Origin: Selaginella moellendorffii
Taxonomy: Eukaryota > Plantae > Lycopodiophyta
Length of the DNA stretch: 64,000 bases
Assembly: GCF_000143415.4 (NCBI RefSeq)
Contig: NW_003314276.1
Location: 106,766 to 170,765, forward strand
Direction: 5' to 3'
The position numbers and the translations under genes are program-made. This document shows positions 1 to 64,000 of the stretch, piece after piece (position 1 is the stretch's first letter; each line of letters opens with the position of its first letter). The notes below the pieces were generated by a model, which saw only the letters and a program-made list of their open reading frames with translations, had not been told where the DNA came from and ran no database searches.

Positions 1-299
1 CCACCCTTGCTGCTCTGGGTGTCACCCAGCTTACAAAAGTGTGATATGCCCCTGCCTGCAAGGACATAAAGAGAGAAGCTAGAGGCCCTAACCCTCTTGA
101 GCAAAGAAACTAAACCTGTCAGTAAGGTTTAGATAGACTACTGTAAACAAGCAGTTAGAGTTGTTTACACGGTCACGCCTTTTTAAACAGAATAAAGAAT
201 ATTGATAGAGAGGTGGGTGATGTGACTAGTCGACAGTAGCTACCCCATGACTAGAGATTTCACGATGCACATGAAGTGCCAAAGTTAGTCTACCTATAC

Positions 300-3260
300 T
301 GGCCCAAGTTCAAAGATCAATAGATGAACAATATCAAAGTCAGAGACAATGATATCTTAGAGACTTAATTATTAGTGAATAAAATTTAAATTAGAACACA
401 AAAGTATTCCAAGTAAGTTATCATCCGATAAACCAGTATTATAGGATAGAAACCACTAAGATCACTATAATTAGAAAACATAGGATTCACCATCTAATAA
501 AATTCAATAGTAAATATATCATCAACTCAATGAGAAAACTTAACTACCAAAGATTGTAGACAGTATGCTAAATAACTTAACCAAACATAACTTAAAGAAC
601 ATAAAGTATCCTTAACCAACAAGCATAATACTCACGAATGTATCACCCGAAGAAAATAACATCCTAATCTATCAAAACTGACTTTAGTAACAATCAATAG
701 AACCGAATGAATGTGGTACGACTAACAAACACTTAGTTATACCAACCATCACACAAGCCAATCTAAATAAATTCTGGTCAACAATACAAAAGAACCTAAG
801 TTGCTTTAGTAAGCGTCAGCAACATCCTGCTGATGTCTCAAACCTAAGAGACCAATCCAAAGCAAACCACAAAGAACATGTGGTATTGTAAAAAGCCATA
901 AACCATCAAAGAGAACAACTAACCATCATGAAATATCATCAATCATCCCATCAATAAAGAGATACATAATCATCATCGAAGAAAGAATCCACCATCCTGA
1001 AGAATGGCAAACCATTTTATATTAATAATAATCAAAAAAATCCTTTAACAAGGATAATCAACTATCCTAGATAATAATCAATCATCATCAATGATTGCCA
1101 GATGTAAATACTAATTTCATTATTAAAGCTAATGAGCCGAAATACCTTCCCCCAACAACTTTTAACAAATGAAACAATGAGCATAAAAAACTCAAAGAAC
1201 CAAAAACTTAAAGAAGCATATAGCTAAATCTTGCCTAACAATGATTACAAACTTCATATGAACTAACTTCAATGCTAAAGAAAAAAATCATGGCACAATC
1301 CATAATATCCTCCTCAACACATCCATAAGCTAAACTTCATAATGCAAAACTAATGAAGAGCATATTTGCATCAATCCAAAAGCCAAACACAATGAAGCTA
1401 TGCTTAACAAGTGAACACTAAACAATCTTCCATGAATCCATCTATAACAAGATGTAGCTCATTTCATAACAAGCCCAAGAAAAATCATCAATGATTAATA
1501 TATCCCAGCTAAAATCTAATAAGGACTCAGCATCTTTAATATCGATCACTAACTCTTCTTCTTATAAAGTTAGTATAGTCCATGACTAAATCACTTTTCA
1601 AAGAAAAGCCAAAGTTGAACCTCTACAAGGCATCACTTCAATGCCATCAACACCATAACAAGCTAGAAATCCGAGACTAAACCTTCAATAATACTTAGTT
1701 ACAGATAACACATCATCAAGAAGTGAATCACCACATCCAAGAGTCAATGAAATCTAACACTACAGTCTAAATATAACCAAATGATATTAACAGAGGTAGA
1801 GTCAATATGCCAACATGGAAAACCCATGTAAGTCAAACGACTTGATCCTTTGCAACACTATCTGGTAAAGCAAGCCCATCATTGCTAAATCATCATCGAG
1901 CAAAGCAAGTGTCAATAGTCCTTGACAAAGTCTATAAGTACTCATTAATCGTAAAGCAACTAACAATCACTCCTCAACTTGCTTTCACAAGACCCAAACA
2001 CCAACTCTTCTCATCAAGTTATATACTTGTCCAACATGAACGTGATACCCCAGGTATGAGATAAAAGTTTATAGACAAGCAAAAACTAAATGACCACTCG
2101 AATCCAACTCAACCACAATAAGCTTACTAAAACATTTAGCCACTAGATCTGAGCATGCCTTGAAAAAGCTAGCTATGCAATCAACACTCAATCAAAACTA
2201 AAGTGAAGAATATGAGATGGACTTATGTTGATACACAACCTCCTCATAGACAAAACTATAGTACGGGTACCAACAACTCAACCTCAAATAACTAAGTTAG
2301 ACATCACCATCCTCACCAAGGCGCAGGGCTACCAAGACCAAGTCAAGATCAGTGAAAACTCACTACTCTCATAGAGTCTAACAAATTGCAAGGTGCAACC
2401 TACCACCAAGCACAACGCTACAAAAGAAAGGCACAAGAGTCACCCTTCTTAAAAAAGCGCAATGGCCACTTTTTTATATCAACTCCAGACTCTATCCAAC
2501 TCAATTACCTTAGCCCAAAAGTTAGCATCCCTTTCGGTTTGCATCATACAAACTACCTACTAAAGTTTAAGCCAACCAAAGTCAACTCCAACCCCTTCAC
2601 TAGTTTGTACTCGCTTATGAAAATGGATTGGTTTTCTAGCAAAGTGATCAACAGATCAGCCATTGGAAAAGTCTACGAAAATTTGTGGAAAATTTTTTCT
2701 ATCCTAGAGAAAAAATGACTCTCAGTCTAGGAATGCAAACTTTTAAGACTCTACCAACTTCTTCCTACCAACAACTTCACATAGGTTCACCTCAATATAA
2801 ATTCTTATGACCCACAGTATGTCTAAGTATTGAATATCTTTACCCATTTTTTCGACATCCAACACCGACATCCGCAAAATGCAAAATAAACATCTAAAGC
2901 TTGATCACGAAAACCATATCTTCATATATCTATATTGCACTAACATTCTTCTTCAACCACTTTCAAGATTCAATGTGAAGCCAAAACATTAACAAGAAAA
3001 ATGACATAGAAAATCAAGGTCCAGGGAAAATTCTTTATCACTCAAAACAATAATACCACTTTCACTAACACATGTGCTAGCGATGTTAATGCCTCAACTG
3101 CACATCTTCTCCATTCAACAATCTACTCTAAGTGCTAACAGATAAACTAACCAAGTTATAGCAAGTGAATGCTATAACCTTTTCCTAACACCTCAATGGG
3201 CAAACTCAAGGAATTAAGGAATCAACTTAAGTTTAGCATAATAGATCATTATTGAGAACC
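300..3260. mobile_element. Degenerate repeat family D (unidentified, probably LTR-element internal region), copy 1
   Basis: 1878-3260 is a diverged inverted copy of 4775-6085, and 3050-3170 recurs at 45952-46075. The A/C-rich strand reads like an old ORF broken mostly by TAA/TAG codons. No recognisable domain. Confidence 0.55.
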
Positions 3261-3261
3261 T

Positions 3262-3991
3262 AGTGGAGCTTGGGCTTAGACCCAAGCCAGACGCAAAAAA
3301 AAGACAGGCACGCAAGTGGGAGCTAGACTATGCCTCAAGTTAGTTGACCATGCCCTACTTACCCATTATCCCTACTATACATTTGGAACCCCCCATAGCC
3401 CCCCTCCCCCCCTTGAGGAACACACGCTTTGGACTTTCACCCCAAGCTTCCCTTAGTATCAGGAGTTAGTCTTTGGGACAAGATCGAAACTTACTAAATA
3501 TGGAATGGCGCTAGATTCTGAATTTGAACACAGAACGAACACCATTGTGTTCAGGACAATCTCTACATTCCGCAGATATGCCAAATGGGTAAATCTAGAC
3601 ACTTTCCATAAATAACATTTGGGACTGAAATGAGACTAACACAAAGGGCATGATAGTGAGGGTGTTTGGCAAACAAGGTAAGATATCATCTAGCGAATAT
3701 TGAGGGACCAATCTCAATATCCCGAAGGTTCTTGATACTAGCAAGTGCAAGCCAATGACAGAAGTTTCTCAAACCAGGTCGAGTATGCTCAACAAGAAAC
3801 ACATAGGGTTCCTACCTAATGTTTATCCCATTTAAGTATACGGTCAATGACCAATTTCTCAACTAGCTTAAGTGGGAATTAATAATGGGTCCCACAATAC
3901 CGACCTCTTGCCATCGTGGCAGTAAAGAAAAAAGTGTCCGTAAGGACTAGCCGACAGGTAACTTTCGATACCCGAAGTTACATTCGCGACA
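3262..3991 (-). mobile_element. Solo LTR, family B
   Basis: Similar to 50067-50712 (+) and 61554-62275 (-). Begins TGTCGCGAATG on the minus strand and contains the GGGGTGAAAG(T/C)CCAAAGCGTG...TCCAAATGTATAGTAGGG promoter-like core. Confidence 0.7.
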
Positions 3992-4124
3992 GGCACCATT
4001 CTACACAAGCCAGAAGCACTGCAGTTGGTTTCCCTTCCGAGAGTGGGAGCTACTCTTGAGCACTTCCTTAGGTGGCACCACCCGAGTCCATGCTCACTCC
4101 CACCTAAAGTGTGAGTGCGAATGC

Positions 4125-6085
4125 AAGTTTGATGTTTAGTCAAAGTTAAAAACCTAAAAGATCAAGTTCATAAAGACAAAAGATCAAACACAAAAATCAT
4201 CTTCTTTTTTTTAAGAGATGATTCGCAATAAGGTGTGACTTATTTGCTTGAGTTCATATCCTATAGTCAGAGTCACTAATTTGATACATGTTGGTTGTGG
4301 TGGTCTTACAAGTTATGCATCATGAGATAGATAATGGTGAAGCATTAAACCATTTACTTAGGCTTGCTATTGGAAGGCTTAAGTTGCAATGCTCAATTTT
4401 TTTATGGGAAATCTTGTTATTGCTCCTTGAGTAGTTTTGTATTGGATTAGTTTTGAGTTTGATCAAAAAAAGAGTGGCATAAGCTTAGCGATGTTGTAAA
4501 TAAAGTTAGTGGTGTTAAGTGTTGTAAATCTCTATCGATGATATTACATTTTGTCAATAATAGTTGGCACTTGATACTAACATAGACCTTTGTAATAGTG
4601 ATATACACATTATTTATGGTATTGCTCAATTGATGATCAAGTCATTGTGAATTCTATATCATATCCTAGTGATTCTAAGCAATGTTTTTACAAAGCTGTA
4701 TAGTCAATGATAATCAACATCAAAGTGGTTGATGGTAAAGTTAGTCTAATTGCAGCTAAGGTACCAACATATGTCTAGTATAATGGATCATCTTAGATAA
4801 CCTAATCAAAACTATTATAATGTTACAAGGCTTTGCCTATTGAAATTTAAAAGGTTGTAACATTTATTTGCTATAACATGCTAGTTTATTTATTGGCAAT
4901 TAGAGTAAATTTTTTTATGGAGAAGATGTGTAGTTGAGGTATTGACATTGTTAACACTTTTGTTAGTGGAATTGGTATTATTATATCAAACAATAAGGAG
5001 GTATCCTTACAACTTAATTTTTCATATCATTTCTTTTGTTAGTGTTATAGCTTCATATTGGATCTTAAAGCTAATTGAAGAAAAATATTAGTGCGATATG
5101 AATATCCATAGATAAAGTTTTTATTATCAAGTTTTGGATATTCATTAGCATTTGCAAATATTATTATCAGTATTGGATATTAAGTATACGGGCATGTTGT
5201 TAAATGCTATGTATTTTATTGGGTTTTGAGAATTTGTATTGAGGTCAATCTATGTGAAGTTATAAATAAGAGGAAGTTCGTTGAGTCTTGAAAATTTACA
5301 TTCTTGGATGGAGAGTCATTTTTTATCTAGGATAAAAAATTTCCCATATATTTTCTTAGGCTTTTCTAATGGCTGATCTATTGATTATATTGTTCAAAAA
5401 CCTTTTTTTTTCTTAAGTTATTAGTGAAGGGGTTGAGGCTAAGGCAATTGAGTTGGATGGAGTTTAAAGTTAGCAAAAAAAAATGGTTGCTATGCTTTTC
5501 TAAAAAGGTGACTCTTGTGCCTTTCTTCTGTATCATTATACTTGATAATAAGTTGCATTTTGCATTTTGTTAAACTCTATGAGAATAGTGAACTCTCACT
5601 AATCTCGACTTAATTTTGATGGCCCTACACCTTGGTTAAGGATGGATGGTGATGTCCAACTTAGTTATTCGTGATTGAGGTGTTAGTACCCGTATTATAC
5701 CCTTGTTCATTAAGAGGTTCTGTACTTATATGAGTCCATCTCATGGTCTTAACTTTAGTTTCGATTGAATATTGATCATGCATAGCTATCCTTTTCAGTT
5801 ATGGTTGGAGCTATTAGCTAAACGTATATTGTAGTCTTTATAATTAAAGTACTGTATAATCAGATTCAATAGTCATTTTATCCATACTAATCCATAATCC
5901 TTTATATTTTACTTGTGTGTTATCTTTCTATTGGACAAGTTTTTTAATTGATGACATGAGTTTAATATTATATCTTAGGCAAGTTGAAGAGTGATTATTA
6001 GTTGCTTTACAATTAGTGATTGTTTGTGGACTTTGTTGAGGATTGCTAACACTTTACTTAGCTTGATTATGATTTAGCAGTGATT
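4125..6085. mobile_element. Degenerate repeat family D, copy 2 (inverted relative to copy 1)
   Basis: 4775-6085 is the reverse complement of 1878-3260; 4125-4660 is the reverse complement of ~48480-49070. Confidence 0.6.
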
Positions 6086-6394
6086 GTGCACTTCAACTCC
6101 TTTATCAGCTTAATCTTCTCTTGTGCACCTTTCAAAATGGAAGATGTATATTGTTGTGCCTTCCCATTTCTAGTTGGTTGTGTATGCCGGTAATGACATC
6201 GGTGGCATAGCAGTATCAACAATAACATTTGAGGAAGTCTTCAGCATGAAGCTTGCTCTCTTTAAACTTTCAATCATTTCTTTCAAAAGATTGTAGCTTC
6301 ACTCAACTAGCCACTCCTCTAGCACAGAGTTGTAAGCTCCTTAATTTGAACTTCTTAGGAGGTCATCCAGCCCAATACTATAGAACACTTAACC

Positions 6395-7818
6395 CCAAAA
6401 CAAAATTGTTATTGCTCCCACTATCTAGTAAAATTTGTATTGGACTTTTATGGAACACGCCAATATCCGAGCTTCATCTTGTTCTACACACAGTTGAGTT
6501 AATGAGCAATAATCAAAAGCCACTTCCTCCAATTGGAATGGTCCTCCTAATTATCCTCATGCTGCAAATTTTGCAAATTTTTAGTATTCAACTTATCATT
6601 ATTAAAGACTAGTCATTCTTTTTGCTTTATTGCTTATGCTTCAGCTATGGACAATCAGCCTTGTAATGTCCAAACTCATTGCAATGATGATAACCTTGGC
6701 TATACTTCTTCACAAAAAACTTTTACCTTTTTCTATCCAAAGTAGTTACCATAGACTTAAGCTTGTGATGTTTGTTCCCATTCTTGTGTCCACAGTAATC
6801 ATCCCTACAATTCTCAACAGAAGGACTCATCAAACACTTACAAGATTTATGTTTGTTATTGTCAAGTTGACAAGCCTCATCAAAGAGCTCTTCCAAATTC
6901 TTTGTAGGCAGTACACAAAGTGTTGCTGCATACTTTCATTATAAAAGCCATCAATAAAGAAGGACTTGTTTCAATTTGGATCCTTCATTAGAACATGGCT
7001 AATCAAGTGAGTAAGTTTCTCAATCTAATCCCCAAGCATCATTTTCTCTTGCTAGAAATATCAAAGTTCCATGCAAGCATATTCCCATGTCTTAGTGAGG
7101 CTACAACATAAACAAAAAGAAACCTCAAACTCATCTATAGTAGACACTAATGGTTTCTTGTTTGCAACATAAGACTTGTCAAGCCAATTCCACTACCAAA
7201 AACCTGCATCATGCAAAACCATTGGAATAGCCACTAAAGCCTTTATATCTAGGGTTCCCCTAGTAGCATATTGGCTACCATCACCAGAAAACATTGGAAT
7301 CTTGAGTCAATCTACCAAGAAGTCTTACTTAGAGTGCCACCACATCCAGCCTCAACTACCTCAACATGCCCACGTGTAGTATCCATTATGCCATGCATCC
7401 CATCTTATCTCTTACTGATTTTGATTAAAGATACAACTAATAAACAACATCTAGAATAATCCAAACCTCTACAACTCCATTGGCACCTTCACCGGCACTA
7501 TCATTGACAATAGGATTCCAATATTAATCTTGGTTGGCTATCACAACCAACCTACCTTTGATACCAATATTATGACCCAGTGCTAAAAACAAAAGGTCTA
7601 GTCTCCCTAGACTACACTACGTCTCTATCTTGAAATTCCTCATCCTCCAACCACCCTCAAGCTACCTCAAAGGCTCCATTGCATCACTGCTCTAGGATAA
7701 GTTAAGTTCCTTATCTACCAAACTCATTCACTTAAATAAATAATGTCACTTATTTTAATATACCCTTAAGCTTCCCTTTGACCTACATTGACCACGTTAT
7801 CAAAACTAACACCTAACA
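6395..7818 (-). mobile_element. Ty3/Gypsy family A: LTR (7568-7818), PBS (7559-7566), decayed gag and N-terminal protease
   Basis: Minus strand reads TGTTAGG...CATAATA then TTGGTATCAAAGG. The downstream sequence aligns with gag/PR at 35920-37145 up to the LLDSGS motif, then is cut by a TRIM-G fragment (~6332-6395). Confidence 0.85.
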
Positions 7819-10800
7819 TGTTATGATCTAGCGTGAAAAGACAAAAGTCTATTCTCCCTAGACTACACTATACTTCCTCTTGAGGTTCCTCACCACCCAA
7901 CCACCCCGGAGCTACCTCAAAAGCTCCATTGTGCCGCCACTCCACTATAAGCCCTAAGGTAGGTTATGTTCCTTACCCTAACATGCCTTAATATACCCTT
8001 GAGCTTTCCTTTGACTGACATTGAACACATGGTTAAAGCTGGTACCTAACAATTTTTCCCCTCCCAATGAAAACCTTGTCCCAAGGACTAGTTGTACCGG
8101 TGATCACCCTTTCTGGTGAACCTTGCTCAAGCTGTTGGTCCATCTTCTAGAGCTATATACATCAAGGAGGCATTGGGCTCTTCATTCCAAAATAGTACAC
8201 CTTTCAACTAGTTGATATAAATACTGGATGAATTTTCACCCCAGCTGTTAGCCATATCTAATAAGCTGCCTTACAATGCGCTACCGATGAGAAAGTTTAT
8301 CACTCTTCTCATTCTGCAAAGGAAATAAGGTGTTCTGCCACTCACTTGATGGAAAGATCACTTACATGAAGACAAGATCACTCATTTTATATTCCTAGAA
8401 TTAGCAATGCTCATTAGCAAACTTCTCTACTCTATCATGAGCTACTTGCAAATTCTATTTGCATACCACCAAAATCTCATCAAATTTTATGGTCAGATCA
8501 ACTGCCTCGAAATCAAACTTATCTTGAACATCCTTACTCAAATGCAATCCCAACTCCACTGCTATTCAAAGATGCCTTCCAAACATAGCAAAGTAAGGAC
8601 TTAGCTTAGTTCTACAATGTTAGCTATTATTATAAGTAAATTGCACCAATGGAAGATATAAATCCCATTGTCTCTACCTTTGACTAATGCTATAGTGTAA
8701 GATACCCTTTACCACCAAATTCACATACTCAATTTTTCCATCTGTCTAAAGATGATCTTCATTCGAGAGTTTCAAAGTCACTTGTATAGCATTTGCAAAG
8801 CTCTTCTAAAATCCACTAGTGAACTTTAAATCTTAATCACTAATGATGTCCTCTGGCAAACCAAATTAGGAAAAACCTTCTCCAAGTAAACTATAGCCAA
8901 GTCTAAGGCAGTGACAGTCTTCCAAAGAGCCAACAACCACACATACTTTATCAATTAATCCATTATGACCCATACTTGTTTTTTCTTTGCCTCTATGTTT
9001 GTGGCAAACAAGTGATGAAGTCCATAGAGATACTACACCAACGTCTCTGAGGAATAGGTAAAGGTTGCAAAAATCCCCCTGGCTTCTCCCATGGCATCTT
9101 TACTTGCTGACAAAGCTTGCATGATTTATAATACTTAAGGATATCAGCCTTTATATTCCTCCAATAAAAATTGCACTTAATCAACTCATACGTCTTCTTT
9201 CCCCCAAAATGACCGGCCTCTAAACAATCATGATAGTGGAATAAAACTTGAGTAATTAATGCATCCACCTATGGCAAATATACATAGCCATTGTAGTAGA
9301 GCACACTCAACCAACTACCCAAACTCACTGACCACCTTATGTGTTTGTAATGCTGTCACATAATGAATACAAAATAAAGCATTTGCAACCACATTTAATT
9401 TTCCCAGACGATGCTCAATAGGAAACTCCCCAAACTCCATAATTTTGACCATCTGACAAGCTTGCCTAGTGTTCAACTCCTTCTATATGAAAAGATACAC
9501 AAGAGATTTATAATCTGTCGACACCATAAACATTGCACCATAAAGATAATGCTAGCATGTCTATAAAGCATGAACAATAGAGAGTAACTCTTGCTCATAT
9601 GTAAGATAGTGTTACTTTACGGGATTCAAAATTTAACTCTTATATGCAATAAGCTGTCCCTCTTGCATGAGAACTCCTCCCAATCCATAACCACTTGCAT
9701 CACATGTCAAGGTTTTGATGGATCAACAACTAGAGCCTCACTCAACAACCATTTTAATGCCACAAAACTCTTCTTATGTGGCTTCTTCCACTCAAATGGC
9801 ACATTCTTGAGCAACAACCGTATTAAAGGAATAGCTACCTTCACAAACTTGTACTAGAAACGTTGATAGTAACTAGCCATACCAAGGAAGCTACATAACT
9901 CAGTCACTTGAAGTCAATGTACACCACAGTAGAAGTATTTAGGCATTATCTTCATGAGTTTCTGGAAATTTTCTTGATGATATTCTTGTTTTTAGAAAGA
10001 ATGTAGAGGAGAATAAGGTGCATTTGTGCAAGGTTCTTTTGTTACTATGTGACAGCAAACTTTATGCTAAGAAGAGCAAATGTGAGCTTGCAAAGTTGGA
10101 GGTGGAATAACTAGGCCATATTATGACATCTAAGGGTGTTAAGACGGATCCAAAGAAGGTGGCTGTAGTGGAGAATTCAACGGAGTAAATATGGCTGATA
10201 CATTTGTCAAACCAAATAGCATAATTATAAACTCAAAATGCCTGAAACTTGTGTTGAATGTTGTCTTAGAGATAGATGCATCATCTATTGCAATCTGATG
10301 ATATTCACTCCTCGTATTAATCTTGGTAAACACTTGCACTTCACTAAGTTTGTCTAAGATATCATCCACATATGGTATTAGCATTTTATCCTTCATTGTC
10401 TTCTTATTCAAGGCACGGTAGTCAATACACATCTGCATTGAACCATCCTTCTTCTTCACAAGCAATACTGGAGCACCAAACAGAGACTTACTTGGCTGAA
10501 TAAATCCAAACTCAAGTAGCTCCTTAACTTGTTCTTGAACTTCTTGCTCCTCTCCATAACTCAACCAAAGTGGACGGCAATAAATTAGCCACATCCTTGG
10601 CTCCAACGTAATCTCATGCTCCACATCTTGTAATGGAAGCAACCCATGAGGAAGCTTAGATGGAAAAACATCGGAAAACTTGTCAATTACATCCCATACT
10701 ACTGCTTTTCCCCCACATATGCCTTGTCCCCCAAATCACAAACAAACAACAAATAACTCAAAAGTGCTTTTCCATTATGACAAACCCGCTTCAAAGATGT

Positions 10801-11239
10801 AGTAGAGAGTATAACAACTGGAGGTTGAACTCCCTTTCCAAACCACAAATCTTTAACGCCACGGTACTCTAGTGAGACATATTTAATACTCCACTTTATC
10901 TCTGGATCCACTTTCACTAACCATAGCATCTCAAGAATGAAATTCACATAATGGATATCTATGAGATAAAAAGTTTCCACAAGTGTGGTTTTGCCAACCA
11001 ACACTTTCAACCCCTCTACACAAGCAAGACAAAGATCTAATCTCCCTAGACTATGCTACACCTCCTCTTAAGGTTCCTTACCATCTAACCACCTCTGAGC
11101 TACCTCAAAAGCTCCATTGCACCGCTGCTCCACTGTGAGCCTTAGGGTAGGTTAAATTCCTTACCCTAACATGCCTTAATATACCCTTGAGTTTCCCTTT
11201 GACCAATGTTGACCACGTGGTCAAAGGTGGTGCTTAACA
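7819..11239 (-). mobile_element. Ty3/Gypsy family A: partial LTR (11025-11239), gag deleted, PR C-term/RT/RNase H/integrase pseudogene, PPT, 3' LTR (7819-8051)
   Basis: ORF pieces [28 protein letters not shown] (RT), HDCLEAGHFG...FYW...CKLCQ (IN zinc finger) and ISMDFITCLP (IN). PPT GGGAGGGGAAAAA lies just before the LTR. The LTR matches 35663-35895. Many stops and frameshifts. Confidence 0.9.
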
Positions 11240-11629
11240 TAATAGAGGCAGAGTTTTTTGTCTTTTCATTTGAAAAGAAAGGTACTCCATAGTCATTCAT
11301 GAAGTTGATTATAAAGATATCAACTGGTTCCATGATTGGAGTGATCATTTGATACCAGGAAAAGACTCCAAGAAACCATGAAGCTTTAGACTCTATAAGG
11401 TGTTTTGATTGCACAAAAACTGGTTCCCCAGGTTTGGCACATTCAAATGATAGATTAAAGGGGATGAAGCTGCATAAGTTATTTACACAATTAAACTCAC
11501 TTGAATGAGAAGGTTTCAAGGCTAAATGATGCGCTCTTATAAATCTCAATTGTCATTTCTTGGAGATCCTGGTGTCAGAACGAGGGTATCACAATTTCTA
11601 ATGTAGACATGTGATCAAAAGTTACTCTA

Positions 11630-11667
11630 TTTTTCCCAGTGGAGCTGGGATCCCAGCTACGTGCTAA
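11630..11667 (+). mobile_element. Helitron-like 3' terminus relic
   Basis: TCCCAG-TGGAG-CTGGGA hairpin, overlapping the perfect palindrome AGCTGGGATCCCAGCT, followed by GCTAC/CTAAT. Resembles the terminus at 19824-19849. Confidence 0.4.
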
Positions 11668-12902
11668 TACTTTTTCTTGCCAGATGGACAATACACGTTG
11701 GAGAAATTTTGAATGGAAAGAAATTGGATTCTGACTGCATTCTTTATAAGGCTCCTCTTTCTTGATGTTTAACAAATCTTTAACAGCAGGAAGTTAAGAG
11801 GTGGTGGACAGCACTCTGCCTCCCTTTCCTTCTGTGTGACTTGTTTATTTTTATTTTTATTTGTTTCGTTTTTCCTTTTTTCACTCTAGGCATCCAGTAA
11901 AATTGAATTTCTAGGCAACTGCTATTGAACAAACATTGATGGGCTCGCTTCTTCTTCATTTTTAGCGGTGGCCATAAATATGTCCATTTTTAAGACAAAA
12001 GAAGTACAATGAAGCATTTAAGAAGAAAAGAAATCAAAGAACAAGGAAGACGACGTTTGAGTTAACTTTGTGCTTTGGAGAGCTTGAAGCTTCTTACTTT
12101 GAGAATGGACTGGATTGGCTCCTCTCACTGAGAAGTACGGAGGAGGTAGCTCCTTGTGCGGGCTAGGAAAATTCTAAGTTACCGTGGTGACAGTTTTTGC
12201 TAGCACATACCGATTCTTGTGTCAAAGAGCTATCGCCCCAGCGTTGCAAGAAGAAAAGTGGATTATCACCTCATGTTCGCAGCATATACTGTTCAGCAAA
12301 AGAAAAATGGAAACGTACTTAGAACGTTCTGGCTAATGGTCCTGTGTAGAGGTTTAAAATGGGCGTAAGCACACCAGGTCAAAGCCCTCACCGTGCTCAG
12401 ATCTCGATCACCCTTGCTCGTCGCACTGTTCCCAAGCCAATCCTCTCCCAGCCCTAGCTCCCCCTTTTCTTGCCCCTGCCGCTGCATCCCAAGAACTCCC
12501 ATTGCCCGATCCTCTAACAAACCCATTCTTCCTGCCATGTCGGATTCACTTGTGCCCATGTCATCGTCCACATGTGCCGCTTCGCTTGGCTCATTGTTGA
12601 CCGCTACAGCACGGTCTGTTTTGAATTAGTGGTTCGCACATCTTTATTGTGCGTTCCGGATTTGTTTTGACGGCTAAGATTATAAACAAACTCCTCCGTT
12701 CATACTATTCGATTTGCGGTTTCTGGTCGCGTGGCAACTCATCAATCTCTCAAGGCAAAAGAAGGCCTGAAAGTAAATGTACACAATTTTTACTGAAAAA
12801 TGAAAGTCATGTTGAAAATGTATTGACCGTTGATTGGAGGAGCTCGAGGGAGACGCATCCGCTTGTATATGCCCTAATGTTAGGTTAATCTTCAATTTAG
12901 CA

Positions 12903-15368
12903 ATGTCAATACTTCCTGTCGCGCTTTTGCTGTTATGGCATTCAGCCATTTTTGGTTCAGGAAAACATTTCACTGCTAACTCGCTTGCCGCAGCTCGAAT
13001 CACTGATGCCGTTTTGTTTCTTAATGAACTCGACCCAAGTGTTCTGGATGAAGAATGCCGAGGGCAGCTCCAAACAATACAGGTTTGATACAAAAACAAT
13101 CCAAACATCTTTTGCTTTCAGCTTGGCCTTCTTAGGTCAACCGAAGCCTTGCAAGCAGGCGAGAACAACGATGCAATCGGAGAGATAGGTGTGGCAGAAG
13201 CAAGCCTGGACACATGCCTTTTGACTATGAGAAAATTGAAATCTCCTGAAGCACGCAGGGCTCGCTCTAGCCTTCGAAAAGTTGGTCTAAGCGTCTCGAC
13301 TGCTGATCAATTGATACAGATATCCAATGAAATTCACACTTTGAGACACCCTCCTGAAGCATCCCCGGTGCCTTTAAACACCCGACCGAAATTTGCAATA
13401 AGCCAAGACCCCCCACATCCAAGTATGTCAAAAATTCCTACAGCAGCGGATATTTTTAAAATACCACCAAAATCTGGATCTCCTCAAACTAATGAAAAGG
13501 TCGTTTCAACTATGCCGGTCTCATCAACGCCTTTCAAAACGGGCGTGGTAGAACAACACACTCCAAGCTTGTATTCGTCATCTAATAGCCCGAAGTTCAC
13601 AACAGCAGACGATACAGATCCACCAACAGACTCAAGCCACATGAAGACAAGTTTGCAAAATGGCCCCCAGTTTTCAACCTCAGGTGATTACATCTCTAAC
13701 AACTGACACTAAATTACACTTTCAATGTTGTCAGACTCGGTCTTTCGGCCCAATACTACTGTTCCAAATTCAGCCATATATCTTTCTGGGCTAACTCCAA
13801 CGACTGCTTTACGACAGTCAGGGGAACCTTTGTCGTCAATTCTAGTTGACTTCTGCTCAAACCATGTAGACAGGAAAGGAAACAACGTTATCATGCATTT
13901 GGACAAAGCTTGTGGTATGTGGCTAATTTCACCTGATTTGGCCTCGCTGAGGACTTTAAAATGCAGGAGCAAAGTTTCATTCTGCAGACATGTTTACTTC
14001 AGGGGTGTTCTCTGCCTGGATACGAACTGCAGTAAAATCAGTTGGTGTTAGCAGCAGTTTTTATGTATACTGTGACTGGTGATTTATAGCGCTTATACTA
14101 ATGCCTGAATACATGCAGATAACCTCTAATGACCACACACCAGATGCAATTAGCTTCGAATTTTATGGAAATCAACCAAAAAGGCTAACAACAAGCTATA
14201 CAGTGCAAGGAATATCCGATAACAACAAACAGACTTTTGCAGTTTCTTTTGATACATCTCTTAAATTTCACAAGTACACCATCAAATGGGATACCGAAGG
14301 CATAATGTAAGGTATCTTCTTGTGTTTCTGTGAGTCATATTAAATATTAATGGCAGGTGGCTCGTGGATGACTTGCTATTTCGAGCAATTGCAAAGACAA
14401 GTGGCAAGCCTTATCCTGAAAAGCCAGGAGGTCTATACGGGCTGATTTGGGATGCCTCCCATGCTGGTTTAGCTGGCACAATCGATTGGCAGAACAGTCC
14501 TTTCACCATCTACTACACCGATATTCTTGTTTCGTCGCCTCTGCTTTCTGGAACATGGAGGTTACCACCTCAAACGACAATACCGTCTGAATCTATCCCT
14601 GCACCAATGCGTCCCCTCGTGATTGATTATTGTGGATCTAATGTGGAGGTCACAGACACTGATATTGAAATAAAACTCGACGTCCAGCCAAAATGCGGTT
14701 CGTGAATTTTTTGTTAGTTATCTTCTAAAATTTCTTCATGTTACTAGGTGGTAGAGTTCGATCTGTTTCTAGGTATCTTGAAGGAGCATTCACTGCCCGA
14801 GTAAAATGCTCTGCAGGCGACACGAGTGGTCTCGTCTCAAGCTTTTACGTATGTTTTATACAGCTTTAGTTGCTTCTATGTTTAAAAATTTTAGTATTTT
14901 GGCAGTTATCATCTCTTGAAGGAAATGACGATGCTGACGAGATTATCTTTGAATGGCTGGGCTTTAACAAGCATGTTGTTCAAACCAATTTTCGTGTGAA
15001 CGGTCGTGCTGCTAACGACGAGGTCATCGATTTGAACTTTGATTGTTCACTGGGCTTCCACAAATACACAATTAGATACAGCAAACAACACATCCAGTTA
15101 AGGTTCTTTGTTTAAGCTGATCTTTGGTTAATCTTTCTCTATTCTTTTTGGCAGATGGGTTGTTGATGAACGTCTTTTGAGGACTGTAACCTTTTCACAG
15201 CAGTCATTGCTTGCAGGGACACCTTATCCTGTGAAACCCATGTATGTCTATTCGTCAGTGTGGAACGGCTCAGATGTGAACAATGGAAAGTGGGCTGGAA
15301 CGTGGCATGGCACTGGTTTGCCTTATACAGTTCTATTCAGCGATATAACTATAACATCCTCAGAGTGA
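12903..15368 (+). CDS. Secreted PMEI-like + Pro/Ser/Thr linker + tandem EG16/XTH-like GH16 protein (684 aa). Exons 12903-13082, 13122-13683, 13735-13914, 13967-14064, 14119-14306, 14357-14697, 14748-14848, 14906-15096, 15155-15368
   Basis: All 8 introns are GT..AG (39-58 nt), and the exons sum to 2055 nt in one open frame. N-terminus MSILPVALLLLWHSAIFG is signal-peptide-like. The helical domain has EC-x39-C ending LDTC. GH16 motifs: SSFY|ITSNDHTPDAISFEFYG...FHKYTIKW...PEKP and GDTSGLVSSFY|LSSLEGNDDADEIIFEWLG...VQTN...FDCSLGFHKY...PVKPMYVYSSVW. An additional in-frame 39-nt intron at 12955-12993 is possible. Confidence 0.88.
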
Positions 15369-15765
15369 TTGGAAATCTGTGCCAAAATAAGCATACCATC
15401 CAAGGTAGAATCCAATGAGAAACTATCTTTTTGCATTTTATTGCATCTTATTTCTCCTCCTCAATTGCCTTTATAATCACACCATTTCTGCAATAGCGAG
15501 CTTCTATATTACATTACAAGCCTCAGCACTTTTCTTGGTATAACCTTCTTCCCGTTTTCTTTTGCTTTATTGAACGTGAAGGCACCCGTTTTTCCCTGGT
15601 GTCCTTTTTGCGTGTTTTCGTCAAAACACTTTTATCACTGCTATGACAAGTTTTAGCTTTCCATTTGTACGTTTTTTTCTGCTAAAACTCTTGATGAGTT
15701 TGAAGATAACAAACCTTTAAATTAATTTTTCTCATTCTAGAATTGAATGTTAGCATCCTTCCATA

Positions 15766-16198
15766 TTATCCGGATTTCTTTAAGTATGCTATTAAATCGG
15801 CCCTGTCTTGAGGTTTCTTTAATCCAGGAAAAACCATCTTGTTCCCTGGCATAAACTGCAATATTTTAAATTCAGAACCTTTATAATTTTCAAACAGCTT
15901 TTCTGACCTTCTTGGGATTCAAAAGATAGTCATATAACGTATCGTCCTTCCAGGTAACCTTCGCATTCCTGTTTGCCTGAGAGAAAGAAAAACCAGGAGC
16001 TGTCCCAGAAACTCGCCCAACAACTCCGTTGAGATTTGGGCCTACAAATTACGCAAAGTTAACTGCAGTGGTTTTCAGATGGGTACCTTGTTTGTGGCCA
16101 CCCCCCTTCTCAATCGTGTGACAAGCAGAACATTTGGTCTTAAACAGCTTTTCTCCACTCGCTGCATTCCCGGCTGGGGCATCCTTAAAAGTTGCCAT
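15766..16198 (-). CDS. CYTC: Mitochondrial cytochrome c (111 aa). Exons 16198-16087, 16041-15908, 15855-15766
   Basis: [43 protein letters not shown]...[44 protein letters not shown]. CxxCH heme motif and Met80 ligand present; GT-AG introns of 45 and 52 nt. Confidence 0.97.
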
Positions 16199-16315
16199 AA
16201 CCTAAACCTAGTAAATACCTCCACGTGTACCCTCTTTATCCTCCAGCAGAGCGAGATCCGCAACGAGCTGATTTTACACCGATTCACAAGCAGCAGTGAG
16301 ACCTACAAACCAAAC

Positions 16316-17566
16316 ATGGTAATAAGAGAGGTAAAGTTTAGTACTTACACAATTTACAACCCTAAAAAGTTCTCGGCAGCAACTATGGACGACTAGAGAG
16401 TGTGAGAAGCTTAGTAGAATAGAGAAACAAGAAACACTGCGCTTTGGACTGTTAAGAATCATGCAGATGGCGAACAACATGAAAAGTTGGAAGAGGCACT
16501 AGAGAGTTTGTTTATGTCGGTGAGAAGTGTTTTTTCAAGGAGCCGGCTGAATATGATGTAATATCCACTCAAGTAGTCTTCACTGTTTGCATATTTAAAA
16601 AGATTCTCCTGATAGAGCTGGAAACATGCTGGCACTTTAAAGTACGTGCATTACTGAAGTCTTGGTTCTAATTGAGATAATCGAGATAGTGAAACTAAAA
16701 AACGATTTGCAGATTGATAAGACCAGGGATTATGAAAAGTTCTGTCGCTCAAATATAAGCTTCTTTGTTTCCATTTCTGCGAAGTGCAAAGAGCTGATTC
16801 AATTTTTAAAAATTCAATTTGAGTCAGCTGAAAAAGGGGACAAGGAGACAACAAGAAGCAATGATGAGAAACTATACAATTTGAAAGGATGGCACGTTCC
16901 ACTATTTATCAACCTTTTTTTCCATCTTCCCTCAAGCGTAGGATTGTGGAAAATCTCTAATCCTGTGCAATACTCGTTGACATTTTCGTGCTGAAAACGA
17001 TGTCTTGCTGTAGGGGAACAGCTTGAAAAGCCTGACATAAACTTTAAACAGATGGTATCCTTAACACAACTCTATATTAAGGACAACCAGCTTAAATCCG
17101 TAAGCTAAGAAGGTAAGTCTTTATGATTGAAATCACCCATTTATTTTCTATCCTAGTCCTTTAGTATGAAAAACAATCTTCATCACCTTCCTACAGCACT
17201 CTAGAATTTGAAATATTGAGGGTTGCTTTTCCTTTTCAAGCTGAATCTTGTGTCACCTGCCAGATCTCGCGTATTCAATCCACTTTAATTTTGTAGATGG
17301 TATGCAGACGTTTGGTGTGTGCAAAGAGCAACATCTAGACACGCCAATTCTCACATGTTTGTAAATTTTTAGAAACTGCCGGATCAAATATCTTCAGAGC
17401 TCTCAGAAGTTTTAAGTGTATAAATGTTGCTGGAACCAAAGACGCAGCATTGGAAGGGGGCTACCTCACTCTCATAGTCATGAATTAACACCCTCGTTAG
17501 CTTTTCAGATGTATTAACAAAATTGCTGAGGAACTTTCAGTAAATTTTGAGGCTATCAGCGATTGA
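16316..17566 (+). CDS. Probable multi-exon gene or pseudogene of unknown function, divergent from cytochrome c
   Basis: Short coding-like blocks bounded by GT..AG (MVIRE|QLWTTRECEKLSRIEKQETLRFGLLRIMQ; IDKTRDYEKFCRSNISFF; IAEELSVNFEAISD*). No family recognised and the full frame was not resolved. Confidence 0.35.
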
Positions 17567-18236
17567 AACACTTTAGTGGCTACTTTGCTCTGCAATTAAT
17601 GTGTCCTCTCATTAGAGCCCGATAGACGGGCTAAGGTTAGCAAAGAAATGGCAAAGTGGTTTCTGTCTAGGCCTTATTGTTATGTCAATGCTTTTGCCGC
17701 AGTGTTTTGTCCAAAACATAATGTTGATATAGATAAAGACAGGCGGACAATCATTATGAGCCTTGGAACTGCCTCTCACTGCTACCAACACTCTGGTGCC
17801 TCGCTGCTCCTTGGAGTTGGAGTTGGCAACCAGCCGAACAATCTCACCACTGACAACAGCGCACGTAGTTGGGGATGTGTTTGATCTCTTTTATTGCCTT
17901 AAGATTTTCTTGTTTTGGATAATGAAGAGTGTGGGGAAGAGGCTAGCTTCCTGTATGTGCCTAAGTGTCCTATGAAGAAGTGGCATATTTGTGCACACAA
18001 AAGAGGTTATTTAAACTTTGTTTATCTAAAACTTAAGCAGCAAGTTGTTGGAAGGAAACAGTATGTTCAAGGCGTGAAGATGAGTGACATTATAATATGC
18101 CCTCAATACGTTGCTTGAGAAGCAAGCAGAGCACAAGAGAGCAATTTTTCCCAATTGATCTTTCTCATTTCTTCCTTTCACTTCCTATTTTTTTCTTTCT
18201 TAAAGCTATTAACATGTTTCCATTTTGTAAGTGTCA

Positions 18237-18618
18237 ATGTCTTGACCTTCAAAGTATTTATTTCAATGAGGGTGAGGAAGAGATCTCATTACAAAGAGGC
18301 CATAAAACCAAACTAACGGAATGGTTTGAACTAAACAAGACTGGGATGTTCCTGGAGAGAGAGTCGTTGACATTTCAGATGCCTACAAAGTAAGGTATCT
18401 ATTCAGTGCCACGTGTTTGTTTTGCAAGCTCATTGATCCCAAAAAAACTATGGGATAAATTCAAGGAAGGCATATGTGAAGACCTAACACGAATTCACAA
18501 CAACTATGAGACAGCAGTGCAACATGGATTGCATGAAATGTCAATATTACTCCAGGAATATGGCAAGAAACTTTCCGACTACAAATTACCAGACCCAGAT
18601 TTTATAAGAGACAATTAA
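18237..18618 (+). mobile_element. Helitron Rep/helicase remnant
   Basis: LQSIYFNEGEE...HKTKLTEWFELNK and PKKLWDKFKEGICEDL...GLHEMSILLQEYGKKLSDYKLPDP match the region between the Rep and PIF1 helicase domains of Helitron RepHel. Internally deleted. Confidence 0.75.
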
Positions 18619-18876
18619 ACAACAACCGAAACAAGCTGTGTATATTCTTTAAGAGGCTAGCCATAAAGAAAAAACAAAATTCGCCCTCCATGTGTCACCT
18701 ATATCATCGTATTCCTCACAAACCCTAGCAATTCCAGCTGCAAGATGGTACCAAATTCAACTGAGAAATATGTATTTGGATGTCAATTCTAATCTAAAAT
18801 ACGAACTAAAACATTCTAATACTTCCTCTGGCGAGATTAACACCATCTCGGAAATTCAGCGAAGTTATACATCAGG

Positions 18877-19130
18877 TTAGATTTGGATTCTATGTTCCGT
18901 TTGTGAGGACAAACTGCTCGCCAAGAATATCTTGAGGCATTTGCCAAAGAGCTCCTGGGCTTCTTCAAGCCGGGATCTCTTTGAGTATTCCATATCAATC
19001 TTTTCGTCCCTCCAATAACCGATCAATAACCGACCTACGCATACATTATTGTCTAGTTTACAGCATTGTGCTGAGACGGGCATGCTCTGAATGAGCTCTC
19101 TAGCTTGTAGGTAGTCCTTCAATGCTTTCT
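18877..19130 (-). pseudogene. PPR-like fragment
   Basis: YLQARELIQSMPV and RLEEAQELF resemble helix motifs of PLS-class PPR proteins. Short and degenerate. Confidence 0.3.
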
Positions 19131-19823
19131 CTCGATAAAGAGATTATCTCAAGACGAGGAGGACATGACTCATGCCCTCGAGTTGAGAGTGGCCATCATC
19201 GGCCTGGTGACGCTGTGGATTGTGATCGCTCTCGTTGCTGGTTTGTAAGAACCTCACCTGGATAAACTTCCGACTCGATCAATCACAGGCGAGATTCCAT
19301 AATAAGTGACTCTCGTTTGCTGTTTGTGCTGGTCCTTCGGCACCTCACAAGCGGTAGCAGGAGAAGCTAAAGGAAGCAGGCCGAAGAAAAGAAAGTCACT
19401 CTTTCATTCTTGCAATGGAGAGACTAGACTCGACACTGAGTTGTGAGCAAAGCCTTGGGAGCAAAAGATTATGTTGAGGAGATGATCCAGAAGAAGCTTC
19501 TCAGCTTTCCACTATTGAATTTGACAGGTACTTATCTGCTCTCTGCTCTTTGATTGATTTTTCTGGTTGATGAATGCTTGCTAGCACTCACAAAGCGGCA
19601 GAAAGTGGATGATGATTCATACCAAGCTACTATCAAGATGAAAACGGAGGAGATGCTGGCAGTTCTGGAGTCTCTAAGGCTTGGTACGGATTGGAAGGTT
19701 GAGGATGAAAGCCAGGAGGATTGGTTTTCATGTCTGGCAGTCTGGCTGCCACATCATCAAAATTCCATGTATATTCTATAAAAAAGAATATACTTTTGAT
19801 ATACCTTGTAAAATATATATATA

Positions 19824-19924
19824 CTAGCAAGGAATCCAGCTCCGCTGGAATAGATAGAACATCTGTTATATAGGTGACATGAATCCTAAAGAAATAGTTG
19901 TTTGTTTTCATCACCCAGTAGAGA
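19824..19924 (-). mobile_element. Miniature non-autonomous Helitron (may extend to 20020)
   Basis: Minus strand: A|TCTCTACTGGG...TCCAGC-GGA-GCTGGA-TTCCTTG-CTAG|T, i.e. TC start, subterminal GC-rich hairpin, CTAG end and A/T target. Confidence 0.65.
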
Positions 19925-19940
19925 TGATGTATATTTATAA

Positions 19941-19943
<3 letters not shown>

Positions 19944-20020
<77 letters not shown>

Positions 20021-20031
20021 TATATATATAT
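19944..20031. repeat. (TA)n microsatellite
   Basis: About 88 bp of TA with one G at 20019. Confidence 0.99.
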
Positions 20032-20409
20032 TATTCTGGGATTAGACACCATGATCAATGCCTTTGTTCATTGTATCTCTCTCATTCATCATGACCCCAT
20101 ACCCAAGAATCAGTAGCATGGGTTTAACACCTAATTTGTTTTTTTAATTTCCGGTCACAAGTACATTGACAGCAAGAGAATGGGTAGTTATACCAGTGAT
20201 CCAACAGAGATCATATTTTTGACACGCTCCAGTGGTTTTATTTTGAACATTTAATTTCCCAAAAATATGTGTTTGAGGATGCCTGAAATTAACAGTGATT
20301 TATGCCTGAAAGTAGCAGCAATTTTCTAAGAAAATTTGAGGATTCTAATCAATAAGTATAAGCTGTATGGTAAAATCTAAGTGAATTTGCAAGAAAAAGA
20401 AATGTAGTA

Positions 20410-20593
20410 TCAAATGAAATGCTCCAAGGTTCCTCTAAGCCGACAGGCTAAATGTATAATTTTCGAGCTGGTTGATAAATTCTATAATCTTTTTGTGTGT
20501 GTTATTTGAATACTTACTTATTGTGACTCTTTTGCCATGAAGGGCACATAAATTGATGGCTTCAAAGAGTTGGACAAGGTAGTCCTCAGCAGC
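20410..20593 (-). pseudogene. CENH3: Centromeric histone H3-like 3' fragment (last two exons plus intron)
   Basis: ag|AAEDYLVQLFEAINLCALHGKRVTI|gtaag...cag|(1-nt frameshift)IHLACRLRGTLEHFI*. The exon boundaries match the penultimate exon of plant CENH3. Confidence 0.75.
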
Positions 20594-21026
20594 CTGTTGC
20601 TCTTTGATGGAACACTATGCATGCATGACAGTTGGAACCTGATGATTTTGATCCTTTTATGTCAAACTGGTCTTTTCTTTTTAAATACTAATAACACTTT
20701 TTCATAGACTAATATTACTTTTGTTCTATAAAGTCTAATCTACAACAATTCTTTCTTCATACATATGTCAAGCATATCTTCGGCATCATCGAATGGATTG
20801 TATTCGAATATTTCTTTAGCAAAGTCCGGACTAAATTGCAGCACAATGCCTTCAAGACGGATTGGCTTCCAGTTTTCCACCCCTCGCTTTGGATGGTACT
20901 CATTTTCAAGGTAAATTAGAAAAGAGAAACATAATTTCAGCTGGGATTTATATTATATTTAACATGGATGTTGTGGAAAATGCTAATCTTGAAGATTAAA
21001 AATGATTTTTAAAATTATTCTGATTT

Positions 21027-21629
21027 GTTGAGGAAGATTTGCGAAGCACAAAGGCAAAACATAAAGACTTTCAGAAGCAAGTTGTAAGAATCTCAAGAGA
21101 ACTGAGTTTTACAACCAAACACGTTTTATCGGCCCTTTACTAAACCGGCCATAGTCTATTGTTTAGCAAGATTGGCCAAAGTTAATGTTATAAGCCTCAT
21201 TATAATAAGAATCAAGCAGTGTCTACCTACTACCTTCTAAATCTCCTTCAAAATCTTCAAAATCTGTGCATACTTGCACACATCTTGGATAGGAGAAATC
21301 CCAACAGATTGCAATGCAGTCCCGGCATGCTGCAAATTTGGAGAGCCAAGTGCTGAATTTCCTACAAAATAAAGAGTAGGATCTTGAAAGGCTTCTTGAA
21401 TGTTCTTTCCTTGCTGCTCTATGGTTATCTAGCATGTTAGATGAAAGTCTGTAAGAATTCACCAGCAATCGTCCAGTCTTGAGCATGTTGCTACCAACTC
21501 TAAAGTCATGTACAGTTGACCAGCTTCTAGCTTTGTATGAGCACTGGGTCGTGGTGCAGGGATTTATCTGGGGAATCAACTCCTTCGATAATGGGGTGTG
21601 AACTCGGCAATGTAAACTTGGCTTTCCAT
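21027..21629 (+). repeat. Left arm of ~600-bp inverted duplication (partner 24144-24736)
   Basis: Near-identical reverse complement; the ORF track gives the same peptide at 21223-21783(-) and 24287-24526(+). Confidence 0.95.
21440..21612 (+). pseudogene. PGIC: Cytosolic glucose-6-phosphate isomerase C-terminal fragment
   Basis: [47 protein letters not shown] matches PGI GNRPS...GQLLA(I/L)YEH...WGINSFDQWGVELGK. Frameshifted. Confidence 0.85.
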
Positions 21630-22439
21630 TAGCAGTGAAGGTTATATAAAATTTAAAGAAAAAGTACTTATAATGGCAGCCTCCAAAGACACACATAGTT
21701 GGCTGAGTTCTTAGAATCTGGTGATGCTTGCAGGCTTCTCTAAACTCAAGATAAGGGAGATCACGATTCATGAGAGAAAACACTAAAAGTGTACCTGATA
21801 GTTACTTGCTGTAATCAGCGTGAATCTCATACCTTCTTGGAAACTCTGTAAATCATAGTTTCCAGCAAGCTCCTGATGCATTGTATTGCTGTGCAAACAG
21901 GACTTAGTTAAAAAATAAATGAAGACCTTATTTTTAACAACCTTATTGTCTTGTGCCAGAAGTGAGACAAATTAAATGCTAGACTGCAACTCTTCTTGAT
22001 GATGCTGCTGTTCTCAACATTTGGTCCATGGTCATAAAAGCTATGCATGTCCTCCAAAGACCTGTGATGAGAAACATTTGGGACTTACAAACAGCCTCTA
22101 CAATGTACTTGGCAAGCCTGCCTTTGAGTATCTTCTTGTCTTTGAGTTTCATCCTGTTGAGGCAGTGACTTCAAAGAAGGATTCGCTCCTTGTGATAAGT
22201 CAATAAGTGACAGGGACAAATTAGAATAGTGGAGGCATGAGAATGCATAAGGTATCATATTGTATGAGGTACAATTCAGTAAAGTACTTTTTTCTTTTAT
22301 AACTACAGAAGTTTTGAAACTCTTACAGAATAGAAGTCTCGTGGTCTTGGATGTGGCAAGTAAGAAACTTTGCTGTTGGGATCCAAGGCAGTCCACCTCA
22401 AACCCCAGATAAAGGAATAATGGCACAAATAATAGATCT

Positions 22440-22675
22440 TTACCTGTAATAACGAAGTAATGGACGACAATGAAGATTTGAAGCTTGGCAAGTTTGTAAG
22501 TTCGATTTCCCATCCCAAAGGGTGTGAACGTGAATGGAGATACTCCATATTTCTAGTTAAAAATCCCAGCCAGAGTTACAGAGCATGGGTGAGAATCTCG
22601 TACCTCCCAGCTGGATTGAACTTTTCCGGATCAGGGTGGATCCATATGTACTTGTCTTAGCCACGCTTCCAAATC
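22440..22675 (-). pseudogene. Cytochrome P450 CYP88/KAO-like C-terminal fragment
   Basis: EAWLRQVHMDP..PDPEKFNP (PERF-type region), then FTPFGMGNRT-(heme Cys lost)-KLAKLQIFIVVHYF. Confidence 0.7.
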
Positions 22676-22809
22676 ACTTGAACATCACTTGAGAGAAGGA
22701 GACTCACTATTAAACTCGAGGTCTAACAAGGCTCTTCTAAAGACCATTGGGGATATTTTTTGCAAGTTGCAGTGTTTCATTGAGAGTAACTGAGAATCAA
22801 ACGAAACAA

Positions 22810-23540
22810 ATCTCGCCATGTAAGATTGTACTGCCTGAGCAAAACCAGGCTTGTACGAGAAGAGCAGCCCACAGAAAAGCTTCCCATCGATGGACGCTTC
22901 TAATATGTATCTGTAGTTGAATATGTCGCTTACTCTAGCCTCGAACATCTTCTCGCCTAGCAGCTGAAGATGAGCTTGAAACTCTGTAGCATGAGTTTGA
23001 CAGGGAAAAATTGGAGAGGTCCAAGTTTTTCTGCAGATACCTTTGTGAGATGAAACCAAGCTCTTGTCCGCATCCCGTTGCTTGTCTAGCACGAATGGCG
23101 TGGCACGATACTCTTGCCACCTTCTCTTAAGTTCCTTACGCATGGATAGCTTTGGTTCTGATGGATCTTTCCCCCTCAGCATCTCTTCACAGAAAAACGG
23201 CAACCATATTGTCAAGAATGGCAGCAATGTCATTTAAAGAAGAAGCCAACCTGTGTCAAGGAAATACATGTCATCCAGAGCTTCAAGCTCTTCGTTATAT
23301 CCCCCATAGAAGAATCATATGCCTCACTCTGCGTCCACGGAATCTCCTGCAAGGGAGAAACGTGGAGAAGGCCCGGGACCAGAGGGATTCGAAGTTGCCC
23401 AAACACCAGTTGCTACAAAATACGTAAAAGCCCCATGAGAGACTCACGTACTTTCCATGGCTGATTGTTGTGTGCCTGGCTCTTAGCATCAGCTCCGCAC
23501 CAGTCGTCTTTACCTCCCGCCATGCCATTGTTTCTGGAAA
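22810..23540 (-). pseudogene. Kelch-repeat protein 3' half (plant family with C-terminal FEARV...IDGKLF.GLLF motif)
   Basis: ETMAWREVKTTGAELMLRARHTT; GPGPSPRFSLAGDSVDAE*GI*FFYGG...LDDMYFLDT|; EPKLSMRKELKRR; GEKMFEARVSDIFNYRYILEASIDGKLFCGLLFSYK. In-frame stops; introns retained. Confidence 0.75.
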
Positions 23541-24143
23541 CGCAAATGAATTCGCAAGTTTAAAACCAGCACAATGTATGTACCTGTGTCCAGAATATAA
23601 AATCATTTTACACACGTTTGTAAAGCATTTCAAATTTATAATAGGCATCTGGGCTGTAAATCTCGCCTGAAACTTCTGTCCAAGGGATTCTCAAAGGTTG
23701 ATGTAAACGCAACCTGCGTGTTTCCTGGCTCTCACCATTTTCCAAAGAGGAAGTCATTTCGTTCTGAAACCATGTACTATAAAGATAACCCTAACCAACT
23801 TTTATCTTGCAATACTTTACTTTGTCACAAATATCTTAAATCATTTTCCTTTGTTACATTGGGCAATAAGATATTATTCAGCAAGTTGGGTTGTGCTGCA
23901 GCACAGATTGCTTGTGTTCTTTAGCCGTGATGTACCTGCAAAGCTCAAGAGCTCACTCATTATCAAAAAGTTATGAAGTCATGCTCTGTCCAAGTTCTCT
24001 CACCTTTAAATAACGGTTGAGCAGCATTGTGAACTATGATTAGATCATTCTATGGGCTTTCGTTTGTTTGTGAAGCATTCATCTGTATGCAAACTCGGGA
24101 TGCAAGCACCTGAAAAGATTGGATTTTCAATTAGTTTCAGATG

Positions 24144-24736
24144 ATGAAAAGCCAAGTTTACATTGCCGAGTTCACACCCCATTATCGAAGGAGTTGATTC
24201 CCCAGATAAATCCCTGCACCATGACCTAGTGCTCATACAAAGCTAGAAGCTGGTCAACTGTACATGGCTTTAGAGTTGGTAGCAACATGCTCAAGACTGG
24301 ACGATTGCTGGTGAATTCTTACAGACTTTCACCTAACATGCTAGATAACCGTAGAGCAGCAAGGAAAGAACATTCAAGAAGCCTTTCAAGATCCTACTCT
24401 TTATTTTGTAGGAAATTCAGCACTTGGCTCTCCAAATTTGCAGCATGCCAGGACTGCATTGCAATGTGTTGGGATTTCTCCTATCCAAGATGTGTGCAAG
24501 TATGCACATATTTTGAGGAGATTTAGAAGGTAGTAGGTAGACACTGCTTGATTCTTATTATAATGAGGCTTATAACATTAACTTTGGCCAATCTTGCTAA
24601 ACAATAGACTATGGCCGGTTTAGTAAAAGGCTGATAAAACGTGTATGGTTGTAAAACTCAGTTCTCATGAGATTCTTACAACTTGCTTCTGAAAGTCTTT
24701 ATGTTTTGCCTTTGTGCTTCGCAAATCTTCCTCAAC
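24144..24736 (-). repeat. Right arm of inverted duplication, containing a second PGIC fragment (~24160-24330)
   Basis: Reverse complement of 21027-21629. Confidence 0.95.
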
Positions 24737-24769
24737 TTGCTTGAGCTGTATTAATAGGAACGACACATA

Positions 24770-25440
24770 CCTGGTTTCATAGGGTGAGAACAACATAAGG
24801 GTCACCAATCATGAAGTCCCTCACTGTAAGGTTACCTCTAGAATTGAAGTATTGAACAGAAGAATCTTCTTGCCTTGAAAGAATGTCGACTCTTGACAAG
24901 AGGAAGCCAAATGCATGGCTTTACGAATTTTTGTCTTTCATACTTGCTTCTGAGAAAACATTGATGGTTGAAAAATAAATATAGAAAACAGTTTTGCATC
25001 TCCTGAACCTTACAAATTCTAATTGCTCTTGATTGGATGATTCTGGCATGGGTCTTTTGCCAAGATTTAGGAACAAAGGCCTCGTATGCAGCATTTGCAG
25101 CTGCATTGCCACCAATAAACAGCATAAGCTCAACCCCTTTGTCTGTCCAGTCGTTGGAATTTATGGACATAAACTGTTGAAAAGGGACATAAAATTGGGA
25201 AGAGAGATTATTTACATTTACCTTTGATACAGAAGCTCCCATGCTTCAATGAACAGCATAGCATTTGTCACAGATTATAACTCCATGTTTGTAGAGCTGG
25301 AGAAACAACAGAAGATGCAGCAAGATGGAAATGAAAATGACTTACGCCCATTGGGGACCCTGCAACCTGCAACCCTGCACATAACTGGTTGTCTGGTTGC
25401 AAGATAAATGTCTGAAATTTAGTCGTGCTTCTCTCCATTT
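24770..25440 (-). pseudogene. ArfGAP-C2 (ZAC/AGD11-13-like) fragment
   Basis: LQPDNQLCAG...PQW (zinc finger start); WTDKGVELMLFIGGNAAANAAYEAFVP...PESSNQEQLEFVR|SKYERQKFVKP; NLTVRDFMIGDPYVVLTL* (C2 start). Frameshifts and stops. Confidence 0.8.
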
Positions 25441-25895
25441 GCTAGGGTATCAAAGATCCACTCCTGAAAAACAAAGATCGGTGGACAGACCTTCTAGCAA
25501 AAAAAAGAAGAATAAAAGAAAAAGCATTGCATTGAAAACCTTACCTTTAAACAAAGGAAATTCCGAGTCGATGAGCTTAACCTTTACTCCAATCCTGCCA
25601 ATACGCTCTGAGACACATAGATACACTGCAAAAAAAGAGCATTCTCAACTCAGAGGGAAAAGAAAGAACTGTCTTTCAGAGATCCAGTAAACTGCTTTCA
25701 CAGACTTACAAGTGTATTATACAGGTGCTCCGACTGAATGGTAGAATGCTTTTCAAGTCGATCTGGGTGGAAATCTTGAGCGCCTGGCAGCCTTTGGACA
25801 GCACACTATTGTGATCAGATGGTCTGTTCACGATTCCACAAGTGCTGTGGAAAGTCAGAGGTCTCTTTGACGGCATATGAGCACAAGGTATATAA

Positions 25896-25988
25896 CGTAA
25901 GGACCAATGCAATCATGCAGCGAACCTCATGGTGTGCAGCCGCGCGTAAGGACCAATGCAATCATGCAGCGAACCTGATGGTGTGCAG
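25896..25988. repeat. Tandem duplication, 44-bp unit x2 (period 49)
   Basis: CGTAAGGACCAATGCAATCATGCAGCGAACCT(C/G)ATGGTGTGCAG occurs twice, separated by CCGCG. Confidence 0.9.
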
Positions 25989-26184
25989 TAAGCTCTCCTG
26001 GAAAAATGCATTGAAAAAAACTGGTTTACCCTAAAAAAAAAAAAGTTTCAACCTCAACTGTTTTTTTGCCATGTGTCTTCATCTCCACCATTAAACTCGA
26101 AAAGAATCTCGATTGAATATGTCACCCTTGCTCTTTTAAATATAGAAGGATGATTTAGATTCCTTCCAATTATTTTATGCCCCA

Positions 26185-29100
26185 TTATTGGCCACTAGTC
26201 TTTTGCTCTTCTCCTTTGTTGTACCACATAATATAGGATCACTACCTCCATCTTTGAGGTATCCTTTTGGTTCTATAGCAAAAGTTTTGCCTTGCCAAGT
26301 TCAAAAGGTGTTCACCCCTAATAAATCTCTTCAATATTTTCTGTTATGCACTTTATTCATGGCCCAACCTTGCTACCCACCCATGGGTCTTTCTTTAGAG
26401 ATTATTTTCTTGAACTCACAATACTATTGCATTGTCACTGTTTATTTCTCTTAGGTGTCCTTCCCACTTGGTCACCTTCATCAAGCCACACCATTATTGT
26501 TAATTTAAATCAACACTTTGAACTAGGATACTAAGATTTTTATTTCTTAACCTCATTTAGATTTTATCCTTATTTAGCTGTAAGATCATCTAGTGATTTA
26601 ACCTTGACACTTTATCAGGTTTGCCAATAGATATTAGGTTTTCCAAACCTTTAAGTTGTTGAATATGACCCTAGGGGTATCCCCCACACTTGGTGGTTTG
26701 CCCAAGCTAGCCCTTTTGGCCAAGGTCTATAGCAATTGAGACTAAATGTCCCCATTTTATTCACTATATCTTTGGTGCCACTTGCACCAAAATGTTCAAA
26801 TTAGATATGCCAAGGTTTCACATTAAGTGATTTAACTGTGCATCACGACTCTAGGGCATCCTCCGCTTGGCAGTGTCCCCAAGCTAGTCTCCTTATTAAG
26901 AGTCCATGATCACCGAAAAATAAGTATCCTCATATTCCAAACCATCACTACACCTTAGTAAGTTGGGACTCGAACCCAAACACTAGAGGGTTAGGACTTT
27001 AACCCAACCTCCATATATGCATTTATAGATAGCATCACCCAAGATGCCTGGCATGACTCTCTACGCCAGTGCACCAACTTATACTTAAAGTGTGCACGGA
27101 TCACAGTTTAGGAATTTAGTTCTTTTGAGCTTCCAAATCTTCTCACTTAACAAATTTATGATCATGTATGGTCTCCTCCATACTTGACCTTATGGGTTAC
27201 CCCTTTTGAAGTTAACATCTTCAATTAAAGCCTTTGTCCCCTAGACTTGCCAATTTGCTTAGCAAGTCTTCTGACTAGTGTAACATAGTTTCATCTATAA
27301 GCATGAAAGTCCTTAACCATTTGGTTGAAACAAAAAAAGAAAAACCAAAGAGTTCTAAAAAAGAAAAGTGAGAACTTTCATTCAAAGTTATCTCTTTAAA
27401 CACTTGGGAATTAGTTCCCTAACCTTGATAGCATTGCTTTATGGCAAGGTTCAAGACTACATTTCTGCTGTACCACTTTAATTTTGCACAATCTTATAAA
27501 TTATTTATATTTGTCTTTCTAGGTATCAACTTATCCAGAATTGTCTTTAGGAATATTGAAGGGACTTTATCCCTGAGCTTACTAAGGCCTCTCCTTTCAC
27601 AAGATTTCTAATTGTTATATGGTTTAACATGGACAATTCCATACTTTAAACTCTTCATGACATCATAATTGTTAGTAGTAACACCTTTGAGCACCCACTT
27701 GATTCTCCACTCCCAACTTCCATAACCACTCTCAGTTATACCCTTCAATTACTATAATTCAGTTTTATTCCTTTACTACTTATTTTTAGCCTTATACATT
27801 TCCTTTAGTTATTCTCTTCTATACTAGGAGGATAACTTTGCACTTTCTACCATGCTTTAGTAAGTAATTTTAAGGACGAACCTACCTGATAGCCTAAGAA
27901 GTGGTTCTTTAATTCAGATATGCTCACTTTGTAATCTCATACATCAAGATTAATGTTACTATTTATAGGCCTTTATATGCCTATCACTAGCTTTGAAAAA
28001 ATCCCTTTTGACTTTATTTAATTTGGATAGATGGACTTCTCCCATTTTTGCAACCTTGAATGTTAAATAACACCTATTTAATGCCCTCATGATATCAAAC
28101 ACCACTTTTTAGGCCTTATCTAATGCTCTCATGATATCAAACACCACTTTTTGGTGTTTTAAAATGTTTAAGTGTCGCAATAATGGCCTTTTTTGACAAT
28201 GAGCATTTCTCTTTATAACATTAACTTACTATATCGCAACATAAACAATTTATCTGCTTGGGGGATATATTTAAGTCCCTTATCCTAATAAAAAGTTCAA
28301 TTCAATCAATTATATTACACCTTTTGCTTAATTTCTTCATAGTTGTCAAGTTTTACAACTCATTGATAGTGCTTTCACACCTCCATCATTATTTGGGTCA
28401 CCATATTCTAATTGCATGTATTTCAGCCCATTCTCATTTCTATTAGGATTCATTTTGGCAAGGGGTTTTTATGAACTCACTAACTTGACCTTAATGTATC
28501 ATACCTTGGCATATTTAGTGTTTCCACACCATCAACTTTACAAACCTACTTTTACAACACTTCCCACTTGTGTCTAGATCCTTGCCAAGATAATAATAGT
28601 CATTTATTGTGCCAAATATCAATTAGCACTTGAACACAGTATTCATACATAACTCTTCGCCAAAGTTGCTTTCTTCCGTGAACACCTTTCTAACGACTTT
28701 GGTATGGCACATTCTGCCATTAATGAGATACCTATTATTATCATATTTGGATCTCATAATCCTCTCTGTCCTTTGCAAAGTATAACACATCTCAGTCCAA
28801 ATGCTTCTATCAATTCTTTAGGACTATTCTTTGACTTCACTTGAGTTATCTAACTTTTGGACTTTATTAATCCGATGACTTGTAAGGTCTTAGCCTTATG
28901 GCTACTTTTGAGGTGCTAGCTTGTTAGAATACAACTTTTTGTATTTATGTTTTACTCACAAGGACTATCTTTGCAAGTGTTATTCTAACACTTAATTATT
29001 ATTTGCTTTATATAAGCTATTTTTACCCCTTAGAACTATTTGTCTATATGATGAGAATACTGACTCATCCTCTAAGTACACCCTTAATTCTTTGGGTTGT

Positions 29101-30687
29101 TCCAGCATTTATTAAAGGTAGCCCCGGCTACTATTTTAAGGACTTGTGTCCTCTTCTGTATTTAACCTCTCACAATCATTAATTCCCATCTTAAATTCAT
29201 GAGCACCATCCTCAACTATATGAGGATAATTCTACAACTCCTTTATTGTCTTGGAGTCTTTGTGATCCTAACTATAGTTGTTTAACAAAACCACATTAGC
29301 TAATTTGTTAAATAAAATACTCATTGGACCATATGCTTAACTCTCTAAGGAAAACTTTATACAGTTCTTAAGATCCCAAAGTCATTCCCAAATTAGCCCC
29401 TTTTTATCCACCATAGTGCCAACATATGCACGTATAAACTAAGATGGAGAGTCATGTCCTCTCGATATACTACTCCTCGAGGATAGGCCCACACTTGGAA
29501 CCTTCCGATACCAATACAAGTGGTAATATATACTTAACCACCAATAAAAGACAGACTAATAAACAACTCCAATACCAAGTTGTAAGTGACTAATTTTTCT
29601 ATTCTACCCTATGCAACCCTCATGGGTACTCTCCCCACCTTCTACCCTTAGATGCCCTAGTTATGTGGCTAGAGCAAGGTTCCAATGAGCCACACTAGGT
29701 ATCCAAGTAAGTAATGCCACCTACACTTGGATTAGGAGCATTGACCATTCGATCTCCCAGGGGAATTAGAGTTGGCTCTTGAATATTTCATTAAGCTACC
29801 TTGCTTGTCTATTTATATTCACTTTAACCTTGGACTCTCTAGTGGTTATATCATCACCCAATATGTGGGTATAGACTTCCTTGGTCACACTGGCCTTTCC
29901 TGACCAAACTGGCTCCACTAGAGTCCTCCCCCACTATACTTTTGGAGCTCAGCAAACCCCCTAGAGTTTTGGGAGACGATTGCTTTAGGCTTTCACCCTA
30001 AGACTTGGATTCGAACTCAAACTCGAACTCAGACTCGGTCTCAGTCTCAGAATCTGTCTCAGTCTCAGACTCGGACTCGGTCTTGGACTCGATCTCAGTT
30101 TTGGTCTCAGTCTTGGACTCAGACACAAGCTCGGTCTCGGACTTGGTCTCAGTTTTGGGCTCAGTCTCGGTGTTAGTCTCTTTCTCAGCCTTGACCTCGG
30201 ACTCCATCTCAGATCCATCTCAGACTTGGCCTCAAACTCCATCTTGGGTCCATCTCAGACTCCATCTCAAGTCCATCTTAGACTCCATCTTGGATCTATA
30301 TTGAACTCCATCTTAAACTCCATCTTGGGTCCATATTTGGTCCATCTTTGGTCCATATTGGACTCCATCTTAGACTCCATCTTGGACTCCATCTCGGGTC
30401 CATATCTAACTCCATCTTGGACTCTTTCTTAGATTCGTTTTTGACACTTTTATGTGTCACAACACTTGCCATATGTCAGTCCTTTTTGTGTCCCATTTTA
30501 GAGACTCATTCACTGATTGCTTAGACTCATCCCTTGACCACTTTGTTCAAAGTTCAAGTCCCACTCTCAACTTTTTAAGTCCAAGTCTTTAGTCCAAATA
30601 TGTTATGCTTGTTGAACTTCCGCTTCGACCACTACCATCTAGCACCCTTTCTGCTCCACTTTAGGGGTTAAGGATTTGTGTCTCACA
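26185..30687 (-). mobile_element. Family C non-coding LTR element: 5' LTR (29581-30687, internally deleted), PBS-like site, internal region
   Basis: LTR TGTGAGACAC...AGTCACTTACA followed by ACTTGGTATTGGAG. The internal region is collinear with 40098-43390. Minisatellite at ~30000-30440. Confidence 0.8.
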
Positions 30688-30711
30688 ACTTAGTGTAACC
30701 TTTAGTGTAAA

Positions 30712-31590
30712 AGGGTCTTAGGATACTTGGGGTTAAGTGTCCTTGGGTTTGATTAGTATTATGTTAGGTGACCTCCTTGGAAGTCCAAATTTAGGAGCTT
30801 ACATTTGGTATTGAAGTAATCTTAGGTTTGACTCTATTAGTTAACTTAGGGGAATTGCACCACATATTGATTGACATCTGGCAAGTCTAATTTGTTCCTG
30901 CTGGGCTTGACCCGAGGGGTAGGGTGTCAAGAGAGTGGGGCTTTCAGGAGAGTTGCGGCTCTCAGCTTTTGTTGACGAGGGTGTGAACTTGTAAGGAAAT
31001 GTGGTGGATTGTAAGCAACCAAAAAGAAGAACTTGAGAGATGATACATAAGGGTTTAAATATAGAGGGAAAGGGCCTATGAATAAGAGTGGACCCCCTTT
31101 TTTAATCAGTTAAGTGTCTTGGGAAATTTGGGGTTAAGTGTTCTTGGGTTTGAATAGTACTAGATTGGGTGACCTTTTGGGATATCCAAATTCACGAGTT
31201 TACGTTTGGTATTGGAGTGGTCTCAGGTTTGACTCTATTAATTAGCTTAAGGGAATCACACCACATATTGATTGACATTTGGCAGGTCTAGTTTGCTTTA
31301 GTTGGGCTCGACCTGAGGGTAGGGTGTCAAGAAAGCGGGGCTCTTAGAAGAGTTGTGGCTCTCAGGAGAGTTGTAGCTCTTAGCTTCTGTTCACGAGGGT
31401 GTGAACTTGTAGAGAAGTGTTGTGGATTGTAAGAAACTAAAAAAAATGACTCGAAAGATGATCTATAGGAATTCAAATATAGAGGGAAAGGGCCCATGAA
31501 TAAGAGTGCACCCCCTTTTCCAATTGGATAAGGGTCTTGGAATATTTGGGGTTAAGTGTCCTTGGGTTTGAATAGTACTGGGTTGAGTAA
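30712..31590 (+). mobile_element. Tandem-array TRIM (family G): partial LTR-internal-LTR(31010-31204)-internal-partial LTR(31428-)
   Basis: ~400-420 bp period. Each LTR end (GAGCTTACA/GAGTTTACG) is followed by TTTGGTATTG (PBS); each TGTAAG start is preceded by a purine-rich tract. Further pieces at 62374-62639 and 6332-6395. Confidence 0.75.
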
Positions 31591-31689
31591 CATTCAAGAG
31601 GACCAACACATGACACATGAAAGTGTCGAGATGGAGTTTGAGATGGACCCAAGATGGAGTCTGAGATGGAGTCCAAGTTTGAGCCACTA

Positions 31690-32318
31690 TGATTTCACAC
31701 ATAACTTATACCCAAAGTGTGCTACAAATCACAAATTAGGATTATAATTCCTCTAAATTGCAAAGTCTCTTCCCTTGACAAGCCTATGATCATACATGGA
31801 CTTTTCCATACTTGGCCTCCCTAGGCCACCCTTTTTGAAGTTAAAGTACCTTTAATTAGGGTTTTTATTCCCTTGATTTGCCAATCTCTTTTAGCAAGTC
31901 ACTTGATTAATATAACATATTTTCATACATAAGTGTGAAAGTTCTTAGCTATCGGCTTTCATTCAAAGCTATCTTTTTGAACACTTGAGAACTAATTCCC
32001 TAACCTTAAAAACCTTATCTTATGCCAAGCTCAAGACCACATTTTTGCTGTGCAACTATGATTTCATGCATTCTTATAAACCATTTACACTTGTCTTTCT
32101 AAGTATTAACCTACCTAAAATTCTTTTTAGGAATTTTGAAGGGACCCTATCCTTTATCTTGCCAAAGTTTTCCCTTTCACAAGCTTTCTAATTGTGATAT
32201 AGTTTAATATGGGTACTATATTTTAAACTCTCTATGGTACCACAATTGCCAGTAGCAACACTTTTGATCACCCACTTGATTGTCCACTCCTAAGTTGCAT
32301 GACCACCCTTGGCTATGC
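31690..32318 (-). mobile_element. Family C internal fragment
   Basis: Reverse complement of ~41930-42540. Confidence 0.75.
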
Positions 32319-32916
32319 TGTGAGACACAAATTCTAGAGCCCCAAAAGTGGAGCCGAAGGGTGCCATGTGGTAGTGATTGAAGCAGAAGCCAAACAAGCA
32401 TAACACGTTTGGACTAAAAGCTCCGACTTGAAAGGTCGAGAGCGAGAGTGAAACTCCCCAAAGAAGGGCTTGAGGAACAAGCTCAAAGCGAGCAATAAGT
32501 GAGTTTCTAGAAAAACGACACAAAAGGACCAACATATGACACTAGAAGTGCAGAGATGGAGTCCGAGATGGAGTTTGAGATGGATCTGAGATGGAGTCCG
32601 AGATGGACCCGAGATGGAGTCTGAGATGGACTCGAGATGGAGTCTGAGTTGGACCCAAGATGGAGTCTGAGATAGACCCAAGATGGAGTTTGAGATGGAG
32701 TCCGAGTTGGACCCGAGATGGAGTCCGAGATGACCCCGAGATGGAGTCCAAGATGGAGTCCGAATTGGACCCGAGATTGAGTCCGAGATGGACTTAACAT
32801 GGACCCAAGATGGAGTCCAAGGACAAGGCCGAGACTGAGACCGAGACCGAGTCCAAGTTCAAGTCTGAGTTTGAGACCAAGAATGAGACCGAATCCAAGT
32901 CCAAGTCCAAGTCTAA

Positions 32917-34737
32917 TGTGAGACACAAAATCCCTAGGCCCCAAAGTGGAGCTGGAAAGGGTGCCACGTGGTAGTGGCCGAAGTGAAAGCCAAACGAGCG
33001 TAACACGTTTGGACTAAAAGCTCCGACTTAAAAGGTCGAGAGCGGGAGTGGAACTCCCAACAAAGTGCTCAAGGAGCAAGCACAAAGCAAGCAATAAGCA
33101 AGGCTCCAAAAAGGGACCCAAAAAGGACCAACACATGACACGTGGAAGTGTCCGAGATGGAGTCCGAGACGGACCCTAGTTGGAGTCCGAGATGGACCCA
33201 AAATGGAGTCCGATATGGAGTCTGAAGTGGAGTCCGAGATGGAGTCCGATATGGAGCCCGAGATGGACCTGAAGTGGAGTCTGAGGTGGACAAAGACAGA
33301 GTCCGAGATGGACCCGAGATGGAGTCTGAGATGGACCCGAGATGGAGTCCGAGATGTAGCCGAGGTGGACCAAGACGGAGTCCGAGATGGACCCGAGATG
33401 GAGTCCGAGATGGAGTCTGAGATGGACCCGAGATGGAGTCCGAGGTGGAGTCCGAGGTGGACCGAGACGGAGTCCGAGATGGACCCGAGATGGAGTCCGA
33501 GATGGACCGAGACGGAGTACGAGATGGAGTCCGAGATGGACCGAGATGAAGTCCGAGATGGAATCCGAGATGGAGTCCGAGAAGGACCCGAGATGGAGTC
33601 CGAGGTCGAGATCGAGACCGGGACCGAGACCGGGACCGAGACCGAGATCGGGACCAAGACCGGGACCGAGACCGAGGCCAAGGCTGAGACCGAGCCCGAG
33701 CCCGAGTCCGAGTCCGAGTCCGAGTCCGAGTCCGAGTCCGAGTCCGAGTTCAAGTCTGAGAGGGTGAAAGCCCAAAGCGTTCGTCTCCCAGACCCTGGGG
33801 GGTTTGGTGAGCTCCAACAGTATAGTAAGGGGGAGGACTGCAGTGGAGCCAGTTTGGCCTAGGAAGGCCAGACCCAGTGTTGGGTGATGAACTGACCACT
33901 GGGAAGTCTAAGACTAGAGTGAATACGGACCGACAAGTGGGGTAGCTTGGTGAAGTGTTCAAGATCCGGCTCTAGTTCCCCCGGGAGATCGACTGGCCGA
34001 TGCTCCCAGTCCAAGTGTGGGTGGCACTACCTACTTGGATACCAGGCGTGGCTCAACGAAACCTCGCTCTAAGCCCATGGCTAGAGCACCTAAAGGTGAA
34101 AGGCGGGGAGAGTACCTAGGTGGCTCGCGTAAGGCCACGGTGTTCCGAAATGTTGTCCCAAAGGCCTAGACTGTGGAAAGGAAGAGGAGCAGTCCTCTGG
34201 GGTAGTGACCAAGGACACAGTCGTGTGGTGAGGAAGTCCCAGAGGACCATGGGACTTAGTGGTTGGGCTTGTGGGCCTCGATCCAGTGGCAGTGTTGGCA
34301 AACACGGCCAGGGGCAGAAAGGGACTTGGTAGGAACTGACAAAGGGACTTTGGGGAAGGCAATTCCCCAGGTCTGTGGGCATCCCAAGGATGCTAAGGAG
34401 TGGATCTAGGATGACCACTCGTGGATAGATGGCCCAGTCTTGGAGAGACGGGATGGTGATGCAAGTGGTATTGGACCACTAGTGCAGCAAAGGTGAATGA
34501 GCATGGCCTTAGCGTAACGGGCCGAGATGTCAGTGGTACCTTTGGGTGTCGGTCTTGGGACCGGACACGTGGAGCACTTGGACCAGGTGTAAGTGTTGAG
34601 TGGCATGGATGCCATTCTTGGGGCTAGCAAGTCCCAAGTCCTGAATTGGACTGATGGAGGTTGTGAATGAGACTCCTCTAAGTGGTCGGAGGTGTAGTTA
34701 AGTGACTAAAGTAGAATGGAAAATTTCGTCACTTACA
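32917..34737 (+). mobile_element. Family C solo LTR (1821 bp) with 5-bp TSD TCTAA
   Basis: TG...CA termini; TCTAA at 32912-32916 and 34738-34742. Confidence 0.92.
33150..33760 (+). repeat. Compound minisatellite (GAGATGGAGTCC/GAGATGGACCC grading into GAGACC/GAGTCC) inside family C LTR
   Basis: The same array occurs at ~30000-30440(-), 32550-32915, 44330-44955, 50720-51320(-) and 56385-56520. Confidence 0.95.
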
Positions 34738-35662
34738 TCTAAGTCTGAGCCTGAGTGTGAGTCCGAGTCTGACTCTGAGGGTGAAAGCCCAAAGCATTCA
34801 TCTCCCAGACCCTGGGGGTTTGGTGAGCCCCAAAAGTATAGTAGGGGGAGGACCCCAGTGTAGCCAGTTTGGCCAGGAAAGGCTAGTATGAACTAGAAAA
34901 GCTATGCTTACGTGTTGGGTGATGATATATCCACTGAGGAATCCAAAGCTAGAATGAATATGGATAGACAACCGGGGTGGCTTGGTGAAGTGTTCAATAG
35001 TTGGCTTTAGCTCCCATGGGAAATCAAATGGTCGATACTCCCAATCCAAGCGTGGGTGGCACTACCTACTTAAATACATAGTGTGGCTCAATGAAACATT
35101 GCTCTAGCCCCATGGCTAGAGCACTCAAATGCGGAAGGTGGGGAGAGCACCCATGAAGCTTGCGTAGGGCCATGGTATTTTGAAATGTTGTCCCAAAGTC
35201 CCAGATTGTGGAAAGGAAGAGGACCAATCCTCTAGTTTAGTGACCAAGGATACAGTCACATGATGAGAAAGTCCTAGAGGACAGTGGGATTTAGTGATCG
35301 GGCCTATGAGCCTTGACCCAATGGCAATGTTGACGAACATGGCCATGGACAGAAAGGGACTTGGTGGGAACAGTAAAAGGGATATTGGGGAATGTTGTTC
35401 CCCATGTCTGCAGGCATCCTAAGGATGTTAAGGAGTGGATTTAGGATGATCACTCATGGACAGATGGCCCAGTCCTTGAGAGACGGGACTGCGATGCAAG
35501 TGGTGTTAGACCACCGGTGTGACCAAGGTGAAGGGGCATGGCCTTGGCGTAACAGGCTGATATGTCGATGGTACCTTGGGGTGTCAGTCTTGGGATTGGA
35601 CACGTAGAGCACTGGGACCAAGTGCAAAGGATAGGTGGCATGGATGCCATTCTTGGGGCTAG

Positions 35663-38600
35663 TGTTAGGCACCAGCTTTGACTATGTGGTCAACGTCGGT
35701 CAAAGGGAGGCTCAAGGGTATATTAAGGCATGTTAGGGTAAAGGACTTAACCTACCCTAGGGCTCACAGTGGAGCGGCGGCGCAGTGGGGCTTTTGAGGT
35801 AGCTTGGGGGTGGTTGGGTGGTGAGGAACCTCAAGAGGTGGTGTAGAAGAGTCTAGGGCGACTAGATCTCTGTCTTTTTGCGCCAGATCATAACATTGGT
35901 ATCAGAGGAGTTGGTTGTGATGGCCGACCAAGCTGAACGCTGGAATGCTATTGTCGATGGTGGTGCCGACGATGGTGCCAACGAAGTTGCGGAGATTTGG
36001 ACCATTCAAGATGTTGTTCATGAGCTGCGAGCCCTTAATAAAAATCAGCAAGAGATGCAAGACGAGATGCATGGCATGATGGACACCATGCGTGGGCGTG
36101 TTGAGGCACTCGAGGCTGGACGGGGTAGTGCTTCAAGTAAGCCTTCTTTGGTAGATCGACTCAAGATTCCAACTTTTTCCGGTGATGGTGGTGTGGACGA
36201 GTGTCTCGCTGGGCTAGCCAATGTGAAGAAGTTCTTGGCTACTAGAGGAACTCCAGATGCAGAGGCTTTAGTGGCTATTCCGATGGTTTTGCGTGATGCG
36301 GGTCTTCAATGGTGGAATTGGCTTGAGGAGTCCCTTGTTGCGGATAAGAAACCACCAGTGTCTACCATGGATGAATTTGAGGCTGCTTTCCGTTTACGTT
36401 TTGCCCCTCATTACAATGTGGAGAATGCTCGTACGGAACTTTGACATTTCCAGCAAGGGAAAATGACACTTAGGGACTATATTGAGAAGCTTATTCGCTT
36501 GATTAGTCGTGTTCCAACGAAGGATCCAGATCAGAACAAGTCCTACTTCATTGATGGCCTACATAGTGAGAGCATGCGGCAACACTTGCGTCATTCTCAG
36601 CCTACAAAGTGTTTGGAGGAGCTCTTTGATGCAGCTCGTCGACTTGACAATGACAAGCACAAGTCTTGCAAGCGCTCGTGGAGTCCTGTCGAGAATCGTC
36701 GTGATGATCGCCATGGACACTAGGATGGGAACAAGCATCACAAGTTGAAATCGGTGGTGACTACTTCAGATGCAAAGGGGTCCAAGAAGCAGAAGTTCTT
36801 TGTGAAGAATTATAGATAGGGTTGTTATCATTACGGCGAACTTGGACACTACAAGGCTGATTGTCCGTAGTTGAAGAACAAGCAGCAGGACAAGAAGAAT
36901 GGCCAATCTTCTTCTCACGGTAAGTCAGATACTAAAAAGTTGCAAAATTTGCAGCGTGAGGATGAGGAGAACGACCATTCCAGTCGGAGGAAGTGACTTT
37001 CGATCGTTGCTCGTCAACTCAACTGTGTGTGGAACAAGATGGAGCTCGAGGATACGCGTGAATCAGCTTTAATGCTGGAGGGTGTGTTCTGTGGCGATCC
37101 AGTGCGGATTTTACTGGATAGTGGGAGCGATGACAACTTTGTTTCGGCAGTGTTTGTTGCGGAGCATGGCCTGAACACACGCGGAGTTCTTCCATACACA
37201 GTGGAAGGTGCAGCTACCTCTGCTCAGCATTTTGATGCTTGTGTCAAGGGGCTGGAAGTCTTGGTTAGCAAAACCACAGTTGTGGAGACTTTTTATCTCG
37301 CGGATATCCATCGTGTGGATCTCATCTTTGGGATGCCATGGTTGGTGAAGGTGGATCTAGAGATAAAGTGGAGTATTAACGCCAATATCTAGGCCATATT
37401 GTGACATCTCAGGGTGTCAAGACGGATCCAAGGAAGGTGGCTGTGGTGGAAAACTGGCCTACACTGACTACAGTGGCCGAGTTGCACAGTTTTCTTGGTA
37501 TGGCTAGTTACTACCGACATTTCCAACATAAGTTTGCAGAGGTGGCTATTCCTTTGATGCGGTTGTTACGCAAGAATGTGCCATTCGAGTGGAAGAAGCC
37601 ACAAGAGGAGAGTTTTGTGGCGCTGAAGCGATTGTTGAGCGAGACTCCAGTGCTTCGCATTGCTGATCCATCGAAACCTTACGAGGTGACATGCGATGCA
37701 AGTGGTTATGCACTGGGAGGAGTTCTCATGCAAGAGGGACAGCCTATTGCATATGAGAGTCGAACTTTGAATTCTGCGGAGCAACGCTATTCCACATATA
37801 AGCAAGAGTTACTCTCTATTGTTCATGCTTTGCGGACGTGGCAGCACTATGTTTATCATGCAGTGTTCGTGGTGTTAACAGATCACAAACCACTTGTGTA
37901 TCTTTTCACACAGAAGGAGTTGAACACTACGCAAGCTCGTTGGATAGTCAAACTCATGGAGTTTGGGGAGTTTCCTATTGAGCATCGTCCGGGAAAATCA
38001 AATGTGGTGGCAGATGCTTTATCTCGTGCTCGTCATGTGACGACATTATGAACACGATTTTGTCATCATTTGAGTAAGGTGGTCAGCGAGTTTAGGCAGT
38101 TGGTTGAGCATGCTCAGGCTCAGGATGCTGAGGTGGCCTCTTTGCGAGACCAGATGGAAGCCCCTTTCTCATTGGTGGATGGGATTCTCTACTACAATGG
38201 CCATGTATATTTGCCACGGGTGGATGCGTTAATTACTCAAGTTTTATTCCACTATCNNNNNNNNNNNNNNNNNNNNNNNNNNNNNNNNNNNNNNNNNNNN
38301 NNNNNNNNNNNNNNNNNNNNNNNNNNNNNNNNNNNNNNNNNNNNNNNNNNNNNNNNTATTGTAAATCATGCAAGCTTTGTCAGCGGGTTAAGGTGCCACG
38401 GGAGAAGCCGGGGGGACTTTTGCAACCTTTACCTATTCCTCATAGCCGTTGGTGTAGTATCTCTATAGACTTCATCACTTGTTTGCCACAACACAAAGGG
38501 CAAAAGGAGCAAGTATGGGTCATAGTGGATCGGTTGACGAAGTATGTGCGGTTGTTGGCTCTTCAGAAGACTGTCACTGCCTCAGACTTGGCTGCGGTTT

Positions 38601-39695
38601 ACTTGGAGAAGGTTTTTCCTGATTTTGGTTTGCCGGAGGATATAATTAGTGATCGAGATTCAAAGTTCACCAGTGGATTTTGGAAAAGCTTTGCAAAGGC
38701 TATGCAAGTGACTTTGAAACTCTCGGGTGGAGATCATCCTCAGACGGATGGGCAAACTGAGCGTGTGAATCAGGTGGTGGAGGATATGCTACGTTGTAGC
38801 ATTGGTCAAAGGCAAGGACAGTGGGATTTATATCTTCCGTTGGTGCAATTTGCTTACAACAATAGCCAACACAGTGGAACCAAGCTAAGTCCTTATTTTG
38901 CCATGTTTGGAAGGCATCCTCGAACAGCGGTGGAGTTGGGATTGCATTTGAGTAAGGACGTTCAAGATAAGCGTGATTCTGAGGCGACTGATTTGGCCAC
39001 AGAACTTAATGAGATTTTGGTGGTGTGCAAACGTAATTTGTAAGCAGCTCAAGATAGAGCGAAGAAGTTTGCCAATGAGCATCACCAATTCCGGGAATAT
39101 AAGGTGGGTGATCTCGTCTTTGTGCGAGTGATCTTTCCGTCAAGTGAGCGGCGGACCACCTTGGTGTCTTTACGGACAGGGAAGAGTGATAAACTTTCCC
39201 ATCGATATGCTGGTCCATATGAAGTGCTGGAGCGCATTAGTAAAGCGGCTTATCAGGTGCGGCTGCCAACTAGGGTGAAAATTCATCTGGTATTTTATGT
39301 CAGCTAGTTGAAAGGTGTACTATCTCGGAGTGACAGGCCCAATGCCTCCTTGATGTACACGGCTGTGGAAGATGGACCAGGAGCTTGAGTAGGGTTCCCC
39401 AGAAAGGGTGATCACCGGTACAACTCGTCCTTGGGACAAGGACTTTTTTGGGGGGGAAGAATTGTTAGGCGCCAGCTTTGACTACGTGGTCAACGTCGGT
39501 CAAAGGGAGGCTCAAGGGTATATTAAGGCATGTTAGGGTAAGGGACAAAACCTACCCTAGGGCTCACAGTGGAGCGGCGGCGCAGTGGAGCTTTTGAGGT
39601 AGCTCGAGGGTGGTTGGGTGGTGAGGAACCTCAAGAGGTGGCGTAGCATAGTCTAGGGCAACTAGATCTTTGTCTTTTTGCGTCGGATTATAATA
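35663..39695 (+). mobile_element. Ty3/Gypsy family A element with RT-core deletion: LTRs 35663-35895 and 39463-39695, PBS 35897-35907, gag-PR-(dRT)-RH-IN, PPT 39450-39461
   Basis: Two 233-bp LTRs with 17 mismatches by hand count. PBS TGGTATCAGAG (tRNA-iMet). LLDSGSDDNF (PR), CDASGYALGGVL (RH), SIDFITCLP / HPQTDGQTERVN / RYAGPYEV (IN). No chromodomain after the GPY motif. 100-N gap at 38257-38356. Confidence 0.95.
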
Positions 39696-39696
39696 T

Positions 39697-40097
39697 TGGT
39701 ATCAGAGAATTGGTTGCGATGGCCGACCAAGCTGAACGCTGGAATCCTATCATCGATGGTGGTGCCGACGGTGGTGCCGACGATGGTGCCGACGAAGCTG
39801 CGGAGATTTGGACCATTCAAGATTTGGTTCATGAGCTGCGGTCCCTTAATAAAAATCAACAAGAGATGAACGACGGTATGCATGGCATGATGGACACCAG
39901 GCGTGGGCGTGTTGAGGCACTCGAGGCTGGACGGGGTAGCGCTCCAAGTAAGCCTTCTTTGGTAGATCGACTCAAGATTCCAACCTTTTCCGGTGATGGT
40001 GGTGTGGACGAGTGTCTTCGTTGGCTAGCCAATGTGAAGAATATCTTGGCTGCTAGAGGACTCCAGATCCAGAGGTCTTAGTGGCTATTCCGATGGT
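39697..40097 (+). mobile_element. Second PBS and gag start of a tandem family A unit, truncated
   Basis: TGGTATCAGAG directly after the second LTR, then MADQAERWN...LKIPTFSGDGG, as at 35920. Confidence 0.9.
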
Positions 40098-43000
40098 TAT
40101 TGGTGGCCAAGTATATCACCACTTGTATTGCAATTGGAAGGTCATAGATATAGAACTATCCTCAAGGAGTAGCATGTCGAAAGGACATGGCTTTCCACTC
40201 AAGTTCATGCGTGAACTTGTGTGCAATGTGGTGGATGGAAAAGGGCCAGTAAGGGAATGACTTTGGGATCTTGGGAATAGTATAAGGTTTCCCTTAGAGA
40301 GTTGAGGATGTGATCCGGATGAGCAGATGACTCAGCAAACTGGCTAAGGTAGTTGTGGCAAACAACTATAGTTGGTATCACAGGAAAGATAGAGACTCTA
40401 AAACAATAAAGAAGTCACAAGATTACCGTCACATAGTTGAGGCTGGTACTCATGAATTTGAGACTGGAATTAATAACCATGAGAGGTCAAGTACGGATGA
40501 GGACATAAGTCCTCGAAATGTTAGCCGAGGCTACCCTTGATAAATGCTAGAACAACCTAAGGAGTTGGGGATGTACTTAGAGGATGAGTTGGTATTCTTA
40601 TCACATGGACAAGTAGTCCTAAGGGGCAAAGGTTGCCCCCAGGGAACAACATCAAGTGTTGGAATGACACTTGCAAATATAGTTTTTGTGAGTAGGATGT
40701 GAATACAAGAAGTTGTATTTCAGCGAGATGGCACCTCAAATAGGACCTTATAGGTCATTGGATTTTAAAGTCTAAAAAAAAATGCTAGATGACTCAAGTA
40801 AAGTCAAGGAATGGTCCTAAGGGATTGCTAAACAGCATTTGGACTGAGGTGTGTTGTGCCCTACGAAGGTTGGGGAGGATCATAGGATCCAAGTATGAGA
40901 ACAGTGAGTGTCTCATTGATGGCGGAATGTGCCATACTAAAGTTGTAGGAAAGGTGTTCCCCAAAAAGAAAACAACTTTAGCATAGAGTTGTATGTGAAC
41001 ACTATAGTGTAGTGCTAACGGATAGCTGGCATGAGAAACACTGTGTTGGTCTTGGCAAAGACCTAGACACTAATAAGTAGTGTCATAAAGATAGGCTCGT
41101 GGAGCTGATAGTGTGGAGACACCAAATGTGCCAAGGTGTGATACCTTGAGGTTATGTTAGTGGGTTCATGAGAACCCCTTACAAAAGGAATCCCAATGGA
41201 AATGGGAATGGCATAGCCTAAGCTGGAAGGCATGCAGTTGGAGTGGGTGACCCAGTTAATGATGGAGGTGTGGAAGCACCAAGTAATGAGTTGTAGGACT
41301 TAACAACTATGAGGCAACTAAGCAAAAGATGCAAAATAATTAGTTAAACTGGTAGAAAGTAGCTATCTAAGACTTCTGGGATAAGGAAGTTGGATATATC
41401 CTTATGGGGGAGAAGTTGCTTATGTTGCGATATAGTAAGTCAATGTCGTAAAGGGGATGCTCATTGCTAAAGAAGATCATCATTGGGACACCCAAACACT
41501 CTAAAACACTAGGAAGTGGTGTTTGGTGTCGCAAGGGTATTAGATAAGGCCTAAGGGACAAAGTCTCTAGCGAATGATGGATGGGAGGTGTTGTCCAAAC
41601 GTCCAAGATTGTGGAGATGGGAGAAATCCGTCTACCCGATTTGGACAAAGCCAAAAATGGGATTTTAGTAAGGTTAGTGATGGGCATATAAAGGCCCATA
41701 AATAGCAACGTTAATCCCGGTGTGTGGGATTATAAGGTGAGCATGCCCAGATTGAGGAACCACTCCCTAAGCTATCAGGTAGGTTCATCCCTATGAATAC
41801 TTGCTAAGGCATGGTAGAATGTGCAAAGCTATCCTTCTAGTCTGGAGGAAAATAACCGAAGGAAACATATGAGGCCAAAAGGCAAGTAGTATTGGGATGG
41901 AACTGAACCATAGAAATTGAAGTGCATAACTAATGGTGGTTATGCAAGTTGGGAGTGGAGAATTAAGAGGGTGCTCAAGGATGTTGTTACTAGCAACCGT
42001 GATGCCATAGAGAGTCTAAAATGTGGAATTATCCATGTTAGACCGTGTGGTGAGTAGGGAGCTTGCAAAGGAGAAGCCTTAGCAAGCTAAGGAACAAATT
42101 TCCTTGAAGGTTCCTAAAGACAATTCTGGGTAGATAAGTACTTAGAAAGCCAAGTGTAAATGGTTCCTAGAGCACACGAAATCATATTGGTGCAGCAGAA
42201 GCGTGGTCTTGAAGCTGGCCATGAGGCGAGGCTATCAAGGTTGGGGAAGTAGTTCCCAAGTGTTAAAAGAGAGGGCTTTGAACGAAAGTCAATGATTAAG
42301 GACTTTCATGCTTATGCATAAACCATGTGACTTACTAAGTGAGATTGGCAAGTTAGGGGAACAAATCCCTTAGTTGAAGGTGCTAACTTCAAAGGGGTGG
42401 CCCATGGGGTTGAGCATGGAGGAGTCCATGCATGATCACAGACTTGTTAAGTGAAAGGACTTGGTAGTGCGGAGGAACTAGGTTCCTAAGCTGTGATCTA
42501 TAGCATGCTTTAAGTACATGTTAGTGCACGAGCGTGGGGAGTTACACCAGGCATTTGGTGTGATGCCATCTATAGATGCATATACAGAGGTTGGGTTCGG
42601 GTCCCGACCCTCTAATACTTGGGTTCGAGTCCCAAATCACTAGGGTGTGGTGATAGTTTGGAATATGAGGACACTTATTTTTTGGTGGTCATGGACTCTC
42701 AGTGAGGAGACTGGTTTGGGCACACCGCCAAGCGAGGGATGCCTCGGAGTCATAATGCACAGTTATATTGCTCAGTGTGGCTCGGCATATCTAACTTGAA
42801 TACCTTGGTGCAAATGGCACCAAGGGCGTGGTGAATGAGATGGGGACACCTAATCTTAGTTGCTATAGACCCTTGGCCGTAAGGCCACCGCCAAGTGTGG
42901 GAGATGCCCCCGGGGTCATGGTCAACAACTTGAAGGTCTAGAAGACTAAGTACCTCTTGGCAACTTTGTTAAGGTGCCAACTTGAGATCACTAGGTGATC

Positions 43001-45951
43001 TTGTGGTTAAATAAGGACAAGGTCCTTGGTTGGCTAAGGAATGAAGTTCCTAGTTCAAAGTGTTGATTTGAACTATTTATGATGGTGGACCTTGGTCAAG
43101 ATGACCAAGTGGGAATAGCACATAAGGAAAATAAGCTGTGTATATGCAATGGCATAGTGAGTCCGAGGAAAGTAGTCTTTATAAAAGACCCATGGGAGGG
43201 TCACTAAATTGGGTTATGAATAAAGCCATAGCAGAAAATGATAAAGAGACATACTAGGGATAAACACCCTCTAGACTTAGCAAAGCAAAGTCTTTGCTAT
43301 GGACCCGAAAGGATACCTCAAGAATAGAGGTAACAATCCGATGTTGCTGGGTGCAACAATCAAGGATAGGAGCAAAATATTAGTGGCTAAGAAAGAGCCA
43401 TGGGAATCATGGGAAAGGATCCAAATGGCAAAGTTAGGCCGAGAACACTAATATGTTGGGTGATAATGGATTGTGGGAAAAGCAATGTTTTCCCAAGGAT
43501 GGATTCCCAACCACTCCGATTTTGCAAAAGTGGAAGCTCTAAGGGGGGAGTAGTAAGGTAGCCAAATAATAGGGCCGTGGGCAACCCTAGCACAAATTAG
43601 GATAATTGGAACTTAGTGCCAAAGGTGGCACGATATCAAAGAGAGGATGATAGTGCCCTTAGGTAAAGAACTTCCTAGGATGGGGAAGTGGAGCTGCACC
43701 ATGTGCAATGAAAAGTGTCGGAGACACCTAGGAAATTGACCCTGAGAGTCAAAAGTTAAAAGTTCCAAAGTGCAAAGGTTATGTCAATGGAATCTGAGAC
43801 TACTCGAGAATGAGTAGTGGAATTGAGTTAGAGAAGGTGTCTCTAACAGGTTTAGCGAGAACTAAACCAATGAAAGGGAGCAAACCACCCCAGGTGGCTG
43901 GATGACTCTATACGTTGGAGAGACTATACTCCTTAGAGAATGGACAAGGCATGGTGAGCCTTCGGTGTCAAACCATAGACAAACATTGGCTGGATGCCAA
44001 GGATGGAAATGGTAATACATGCATGAGGACATAAAATGTTATAAAATGTTACCGTTCAATGAGGACATCGAACTTCATCTATGGGTGGTGGAGTTGTGAG
44101 ACACAAAATCCCTAGGCCCCAAAGTGGAGCCGGAAGGGTGCCATGTGGTAGTGGATGAAGTGAAAACCAAATGAGCATAACACGTTTGGACTAAAAGCTT
44201 TGACTTGAAAGGTCGAGAGCGGGAGTGGAACTCCTAATGAAGTGCTCAAGGAACAAGCACGAAGCAAGCAATAAGTGAGTCTCTAGAAAAGGGACACAAG
44301 AGGACCAACTCATGACACGTGGCAGAGTCAAAGATGGACCAAAATGGACTGAGACGGAGTCCGAGATGGACCAAGATGGAGTCCGAGATAGACCCGAAAT
44401 GGAGTCCGAGATGGATCAAGATGGAGTCCGAGATGGACCCGAAATGGAGTCCGAGATGGGTTTGAGATGGACTCCGAGATGGACCCAAGATGGAGTCCGA
44501 GATGGACTAAGACAGAGTCCAAGATGGAGTCTGAGAAGGACCCGAGATGGAGTCCAAGATGGAGTCCGAGATGGACCCGAGATGGAGTCCGAGATGGACC
44601 CGAGATGGAGTTCGAGATGGACCCCAGATGGAGTCTGAGATGGAGTCCGAGGTGGACTGAGACAGAGTCTGAGAAGGAGTCCGAGAAGGACCCGAGATGG
44701 AGTCCAAGGTCGAGACTGAGACCGGGACCGGGACCGAGACCGAGACCGGGACCGAGACCGAGACCGAGACCGAGACAGGGACCGAGACCAGGACTGAGAC
44801 CGAGACCGAGGCCGAGGCTAAGACCGAGACCGAGGCCGAGGCTAAGACCGAGACCGAGGCCGAGGCTAAGACCGAGCCCGAGCCCGAGTCCGAGTCCGAG
44901 TTAGAGTCCGAGTCCGAGTCCGAGTCCGAGTCCGAGTCTGAGTTCGAGTCTGAGAGGGTGAAAGCCCAATGCGTTTGTCTCCCAGACCCTGGTGGGTTTA
45001 GTGAGCTCCAAAAGTATAGTAAGGGGGAGGATTGCAGTGGAGCCAATTTAGCCAGGAAGGGCCCGTTTGGCCCAGGAAGGCTGTACCCAGTGTTGGGTGA
45101 TGAGCTGCCCACTAGGAAGTCCAAGAATAGAGTGAACACGGACCGACAAGTAGGGTAGCTTGGTGAAGTGTTCAAGAGCCAGCTCTAGTTCCCCCGGGAG
45201 ATCGATTGGCCGATGCTCCCTATCCAAGTGTGGGTGGCACTACCTATTTGGATACCAGGCGTGGCTCAATGGAACCTCGCTCTAAGCCCATGGCTAGAGC
45301 ACCCAAAGGCGGACTGCGGGGAGAGTACCCACGAGGCTCATGTAAGGCCATGGTGATACCGAAATGTTGGCCCAAAGATCCCAGACTGTGAACCGGACGA
45401 GGAGCCATTCTCTAGTGTAGAGACTACGGATACGGTCATATGAGGCGCAAGTCCCCGAGGACCGTGGGACTTAGTGGTCAGGCTTGTGGGGCTTGATCCA
45501 GTGGCAGTGTTGGCAAGCACGGCCATGAACAGAAAGGGACTTGGTGGGGACTGGAAAAAAGATATTGGGGAAGGCTAATCCCCATATCTGTGAGCATCCT
45601 AAGGATGCTAAGGAGTGGATCTAGGATGATCACTCATGGACAGATGGCCCAATCCTTGAGAGACGGGACTGCGATGCAGGTGGTGTTAGACCACCGGTAT
45701 GACCGAGGTGAAGGGGCATGGCCTTGGCGTAACAGGCTGATATGTCGATGGTACCTTGGGGTGTCAGTCTTGGGACCAGACATGTGAAGCACTGGGACCA
45801 AGTGCAAAGGATGAGTGGCATGGATGCCATTCTTGGGGCTAGCAAATCCCAAGTCCTGAATTGGACTTAAGGAGGTTGTGAATAAGACTCCTTCAAGTCG
45901 TCAGAGGTGTGGTTAAGTGACTAAGGTAAAAGGAAAAATTAGTCTCTTATA
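40098..45951 (+). mobile_element. Family C element: ~4-kb non-coding internal region, PPT (ATGGGTGGTGGAGT) and 3' LTR 44095-45951
   Basis: The LTR is collinear with 32917-34737; the internal region is collinear with other copies in the window; no long ORF. Confidence 0.85.
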
Positions 45952-46719
45952 AATACCATTTCCATTAACACAAATGTTAGCGAAGTTAATGCCTTAACTA
46001 CACACCTTCTCCATTTAACAATCTACTTTAAGTGCTAATAGATAAATCAACAAGCCATAGCAAGTGAATGTTATAATGGGGCTGGGTAGTTTTTGAGCTA
46101 AGCTCAAGTCAATGAAAGTTAATATAGTCCACTAAATACAAAAGTTGATGTTTAAATGATTGGTTTGGGATGAACCAACAATTCTATTAAAAACTTAAGA
46201 CATATTTTCAGTCCAAGAAAAAGCTAAATAATATAAGTCCAACAAGAAAATAAATATCATAAGTCAAAGAAGAAACTCTATATTACCACTAAAAAATTTG
46301 ACTAAAAAAAAAACTAAACTTAGTCTTTCTTAGCATCCACATCCACATCCACAGAATAAGGAGTTCGTATAGTATTATACTCTCTAATTGTGGGCTTTTG
46401 TTGTATATGAGCTTGTGCTATTGCTTCTGCATAACATGGCAAATTATAGCCCACATCATCAATCCACTTAATATACACAACCATGATGGAATTACTATAA
46501 TGAGAAATTTATGCTTTATTATCACCTGTTATGAAATGTCCCAAGAACACCTTCATGCTAAGTTTCTTCCCACTAGTTAAGAGCTTGAGAAAAACACTTG
46601 CTATGTACATTGGAGCATTTGGGCAATGATTTAAATACTTACAAAAGAGCCATGATTAAATAAGCAAGTCAATTTCTTAAATATGCCTATATGTCATGTG
46701 GTGCAAGAAAAATGGTTGG

Positions 46720-48110
46720 CTCGGCTAGTTCTTGAAATCCATGGAGCTTGAGCTGTCATTAGGAAGCCATCCATCCCCAAACTCTTGAAGGGAAACTTGG
46801 ACATATTCTGGAAGTGTTATGCCGGTGTGGGCACTAGTAAGGAACTTCATATCCCATGCTTGAAGTAGCTCCTCAGCAACTGCAATACTTCGAGTGATAT
46901 AGAGCTTCTCCTTCATCACATTCTCAAGTTTGTTCTCCAACCTTTTATTATTGTTACAATGCCAAGTGTTGAGGAGCTCCAAGCAAGAGGTTTGTTTGTT
47001 GAAGGAGAGCTTGCTTTTTGCGATGTTATAGATTAATTCTTTAGATACTTTACCATTTCCTACAAGGACAAGGATTTCAAAGTGAAATGAGAAAGATAAA
47101 AGGGACTAACTTACTGCCATGAGAACATATATTTGCAATGCAATCCAACTAATCTTTATTGCGTCAAATGTCCGCAATTGCAAGTAGCTTCTTCACCTTT
47201 GATTTCTTCGAGTTCAAAATGCACTGCTCAATTTGTTATAGTTCAAGTTTCTTTTGCACTTCATCCATCACTTGTGTAATCTTCAAATATGAGTTTTGCT
47301 CCACCTTGACAATTGGCTAAAAGGAAAACTTGTGATTAGAAAACACAAGTTCATGTAAGAAAATGATACCTTTGCCCAGACTGCAACTAAAAACTCTATA
47401 GGCACATGATACCAAGTAAGCAACTCTTGGCCTTTACGTACTATAAGCTTTGCTTGAACTGCTTCCATAACCTCACAATTATACAGCATTTGGATTTCCT
47501 CGAAAGAAAGCATGCTAACATATTGAAAGTGCTCGATATCATGGACCAAGGTATGTGCTTGGAAAGCAAACTAATTAAGCTTGTAACATAGTTGGTGAGA
47601 ACAAAGGTTACTAGTAAAAGATTCTTACATGTTGATCTTCTGATATGTTAAGTTGAGTTTCACCGCTTGGTTTGGATCCTGTGGCTCCACAAGTGTCACT
47701 AGAACACAATATGTCACTCGTCATCGTTCTATAACTTCTCTTGAATACACCTCCAAAACGTTAGCCACCGGTGGTTTCCATCAATAATGAAGAACATTTG
47801 GCCTACAAAGGCTTGTGTCTCCTTGTGGCACGCCATCAAAGTATCAACTCCTAAGATTTCTGCTGCTATATTTGATCCTAAGTCTACTCAATCTCAGAAG
47901 TAACCATGTTTGAGCGATTTGTTCCGGGGAATGATGACGACACAATAAATGATCCAATAGTATGCCCAAATTCAACCTCTATGAAAAAGGTATAAATAGC
48001 CATGTTGAGGTCGTAGGTTGAGTGCACCCAATGACTCTGCTTAAAACGGCAAAGTGGAATCTGAAGATGTTGGGATCCTTTCCAAGCCATTTCACCTAAC
48101 ACTCTGCTGA
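46720..48110 (-). other. Degenerate spliced coding-like sequence, unidentified (gene or DNA-transposon accessory gene relic)
   Basis: Several exon-like blocks with GT/AG borders and coiled-coil-like peptides (ELLNTWHC...KLENVMKEKL). No family recognised. Confidence 0.3.
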
Positions 48111-48349
48111 TATTTCGTTCTTGAGCCTAGATAATAGTCTCACATACTCACTAATTCAAGATCATGTCAGCCTTTAGCATAGTTACCACCTCATTTCTGT
48201 GACCTTCAGAAGCAGCAGCATGTCCGCCATTTCCACCACCAAAATCTTCCCCACCACCTATAGCATCAGGTGCCTCATTTTTGCCACCAAGTTCTAGCCC
48301 ACCTATAACCCTTTCTAACACCACAATGGGCAAACCCCAGGAAACAAAG

Positions 48350-49950
48350 TAACAACTTAAACTTAGCATAATGGACCATCATCAAGAATCTAGTCAAAGC
48401 TAATACAATACTACTATGTGTAAGTAGACTAGCTTCACTATCAACCACTTTGGGGTTGATCATTGTTTACCCAAAAAACTTCATAGACACAATGCTCATT
48501 ATCACATGGATATGATATAAGTATCACAATGACTTGATCATCAATTAAGCAATGCCATGAGCAATGTTTATGTCATTATTTTAGAGGTTTATATGAGTAT
48601 CAAGTGCCAACTCGATTTGACAAAATACAACATAAATGCCACACCTCACTAATAGAGATTTACAACATCAAATACCACCAACTTTTGTTTACAACACGAA
48701 TAAGCTCATGCCACTCTATTTTCGACCAAACTCAAAACTAATCCAACACTAAGCTACTCAAGGAGCAATAGCAAAGTTCCCCAGAAAAGAATTGAGCATT
48801 ATAATCCAAATCTTCAATAGCAAGCCTAGACAAAATGGTATAGCGCTTCACCACTACCCATCCCATGACTCACCACTTGTAAAACCACTATAACCAATAT
48901 GCATCAAGGTAGGGGTTTTTGATTCCATGATGTGAACACGAGCAATGAGTCAAACACCTCATTGCAAATCTCTCCAAGAAGAGAAAATGATTTATGTGTT
49001 TGATCCTTCGTCCCTGAAGACTCTCTTCGGTCTCATCTTTGACTAAACCTCCAGCTTGCATGCACACTGCTTTCAATCCAATCCAAGAAAATTTATAAGA
49101 GAGCACGACAATGACTACTTAAACCTCCTTACAATCTTGGTTGATCCACTTATAATCATACCTAAGAAGGATCCACTAGTGCCATGCTAAACAGCTATGG
49201 ATCAGCCTATTTGCCACTCATAGCAAACCTAGGGGAAGTTTACTTTTTCCCATTGTACATGGAACAACTCATAGAACCACCAATGGGCTAACATTAATCC
49301 TATTAACTCAAAGTGTAACCTTGAGTTGCTAATGTGCCTCACTCATGAGCTCAAGCACAAACTTGTGCTAATGGAACATCTCACATCCATCTTATGAGCC
49401 CAAGCTAAAGTTCATATAATCTAGTATGAAAGATAACCAAATTTCATACCTAAGGAACGATTGCGAAGCCTTTACACCCAAACGTCTACCCACTCAGATC
49501 ATTATTTTCATCTTTGCATATGCAACGAGACTAGATGCCTAATCTCATTAGATAGTACTCAGCGAGATTCATCCTTTGATACCAAATGTCGCGCATGTGG
49601 ATTTTAGTCTTTATCTTATGGTGATTTACCATAGGATAACTATGAAGCGGAACCTAAACCCTCCATGTTCTATGTGTCATATGCCACATGTCATATGCCA
49701 TGTGTCCAAAAGATAGTGGTGTGGAAACCGAGTTTCAGGGCCTTGGGCCACTGAATGAAGGAACGGTGCCAAACTCCCAAGTATGGAGCCAAGGAGCGAT
49801 GGCATTGGAGCACAGAATAACTCTCGAGCATACAACCCAAAGAGCAAAGGGACAGGAGCATGGAGCGACTTGGACCAGTCCTAGAGCATTCAACATTCTA
49901 ATGTTAGGACCACTATGCAAAATGGACTACACTCTAACCACATACTTTTC
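48350..49950 (-). mobile_element. Family D segment with LTR end (49587) and PBS (49577-49584)
   Basis: Minus strand ...CCACATGCGCGACA-TT-TGGTATCAAAG; 48480-49070 matches 4125-4660. Confidence 0.55.
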
Positions 49951-50066
49951 ATCTTAGGCTATGCCATTCCTATTTCCATTGGGATTTTTTTGTAAGAGGT
50001 TTTCATGAACCCACCAACTTGACCTTAACCACCACACTTTGGCACATTCGGTGTCCCCACACCATT

Positions 50067-50712
50067 TGTCATGAATGTGACTTTGGGTATTGAAAGCTAT
50101 CTGTCAGCCAGTCCTTACAGACACTCTTTCCTTACTGCCACAATAGCAAGAGGTCAGTATAGCTAGACCCTTTATTAGTCCCTTTTGTGCTAGTGGAGTT
50201 AACTGGGCATTTCAAATGTACTTAGACCGGACGAGCATAAGGACGGAATTCCTACGTACTATTAGCTAAGCATACTTAGCCCAATAAGGAGTTCATGTCT
50301 AGTTATATATCTTGCACTGGCTAGTAATAAGAACCCTTGCATATTGAGACTAATCCCTTAATATTGCCGAATGATAGTTTACCATGTCTACCAAACACCC
50401 TCGCTATCATGCCCTTTGTATTAGTCTCACTCCGGTCCCAAATGCTATTTATGAAAAGTGTCTAGATTTTCTCAATTGGCATATCTATGAAATATAGAGT
50501 TGTCCTAAACACAATGGTGTTCGTCTCATATCCAAATTCGCAATCTAGGGACATTCCATATTTAGTAAGTTTCGAGTTTGTCCCAAAGACTAACTTCTGG
50601 TACTAAGGGAGGCTTGGGGTGAAAGCCCAAAGCGTGTATTCCTCAAGGGGGGCTATGGGGGGTTCCAAATGTATACTAGGGATAGTGGGTAGATTGGGCA
50701 TGGCCAATCAAT
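50067..50712 (+). mobile_element. Family B LTR, 3' truncated
   Basis: Starts TGTCATGAATGTGAC; collinear with the reverse complements of 3340-3991 and 61640-62275. Confidence 0.75.
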
Positions 50713-50718
50713 TGTAAG

Positions 50719-53235
50719 CGTCTCGGTCTCGGCCTCCGCCTCGGTCTCAGTCTCGGTCCCGGTCTCGGTCTCAGTCTCGGTCTTGGTCCCGGTCTCGGTC
50801 TCAACCTCGGACTCCATCTCGGGTCCTTCTCGGACTTCATCTCGGATTCCATCTTAGGTCCATCTCGGTCCATCTCGGACTTCATCTCGGACTCCGTCTT
50901 GGTCCATCTCGGACTCCATCTCGGACTCCACCTCGAACTCCACCTCGGACTCCATCTCGGACTCCATCTCGGACTCTGTCTTGGACTCAGTCTTCGTCCA
51001 TCTCGGACTCCATTTCGGTCCATCTCAGACTTCATCTCGGACTCCGTCTCGGTCCATCTCGGACTCCATCTCAGACTCCACCTCGGACTCCACCTCAGAC
51101 TCCATCTCGGACTCCATCTCGTACTCCATCTCGGACTCCGTCTTCGTCCATCTCGGACTCCATTTCGGTCCATCTCGGACTTCATCTCAGACTCCGTCTC
51201 AGTCCATCTCGGACTCCATCTCAGACTCCACCTCGGACTCCACCTCGGACTCCATCTCGGACTCCATCTCAGACTCTGTCTCGGACTCCGTCTTCGTCCA
51301 TCTCGGACTCCATTTCAGAGTCCAACTTGGGTCCACTTTTTGGAGCCTCGCTTATTGCTCGCTTCGTGCTTGTTCCTCGAGCACTTTGTTGGGAGTTCCA
51401 CTCCCGCTCTCGACCTTTCAAGTTGGAGCTTTTAGTCCAAACGTGTTACGCTCATTTGACTTTCGCTTTGGCCACTACCACGTGGCACCCTTCCGGCTCC
51501 ACTTTGGGGCCTAGGGATTTTGTGTCTCACAACTCCACCACCCATAGACGAAATTCGATGTCCTCATCGAACGGTAAACCATTCTATAAAGTAACACCCA
51601 CATGTGTTACTATTTCCACCCTTGGCACCTAGCCAATATTTGTCAATGGTTTGACATTGAAGGCTCACCATGCCTTTTCCATATTCGTCAATGGTTTGAT
51701 GCCAAAGGCTCACCACGCCTTGCCCATCCTCTAAGGAGCATAGTCTTTCCAACATGGAGACTTATTCGACCACTTGGGGTGGTTTGCTCCTTTTTATTGG
51801 TTCAGTTCTTGCTAAACCTATTAGAGACATCTTCTCTAACTCAATTCCCACTACTCATAATTGAGTAATCTCAGTTCCCATTGATATAACCTTTGCACTT
51901 TGGAACTTTTAATTTTGACTTCTTGGAGTCAATTTCCTAGGTGTCTCCAGCACCTTGCTTTGCACCTTTTGTGCAACTCTGCTTCCCCATCCTAGGGAGT
52001 TCTCTACTAGAGGGCACCACCATCCTCTTTTCTATTTTGTGCCACCATTGGCACTACGTTCCAATTATCATTATTTGTGCTAGGGCTGTCCATGACCCTA
52101 CCCTTTGGCTACTTTGCCACTCCTCACTTGGAGCTTTTACTTCGCCAAATTGGAGCACTTGGGAATCTATCCTTGGAAGTCCACTTCCCTTCCCACAATC
52201 CGTTAGCACCCAACACGTTAATGTTCTTAGCCTAACTTTGCCATTTGGTTTCTTTCCCATGATTCCCATAGCTCTTTTCTTAGCCATTAGTCTTTTGCTC
52301 CTATCCTTGATTGTTGCACCTAACAACATTGGATCATTACCTCCATTCTCGAAGTATCCTCTTGATTCCCTAGCAAAGACTTTACTTTGCCAAGTCCAAA
52401 GGGTGCTCACCCCTAATACGTCTCTTTAGCATTTCCTGCAGTGGGCTCTATCCACGGCCCAACTTTTGAGACCCTCCCTTGGATCTTTTATAGAGACTAC
52501 TTTTCTCATATTTACTATGCCATAGCCGTGACATAGCTCATTTCCCATAGGTGCTCTTCCCACTTGGTCACCTTGACCAAGCCACACCATTATCAGTAGT
52601 TCAAATCAACACTTTGAACTAGGAATCATATCCCTTAACCCAAACAAAGACCTTGTCCTTGCACCAAAGTGTTCAAGTTAGATATGCCGAGCTTTCACTC
52701 TAAGCAATCTAACCGTGTATCACGACTCCGGGGCATCCCCCGCTTGGCGGTGTGCCCAAGCCAATCTCCTCATTGAGAGTCCATGACCACCAAAATATGA
52801 GTGTCCTCATATTCCAAACCATCACCATGCCCTAGCCATTTGGGACTCGAACCCAAGCACTAGAGGGTCGGGACTTGAACCCAACCTCCGTATATGCATC
52901 TATAGACGGAATCACCTTAGATGCCTGGCGTGACTCCCCACGCCGGTGCACCAACTTATACTTAAAGCGCGCTACAGATCACAGCTTAGGAACTTAGTTC
53001 CTCCACACTTCCAAGTCCTCTCACTTGACAAGTTCGTGATCCTGCATGGACTCCTCCATGCTTGGCCCCATGGCCCACCCTTTTTTAAGTAATCACCTTC
53101 AACTAGGGTATTTGTTCCCCCGACTTGCCAATCTCGTTTGGCAAGTCCTTCGACCACTGTAACATGGTTCCTGCATAAGCGTGAAAGTCCTTGACCATCG
53201 ACTTTCGTTCAAAGCCCTCTCTTTTAAAAATACTT
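50719..53235 (-). mobile_element. Family C 3' internal region, PPT and partial 3' LTR (starts 51531)
   Basis: Reverse complement of ~42265-44800, with an internal deletion. Confidence 0.85.
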
Positions 53236-56200
53236 GTTAAAGCATGGTAGAAAGTGCAAAATTACCCTCCTAGACGAGAGGAGAATAACTAAAGGGAAGG
53301 CATAAGGCCACAAGCAAGTAATGAAGGGATAGAATTGAACCATAAAAATCAAAGGGCATAACTAAGAGTGGTTATGCAAATTGGGAATGAAAAATCAAGT
53401 GGGTGCTCAAACATATTATTATTAGTAACTGTGATGCCATAAAGAGTCTCATGTATGGGATTGTTCATATTAAACCATATGGCTAGAAAGTTTGTGAAAT
53501 GAGAGGCCTTAGCAAGCTAAAGGACAAAATCCCTTCAAAGTTCCCATAAACAATTCTAGATAGATTGGTACCTAGAAAGACAAGTGTAAATGGTTTATGA
53601 AATGTGCAAAATCAAAATGCCATAACAGAAGTGTGGTTTTGAAGCTTGCCATGAAGTGAGGCTATCAAGGTTGAGGAAATAGTCCCTAAGGGTTTAAAGA
53701 GACGGCTTTGAATAAAAATCAATGGTTAAGGACTTTCACACTTATGCATGAAACCATATTATGCTGGTCGGGTGACATGCTAATCGAGATTGGCAAATCA
53801 AGAGAACAAAGACCCTAGTTGAAAGTGTTGACTTCAAAAAGGGTGGCCTATAGGGCCAAGCATGGAAGAGTCCATGCATGATCACAGACTTGTCAAGTGA
53901 AAGGACTTGGCAGTTCGGAACTAAATTCCTAATTTGTGATCTATAGTGCACTTTAAATATAAGTTGTTGCACTAGCGTGGGGAGTCACACTAGGCATCCT
54001 GAGTGATGCCTTCCATAGATGCATATGTGGAGGTTGGGTTCGAGTCCCAACCCTCTAGTGCTTGGGTTCGAGTCCCAACTCACTAAGGCATAATGATGGT
54101 TTGGAATATGAGGACACTCATTTTTCGGTGGTCATGGACTTTCAGTGAGGAAACTGGTTTGGGCAAACCGTTAAGCGGGGGATTCCCCAGAGTTGTGATG
54201 CACAGTTAAATTGCTTAGTGTGAAAGCTTAGCATATCTAACTTGAACACTTTGGTGCAAGTGCCACTAAGGATATGGTCAATGATATGGGGACACCCAGT
54301 CTCAATTGCTATGGACCTTTGGCCAAAAGGGCTGGCTTGGGCACACTGCCAAGTGTGGGGGATGCTCCCAGGGTTATAATCAACAACTTAAAGGTTTGGA
54401 AGACCTAGTACCTATTGGCAAACTTGCTAAAGTGTTAGGTTAGATTACTAAGTGATCTTATGGCTAAAAAAAGGATAAAGTCCTTATAAGGTTAAGGAAT
54501 AAAATTCTTAGTTCAAAGTGTTGATTTGAACTATTGGTAATGGTGTGGCTTGGTCGAAATGACCAAGTGGGAAAGACATCTAAAAGAAATAAACTACGAC
54601 AATACAATGGTATTGTGAGTTTAGGAAAGGGACTCATAGGTGGGTCGCTAAGTTGGGCTGTGCCAGAGCACATAGCAAAACATGCCAAAGAAACCTACTG
54701 AGGGTGAATAGCCTTTAGATTTGGCAAAGCAAAGCTTTTGCCATGGAACCAAAAGGATACCTCGAGCATGGAGGTAGTGATCTTATGTTGTTTAGTGCAA
54801 CAATCAACGACTAGGAGCAAAAAACTAGTGGCCAAGTTTGGGTAATAGAAATCCAACTAACAAAGTTGAGTAAAGAACACTTATATGTAGGATGCTAACG
54901 GATTGTGGGAAAGAGAATATGTTTTAAAGAATAGATTCCCAAATGTTCCAATTTGGCAAAGGTGAAAGTTCCAAGGGAGGGAATGGCAAGGTAGCCAAAT
55001 GATAGAATCGTAGACAACTCTTAGTGCCTAGAATGGCTCGAAATAGAAAAGAGGATAATGGTGCTCTCAAGTAAAGAACTTCCTAGAATGGGGAAGTGGA
55101 GTTTGCACAACACATATAATGTAGGATGTCGAAAACACTTAAGAAATTGACTATGAGAAGTCAAAATTAAAAATTCCAAAATGCAATATTTATGCTAGTA
55201 GAGGCCGAGACTACTCTTGAATAAGTAGTCAAATTGAAATAGAGACAATGTCTCTAATGCATTTAGCATAAACTAAACAAACAAAACGGGAAACACTATC
55301 ATAAGTGGTCTAATGAGTCTTTAAGTTGGAGAGACTATGCTCTTTAGAGGTTGGACAAGGTATAGTGAGCCTTTAGTGTCAAACCATTGACGAATATTGG
55401 CTAGGTACTAAGGATGGAAAGGGTAATATATGGTGTTACTTTATAAAATGGTTTATCATTTGATCAGGACATCGAACTTCGTCTATGAGTGGTGGAGCTG
55501 TGAGACACAAATCCCAAAGCCCCAAAAAGTGGAGCCAAAATGATGCCATATGGTAGTGTAGCACATGTGATTATGGGATGAGATTTAGATATACTGTTAC
55601 CATAGATCCTTGGAACCTCAGAAGATAAATGAGGATAAAATAACCATCAAGCAATTACCCCTTTCCCAGTTGGCTTAAAGGGAGAGAGATAAGGTGCACT
55701 ACATATCGTATCAAAGCAAACGGCATAAGTTTGATTCCCATTGATTAGTGGCTACTTAAAAATATAATATACCCTTGAGCAAGGTATATTCCTACCTCTA
55801 AAATTTGAAACTATATATTGTACATCCATGTGTACGTCCTTCCTCTTGGTAGAGCATCCACGGACAAACATATCCACTGTGGGACTGTGGTACAAATGGA
55901 TAACTAGTTGCGTCACATGGAATAGCTGATCTACACAATAAAAGGATTGATAGATTTAATAAGAAAATGGAGGTGTTGGTTCCCCTTGGCTCAATAGGGA
56001 TTGTTAATCAATAGTCAATGAGGACATTAACATCTCTAAAGGGGGGGTAAATGTGGCACATGTGACCATGGGATGAGATTTGAATATATTGTCACCATGG
56101 ATCTTTAGAACCTTAGGAGATAAATGGGGATAAAATAGCTATTAAGGGCTTTCTCATCAAGCAATTGCACCTTTTTAGTTGGATTAAGGGGAGAGAGATA

Positions 56201-56828
56201 AGGTGCACTACAAGTAGTGGCCAAAGCAGAAGCTAAACTAGAGTAACACATTTGGACTAAAAGCCGACTTGAAAAGTTGAGAGCAGGAGTGGAACTCTCA
56301 ATGAAGTGCTCAAGGAACAAGCAATAAGTCAGTCTCTAAAAATAGGACACAAGAGGACTAACACATGACATGTGGAACTATTGAGATGAAGTCCAAAATG
56401 GACCCGAGATGGAGTTCGAGATGGACCCAAGATAGAGTCCGAAATGGACTCAAGATGGAGTTTGAGATGGAGTCTAAGATGGACCCGAGATGGAGTCTAA
56501 GATAGAGTCTGCGATGGAGGTGTAAGACCCAGAAAGGCTATGCTTACGTGTTAGGTGATGATATATCCACTAAGGAGTCCAAAGCTAGAGTAAATACAGA
56601 TAGACAAGTCAGGTAGTTTGGTGAAGGTTTCAAAAGCCGGCTCTAGCTCCCATGGGAGATCAAATTGTCGACACTCCCAATCTAAGCATGGGTGGCACTA
56701 CCTACTTGGATACCTAGTGTGGCTCAACGGAACTTTGCTCTAGCCCTATGGCTAGAGCACCCAAAGCCGGAAGGTGGGGAGAGTATCTATGAGACTTGCG
56801 TAGGGCCATGGTATTTTGAAATGTTGTC
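53236..56828 (+). mobile_element. Family C internal region and 3' LTR (from 55499), interrupted by TRIM E and Gypsy F
   Basis: Collinear with ~41800-45370. The LTR tail reappears at 62276-62362. Confidence 0.8.
55557..56212 (+). mobile_element. TRIM (family E), 656 bp: LTRs 55557-55703 and 56052-56212
   Basis: TGT...GGTGCACTACA direct repeats; PBS-like TCGTATCAAAGC; PPT AAAGGGGGGG; TSD GGTAG/AGTAG (1 mismatch). Confidence 0.9.
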
Positions 56829-59800
56829 CAACATATCTTGGTAATAGCTTTCGAAACAAAGATCTCTTAATGTTCAAGTTTTGGGAAGATAGCCACACCC
56901 GATCTCCCACTTGATAGGATACATCCTGACGATGTTGATCCTTATCACGTCGATACCTATCCTGAGCTTTGCCCATCACCTTAGTAGCTCTAGACCAACC
57001 TTGGTGTAACTACTTTTCATAAGTCTCAACAGCCGGGACCAACACTTTGGACATTGGTTTTGGTAAAACAATCTGTTGAGGCACTCTACAAGCATTCCCT
57101 TGCAGCATCTCCCATGGAGAACAGCCAATAGTGCTGTGAAATGTGTTGTTATAACAGATTTCTACTTTGTGTAAATGCTCAACCCAGTTGCGTTGGTCCG
57201 CCACGACATAGTACCGAAGATAATCCTCAACTTGAGCATTCACGTGTTCAGTCTGCACATCGGTTTGAGGATGATAAGCTGTATTAAACTTCAACTTGGT
57301 ATTGAGAAATTGGAACAATGTGCCCCAAAACTTCCTTGTAAATCTCGAAGCTCTATTTGAGATCATTTCTTTGGGAAGACCAAGAACCTGCACTACTTCA
57401 TGGAAAAAGAACTTTATTGCTTGCTTTGCATTCACTGTTTTCATAGTTGGAATGAAATGTGCAATCTTCGACAATCGATCCACAACCACCATCAAAGTAT
57501 TATAAACCTTAGATTCGGCAAGCAAGTGACGAAATCAAGTGTCACACTCTAAAATGGCCATGTCAGTGCTAGAATGCATTGCAACTTTCCAGCCTGTTCC
57601 TCAGTTCTGCGCTTATATTGCTAGCATGTAGGGCATAAACGGACATAGTTCGCTACATCACCTTCCATACCAGACCAAAAAAATCCCTTTTTCAACAAAG
57701 GTAGAGTCTTTCACTTTCCACCATGTCCCACTGCCGAAACATCATGATGTTCCTGCAGAAACACTTGCTGTAGATCCTTAGAGGAAAGATAAAATCTTTC
57801 TTGCTTATAGAATATAAGCCCATCTTGAACTGAGAAGTGAAGCTTTGCATTGGTTCAATTAGCAACTCTTGCCGCTTCGCTACTAGGGATCTACTTCGAC
57901 AACTCCACATAGTGCAAGATTGCCTTTGCCAGCAGATCACTTCCATACGAAACCCAAACATCCTCTAACCAGTCCAAACTGATTGCCGATATTGCCCGTA
58001 ACTGAGCCTAATGACTCAATGCATCCAAAACAATATTGTCTTTACCAGGTTTATATATGATTTTAATATCATATCTAGCAGGTTTCTCTTGCCAACGAGC
58101 CTGCTTCGGAGTAAGCTTAGGCTGCGTAGCAATGGAGCTTAGTGTGTTACTATTTATATAAACCTTGGTGTGTCCACCCAAGTAGTGTCTCCAGTTTTCC
58201 AAGGCTGACACTATAGCAAACATCTTTTTCTCATGTATTGGCCATCTTTGTTGAGTTTCATACAATTTTTTGGAATAGAACGCAATAGGACAACTATGTC
58301 ACCTTAACGTAATACAAACCACTTTATCACAATCTTGCTATAACATGGCACTAATAGCATAGCCAGATGCATCACAATGCACTTCGAAGGGTTTATCAAG
58401 ATCTGGGATCCTGAGAATAGGAATCATAGTCAAGATCTCATTCAATCATACAAAAGCACACTGATAAGCTGGTGTCCAATGAAATGGTATACTACTTAGT
58501 CAATGGAAGAACAATTCTTGCAAAATTGTGGACAACTTGCAATAGTATCCTGCTAACCCGAGAAAGGAAAGAACATCTGATACAGTGGTTGGAACTTCCC
58601 AATTCTTCACCACTTCCACCTTCTTTGGATCTACCTCAATTACGCCACCACCAACTACATGTCCAAAAAAGTTTACTCGCAATTGTTCGAAAGAGCATTT
58701 ACTTTCCTTAACTTACAATTTGTGTTCACGCAACTTCTGAAACACTAGCTCCAAGTGTTTCAAATGATCCTCCAACGTTTCACTAAAGACTAGAATATCG
58801 TTGATATATAGGACAACAAATGTGTCTAAATAATCTCCGAACATTCTATCCATCATAGTGCTGAATGTTGCTAAAGCATTGTATAACCCAAATAGCATGA
58901 CAAGGAACTTATAAGATCTGTACTGAGTTTTAAAGGCTGTCTTCTCCACATCCTGATCTGCCACCCATATCTGATGATACTCAGACTGCAAATCAAGTCA
59001 CGTAAAATACTTACCTTTAAGAGATGGTCAAACAAGTCATTAATGCGAGGCAAAGGATAACTGTTTTTGACCGTGATCTTATTGAGTGCCCGATAGTCAA
59101 TACACATTCTTATGGTTCCATCCTTTTTTATAACAAAAAGGACCAGCACTCCATAAGGTGACTTGTTTGGTCGGATATGACCTTTGTCAAGAAGCTCCGT
59201 GAGTTGCTTTTTGAGTTCAGCCATCTCCTTGATGTTCAAACAATATGGAGCCTTTGTAGGTGGTTTAGAACCCAAAATAACCTCAATCCAATGATCAACC
59301 TTACAGCTAGGAGGTAGCTCTAGCAGTAAATCCTTTGGGAAGATATCCTAATTCCTTGCGAACAACTCTAATATCTTCTTTGGTATAGGATCAACCCTAT
59401 CACCGATTTGAACTGAGTCACAAACACCCTCATCTTCTATCACTTGAACCCAAAAGGTCTGACATCCCTTCTTAGCTGCTTTTTGAGTGGCTCTCGCAGT
59501 CAGGAACATAACATCCCAATCCTTTGAGGAGCGCTTTTGCACTTGGAAGGACACATTGGGACATCCTTCTGACGTTAATATGATGCGACTTTATCTAGCA
59601 CCATAAATCCCTTTTATATATTTTATGAAGAAATTCATACCAAACACCATCCGAAAATTTGGTGTCTTCAACACTACCAAGTCCACTCTTTCTTTCCACT
59701 TGGATATTTTTATTGGAACATCACTTACAAACTTTCTGGCTACTTGCCCACCTTCCACAAACCAGAAATGTATGCGCAAAATTTTCTATATTTACAACTT

Positions 59801-61553
59801 AACTAAGTCTTTAGATATCACACTGTGCATAGCTCCCATGTCAATCATCACTCAGATTCAATGTCCACGGATAAAGCCTACTAGATACATCAACAGATTA
59901 GTGTTTGCATTAATTGTAAGAAAAACTTGAGGAAAGCAACGAAAGTAACTCACCTCCTCTTCTTCATAGTCTACATTGACCAACTCGTCAACCCCTTCAA
60001 CTTCACCACCACCGTCTTCCCTCATGACATTAACATGAGACCTTGTCTTATATTTATTGGGACATTCCGAGGACTTATGTCCTGACTCTCCACAATGGAA
60101 ACAATGACCCACACTATCCATTCTGCTAGGAGCAAGTTTCACCGGTTGCTGCTGTTTGTACCCACCAAGAGGAGCAGAGGGCCTAGGACTAAAAGAAGCT
60201 GCTGGTGGTCTCAAACCACCACCACCACCTTTGTTAAATGTTGCTTGTGAGCCCTCAGGGCGGAACCTACCTTCCACCCTCTGTTTCCAATCACCTTGTT
60301 TATTCAAAGAATTCTTATTGTTGTCTAAAGTACCAGTATACAGCTACTGATATTATTCCATGAGTGAGTGACTAAAGGCAACTTGTTGTGCTGCCTCCCT
60401 ACACTCAAGATATGTCTTTGGCTTATACTTCAAAATCTCATTGCAAGAAAGTGAACTTAAACCTTCCAGGAAATAACTTCGAGCATCTTCGTCACTCTTT
60501 ATTGCAATCATATTGCACTTATGAATAAACGCATTAACGTAATCCATGAGGTCCCCTCGCTGCTTTAACTATTGCAACTCCACATGAAGTCTTAGACCAA
60601 AATCATCTGGCAAGTATTTCTTATGAATACGAGACCACATCTTGGTCCAACTTCTAGTCTGCCCTTTTCATCACACACCTAGTGCCACCAAGTTTGACAT
60701 GATCAATGAGAAAGGATTGCATGCACACAACTTTCGTACGATCATCTATGTTTGCCACTATGAAATAGTTTTCCATGTCATTGACCCAGTCTTCCAAAAC
60801 TTAATAGTCCCGCATGCCTCTGAAATTGGATAGTTTCGAAGGCTTGAACTTTGAAACTTGTGCAACCGAGGGTGACTGTAGAACTTCATCGTTCTCAGAA
60901 CTTGAAAAGGAGTCTAGTTGCTTAGGTTTAGCTGGTTTAGCAGCCTCAGCTTCTTTCTTACTCTTCTTATTCTCCTTCTTCAATTTGCCAATTTCCCTTT
61001 GCAAATTCTTGATCTCGACTTCCTGAGCCACACACTACAGTGCCGTAACATTTGGCTCTTCCTCTTCTAACTCAACCTCAGCCTCTTCCACAACATCTCT
61101 AACAGGAGTTTCCTCCTCTCGATTTGCCCATCTAGAAGTTTCAGTGTCATCAACAAGGTTCCTTTTCACCATCCCGCTAGCTACATACATGCCTCTATTA
61201 GTAACTAAACATGCATACAACATTCTTACTGAATGGTGCAATCCAACTAATTCTACATAGGTTGTTTTGGATCTACTAGAAAAGTTTCTGTGTATGCAAC
61301 TTGAGTTAGAAAATCCGACAAAAGTTAGATAGGAATCGCTGAGACAATTTTTTTGATACCAAATGTAGTGCACCTAAATTTGGACTGAACTGTAAACCTG
61401 TTGCACTATGAATGAGGGTCCGGTACAATCCCATCAGCACCGGCTCCCCATATCCAGCACCTACATACAAAATGGTGTTAGATAGAGTCTGGCACAATTT
61501 TGGCATACCGATGACCTAACTCGAGGAGGAGGGTACCCCACCAACTAGAGCAG
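56829..61553 (-). mobile_element. Ty3/Gypsy family F: U5 remnant (61364-61553), PBS, gag (zinc knuckle), PR, RT, RH, IN; 3' truncated, pseudogenised
   Basis: ...AGGTGCACTACA-TT-TGGTATCA; CFHCGESGHKSSEC; [28 protein letters not shown]; VVLYINDILVF; VVVDRLSKIAHF; YHPQTDVQTE; ends at KLLPRYVG. Confidence 0.92.
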
Positions 61554-62275
61554 TGTGGAACTTGGGCTTAGACCCAAGCTAAATGCAGAACACAGAGCGA
61601 CATAGCCCAGCAGGAGCCAAACTAATGTCTCAGGTGGTTAGACATGCATTCCAACCACTATTCCTACTATACATTTGGAACCCTCTATAGCCCCCCTTGA
61701 GAAACACACGCTTTGGGCTTTCACCCCAAGCCTCCCTTAATACCAGGAGTTAATCTTTGGGACAAGCTCAAAACTTACTAAATATGGAATGTCTCTCGAT
61801 TGTAAATTTGGACATGGGACGAACACCATTGTGTTCAAGCTAATCTCTACATTCTGTAAATATGCCAAATGAGTGAATCTAGACACTTTCCATAATTAGC
61901 ATTTGGGACCGAAATGAGATTAACACAAAGGGCATGATAACGAGGGTGTTTGGTAGACACTATAAACTATCATTTAGCGATATTGAGGAACTAGTCTTAA
62001 TACGCGAGGGTTCTTGTCACTAGCCAGTGCAAGACATAACGAGACAAGAACTCCTTACCAGGCTAAGTATGCTTAGCTAATAGCACATAGGAATTCCATC
62101 CTTATGCTCGTTTGGTCGAACTACACTCAAAATGCCCAATTAACTTCACTAGCATAAGAGGGGCTTCCAAAAAGATCCAACTATACCGACTCTTGCTATA
62201 ATGGCAATAAGGAAAGAGTGTTTGTAAGGACTGGCCAACAAGTATCTTTCGTTACCCGAAGTAATAATTGCGACA
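61554..62275 (-). mobile_element. Family B LTR (722 bp, TGTCGC...TTCCACA)
   Basis: TG/CA termini; matches 3262-3991. Confidence 0.75.
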
Positions 62276-62373
62276 CTTATGAAGGTTGTGATTGAGACTC
62301 CTACAAATAGTCAAAGATGTGGTTAAGTGACTCAAGTAAAATGATAAATTTAGTCGTTTATAGCATAGTGGAT

Positions 62374-62639
62374 TGTAAGCAACTAAAGAAAATAACTCAA
62401 AAGACAATCCAATATAAAGCGAAAGAACTCATGAACAAAAATGCACCCACTTTTCTAATTAGTTAATGGTCTTGGGATACGTAAGGTTAAACTTGAATAG
62501 TACTGGGCTGATTGACCTCCCAGGAAGTCCAAAACTCAAGAGCTTACACTTAGGGTTATACTTAGGGTTAAGCATCTTTGGGTTTGAATAGTACTGGGCT
62601 GAGTGACCTTTTGGGAAGTCCAAAACTCAAGAGCTTACA
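62374..62639 (+). mobile_element. TRIM family G LTR with duplicated 3' end
   Basis: Starts TGTAAGCAAC; GAAGTCCAAAACTCAAGAGCTTACA occurs twice. Confidence 0.65.
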
Positions 62640-63387
62640 TCAAATTCATAATTATGCACATCAATAAAATTATAAACTATTAACTATACCATCAATTTAC
62701 ACCAAAAAGAAATTAACAAACTGAAAGATCTACTACAAACAAACAACCCCAACTTTCTCTTCCACCACATCTAAGAGTTCTAAAATAAAAATATAAATTC
62801 CAGATCAATCATCACAACTACAAGCACAAAAATAACCTCTAGTTCAAGTTTATACACAAATTCAAAGAGCTTAACCATAAGAATTGATTTGGAACACTAA
62901 AAATTCAATTGTAGTTATTTAGATTGGCACAAAAGATACTAACTTATGAGTTCATAGACAAATATAACACATTGACATTAACACAATAATGCTAATTGAA
63001 TTTATCACTGAAATTCTTCTAACTAAATTATGAAACCAATCCACAATCATCATTAAGATAATCCTAAAAAAAGTTCAAGAACTCATTGAAGCTTCACAAC
63101 AAGAAATTCAAATAGTACAAGACTGTAAAGGGTAACAATACAACACCTTTATATATGAAGATTCATCTTTGAGCTTTCTTATATTTCCCATATTTATCTA
63201 GAACAAGTGTACATTTGTAAGAGAAAAGAAATATAACACATGCAGTCAATCAAGTATATGAGAGACTTCCAACTTTTTTGCTTTAAAAAATCATGAAAAT
63301 CATCAGACAAGAATTCTTTCAAGGATACTTCACATCTATTGATGCAACCATACATAAGGTAATTGATGAAAAAATATAAAATAAAAT

Positions 63388-64000
63388 TTAGGGGGGCTGT
63401 AGGGGGTTCCAAATGTATAGTAGAGAGAGTGTGGGGGTTTGGACCCCAGTTGAGGCAATTTGGCCAAGAAAGGCTAGTGTGACCCAGAAAGGCTATGCTT
63501 ATGTGTTGGGTGATGATATATCCATTGAGGAGTCCAAAGCTAGAGTGAATACAGATAGACAATCAGGGTAATATAAGCCACAAATTTTTCCTTTCCAATT
63601 TACCAACTTACCTCGTCTATCCGACTGACACTTCCTTGGACTTAACTAAGTTCCCTCACCAAGGCTCCTGCCTATGGTACCAGCTCCTACTTGGTTTCAA
63701 CTACTCATTACGCGAGTAATGGAGCATTAGCCATCCATCCATGGATTCCCAAATTTCTCTCAATCCCCCTCCCCAAGTTATACTGGACTTAAGGTTTGGC
63801 TACACTCCCCACAAGCACAAGCAACCAAGCACACCAAACCTCTAGATCCCTAACATTCCTTGGTACCACAAGACTTGGCCCCTCGGCCCCAGACTCAACC
63901 TCAAGTCAGTTTGGAAGTACCTCTATAAGGTTCCTTCAAAATTGGTTCTTGGACCTCACAATACCTACTATACTTTTGGAACCCCCTGTAGTGCCACCCC
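63388..64000. mobile_element. Fragments of B/C-related LTRs in both orientations
   Basis: GGGGGTTCCAAATGTATAGTAG core at ~63400(+) and ~63965-63990(-); 63455-63570 matches 34860-34980. Confidence 0.6.

What the first reader, a model, noticed from the sequence alone, without database searches (positions are those of the whole stretch)
12903..15368. Novel-looking cell-wall protein: signal peptide + PMEI-like inhibitor domain + mucin-like linker + two tandem EG16/XTH GH16 domains
Seen: a clean 9-exon, 684-codon model. After a hydrophobic N-terminus comes VLDEECRGQLQTIQLGLLRSTEALQAGENNDAIGEIGVAEASLDTC...LRKVGLSVSTADQLI, then ~160 aa rich in Pro/Ser/Thr, then two GH16 domains without an XET C-terminal extension. 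Established: PMEI/invertase-inhibitor bundles have a C-x39-C-type second disulfide with an (S)AA...TC motif and are normally stand-alone or fused to pectin methylesterase. Characterised EG16 enzymes are single-domain and lack a signal peptide; XTHs carry one GH16 plus XET_C. I know of no PMEI-GH16-GH16 fusion. Inference: a secreted scaffold that could tie pectin (PME) or invertase regulation to xyloglucan or mixed-linkage glucan. The first PMEI Cys pair is absent, so that domain call is the weaker part.
Basis: partly seen in the sequence, partly recalled or inferred. Interest (0 to 1): 0.9.

Follow-up and report, generated by a model that had tools for sequence, protein, structure and literature searches.

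The report
Secreted PMEI-fold plus double GH16 protein
This Selaginella gene encodes a secreted cell-wall protein with a small helical domain that looks like a pectin-methylesterase inhibitor, a floppy linker, a dead glucanase-like domain and a second glucanase domain missing one catalytic residue. The layout is conserved from mosses to ferns, yet I found no description of it in the papers I could search.

Summary
Window 12903-15368 (+) holds a nine-exon, 686-codon gene of Selaginella moellendorffii (SELMODRAFT_411404, UniProt D8RHT7). All introns are GT..AG and 39-57 nt long.

- **Annotation error:** the GenBank model (663 aa) skips exon 4.
- **Architecture:** signal peptide, a 4-helix bundle with two invariant Cys, a ~140-aa linker (44% Pro/Ser/Thr), then two GH16 domains without XET_C. 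The closest solved structure is Vitis EG16.
- **Conservation:** Ceratodon, Physcomitrium, Sphagnum and Adiantum share the layout. In Ceratodon it is one uninterrupted ORF, so it is not a gene fusion artefact.
- **PMEI-like domain:** AlphaFold models of the N-terminal domain (pLDDT 91 and 82.5) have PMEI and invertase-inhibitor structures as their top 7-8 Foldseek hits. Pfam PMEI never reaches its threshold, and the first Cys pair is absent.
domain 1 lacks the catalytic nucleophile in all land-plant orthologues. Selaginella domain 2 uniquely reads DEIIFE instead of DEIDFE.
- **Selection:** haplotype dN/dS is 0.22 overall and about 0.11 in each GH16 domain, so the gene is under constraint.
- **Phylogeny:** it is a paralogue family distinct from canonical EG16, possibly the poorly described 'EG16-2'.

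Verdict: a new variant of a known kind, of moderate interest.

The parts
12903..15368 (+). Whole coding region. Nine exons: 12903-13082, 13122-13683, 13735-13914, 13967-14064, 14119-14306, 14357-14697, 14748-14848, 14906-15102, 15155-15368. 686 codons plus a stop at 15366-15368.
   Evidence: all introns are GT..AG, 39-57 nt, with an open frame; the frame is kept in the second haplotype; this is SELMODRAFT_411404.
12903..12959 (+). Predicted signal peptide (aa 1-19, MSILPVALLLLWHSAIFGS).
   Evidence: it is the most hydrophobic segment of the protein and no other TM-like segment exists; orthologues also begin with a hydrophobic leader. No SignalP tool was available, so the cleavage site is inferred.
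12960..13346 (+). N-terminal four-helix bundle with a PMEI / invertase-inhibitor-like fold (aa 20-135; spans intron 1). The conserved Cys pair is C52 (13056-13058) and C92 (13215-13217).
   Evidence: alignment A1 of 15 orthologues has two invariant Cys. AF2 gives pLDDT 90.9, pTM 0.80 and four helices. PMEI/CIF structures are the top Foldseek hits.
13347..13817 (+). Pro/Ser/Thr-rich linker (aa 136-275; spans intron 2). Probably disordered and O-glycosylated.
   Evidence: 44% P+S+T; linker length (25-137 aa) and composition vary among orthologues; both haplotype indels lie here; this region has the highest dN/dS (0.44).
13818..14558 (+). GH16 domain 1 (aa 276-470), catalytically dead. The motif DAISFE lies at 14143-14160, where the nucleophile Glu is Ala and the motif Asp is Ser.
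   Evidence: GH16 profile match; the nucleophile is absent in every land-plant orthologue; dN/dS is 0.11.
13967..14064 (+). Exon 4, missing from the deposited GenBank model. It encodes AKFHSADMFTSGVFSAWIRTAVKSVGVSSSFY, which forms GH16 beta-strands.
   Evidence: the peptide is homologous to the moss orthologues, and GH16 profile coverage is restored.
14559..15365 (+). GH16 domain 2 (aa 471-686), EG16-like, with no XET_C extension. The motif DEIIFE lies at 14936-14953; Ile564 (14945-14947) replaces the otherwise invariant Asp.
   Evidence: about 50% identity to VvEG16 in exon 8; it keeps 44 of 48 conserved columns, and the losses include Q560A and D564I; the second haplotype has the same motif.

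Best explanation
The gene encodes a secreted, modular cell-wall protein of an old streptophyte family that is a paralogue of canonical EG16.

**Shown**
- A signal peptide is followed by a disulfide-type four-helix bundle with the PMEI / invertase-inhibitor fold.
- A variable, disordered linker follows; in Selaginella it is rich in Pro/Ser/Thr.
- Next comes a GH16 jelly-roll that lost its catalytic nucleophile before the land-plant lineages sampled here diverged.
- The C-terminal domain is an EG16-type GH16 domain.

**Inferred mechanism**
- The dead domain 1 works as a glucan-binding module, much like a built-in carbohydrate-binding domain. It would hold the protein on mixed-linkage glucan, xyloglucan or cellulose-like chains.
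- Domain 2 is the endo-glucanase in the moss and fern orthologues, which have the canonical DEIDFE motif.
- In S. moellendorffii the motif Asp is Ile, so activity is probably strongly reduced or altered. The protein may act mainly as a wall-glycan binder.
- The PMEI-fold domain is a protein-interaction or regulatory module. The most economical model is a pro-domain-like partner of the GH16 part, by analogy with the PMEI-like pro domain of type-I pectin methylesterases.
For: **Gene and architecture**
- Nine clean exons give one frame.
- The Ceratodon orthologue is a single uninterrupted 1845-nt genomic ORF holding all modules. Uninterrupted ORFs also occur on contigs L003 and L004.
- The architecture recurs in Sphagnum, Ceratodon, Physcomitrium and Adiantum.

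**GH16 domains**
- Pfam GH16 matches twice, and the best PDB relatives are VvEG16.
- In the tree, land-plant domain 1 (98/90) and domain 2 (97/95) each form a clade that follows the species groups. Both are separate from the canonical EG16 clade (100/97).
- Domain 1 lacks the nucleophile in all land-plant members. It still keeps 28 of 48 conserved columns, including aromatic residues Y340, Y393, W404, Y430 and W434.
- Selaginella domain 2 keeps 44 of 48 columns but has D564I and Q560A, in both haplotypes.

**Selection**
- Haplotype dN/dS is 0.22 overall, 0.11 for domain 1 and 0.12 for domain 2.

**N-terminal domain**
- AF2 models are confident: pLDDT 90.9 and pTM 0.80 for Selaginella, and 82.5 and 0.77 for Sphagnum.
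- The top Foldseek PDB hits are AtPMEI1, kiwi PMEI and tobacco invertase inhibitor, with best E-values of 4.7e-3 and 2.8e-3.
- The invariant C-x38/39-C pair sits at the start of helix 2 and the end of helix 3.
- The three pro/PMEI motifs listed in PMC3741192 have ordered counterparts: (V)L-D/E-x-x-C, L-x-[ST]-C, and S-V-x-S-A-x-x-L-I.
- The pro-domain precedent is described in PMC3741192.
Against: - Every functional step is inference; no assay or expression data exist for this gene.
- Sequence evidence for PMEI homology is below threshold. There is no Pfam PMEI hit for the Selaginella protein at E<=1. The best hits in relatives are 22.9 bits (Mesotaenium) and E=0.006 (Adiantum), against a cut-off of 29 bits.
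- The family profile does not find PMEI among PDB sequences.
- Foldseek E-values are only about 1e-2 to 1e-3, and four-helix bundles are common.
- No conserved RRLL/RKLL-type processing motif lies between the helical domain and GH16. This weakens the pro-PME analogy.
- The effect of Asp-to-Ile on activity is inferred from the strict conservation of that Asp (25 of 25 active-type domains), not measured.
Confidence: 0.6

Rival explanations
1. The N-terminal domain is a true PMEI or invertase inhibitor acting in trans. The protein would tether a PME or invertase inhibitor to hemicellulose through its GH16 domains.
For: PMEI and CIF structures are the best structural matches for two orthologues. 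The protein appears to be secreted. The Cys pair is placed as in the second PMEI disulfide.
Against: The N-terminal helical hairpin and the first disulfide of PMEI/CIF are absent. Pfam PMEI stays below threshold. Sequence identity to PMEI structures is only 13-18%. Nothing here links the protein to PME or invertase.
Confidence: 0.15
2. The helical domain is an unrelated four-helix bundle, for example an oligomerisation or stalk module. Its resemblance to PMEI would then be convergent.
For: No significant sequence link exists. The profile search against PDB finds DesK and other helical proteins, not PMEI. hhalign to the Mesotaenium N-terminus, which has the best Pfam PMEI score, is not significant. 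Designed bundles and talin also appear among the Foldseek hits.
Against: Out of 350,542 chains, the few PMEI/CIF entries take the top 7-8 ranks for two models that share only 29% sequence identity. The conserved Cys pair and the motif order match the PMEI/pro consensus given in PMC3741192. Weak Pfam PMEI hits recur in independent lineages.
Confidence: 0.2
3. The locus is a decaying or mis-joined gene in Selaginella: a pseudogene, or two neighbouring genes merged by the reader.
For: The catalytic motif of domain 2 is damaged (DEIIFE). The terminal branches are long (0.58 and 0.65).
Against: Both haplotypes have intact 686-codon frames, with only in-frame indels. dN/dS is 0.22 overall and about 0.11 in each GH16 domain. 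All splice sites are canonical. The architecture is the same within a single moss ORF.
Confidence: 0.04

Closest known systems
Canonical plant EG16 endo-glucanases (VvEG16 PDB 5sv8/5dze, PtEG16, PpEG16)
   Same: They share the GH16 jelly-roll without the XET_C extension. VvEG16 is the best PDB sequence match for both domains. Domain 2 is 41% identical to the liverwort EG16 P0066. The LSSLEG...DEI.FE.LG strand is shared.
   Different: According to PMC9887094 and PMC8711696, canonical EG16 proteins are about 200-aa single-domain proteins without a signal peptide, encoded by single-copy genes. This protein has a signal peptide, an N-terminal helical domain, a linker and two GH16 domains. Both domains fall outside the canonical EG16 clade. 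Domain 1 lacks the nucleophile, and Selaginella domain 2 lacks the motif Asp.
EG16-2 (Behar et al. 2018; discussed in PMC8711696 and bioRxiv 10.1101/835561)
   Same: EG16-2 proteins are EG16-like GH16 proteins of streptophyte algae, mostly with signal peptides (PMC8711696). From my memory of the Behar 2018 abstract, which I could not read here, they are characterised by an N-terminal extension. Zygnematophyte relatives of this gene exist.
   Different: The papers I could read treat EG16-2 as charophycean and biochemically uncharacterised. They do not describe a PMEI-fold domain, a dead GH16 domain, or land-plant members. I had no Klebsormidium EG16-2 sequences, so clade membership is untested.
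XTH (GH16_20) xyloglucan endotransglucosylase/hydrolases
   Same: Both are secreted GH16 proteins of the plant wall with an ExDxE-type strand.
   Different: There is no XET_C (PF06955) extension. PDB matches to XET are much weaker (1umz, E about 5e-3) than those to EG16.
PMEI / cell-wall invertase inhibitor family (PF04043; PDB 1x8z, 1xg2_B, 1rj1) and the PMEI-like pro domain of type-I PMEs
   Same: Both have an up-down four-helix bundle, and PMEI/CIF are the top structural matches. A Cys pair joins helices 2 and 3. The domain sits N-terminal to a wall-polysaccharide enzyme domain, as in pro-PME (PMC3741192).
   Different: The N-terminal hairpin with the first disulfide is missing. The Pfam score is below threshold. 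The domain is fused to GH16 rather than CE8 PME. No conserved basic processing motif is present.
Catalytically inactive GH16 domains used as glucan receptors (insect betaGRP/GNBP; from my own knowledge, and cited as ref. 24 in PMC6827312)
   Same: Both are GH16 folds that have lost catalytic residues yet are conserved, presumably for binding.
   Different: They belong to a different GH16 lineage (laminarinase-like) and serve animal immunity. Here the dead domain sits in tandem with an EG16-type domain.

Membership tests
GH16 (PF00722) | Significant match to the GH16 profile (jelly-roll domain) | tested here: met
   Two domains match. The deposited protein scores E=1.2e-54 in two stretches. Colinear hits lie in exons 4-6 and 7-9. 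With my own EG16 HMM, domain 1 scores 113 bits and domain 2 scores 185 bits.
GH16 (PF00722) | Catalytic ExDxE motif (nucleophile Glu, Asp, acid/base Glu) | tested here: not met
   Domain 1 reads A-I-S-F-E, with no nucleophile and no Asp. Domain 2 reads E-I-I-F-E, with the Asp replaced by Ile while both Glu residues are kept.
Canonical EG16 | Falls in the EG16 clade | tested here: not met
   Canonical EG16 (Calypogeia plus grasses) forms its own clade at 100/97. Land-plant domain 1 and domain 2 form separate clades. The tree had few canonical EG16 sequences and no XTH sequences.
Canonical EG16 | Single GH16 domain of about 200 aa with no signal peptide | tested here: not met
   The protein is 686 aa, with a hydrophobic leader and two GH16 domains. 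The defining feature is taken from PMC9887094.
Canonical EG16 | No XET_C C-terminal extension | tested here: met
   The protein ends 20-odd residues after the last GH16 strand, and there is no PF06955 hit.
XTH (GH16_20) | XET_C (PF06955) extension | tested here: not met
   No hit at E<=1.
PMEI / invertase inhibitor (PF04043) | Profile match above the gathering score (29 bits) | tested here: not met
   There is no hit for the Selaginella protein at E<=1 or for its isolated domain at E<=10. The Adiantum orthologues score E=0.006-0.05, and the Mesotaenium relative scores 22.9 bits.
PMEI / invertase inhibitor (PF04043) | Up-down four-helix bundle fold | tested here: met
   AF2 predicts four helices at pLDDT 90.9. 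PMEI/CIF structures are the top Foldseek hits for two orthologues, with TMq up to 0.73. These are predicted structures, not experimental ones.
PMEI / invertase inhibitor (PF04043) | Four conserved Cys forming two disulfides, the first in an N-terminal helical hairpin | tested here: not met
   Only two Cys are invariant (C52 and C92). No N-terminal hairpin or first pair is present.
PMEI / invertase inhibitor (PF04043) | Inhibits PME or invertase | not testable with these tools
   This needs a biochemical assay.
EG16-2 | Clusters with Klebsormidium and other charophyte EG16-2 sequences | not tested
   No reference EG16-2 sequences could be fetched, and Behar et al. 2018 is not held.
EG16-2 | Signal peptide present | tested here: met
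   A hydrophobic N-terminal leader occurs here and in the orthologues. The feature is taken from PMC8711696.

The most novel reading that the evidence does not exclude
The helical domain may be a deep, previously unrecognised branch of the PMEI/pro-domain superfamily that was already fused to EG16-type GH16 domains before land plants arose. Closterium proteins show the same C-x39-C spacing, and a Mesotaenium relative has a near-threshold PMEI hit.

Under this reading the domain acts as an intramolecular pro-domain or inhibitor of a glucanase, giving a 'pro-EG16' parallel to pro-PME. PMEI-type inhibitors would then have started as general pro-domains of wall enzymes. The dead GH16 domain would be a purpose-built hemicellulose-binding module.
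Probability: 0.2. Interest if true: 0.75.

Novelty: new variant of a known kind. Interest (0 to 1): 0.55.

Why it matters
According to the literature I could read, EG16 enzymes are puzzling. They are conserved, cell-wall localised without a signal peptide, single-copy, and show almost no knock-out phenotype.

This family shows that non-seed plants also carry a classically secreted EG16-type paralogue. It has a built-in pseudo-enzyme domain and a PMEI-fold domain that current domain libraries do not recognise.

If the helical domain is a real PMEI relative, three things follow:
- It widens the PMEI/pro-domain superfamily beyond pectin and invertase biology.
- It bears on the open question of where the pro/PMEI domain came from (raised in PMC3741192).
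- It offers tractable test systems in Physcomitrium (PHYPA_012418) and Ceratodon.

The Selaginella Asp-to-Ile change is a natural experiment in turning a glucanase into a probable binder.

Tried and rejected
- **Pfam on single exons** found GH16 only. The PMEI region is split by intron 1, so I repeated the search on the deposited full protein. There was still no PMEI hit.
- **phmmer of the helical part against PDB sequences** gave only chance helical matches. This held for Selaginella, for the Adiantum and Mesotaenium N-termini, and for the 15-sequence profile.
- **hhalign of the land-plant profile against algal N-termini** (Mesotaenium P0020, Closterium P0059, Mesotaenium P0014) was not significant, although the Cys residues fall in register.
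- **The word-indexed homologue search with the full protein** was swamped by the low-complexity linker and returned 2 hits. With domain 2 alone it found only 2 canonical EG16 proteins. The tree therefore lacks XTH, VvEG16 and Klebsormidium EG16-2.
- **Literature.** Behar et al. 2018 and McGregor et al. 2017 are not held. No paper mentions SELMODRAFT_411404, and the supplements of PMC8711696 are not held.
- **A conserved RRLL/RKLL-type processing motif** between the helical domain and GH16 was sought but not found.
- **Pseudogene and gene-fusion artefact readings** were rejected.
- **Genomic neighbours are uninformative.** They are a cytochrome c gene, an unknown 435-aa gene and retroelements.
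Full report
**Observation**

Reading window 12500-15800 and assembling exons by hand gives a nine-exon gene on the + strand. The exons are 12903-13082, 13122-13683, 13735-13914, 13967-14064, 14119-14306, 14357-14697, 14748-14848, 14906-15102 and 15155-15368. All eight introns are GT..AG and 39-57 nt long.

**Identity of the locus**

A library-wide HMMER search with exon 6 returned P0001. By exact look-up this is Selaginella moellendorffii SELMODRAFT_411404 / EFJ27978.1 / UniProt D8RHT7, named only 'GH16 domain-containing protein'. The second haplotype allele is SELMODRAFT_431920 (P0026).

The deposited 663-aa model skips exon 4 and starts exon 5 30 nt early.
- Exon 4 encodes GAKFHSADMFTSGVFSAWIRTAVKSVGVSSSFY, which is matched almost position for position in the moss proteins.
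- Including it extends GH16 profile coverage of domain 1 from positions 87-208 (77 bits) to 6-208 (113 bits).

**Is it one gene, and is it alive?**

The same module order occurs in Sphagnum, Ceratodon, Physcomitrium (PHYPA_012418), two Adiantum species and several unnamed assemblies. The Diphasiastrum hit (P0002) is a 309-aa fragment covering only the GH16 part. In Ceratodon purpureus the whole protein is a single uninterrupted 1845-nt genomic ORF. Two short contigs also carry it as one ORF.

The two S. moellendorffii haplotypes differ at 35 of 2058 exon sites and by two in-frame 3-nt indels, both in the linker. Both keep the 686-codon frame. Nei-Gojobori dN/dS by region:

| Region | dN/dS |
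|---|---|
| Whole protein | 0.22 |
| GH16 domain 1 | 0.11 |
| GH16 domain 2 | 0.12 |
| Helical part | 0.32 |
| Linker | 0.44 |

The counts are small, but the pattern is that of a constrained gene, not a pseudogene.

**GH16 domains**

Pfam GH16 matches twice and XET_C does not match. The closest solved structures by sequence are Vitis vinifera EG16 (5sv8, 5dze-g), well ahead of bacterial licheninases and poplar XET. Pairwise identities:

| Pair | Identity |
|---|---|
| Domain 2 vs liverwort EG16 P0066 | 41% |
| Domain 1 vs P0066 | 32% |
| Domain 1 vs domain 2 | 31% |

A maximum-likelihood tree of 49 domains shows the following:
- Land-plant domain 1 forms one clade (98/90) and land-plant domain 2 forms another (97/95). 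Each follows the moss, lycophyte and fern groups.
- Canonical single-domain EG16 (Calypogeia), together with the grass proteins, forms a separate clade (100/97).
- The grass two-domain EG16 proteins are recent internal duplications within that canonical clade.
- Zygnematophyte proteins (Spirogloea, Mesotaenium, Closterium) also have dead-plus-active tandems, so the duplication predates land plants.

**Catalytic residues**

The GH16 motif is ExDxE, with a nucleophile Glu and an acid/base Glu (PMC6572274, PMC6827312). Domain 1 reads DAISFE here and D-x-I-S-F-D/E in every land-plant orthologue, so the nucleophile is gone throughout. Domain 2 reads DEIDFE in every relative but DEIIFE in both Selaginella haplotypes. 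The codon is ATC rather than GAC, a two-base difference.

I compared 48 columns that are at least 90% conserved in 25 active-type domains:
- Selaginella domain 2 keeps 44. The four losses are Q560A, D564I, E588D and A654G.
- Domain 1 keeps 28, including several aromatic residues (Y340, Y393, W404, Y430, W434).

I read domain 1 as a long-standing pseudo-enzyme kept for binding. I read Selaginella domain 2 as a glucanase with a specifically damaged catalytic strand. The size of the activity loss is an inference.

**N-terminal domain**

Fifteen land-plant orthologues align over about 115 residues with two invariant Cys, C52 and C92 here, spaced x38-39. The AlphaFold2 results were:

| Model | pLDDT | pTM | Helices | PMEI/CIF among Foldseek PDB ranks | Best E-value | TM-score |
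|---|---|---|---|---|---|---|
| Selaginella aa 20-140 | 90.9 | 0.80 | four | 1-7 and 9 | 4.7e-3 | 0.73 |
| Sphagnum P0006 aa 30-172 | 82.5 | 0.77 | four long helices plus one short helix | 1-8 | 2.8e-3 | up to 0.64 |

- The Foldseek search covered 350,542 PDB chains.
- The PMEI/CIF hits are Arabidopsis PMEI1 (1x8z, 1x90, 1x91), tobacco cell-wall invertase inhibitor (2cj8, 1rj1) and kiwi PMEI from the PME complex (1xg2_B).
- The Sphagnum orthologue is 29% identical to the Selaginella domain, though both models used the same 15 sequences as the alignment.
- In the Selaginella model the two Cys lie about 20 residues either side of the helix 2-helix 3 turn. That placement fits a disulfide, as in the second PMEI disulfide.
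- The three motifs shared by PMEI and PME pro domains (PMC3741192) have ordered look-alikes here.

The sequence-level tests fail:
- Pfam PMEI does not hit the Selaginella protein. It reaches only E=0.006-0.05 in Adiantum and 22.9 bits (cut-off 29) in a Mesotaenium relative.
- The family profile does not find PMEI among PDB sequences.
- Links between the land-plant domain and the algal N-termini are not significant.
- The N-terminal hairpin and first disulfide of PMEI are absent.

'PMEI-like fold, possibly a remote homologue' is therefore supported. 'Member of PF04043' is not.

**Other parts**

- The leader MSILPVALLLLWHSAIFGS is the only strongly hydrophobic segment, and orthologues have comparable leaders. 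I had no SignalP tool.
- The linker (aa 136-275) is 44% Pro/Ser/Thr. In the orthologues where it could be delimited it is 25-96 aa; the moss linkers are acidic and the Adiantum ones Ser/Asn-rich. No conserved dibasic processing motif is present.

**Mechanism**

The most likely reading is a secreted wall protein that binds hemicellulosic or mixed-linkage glucan through the dead domain 1. It cuts glucan through domain 2 in the orthologues, and only weakly if at all in Selaginella. The PMEI-fold bundle would serve as a regulatory or pro-domain-like module.

The architecture is shown. Binding, activity and regulation are inferred. The rival readings are a trans-acting PME or invertase inhibitor, an unrelated helical module, and a pseudogene or mis-join. 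They are weighed in the Rival explanations section.

**Novelty**

The papers I could read describe EG16 as single-domain, single-copy and without a signal peptide (PMC9887094, bioRxiv 10.1101/835561). They describe EG16-2 as uncharacterised charophyte proteins with signal peptides (PMC8711696). None mentions this gene, a PMEI-fold domain or a dead GH16 partner.

Behar et al. 2018 is not held. From memory, its abstract says EG16-2 members have an N-terminal extension, so the family may already be catalogued there under that name. I therefore rate this as a new variant of a known kind, of moderate interest, not as a categorically new system.

Noticed in passing
window 13915-14118: The deposited GenBank/UniProt model (EFJ27978.1, D8RHT7; 663 aa) omits exon 4 (13967-14064) and uses an acceptor 30 nt upstream of exon 5. 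This deletes about 33 residues of GH16 strands and inserts 'ALILMPEYMQ'. The other haplotype's model (EFJ04967.1) has the same error.
   Followed up: yes
window ~15766-16198 (- strand): A 111-aa cytochrome c gene (Pfam Cytochrom_C) lies immediately downstream on the opposite strand. The second haplotype scaffold has the same arrangement.
   Followed up: partly
window ~21237-23648 (- strand): A called gene for a 435-aa product has no Pfam family on record.
   Followed up: no
window ~32900-45700: This looks like a Ty3/gypsy-type LTR retrotransposon. Gag/RT/integrase ORFs lie at 35878-39043, with an assembly gap (N-run) near 38.26 kb. Direct repeats of about 82-85% identity, spaced about 11.2 kb apart, flank it at about 32.9-35.5 kb and 44.1-45.7 kb. 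These repeats carry 12-nt-period microsatellite arrays, which produce the long 'GLGLGL/DSDSDS' ORFs in all frames.
   Followed up: partly
window 50847-51340; 10139-10642 (-); 57010-60307 (-): There is a further 12-nt-period repeat array with a 150-nt super-period. Additional reverse-transcriptase, integrase and gag fragments of other retroelements are also present.
   Followed up: no
related proteins P0012, P0041, P0053, P0055 (Paspalum, Miscanthus, Dichanthelium): Grass EG16 genes encode two tandem, fully canonical EG16 domains (both DEIDFE, or DEIDLE plus DEIDFE in Dichanthelium P0055) without a signal peptide. In the tree the Paspalum and Miscanthus domains (the two included) are recent internal duplications within the canonical EG16 clade. 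This sits oddly with the 'single-domain' description of EG16 in the literature I read.
   Followed up: partly
related proteins P0042 (Spirogloea), P0018/P0060 (Closterium): Some zygnematophyte dead-plus-active GH16 tandems carry a DUF642 (PF04862) domain at the N-terminus instead of the helical Cys-pair domain.
   Followed up: partly
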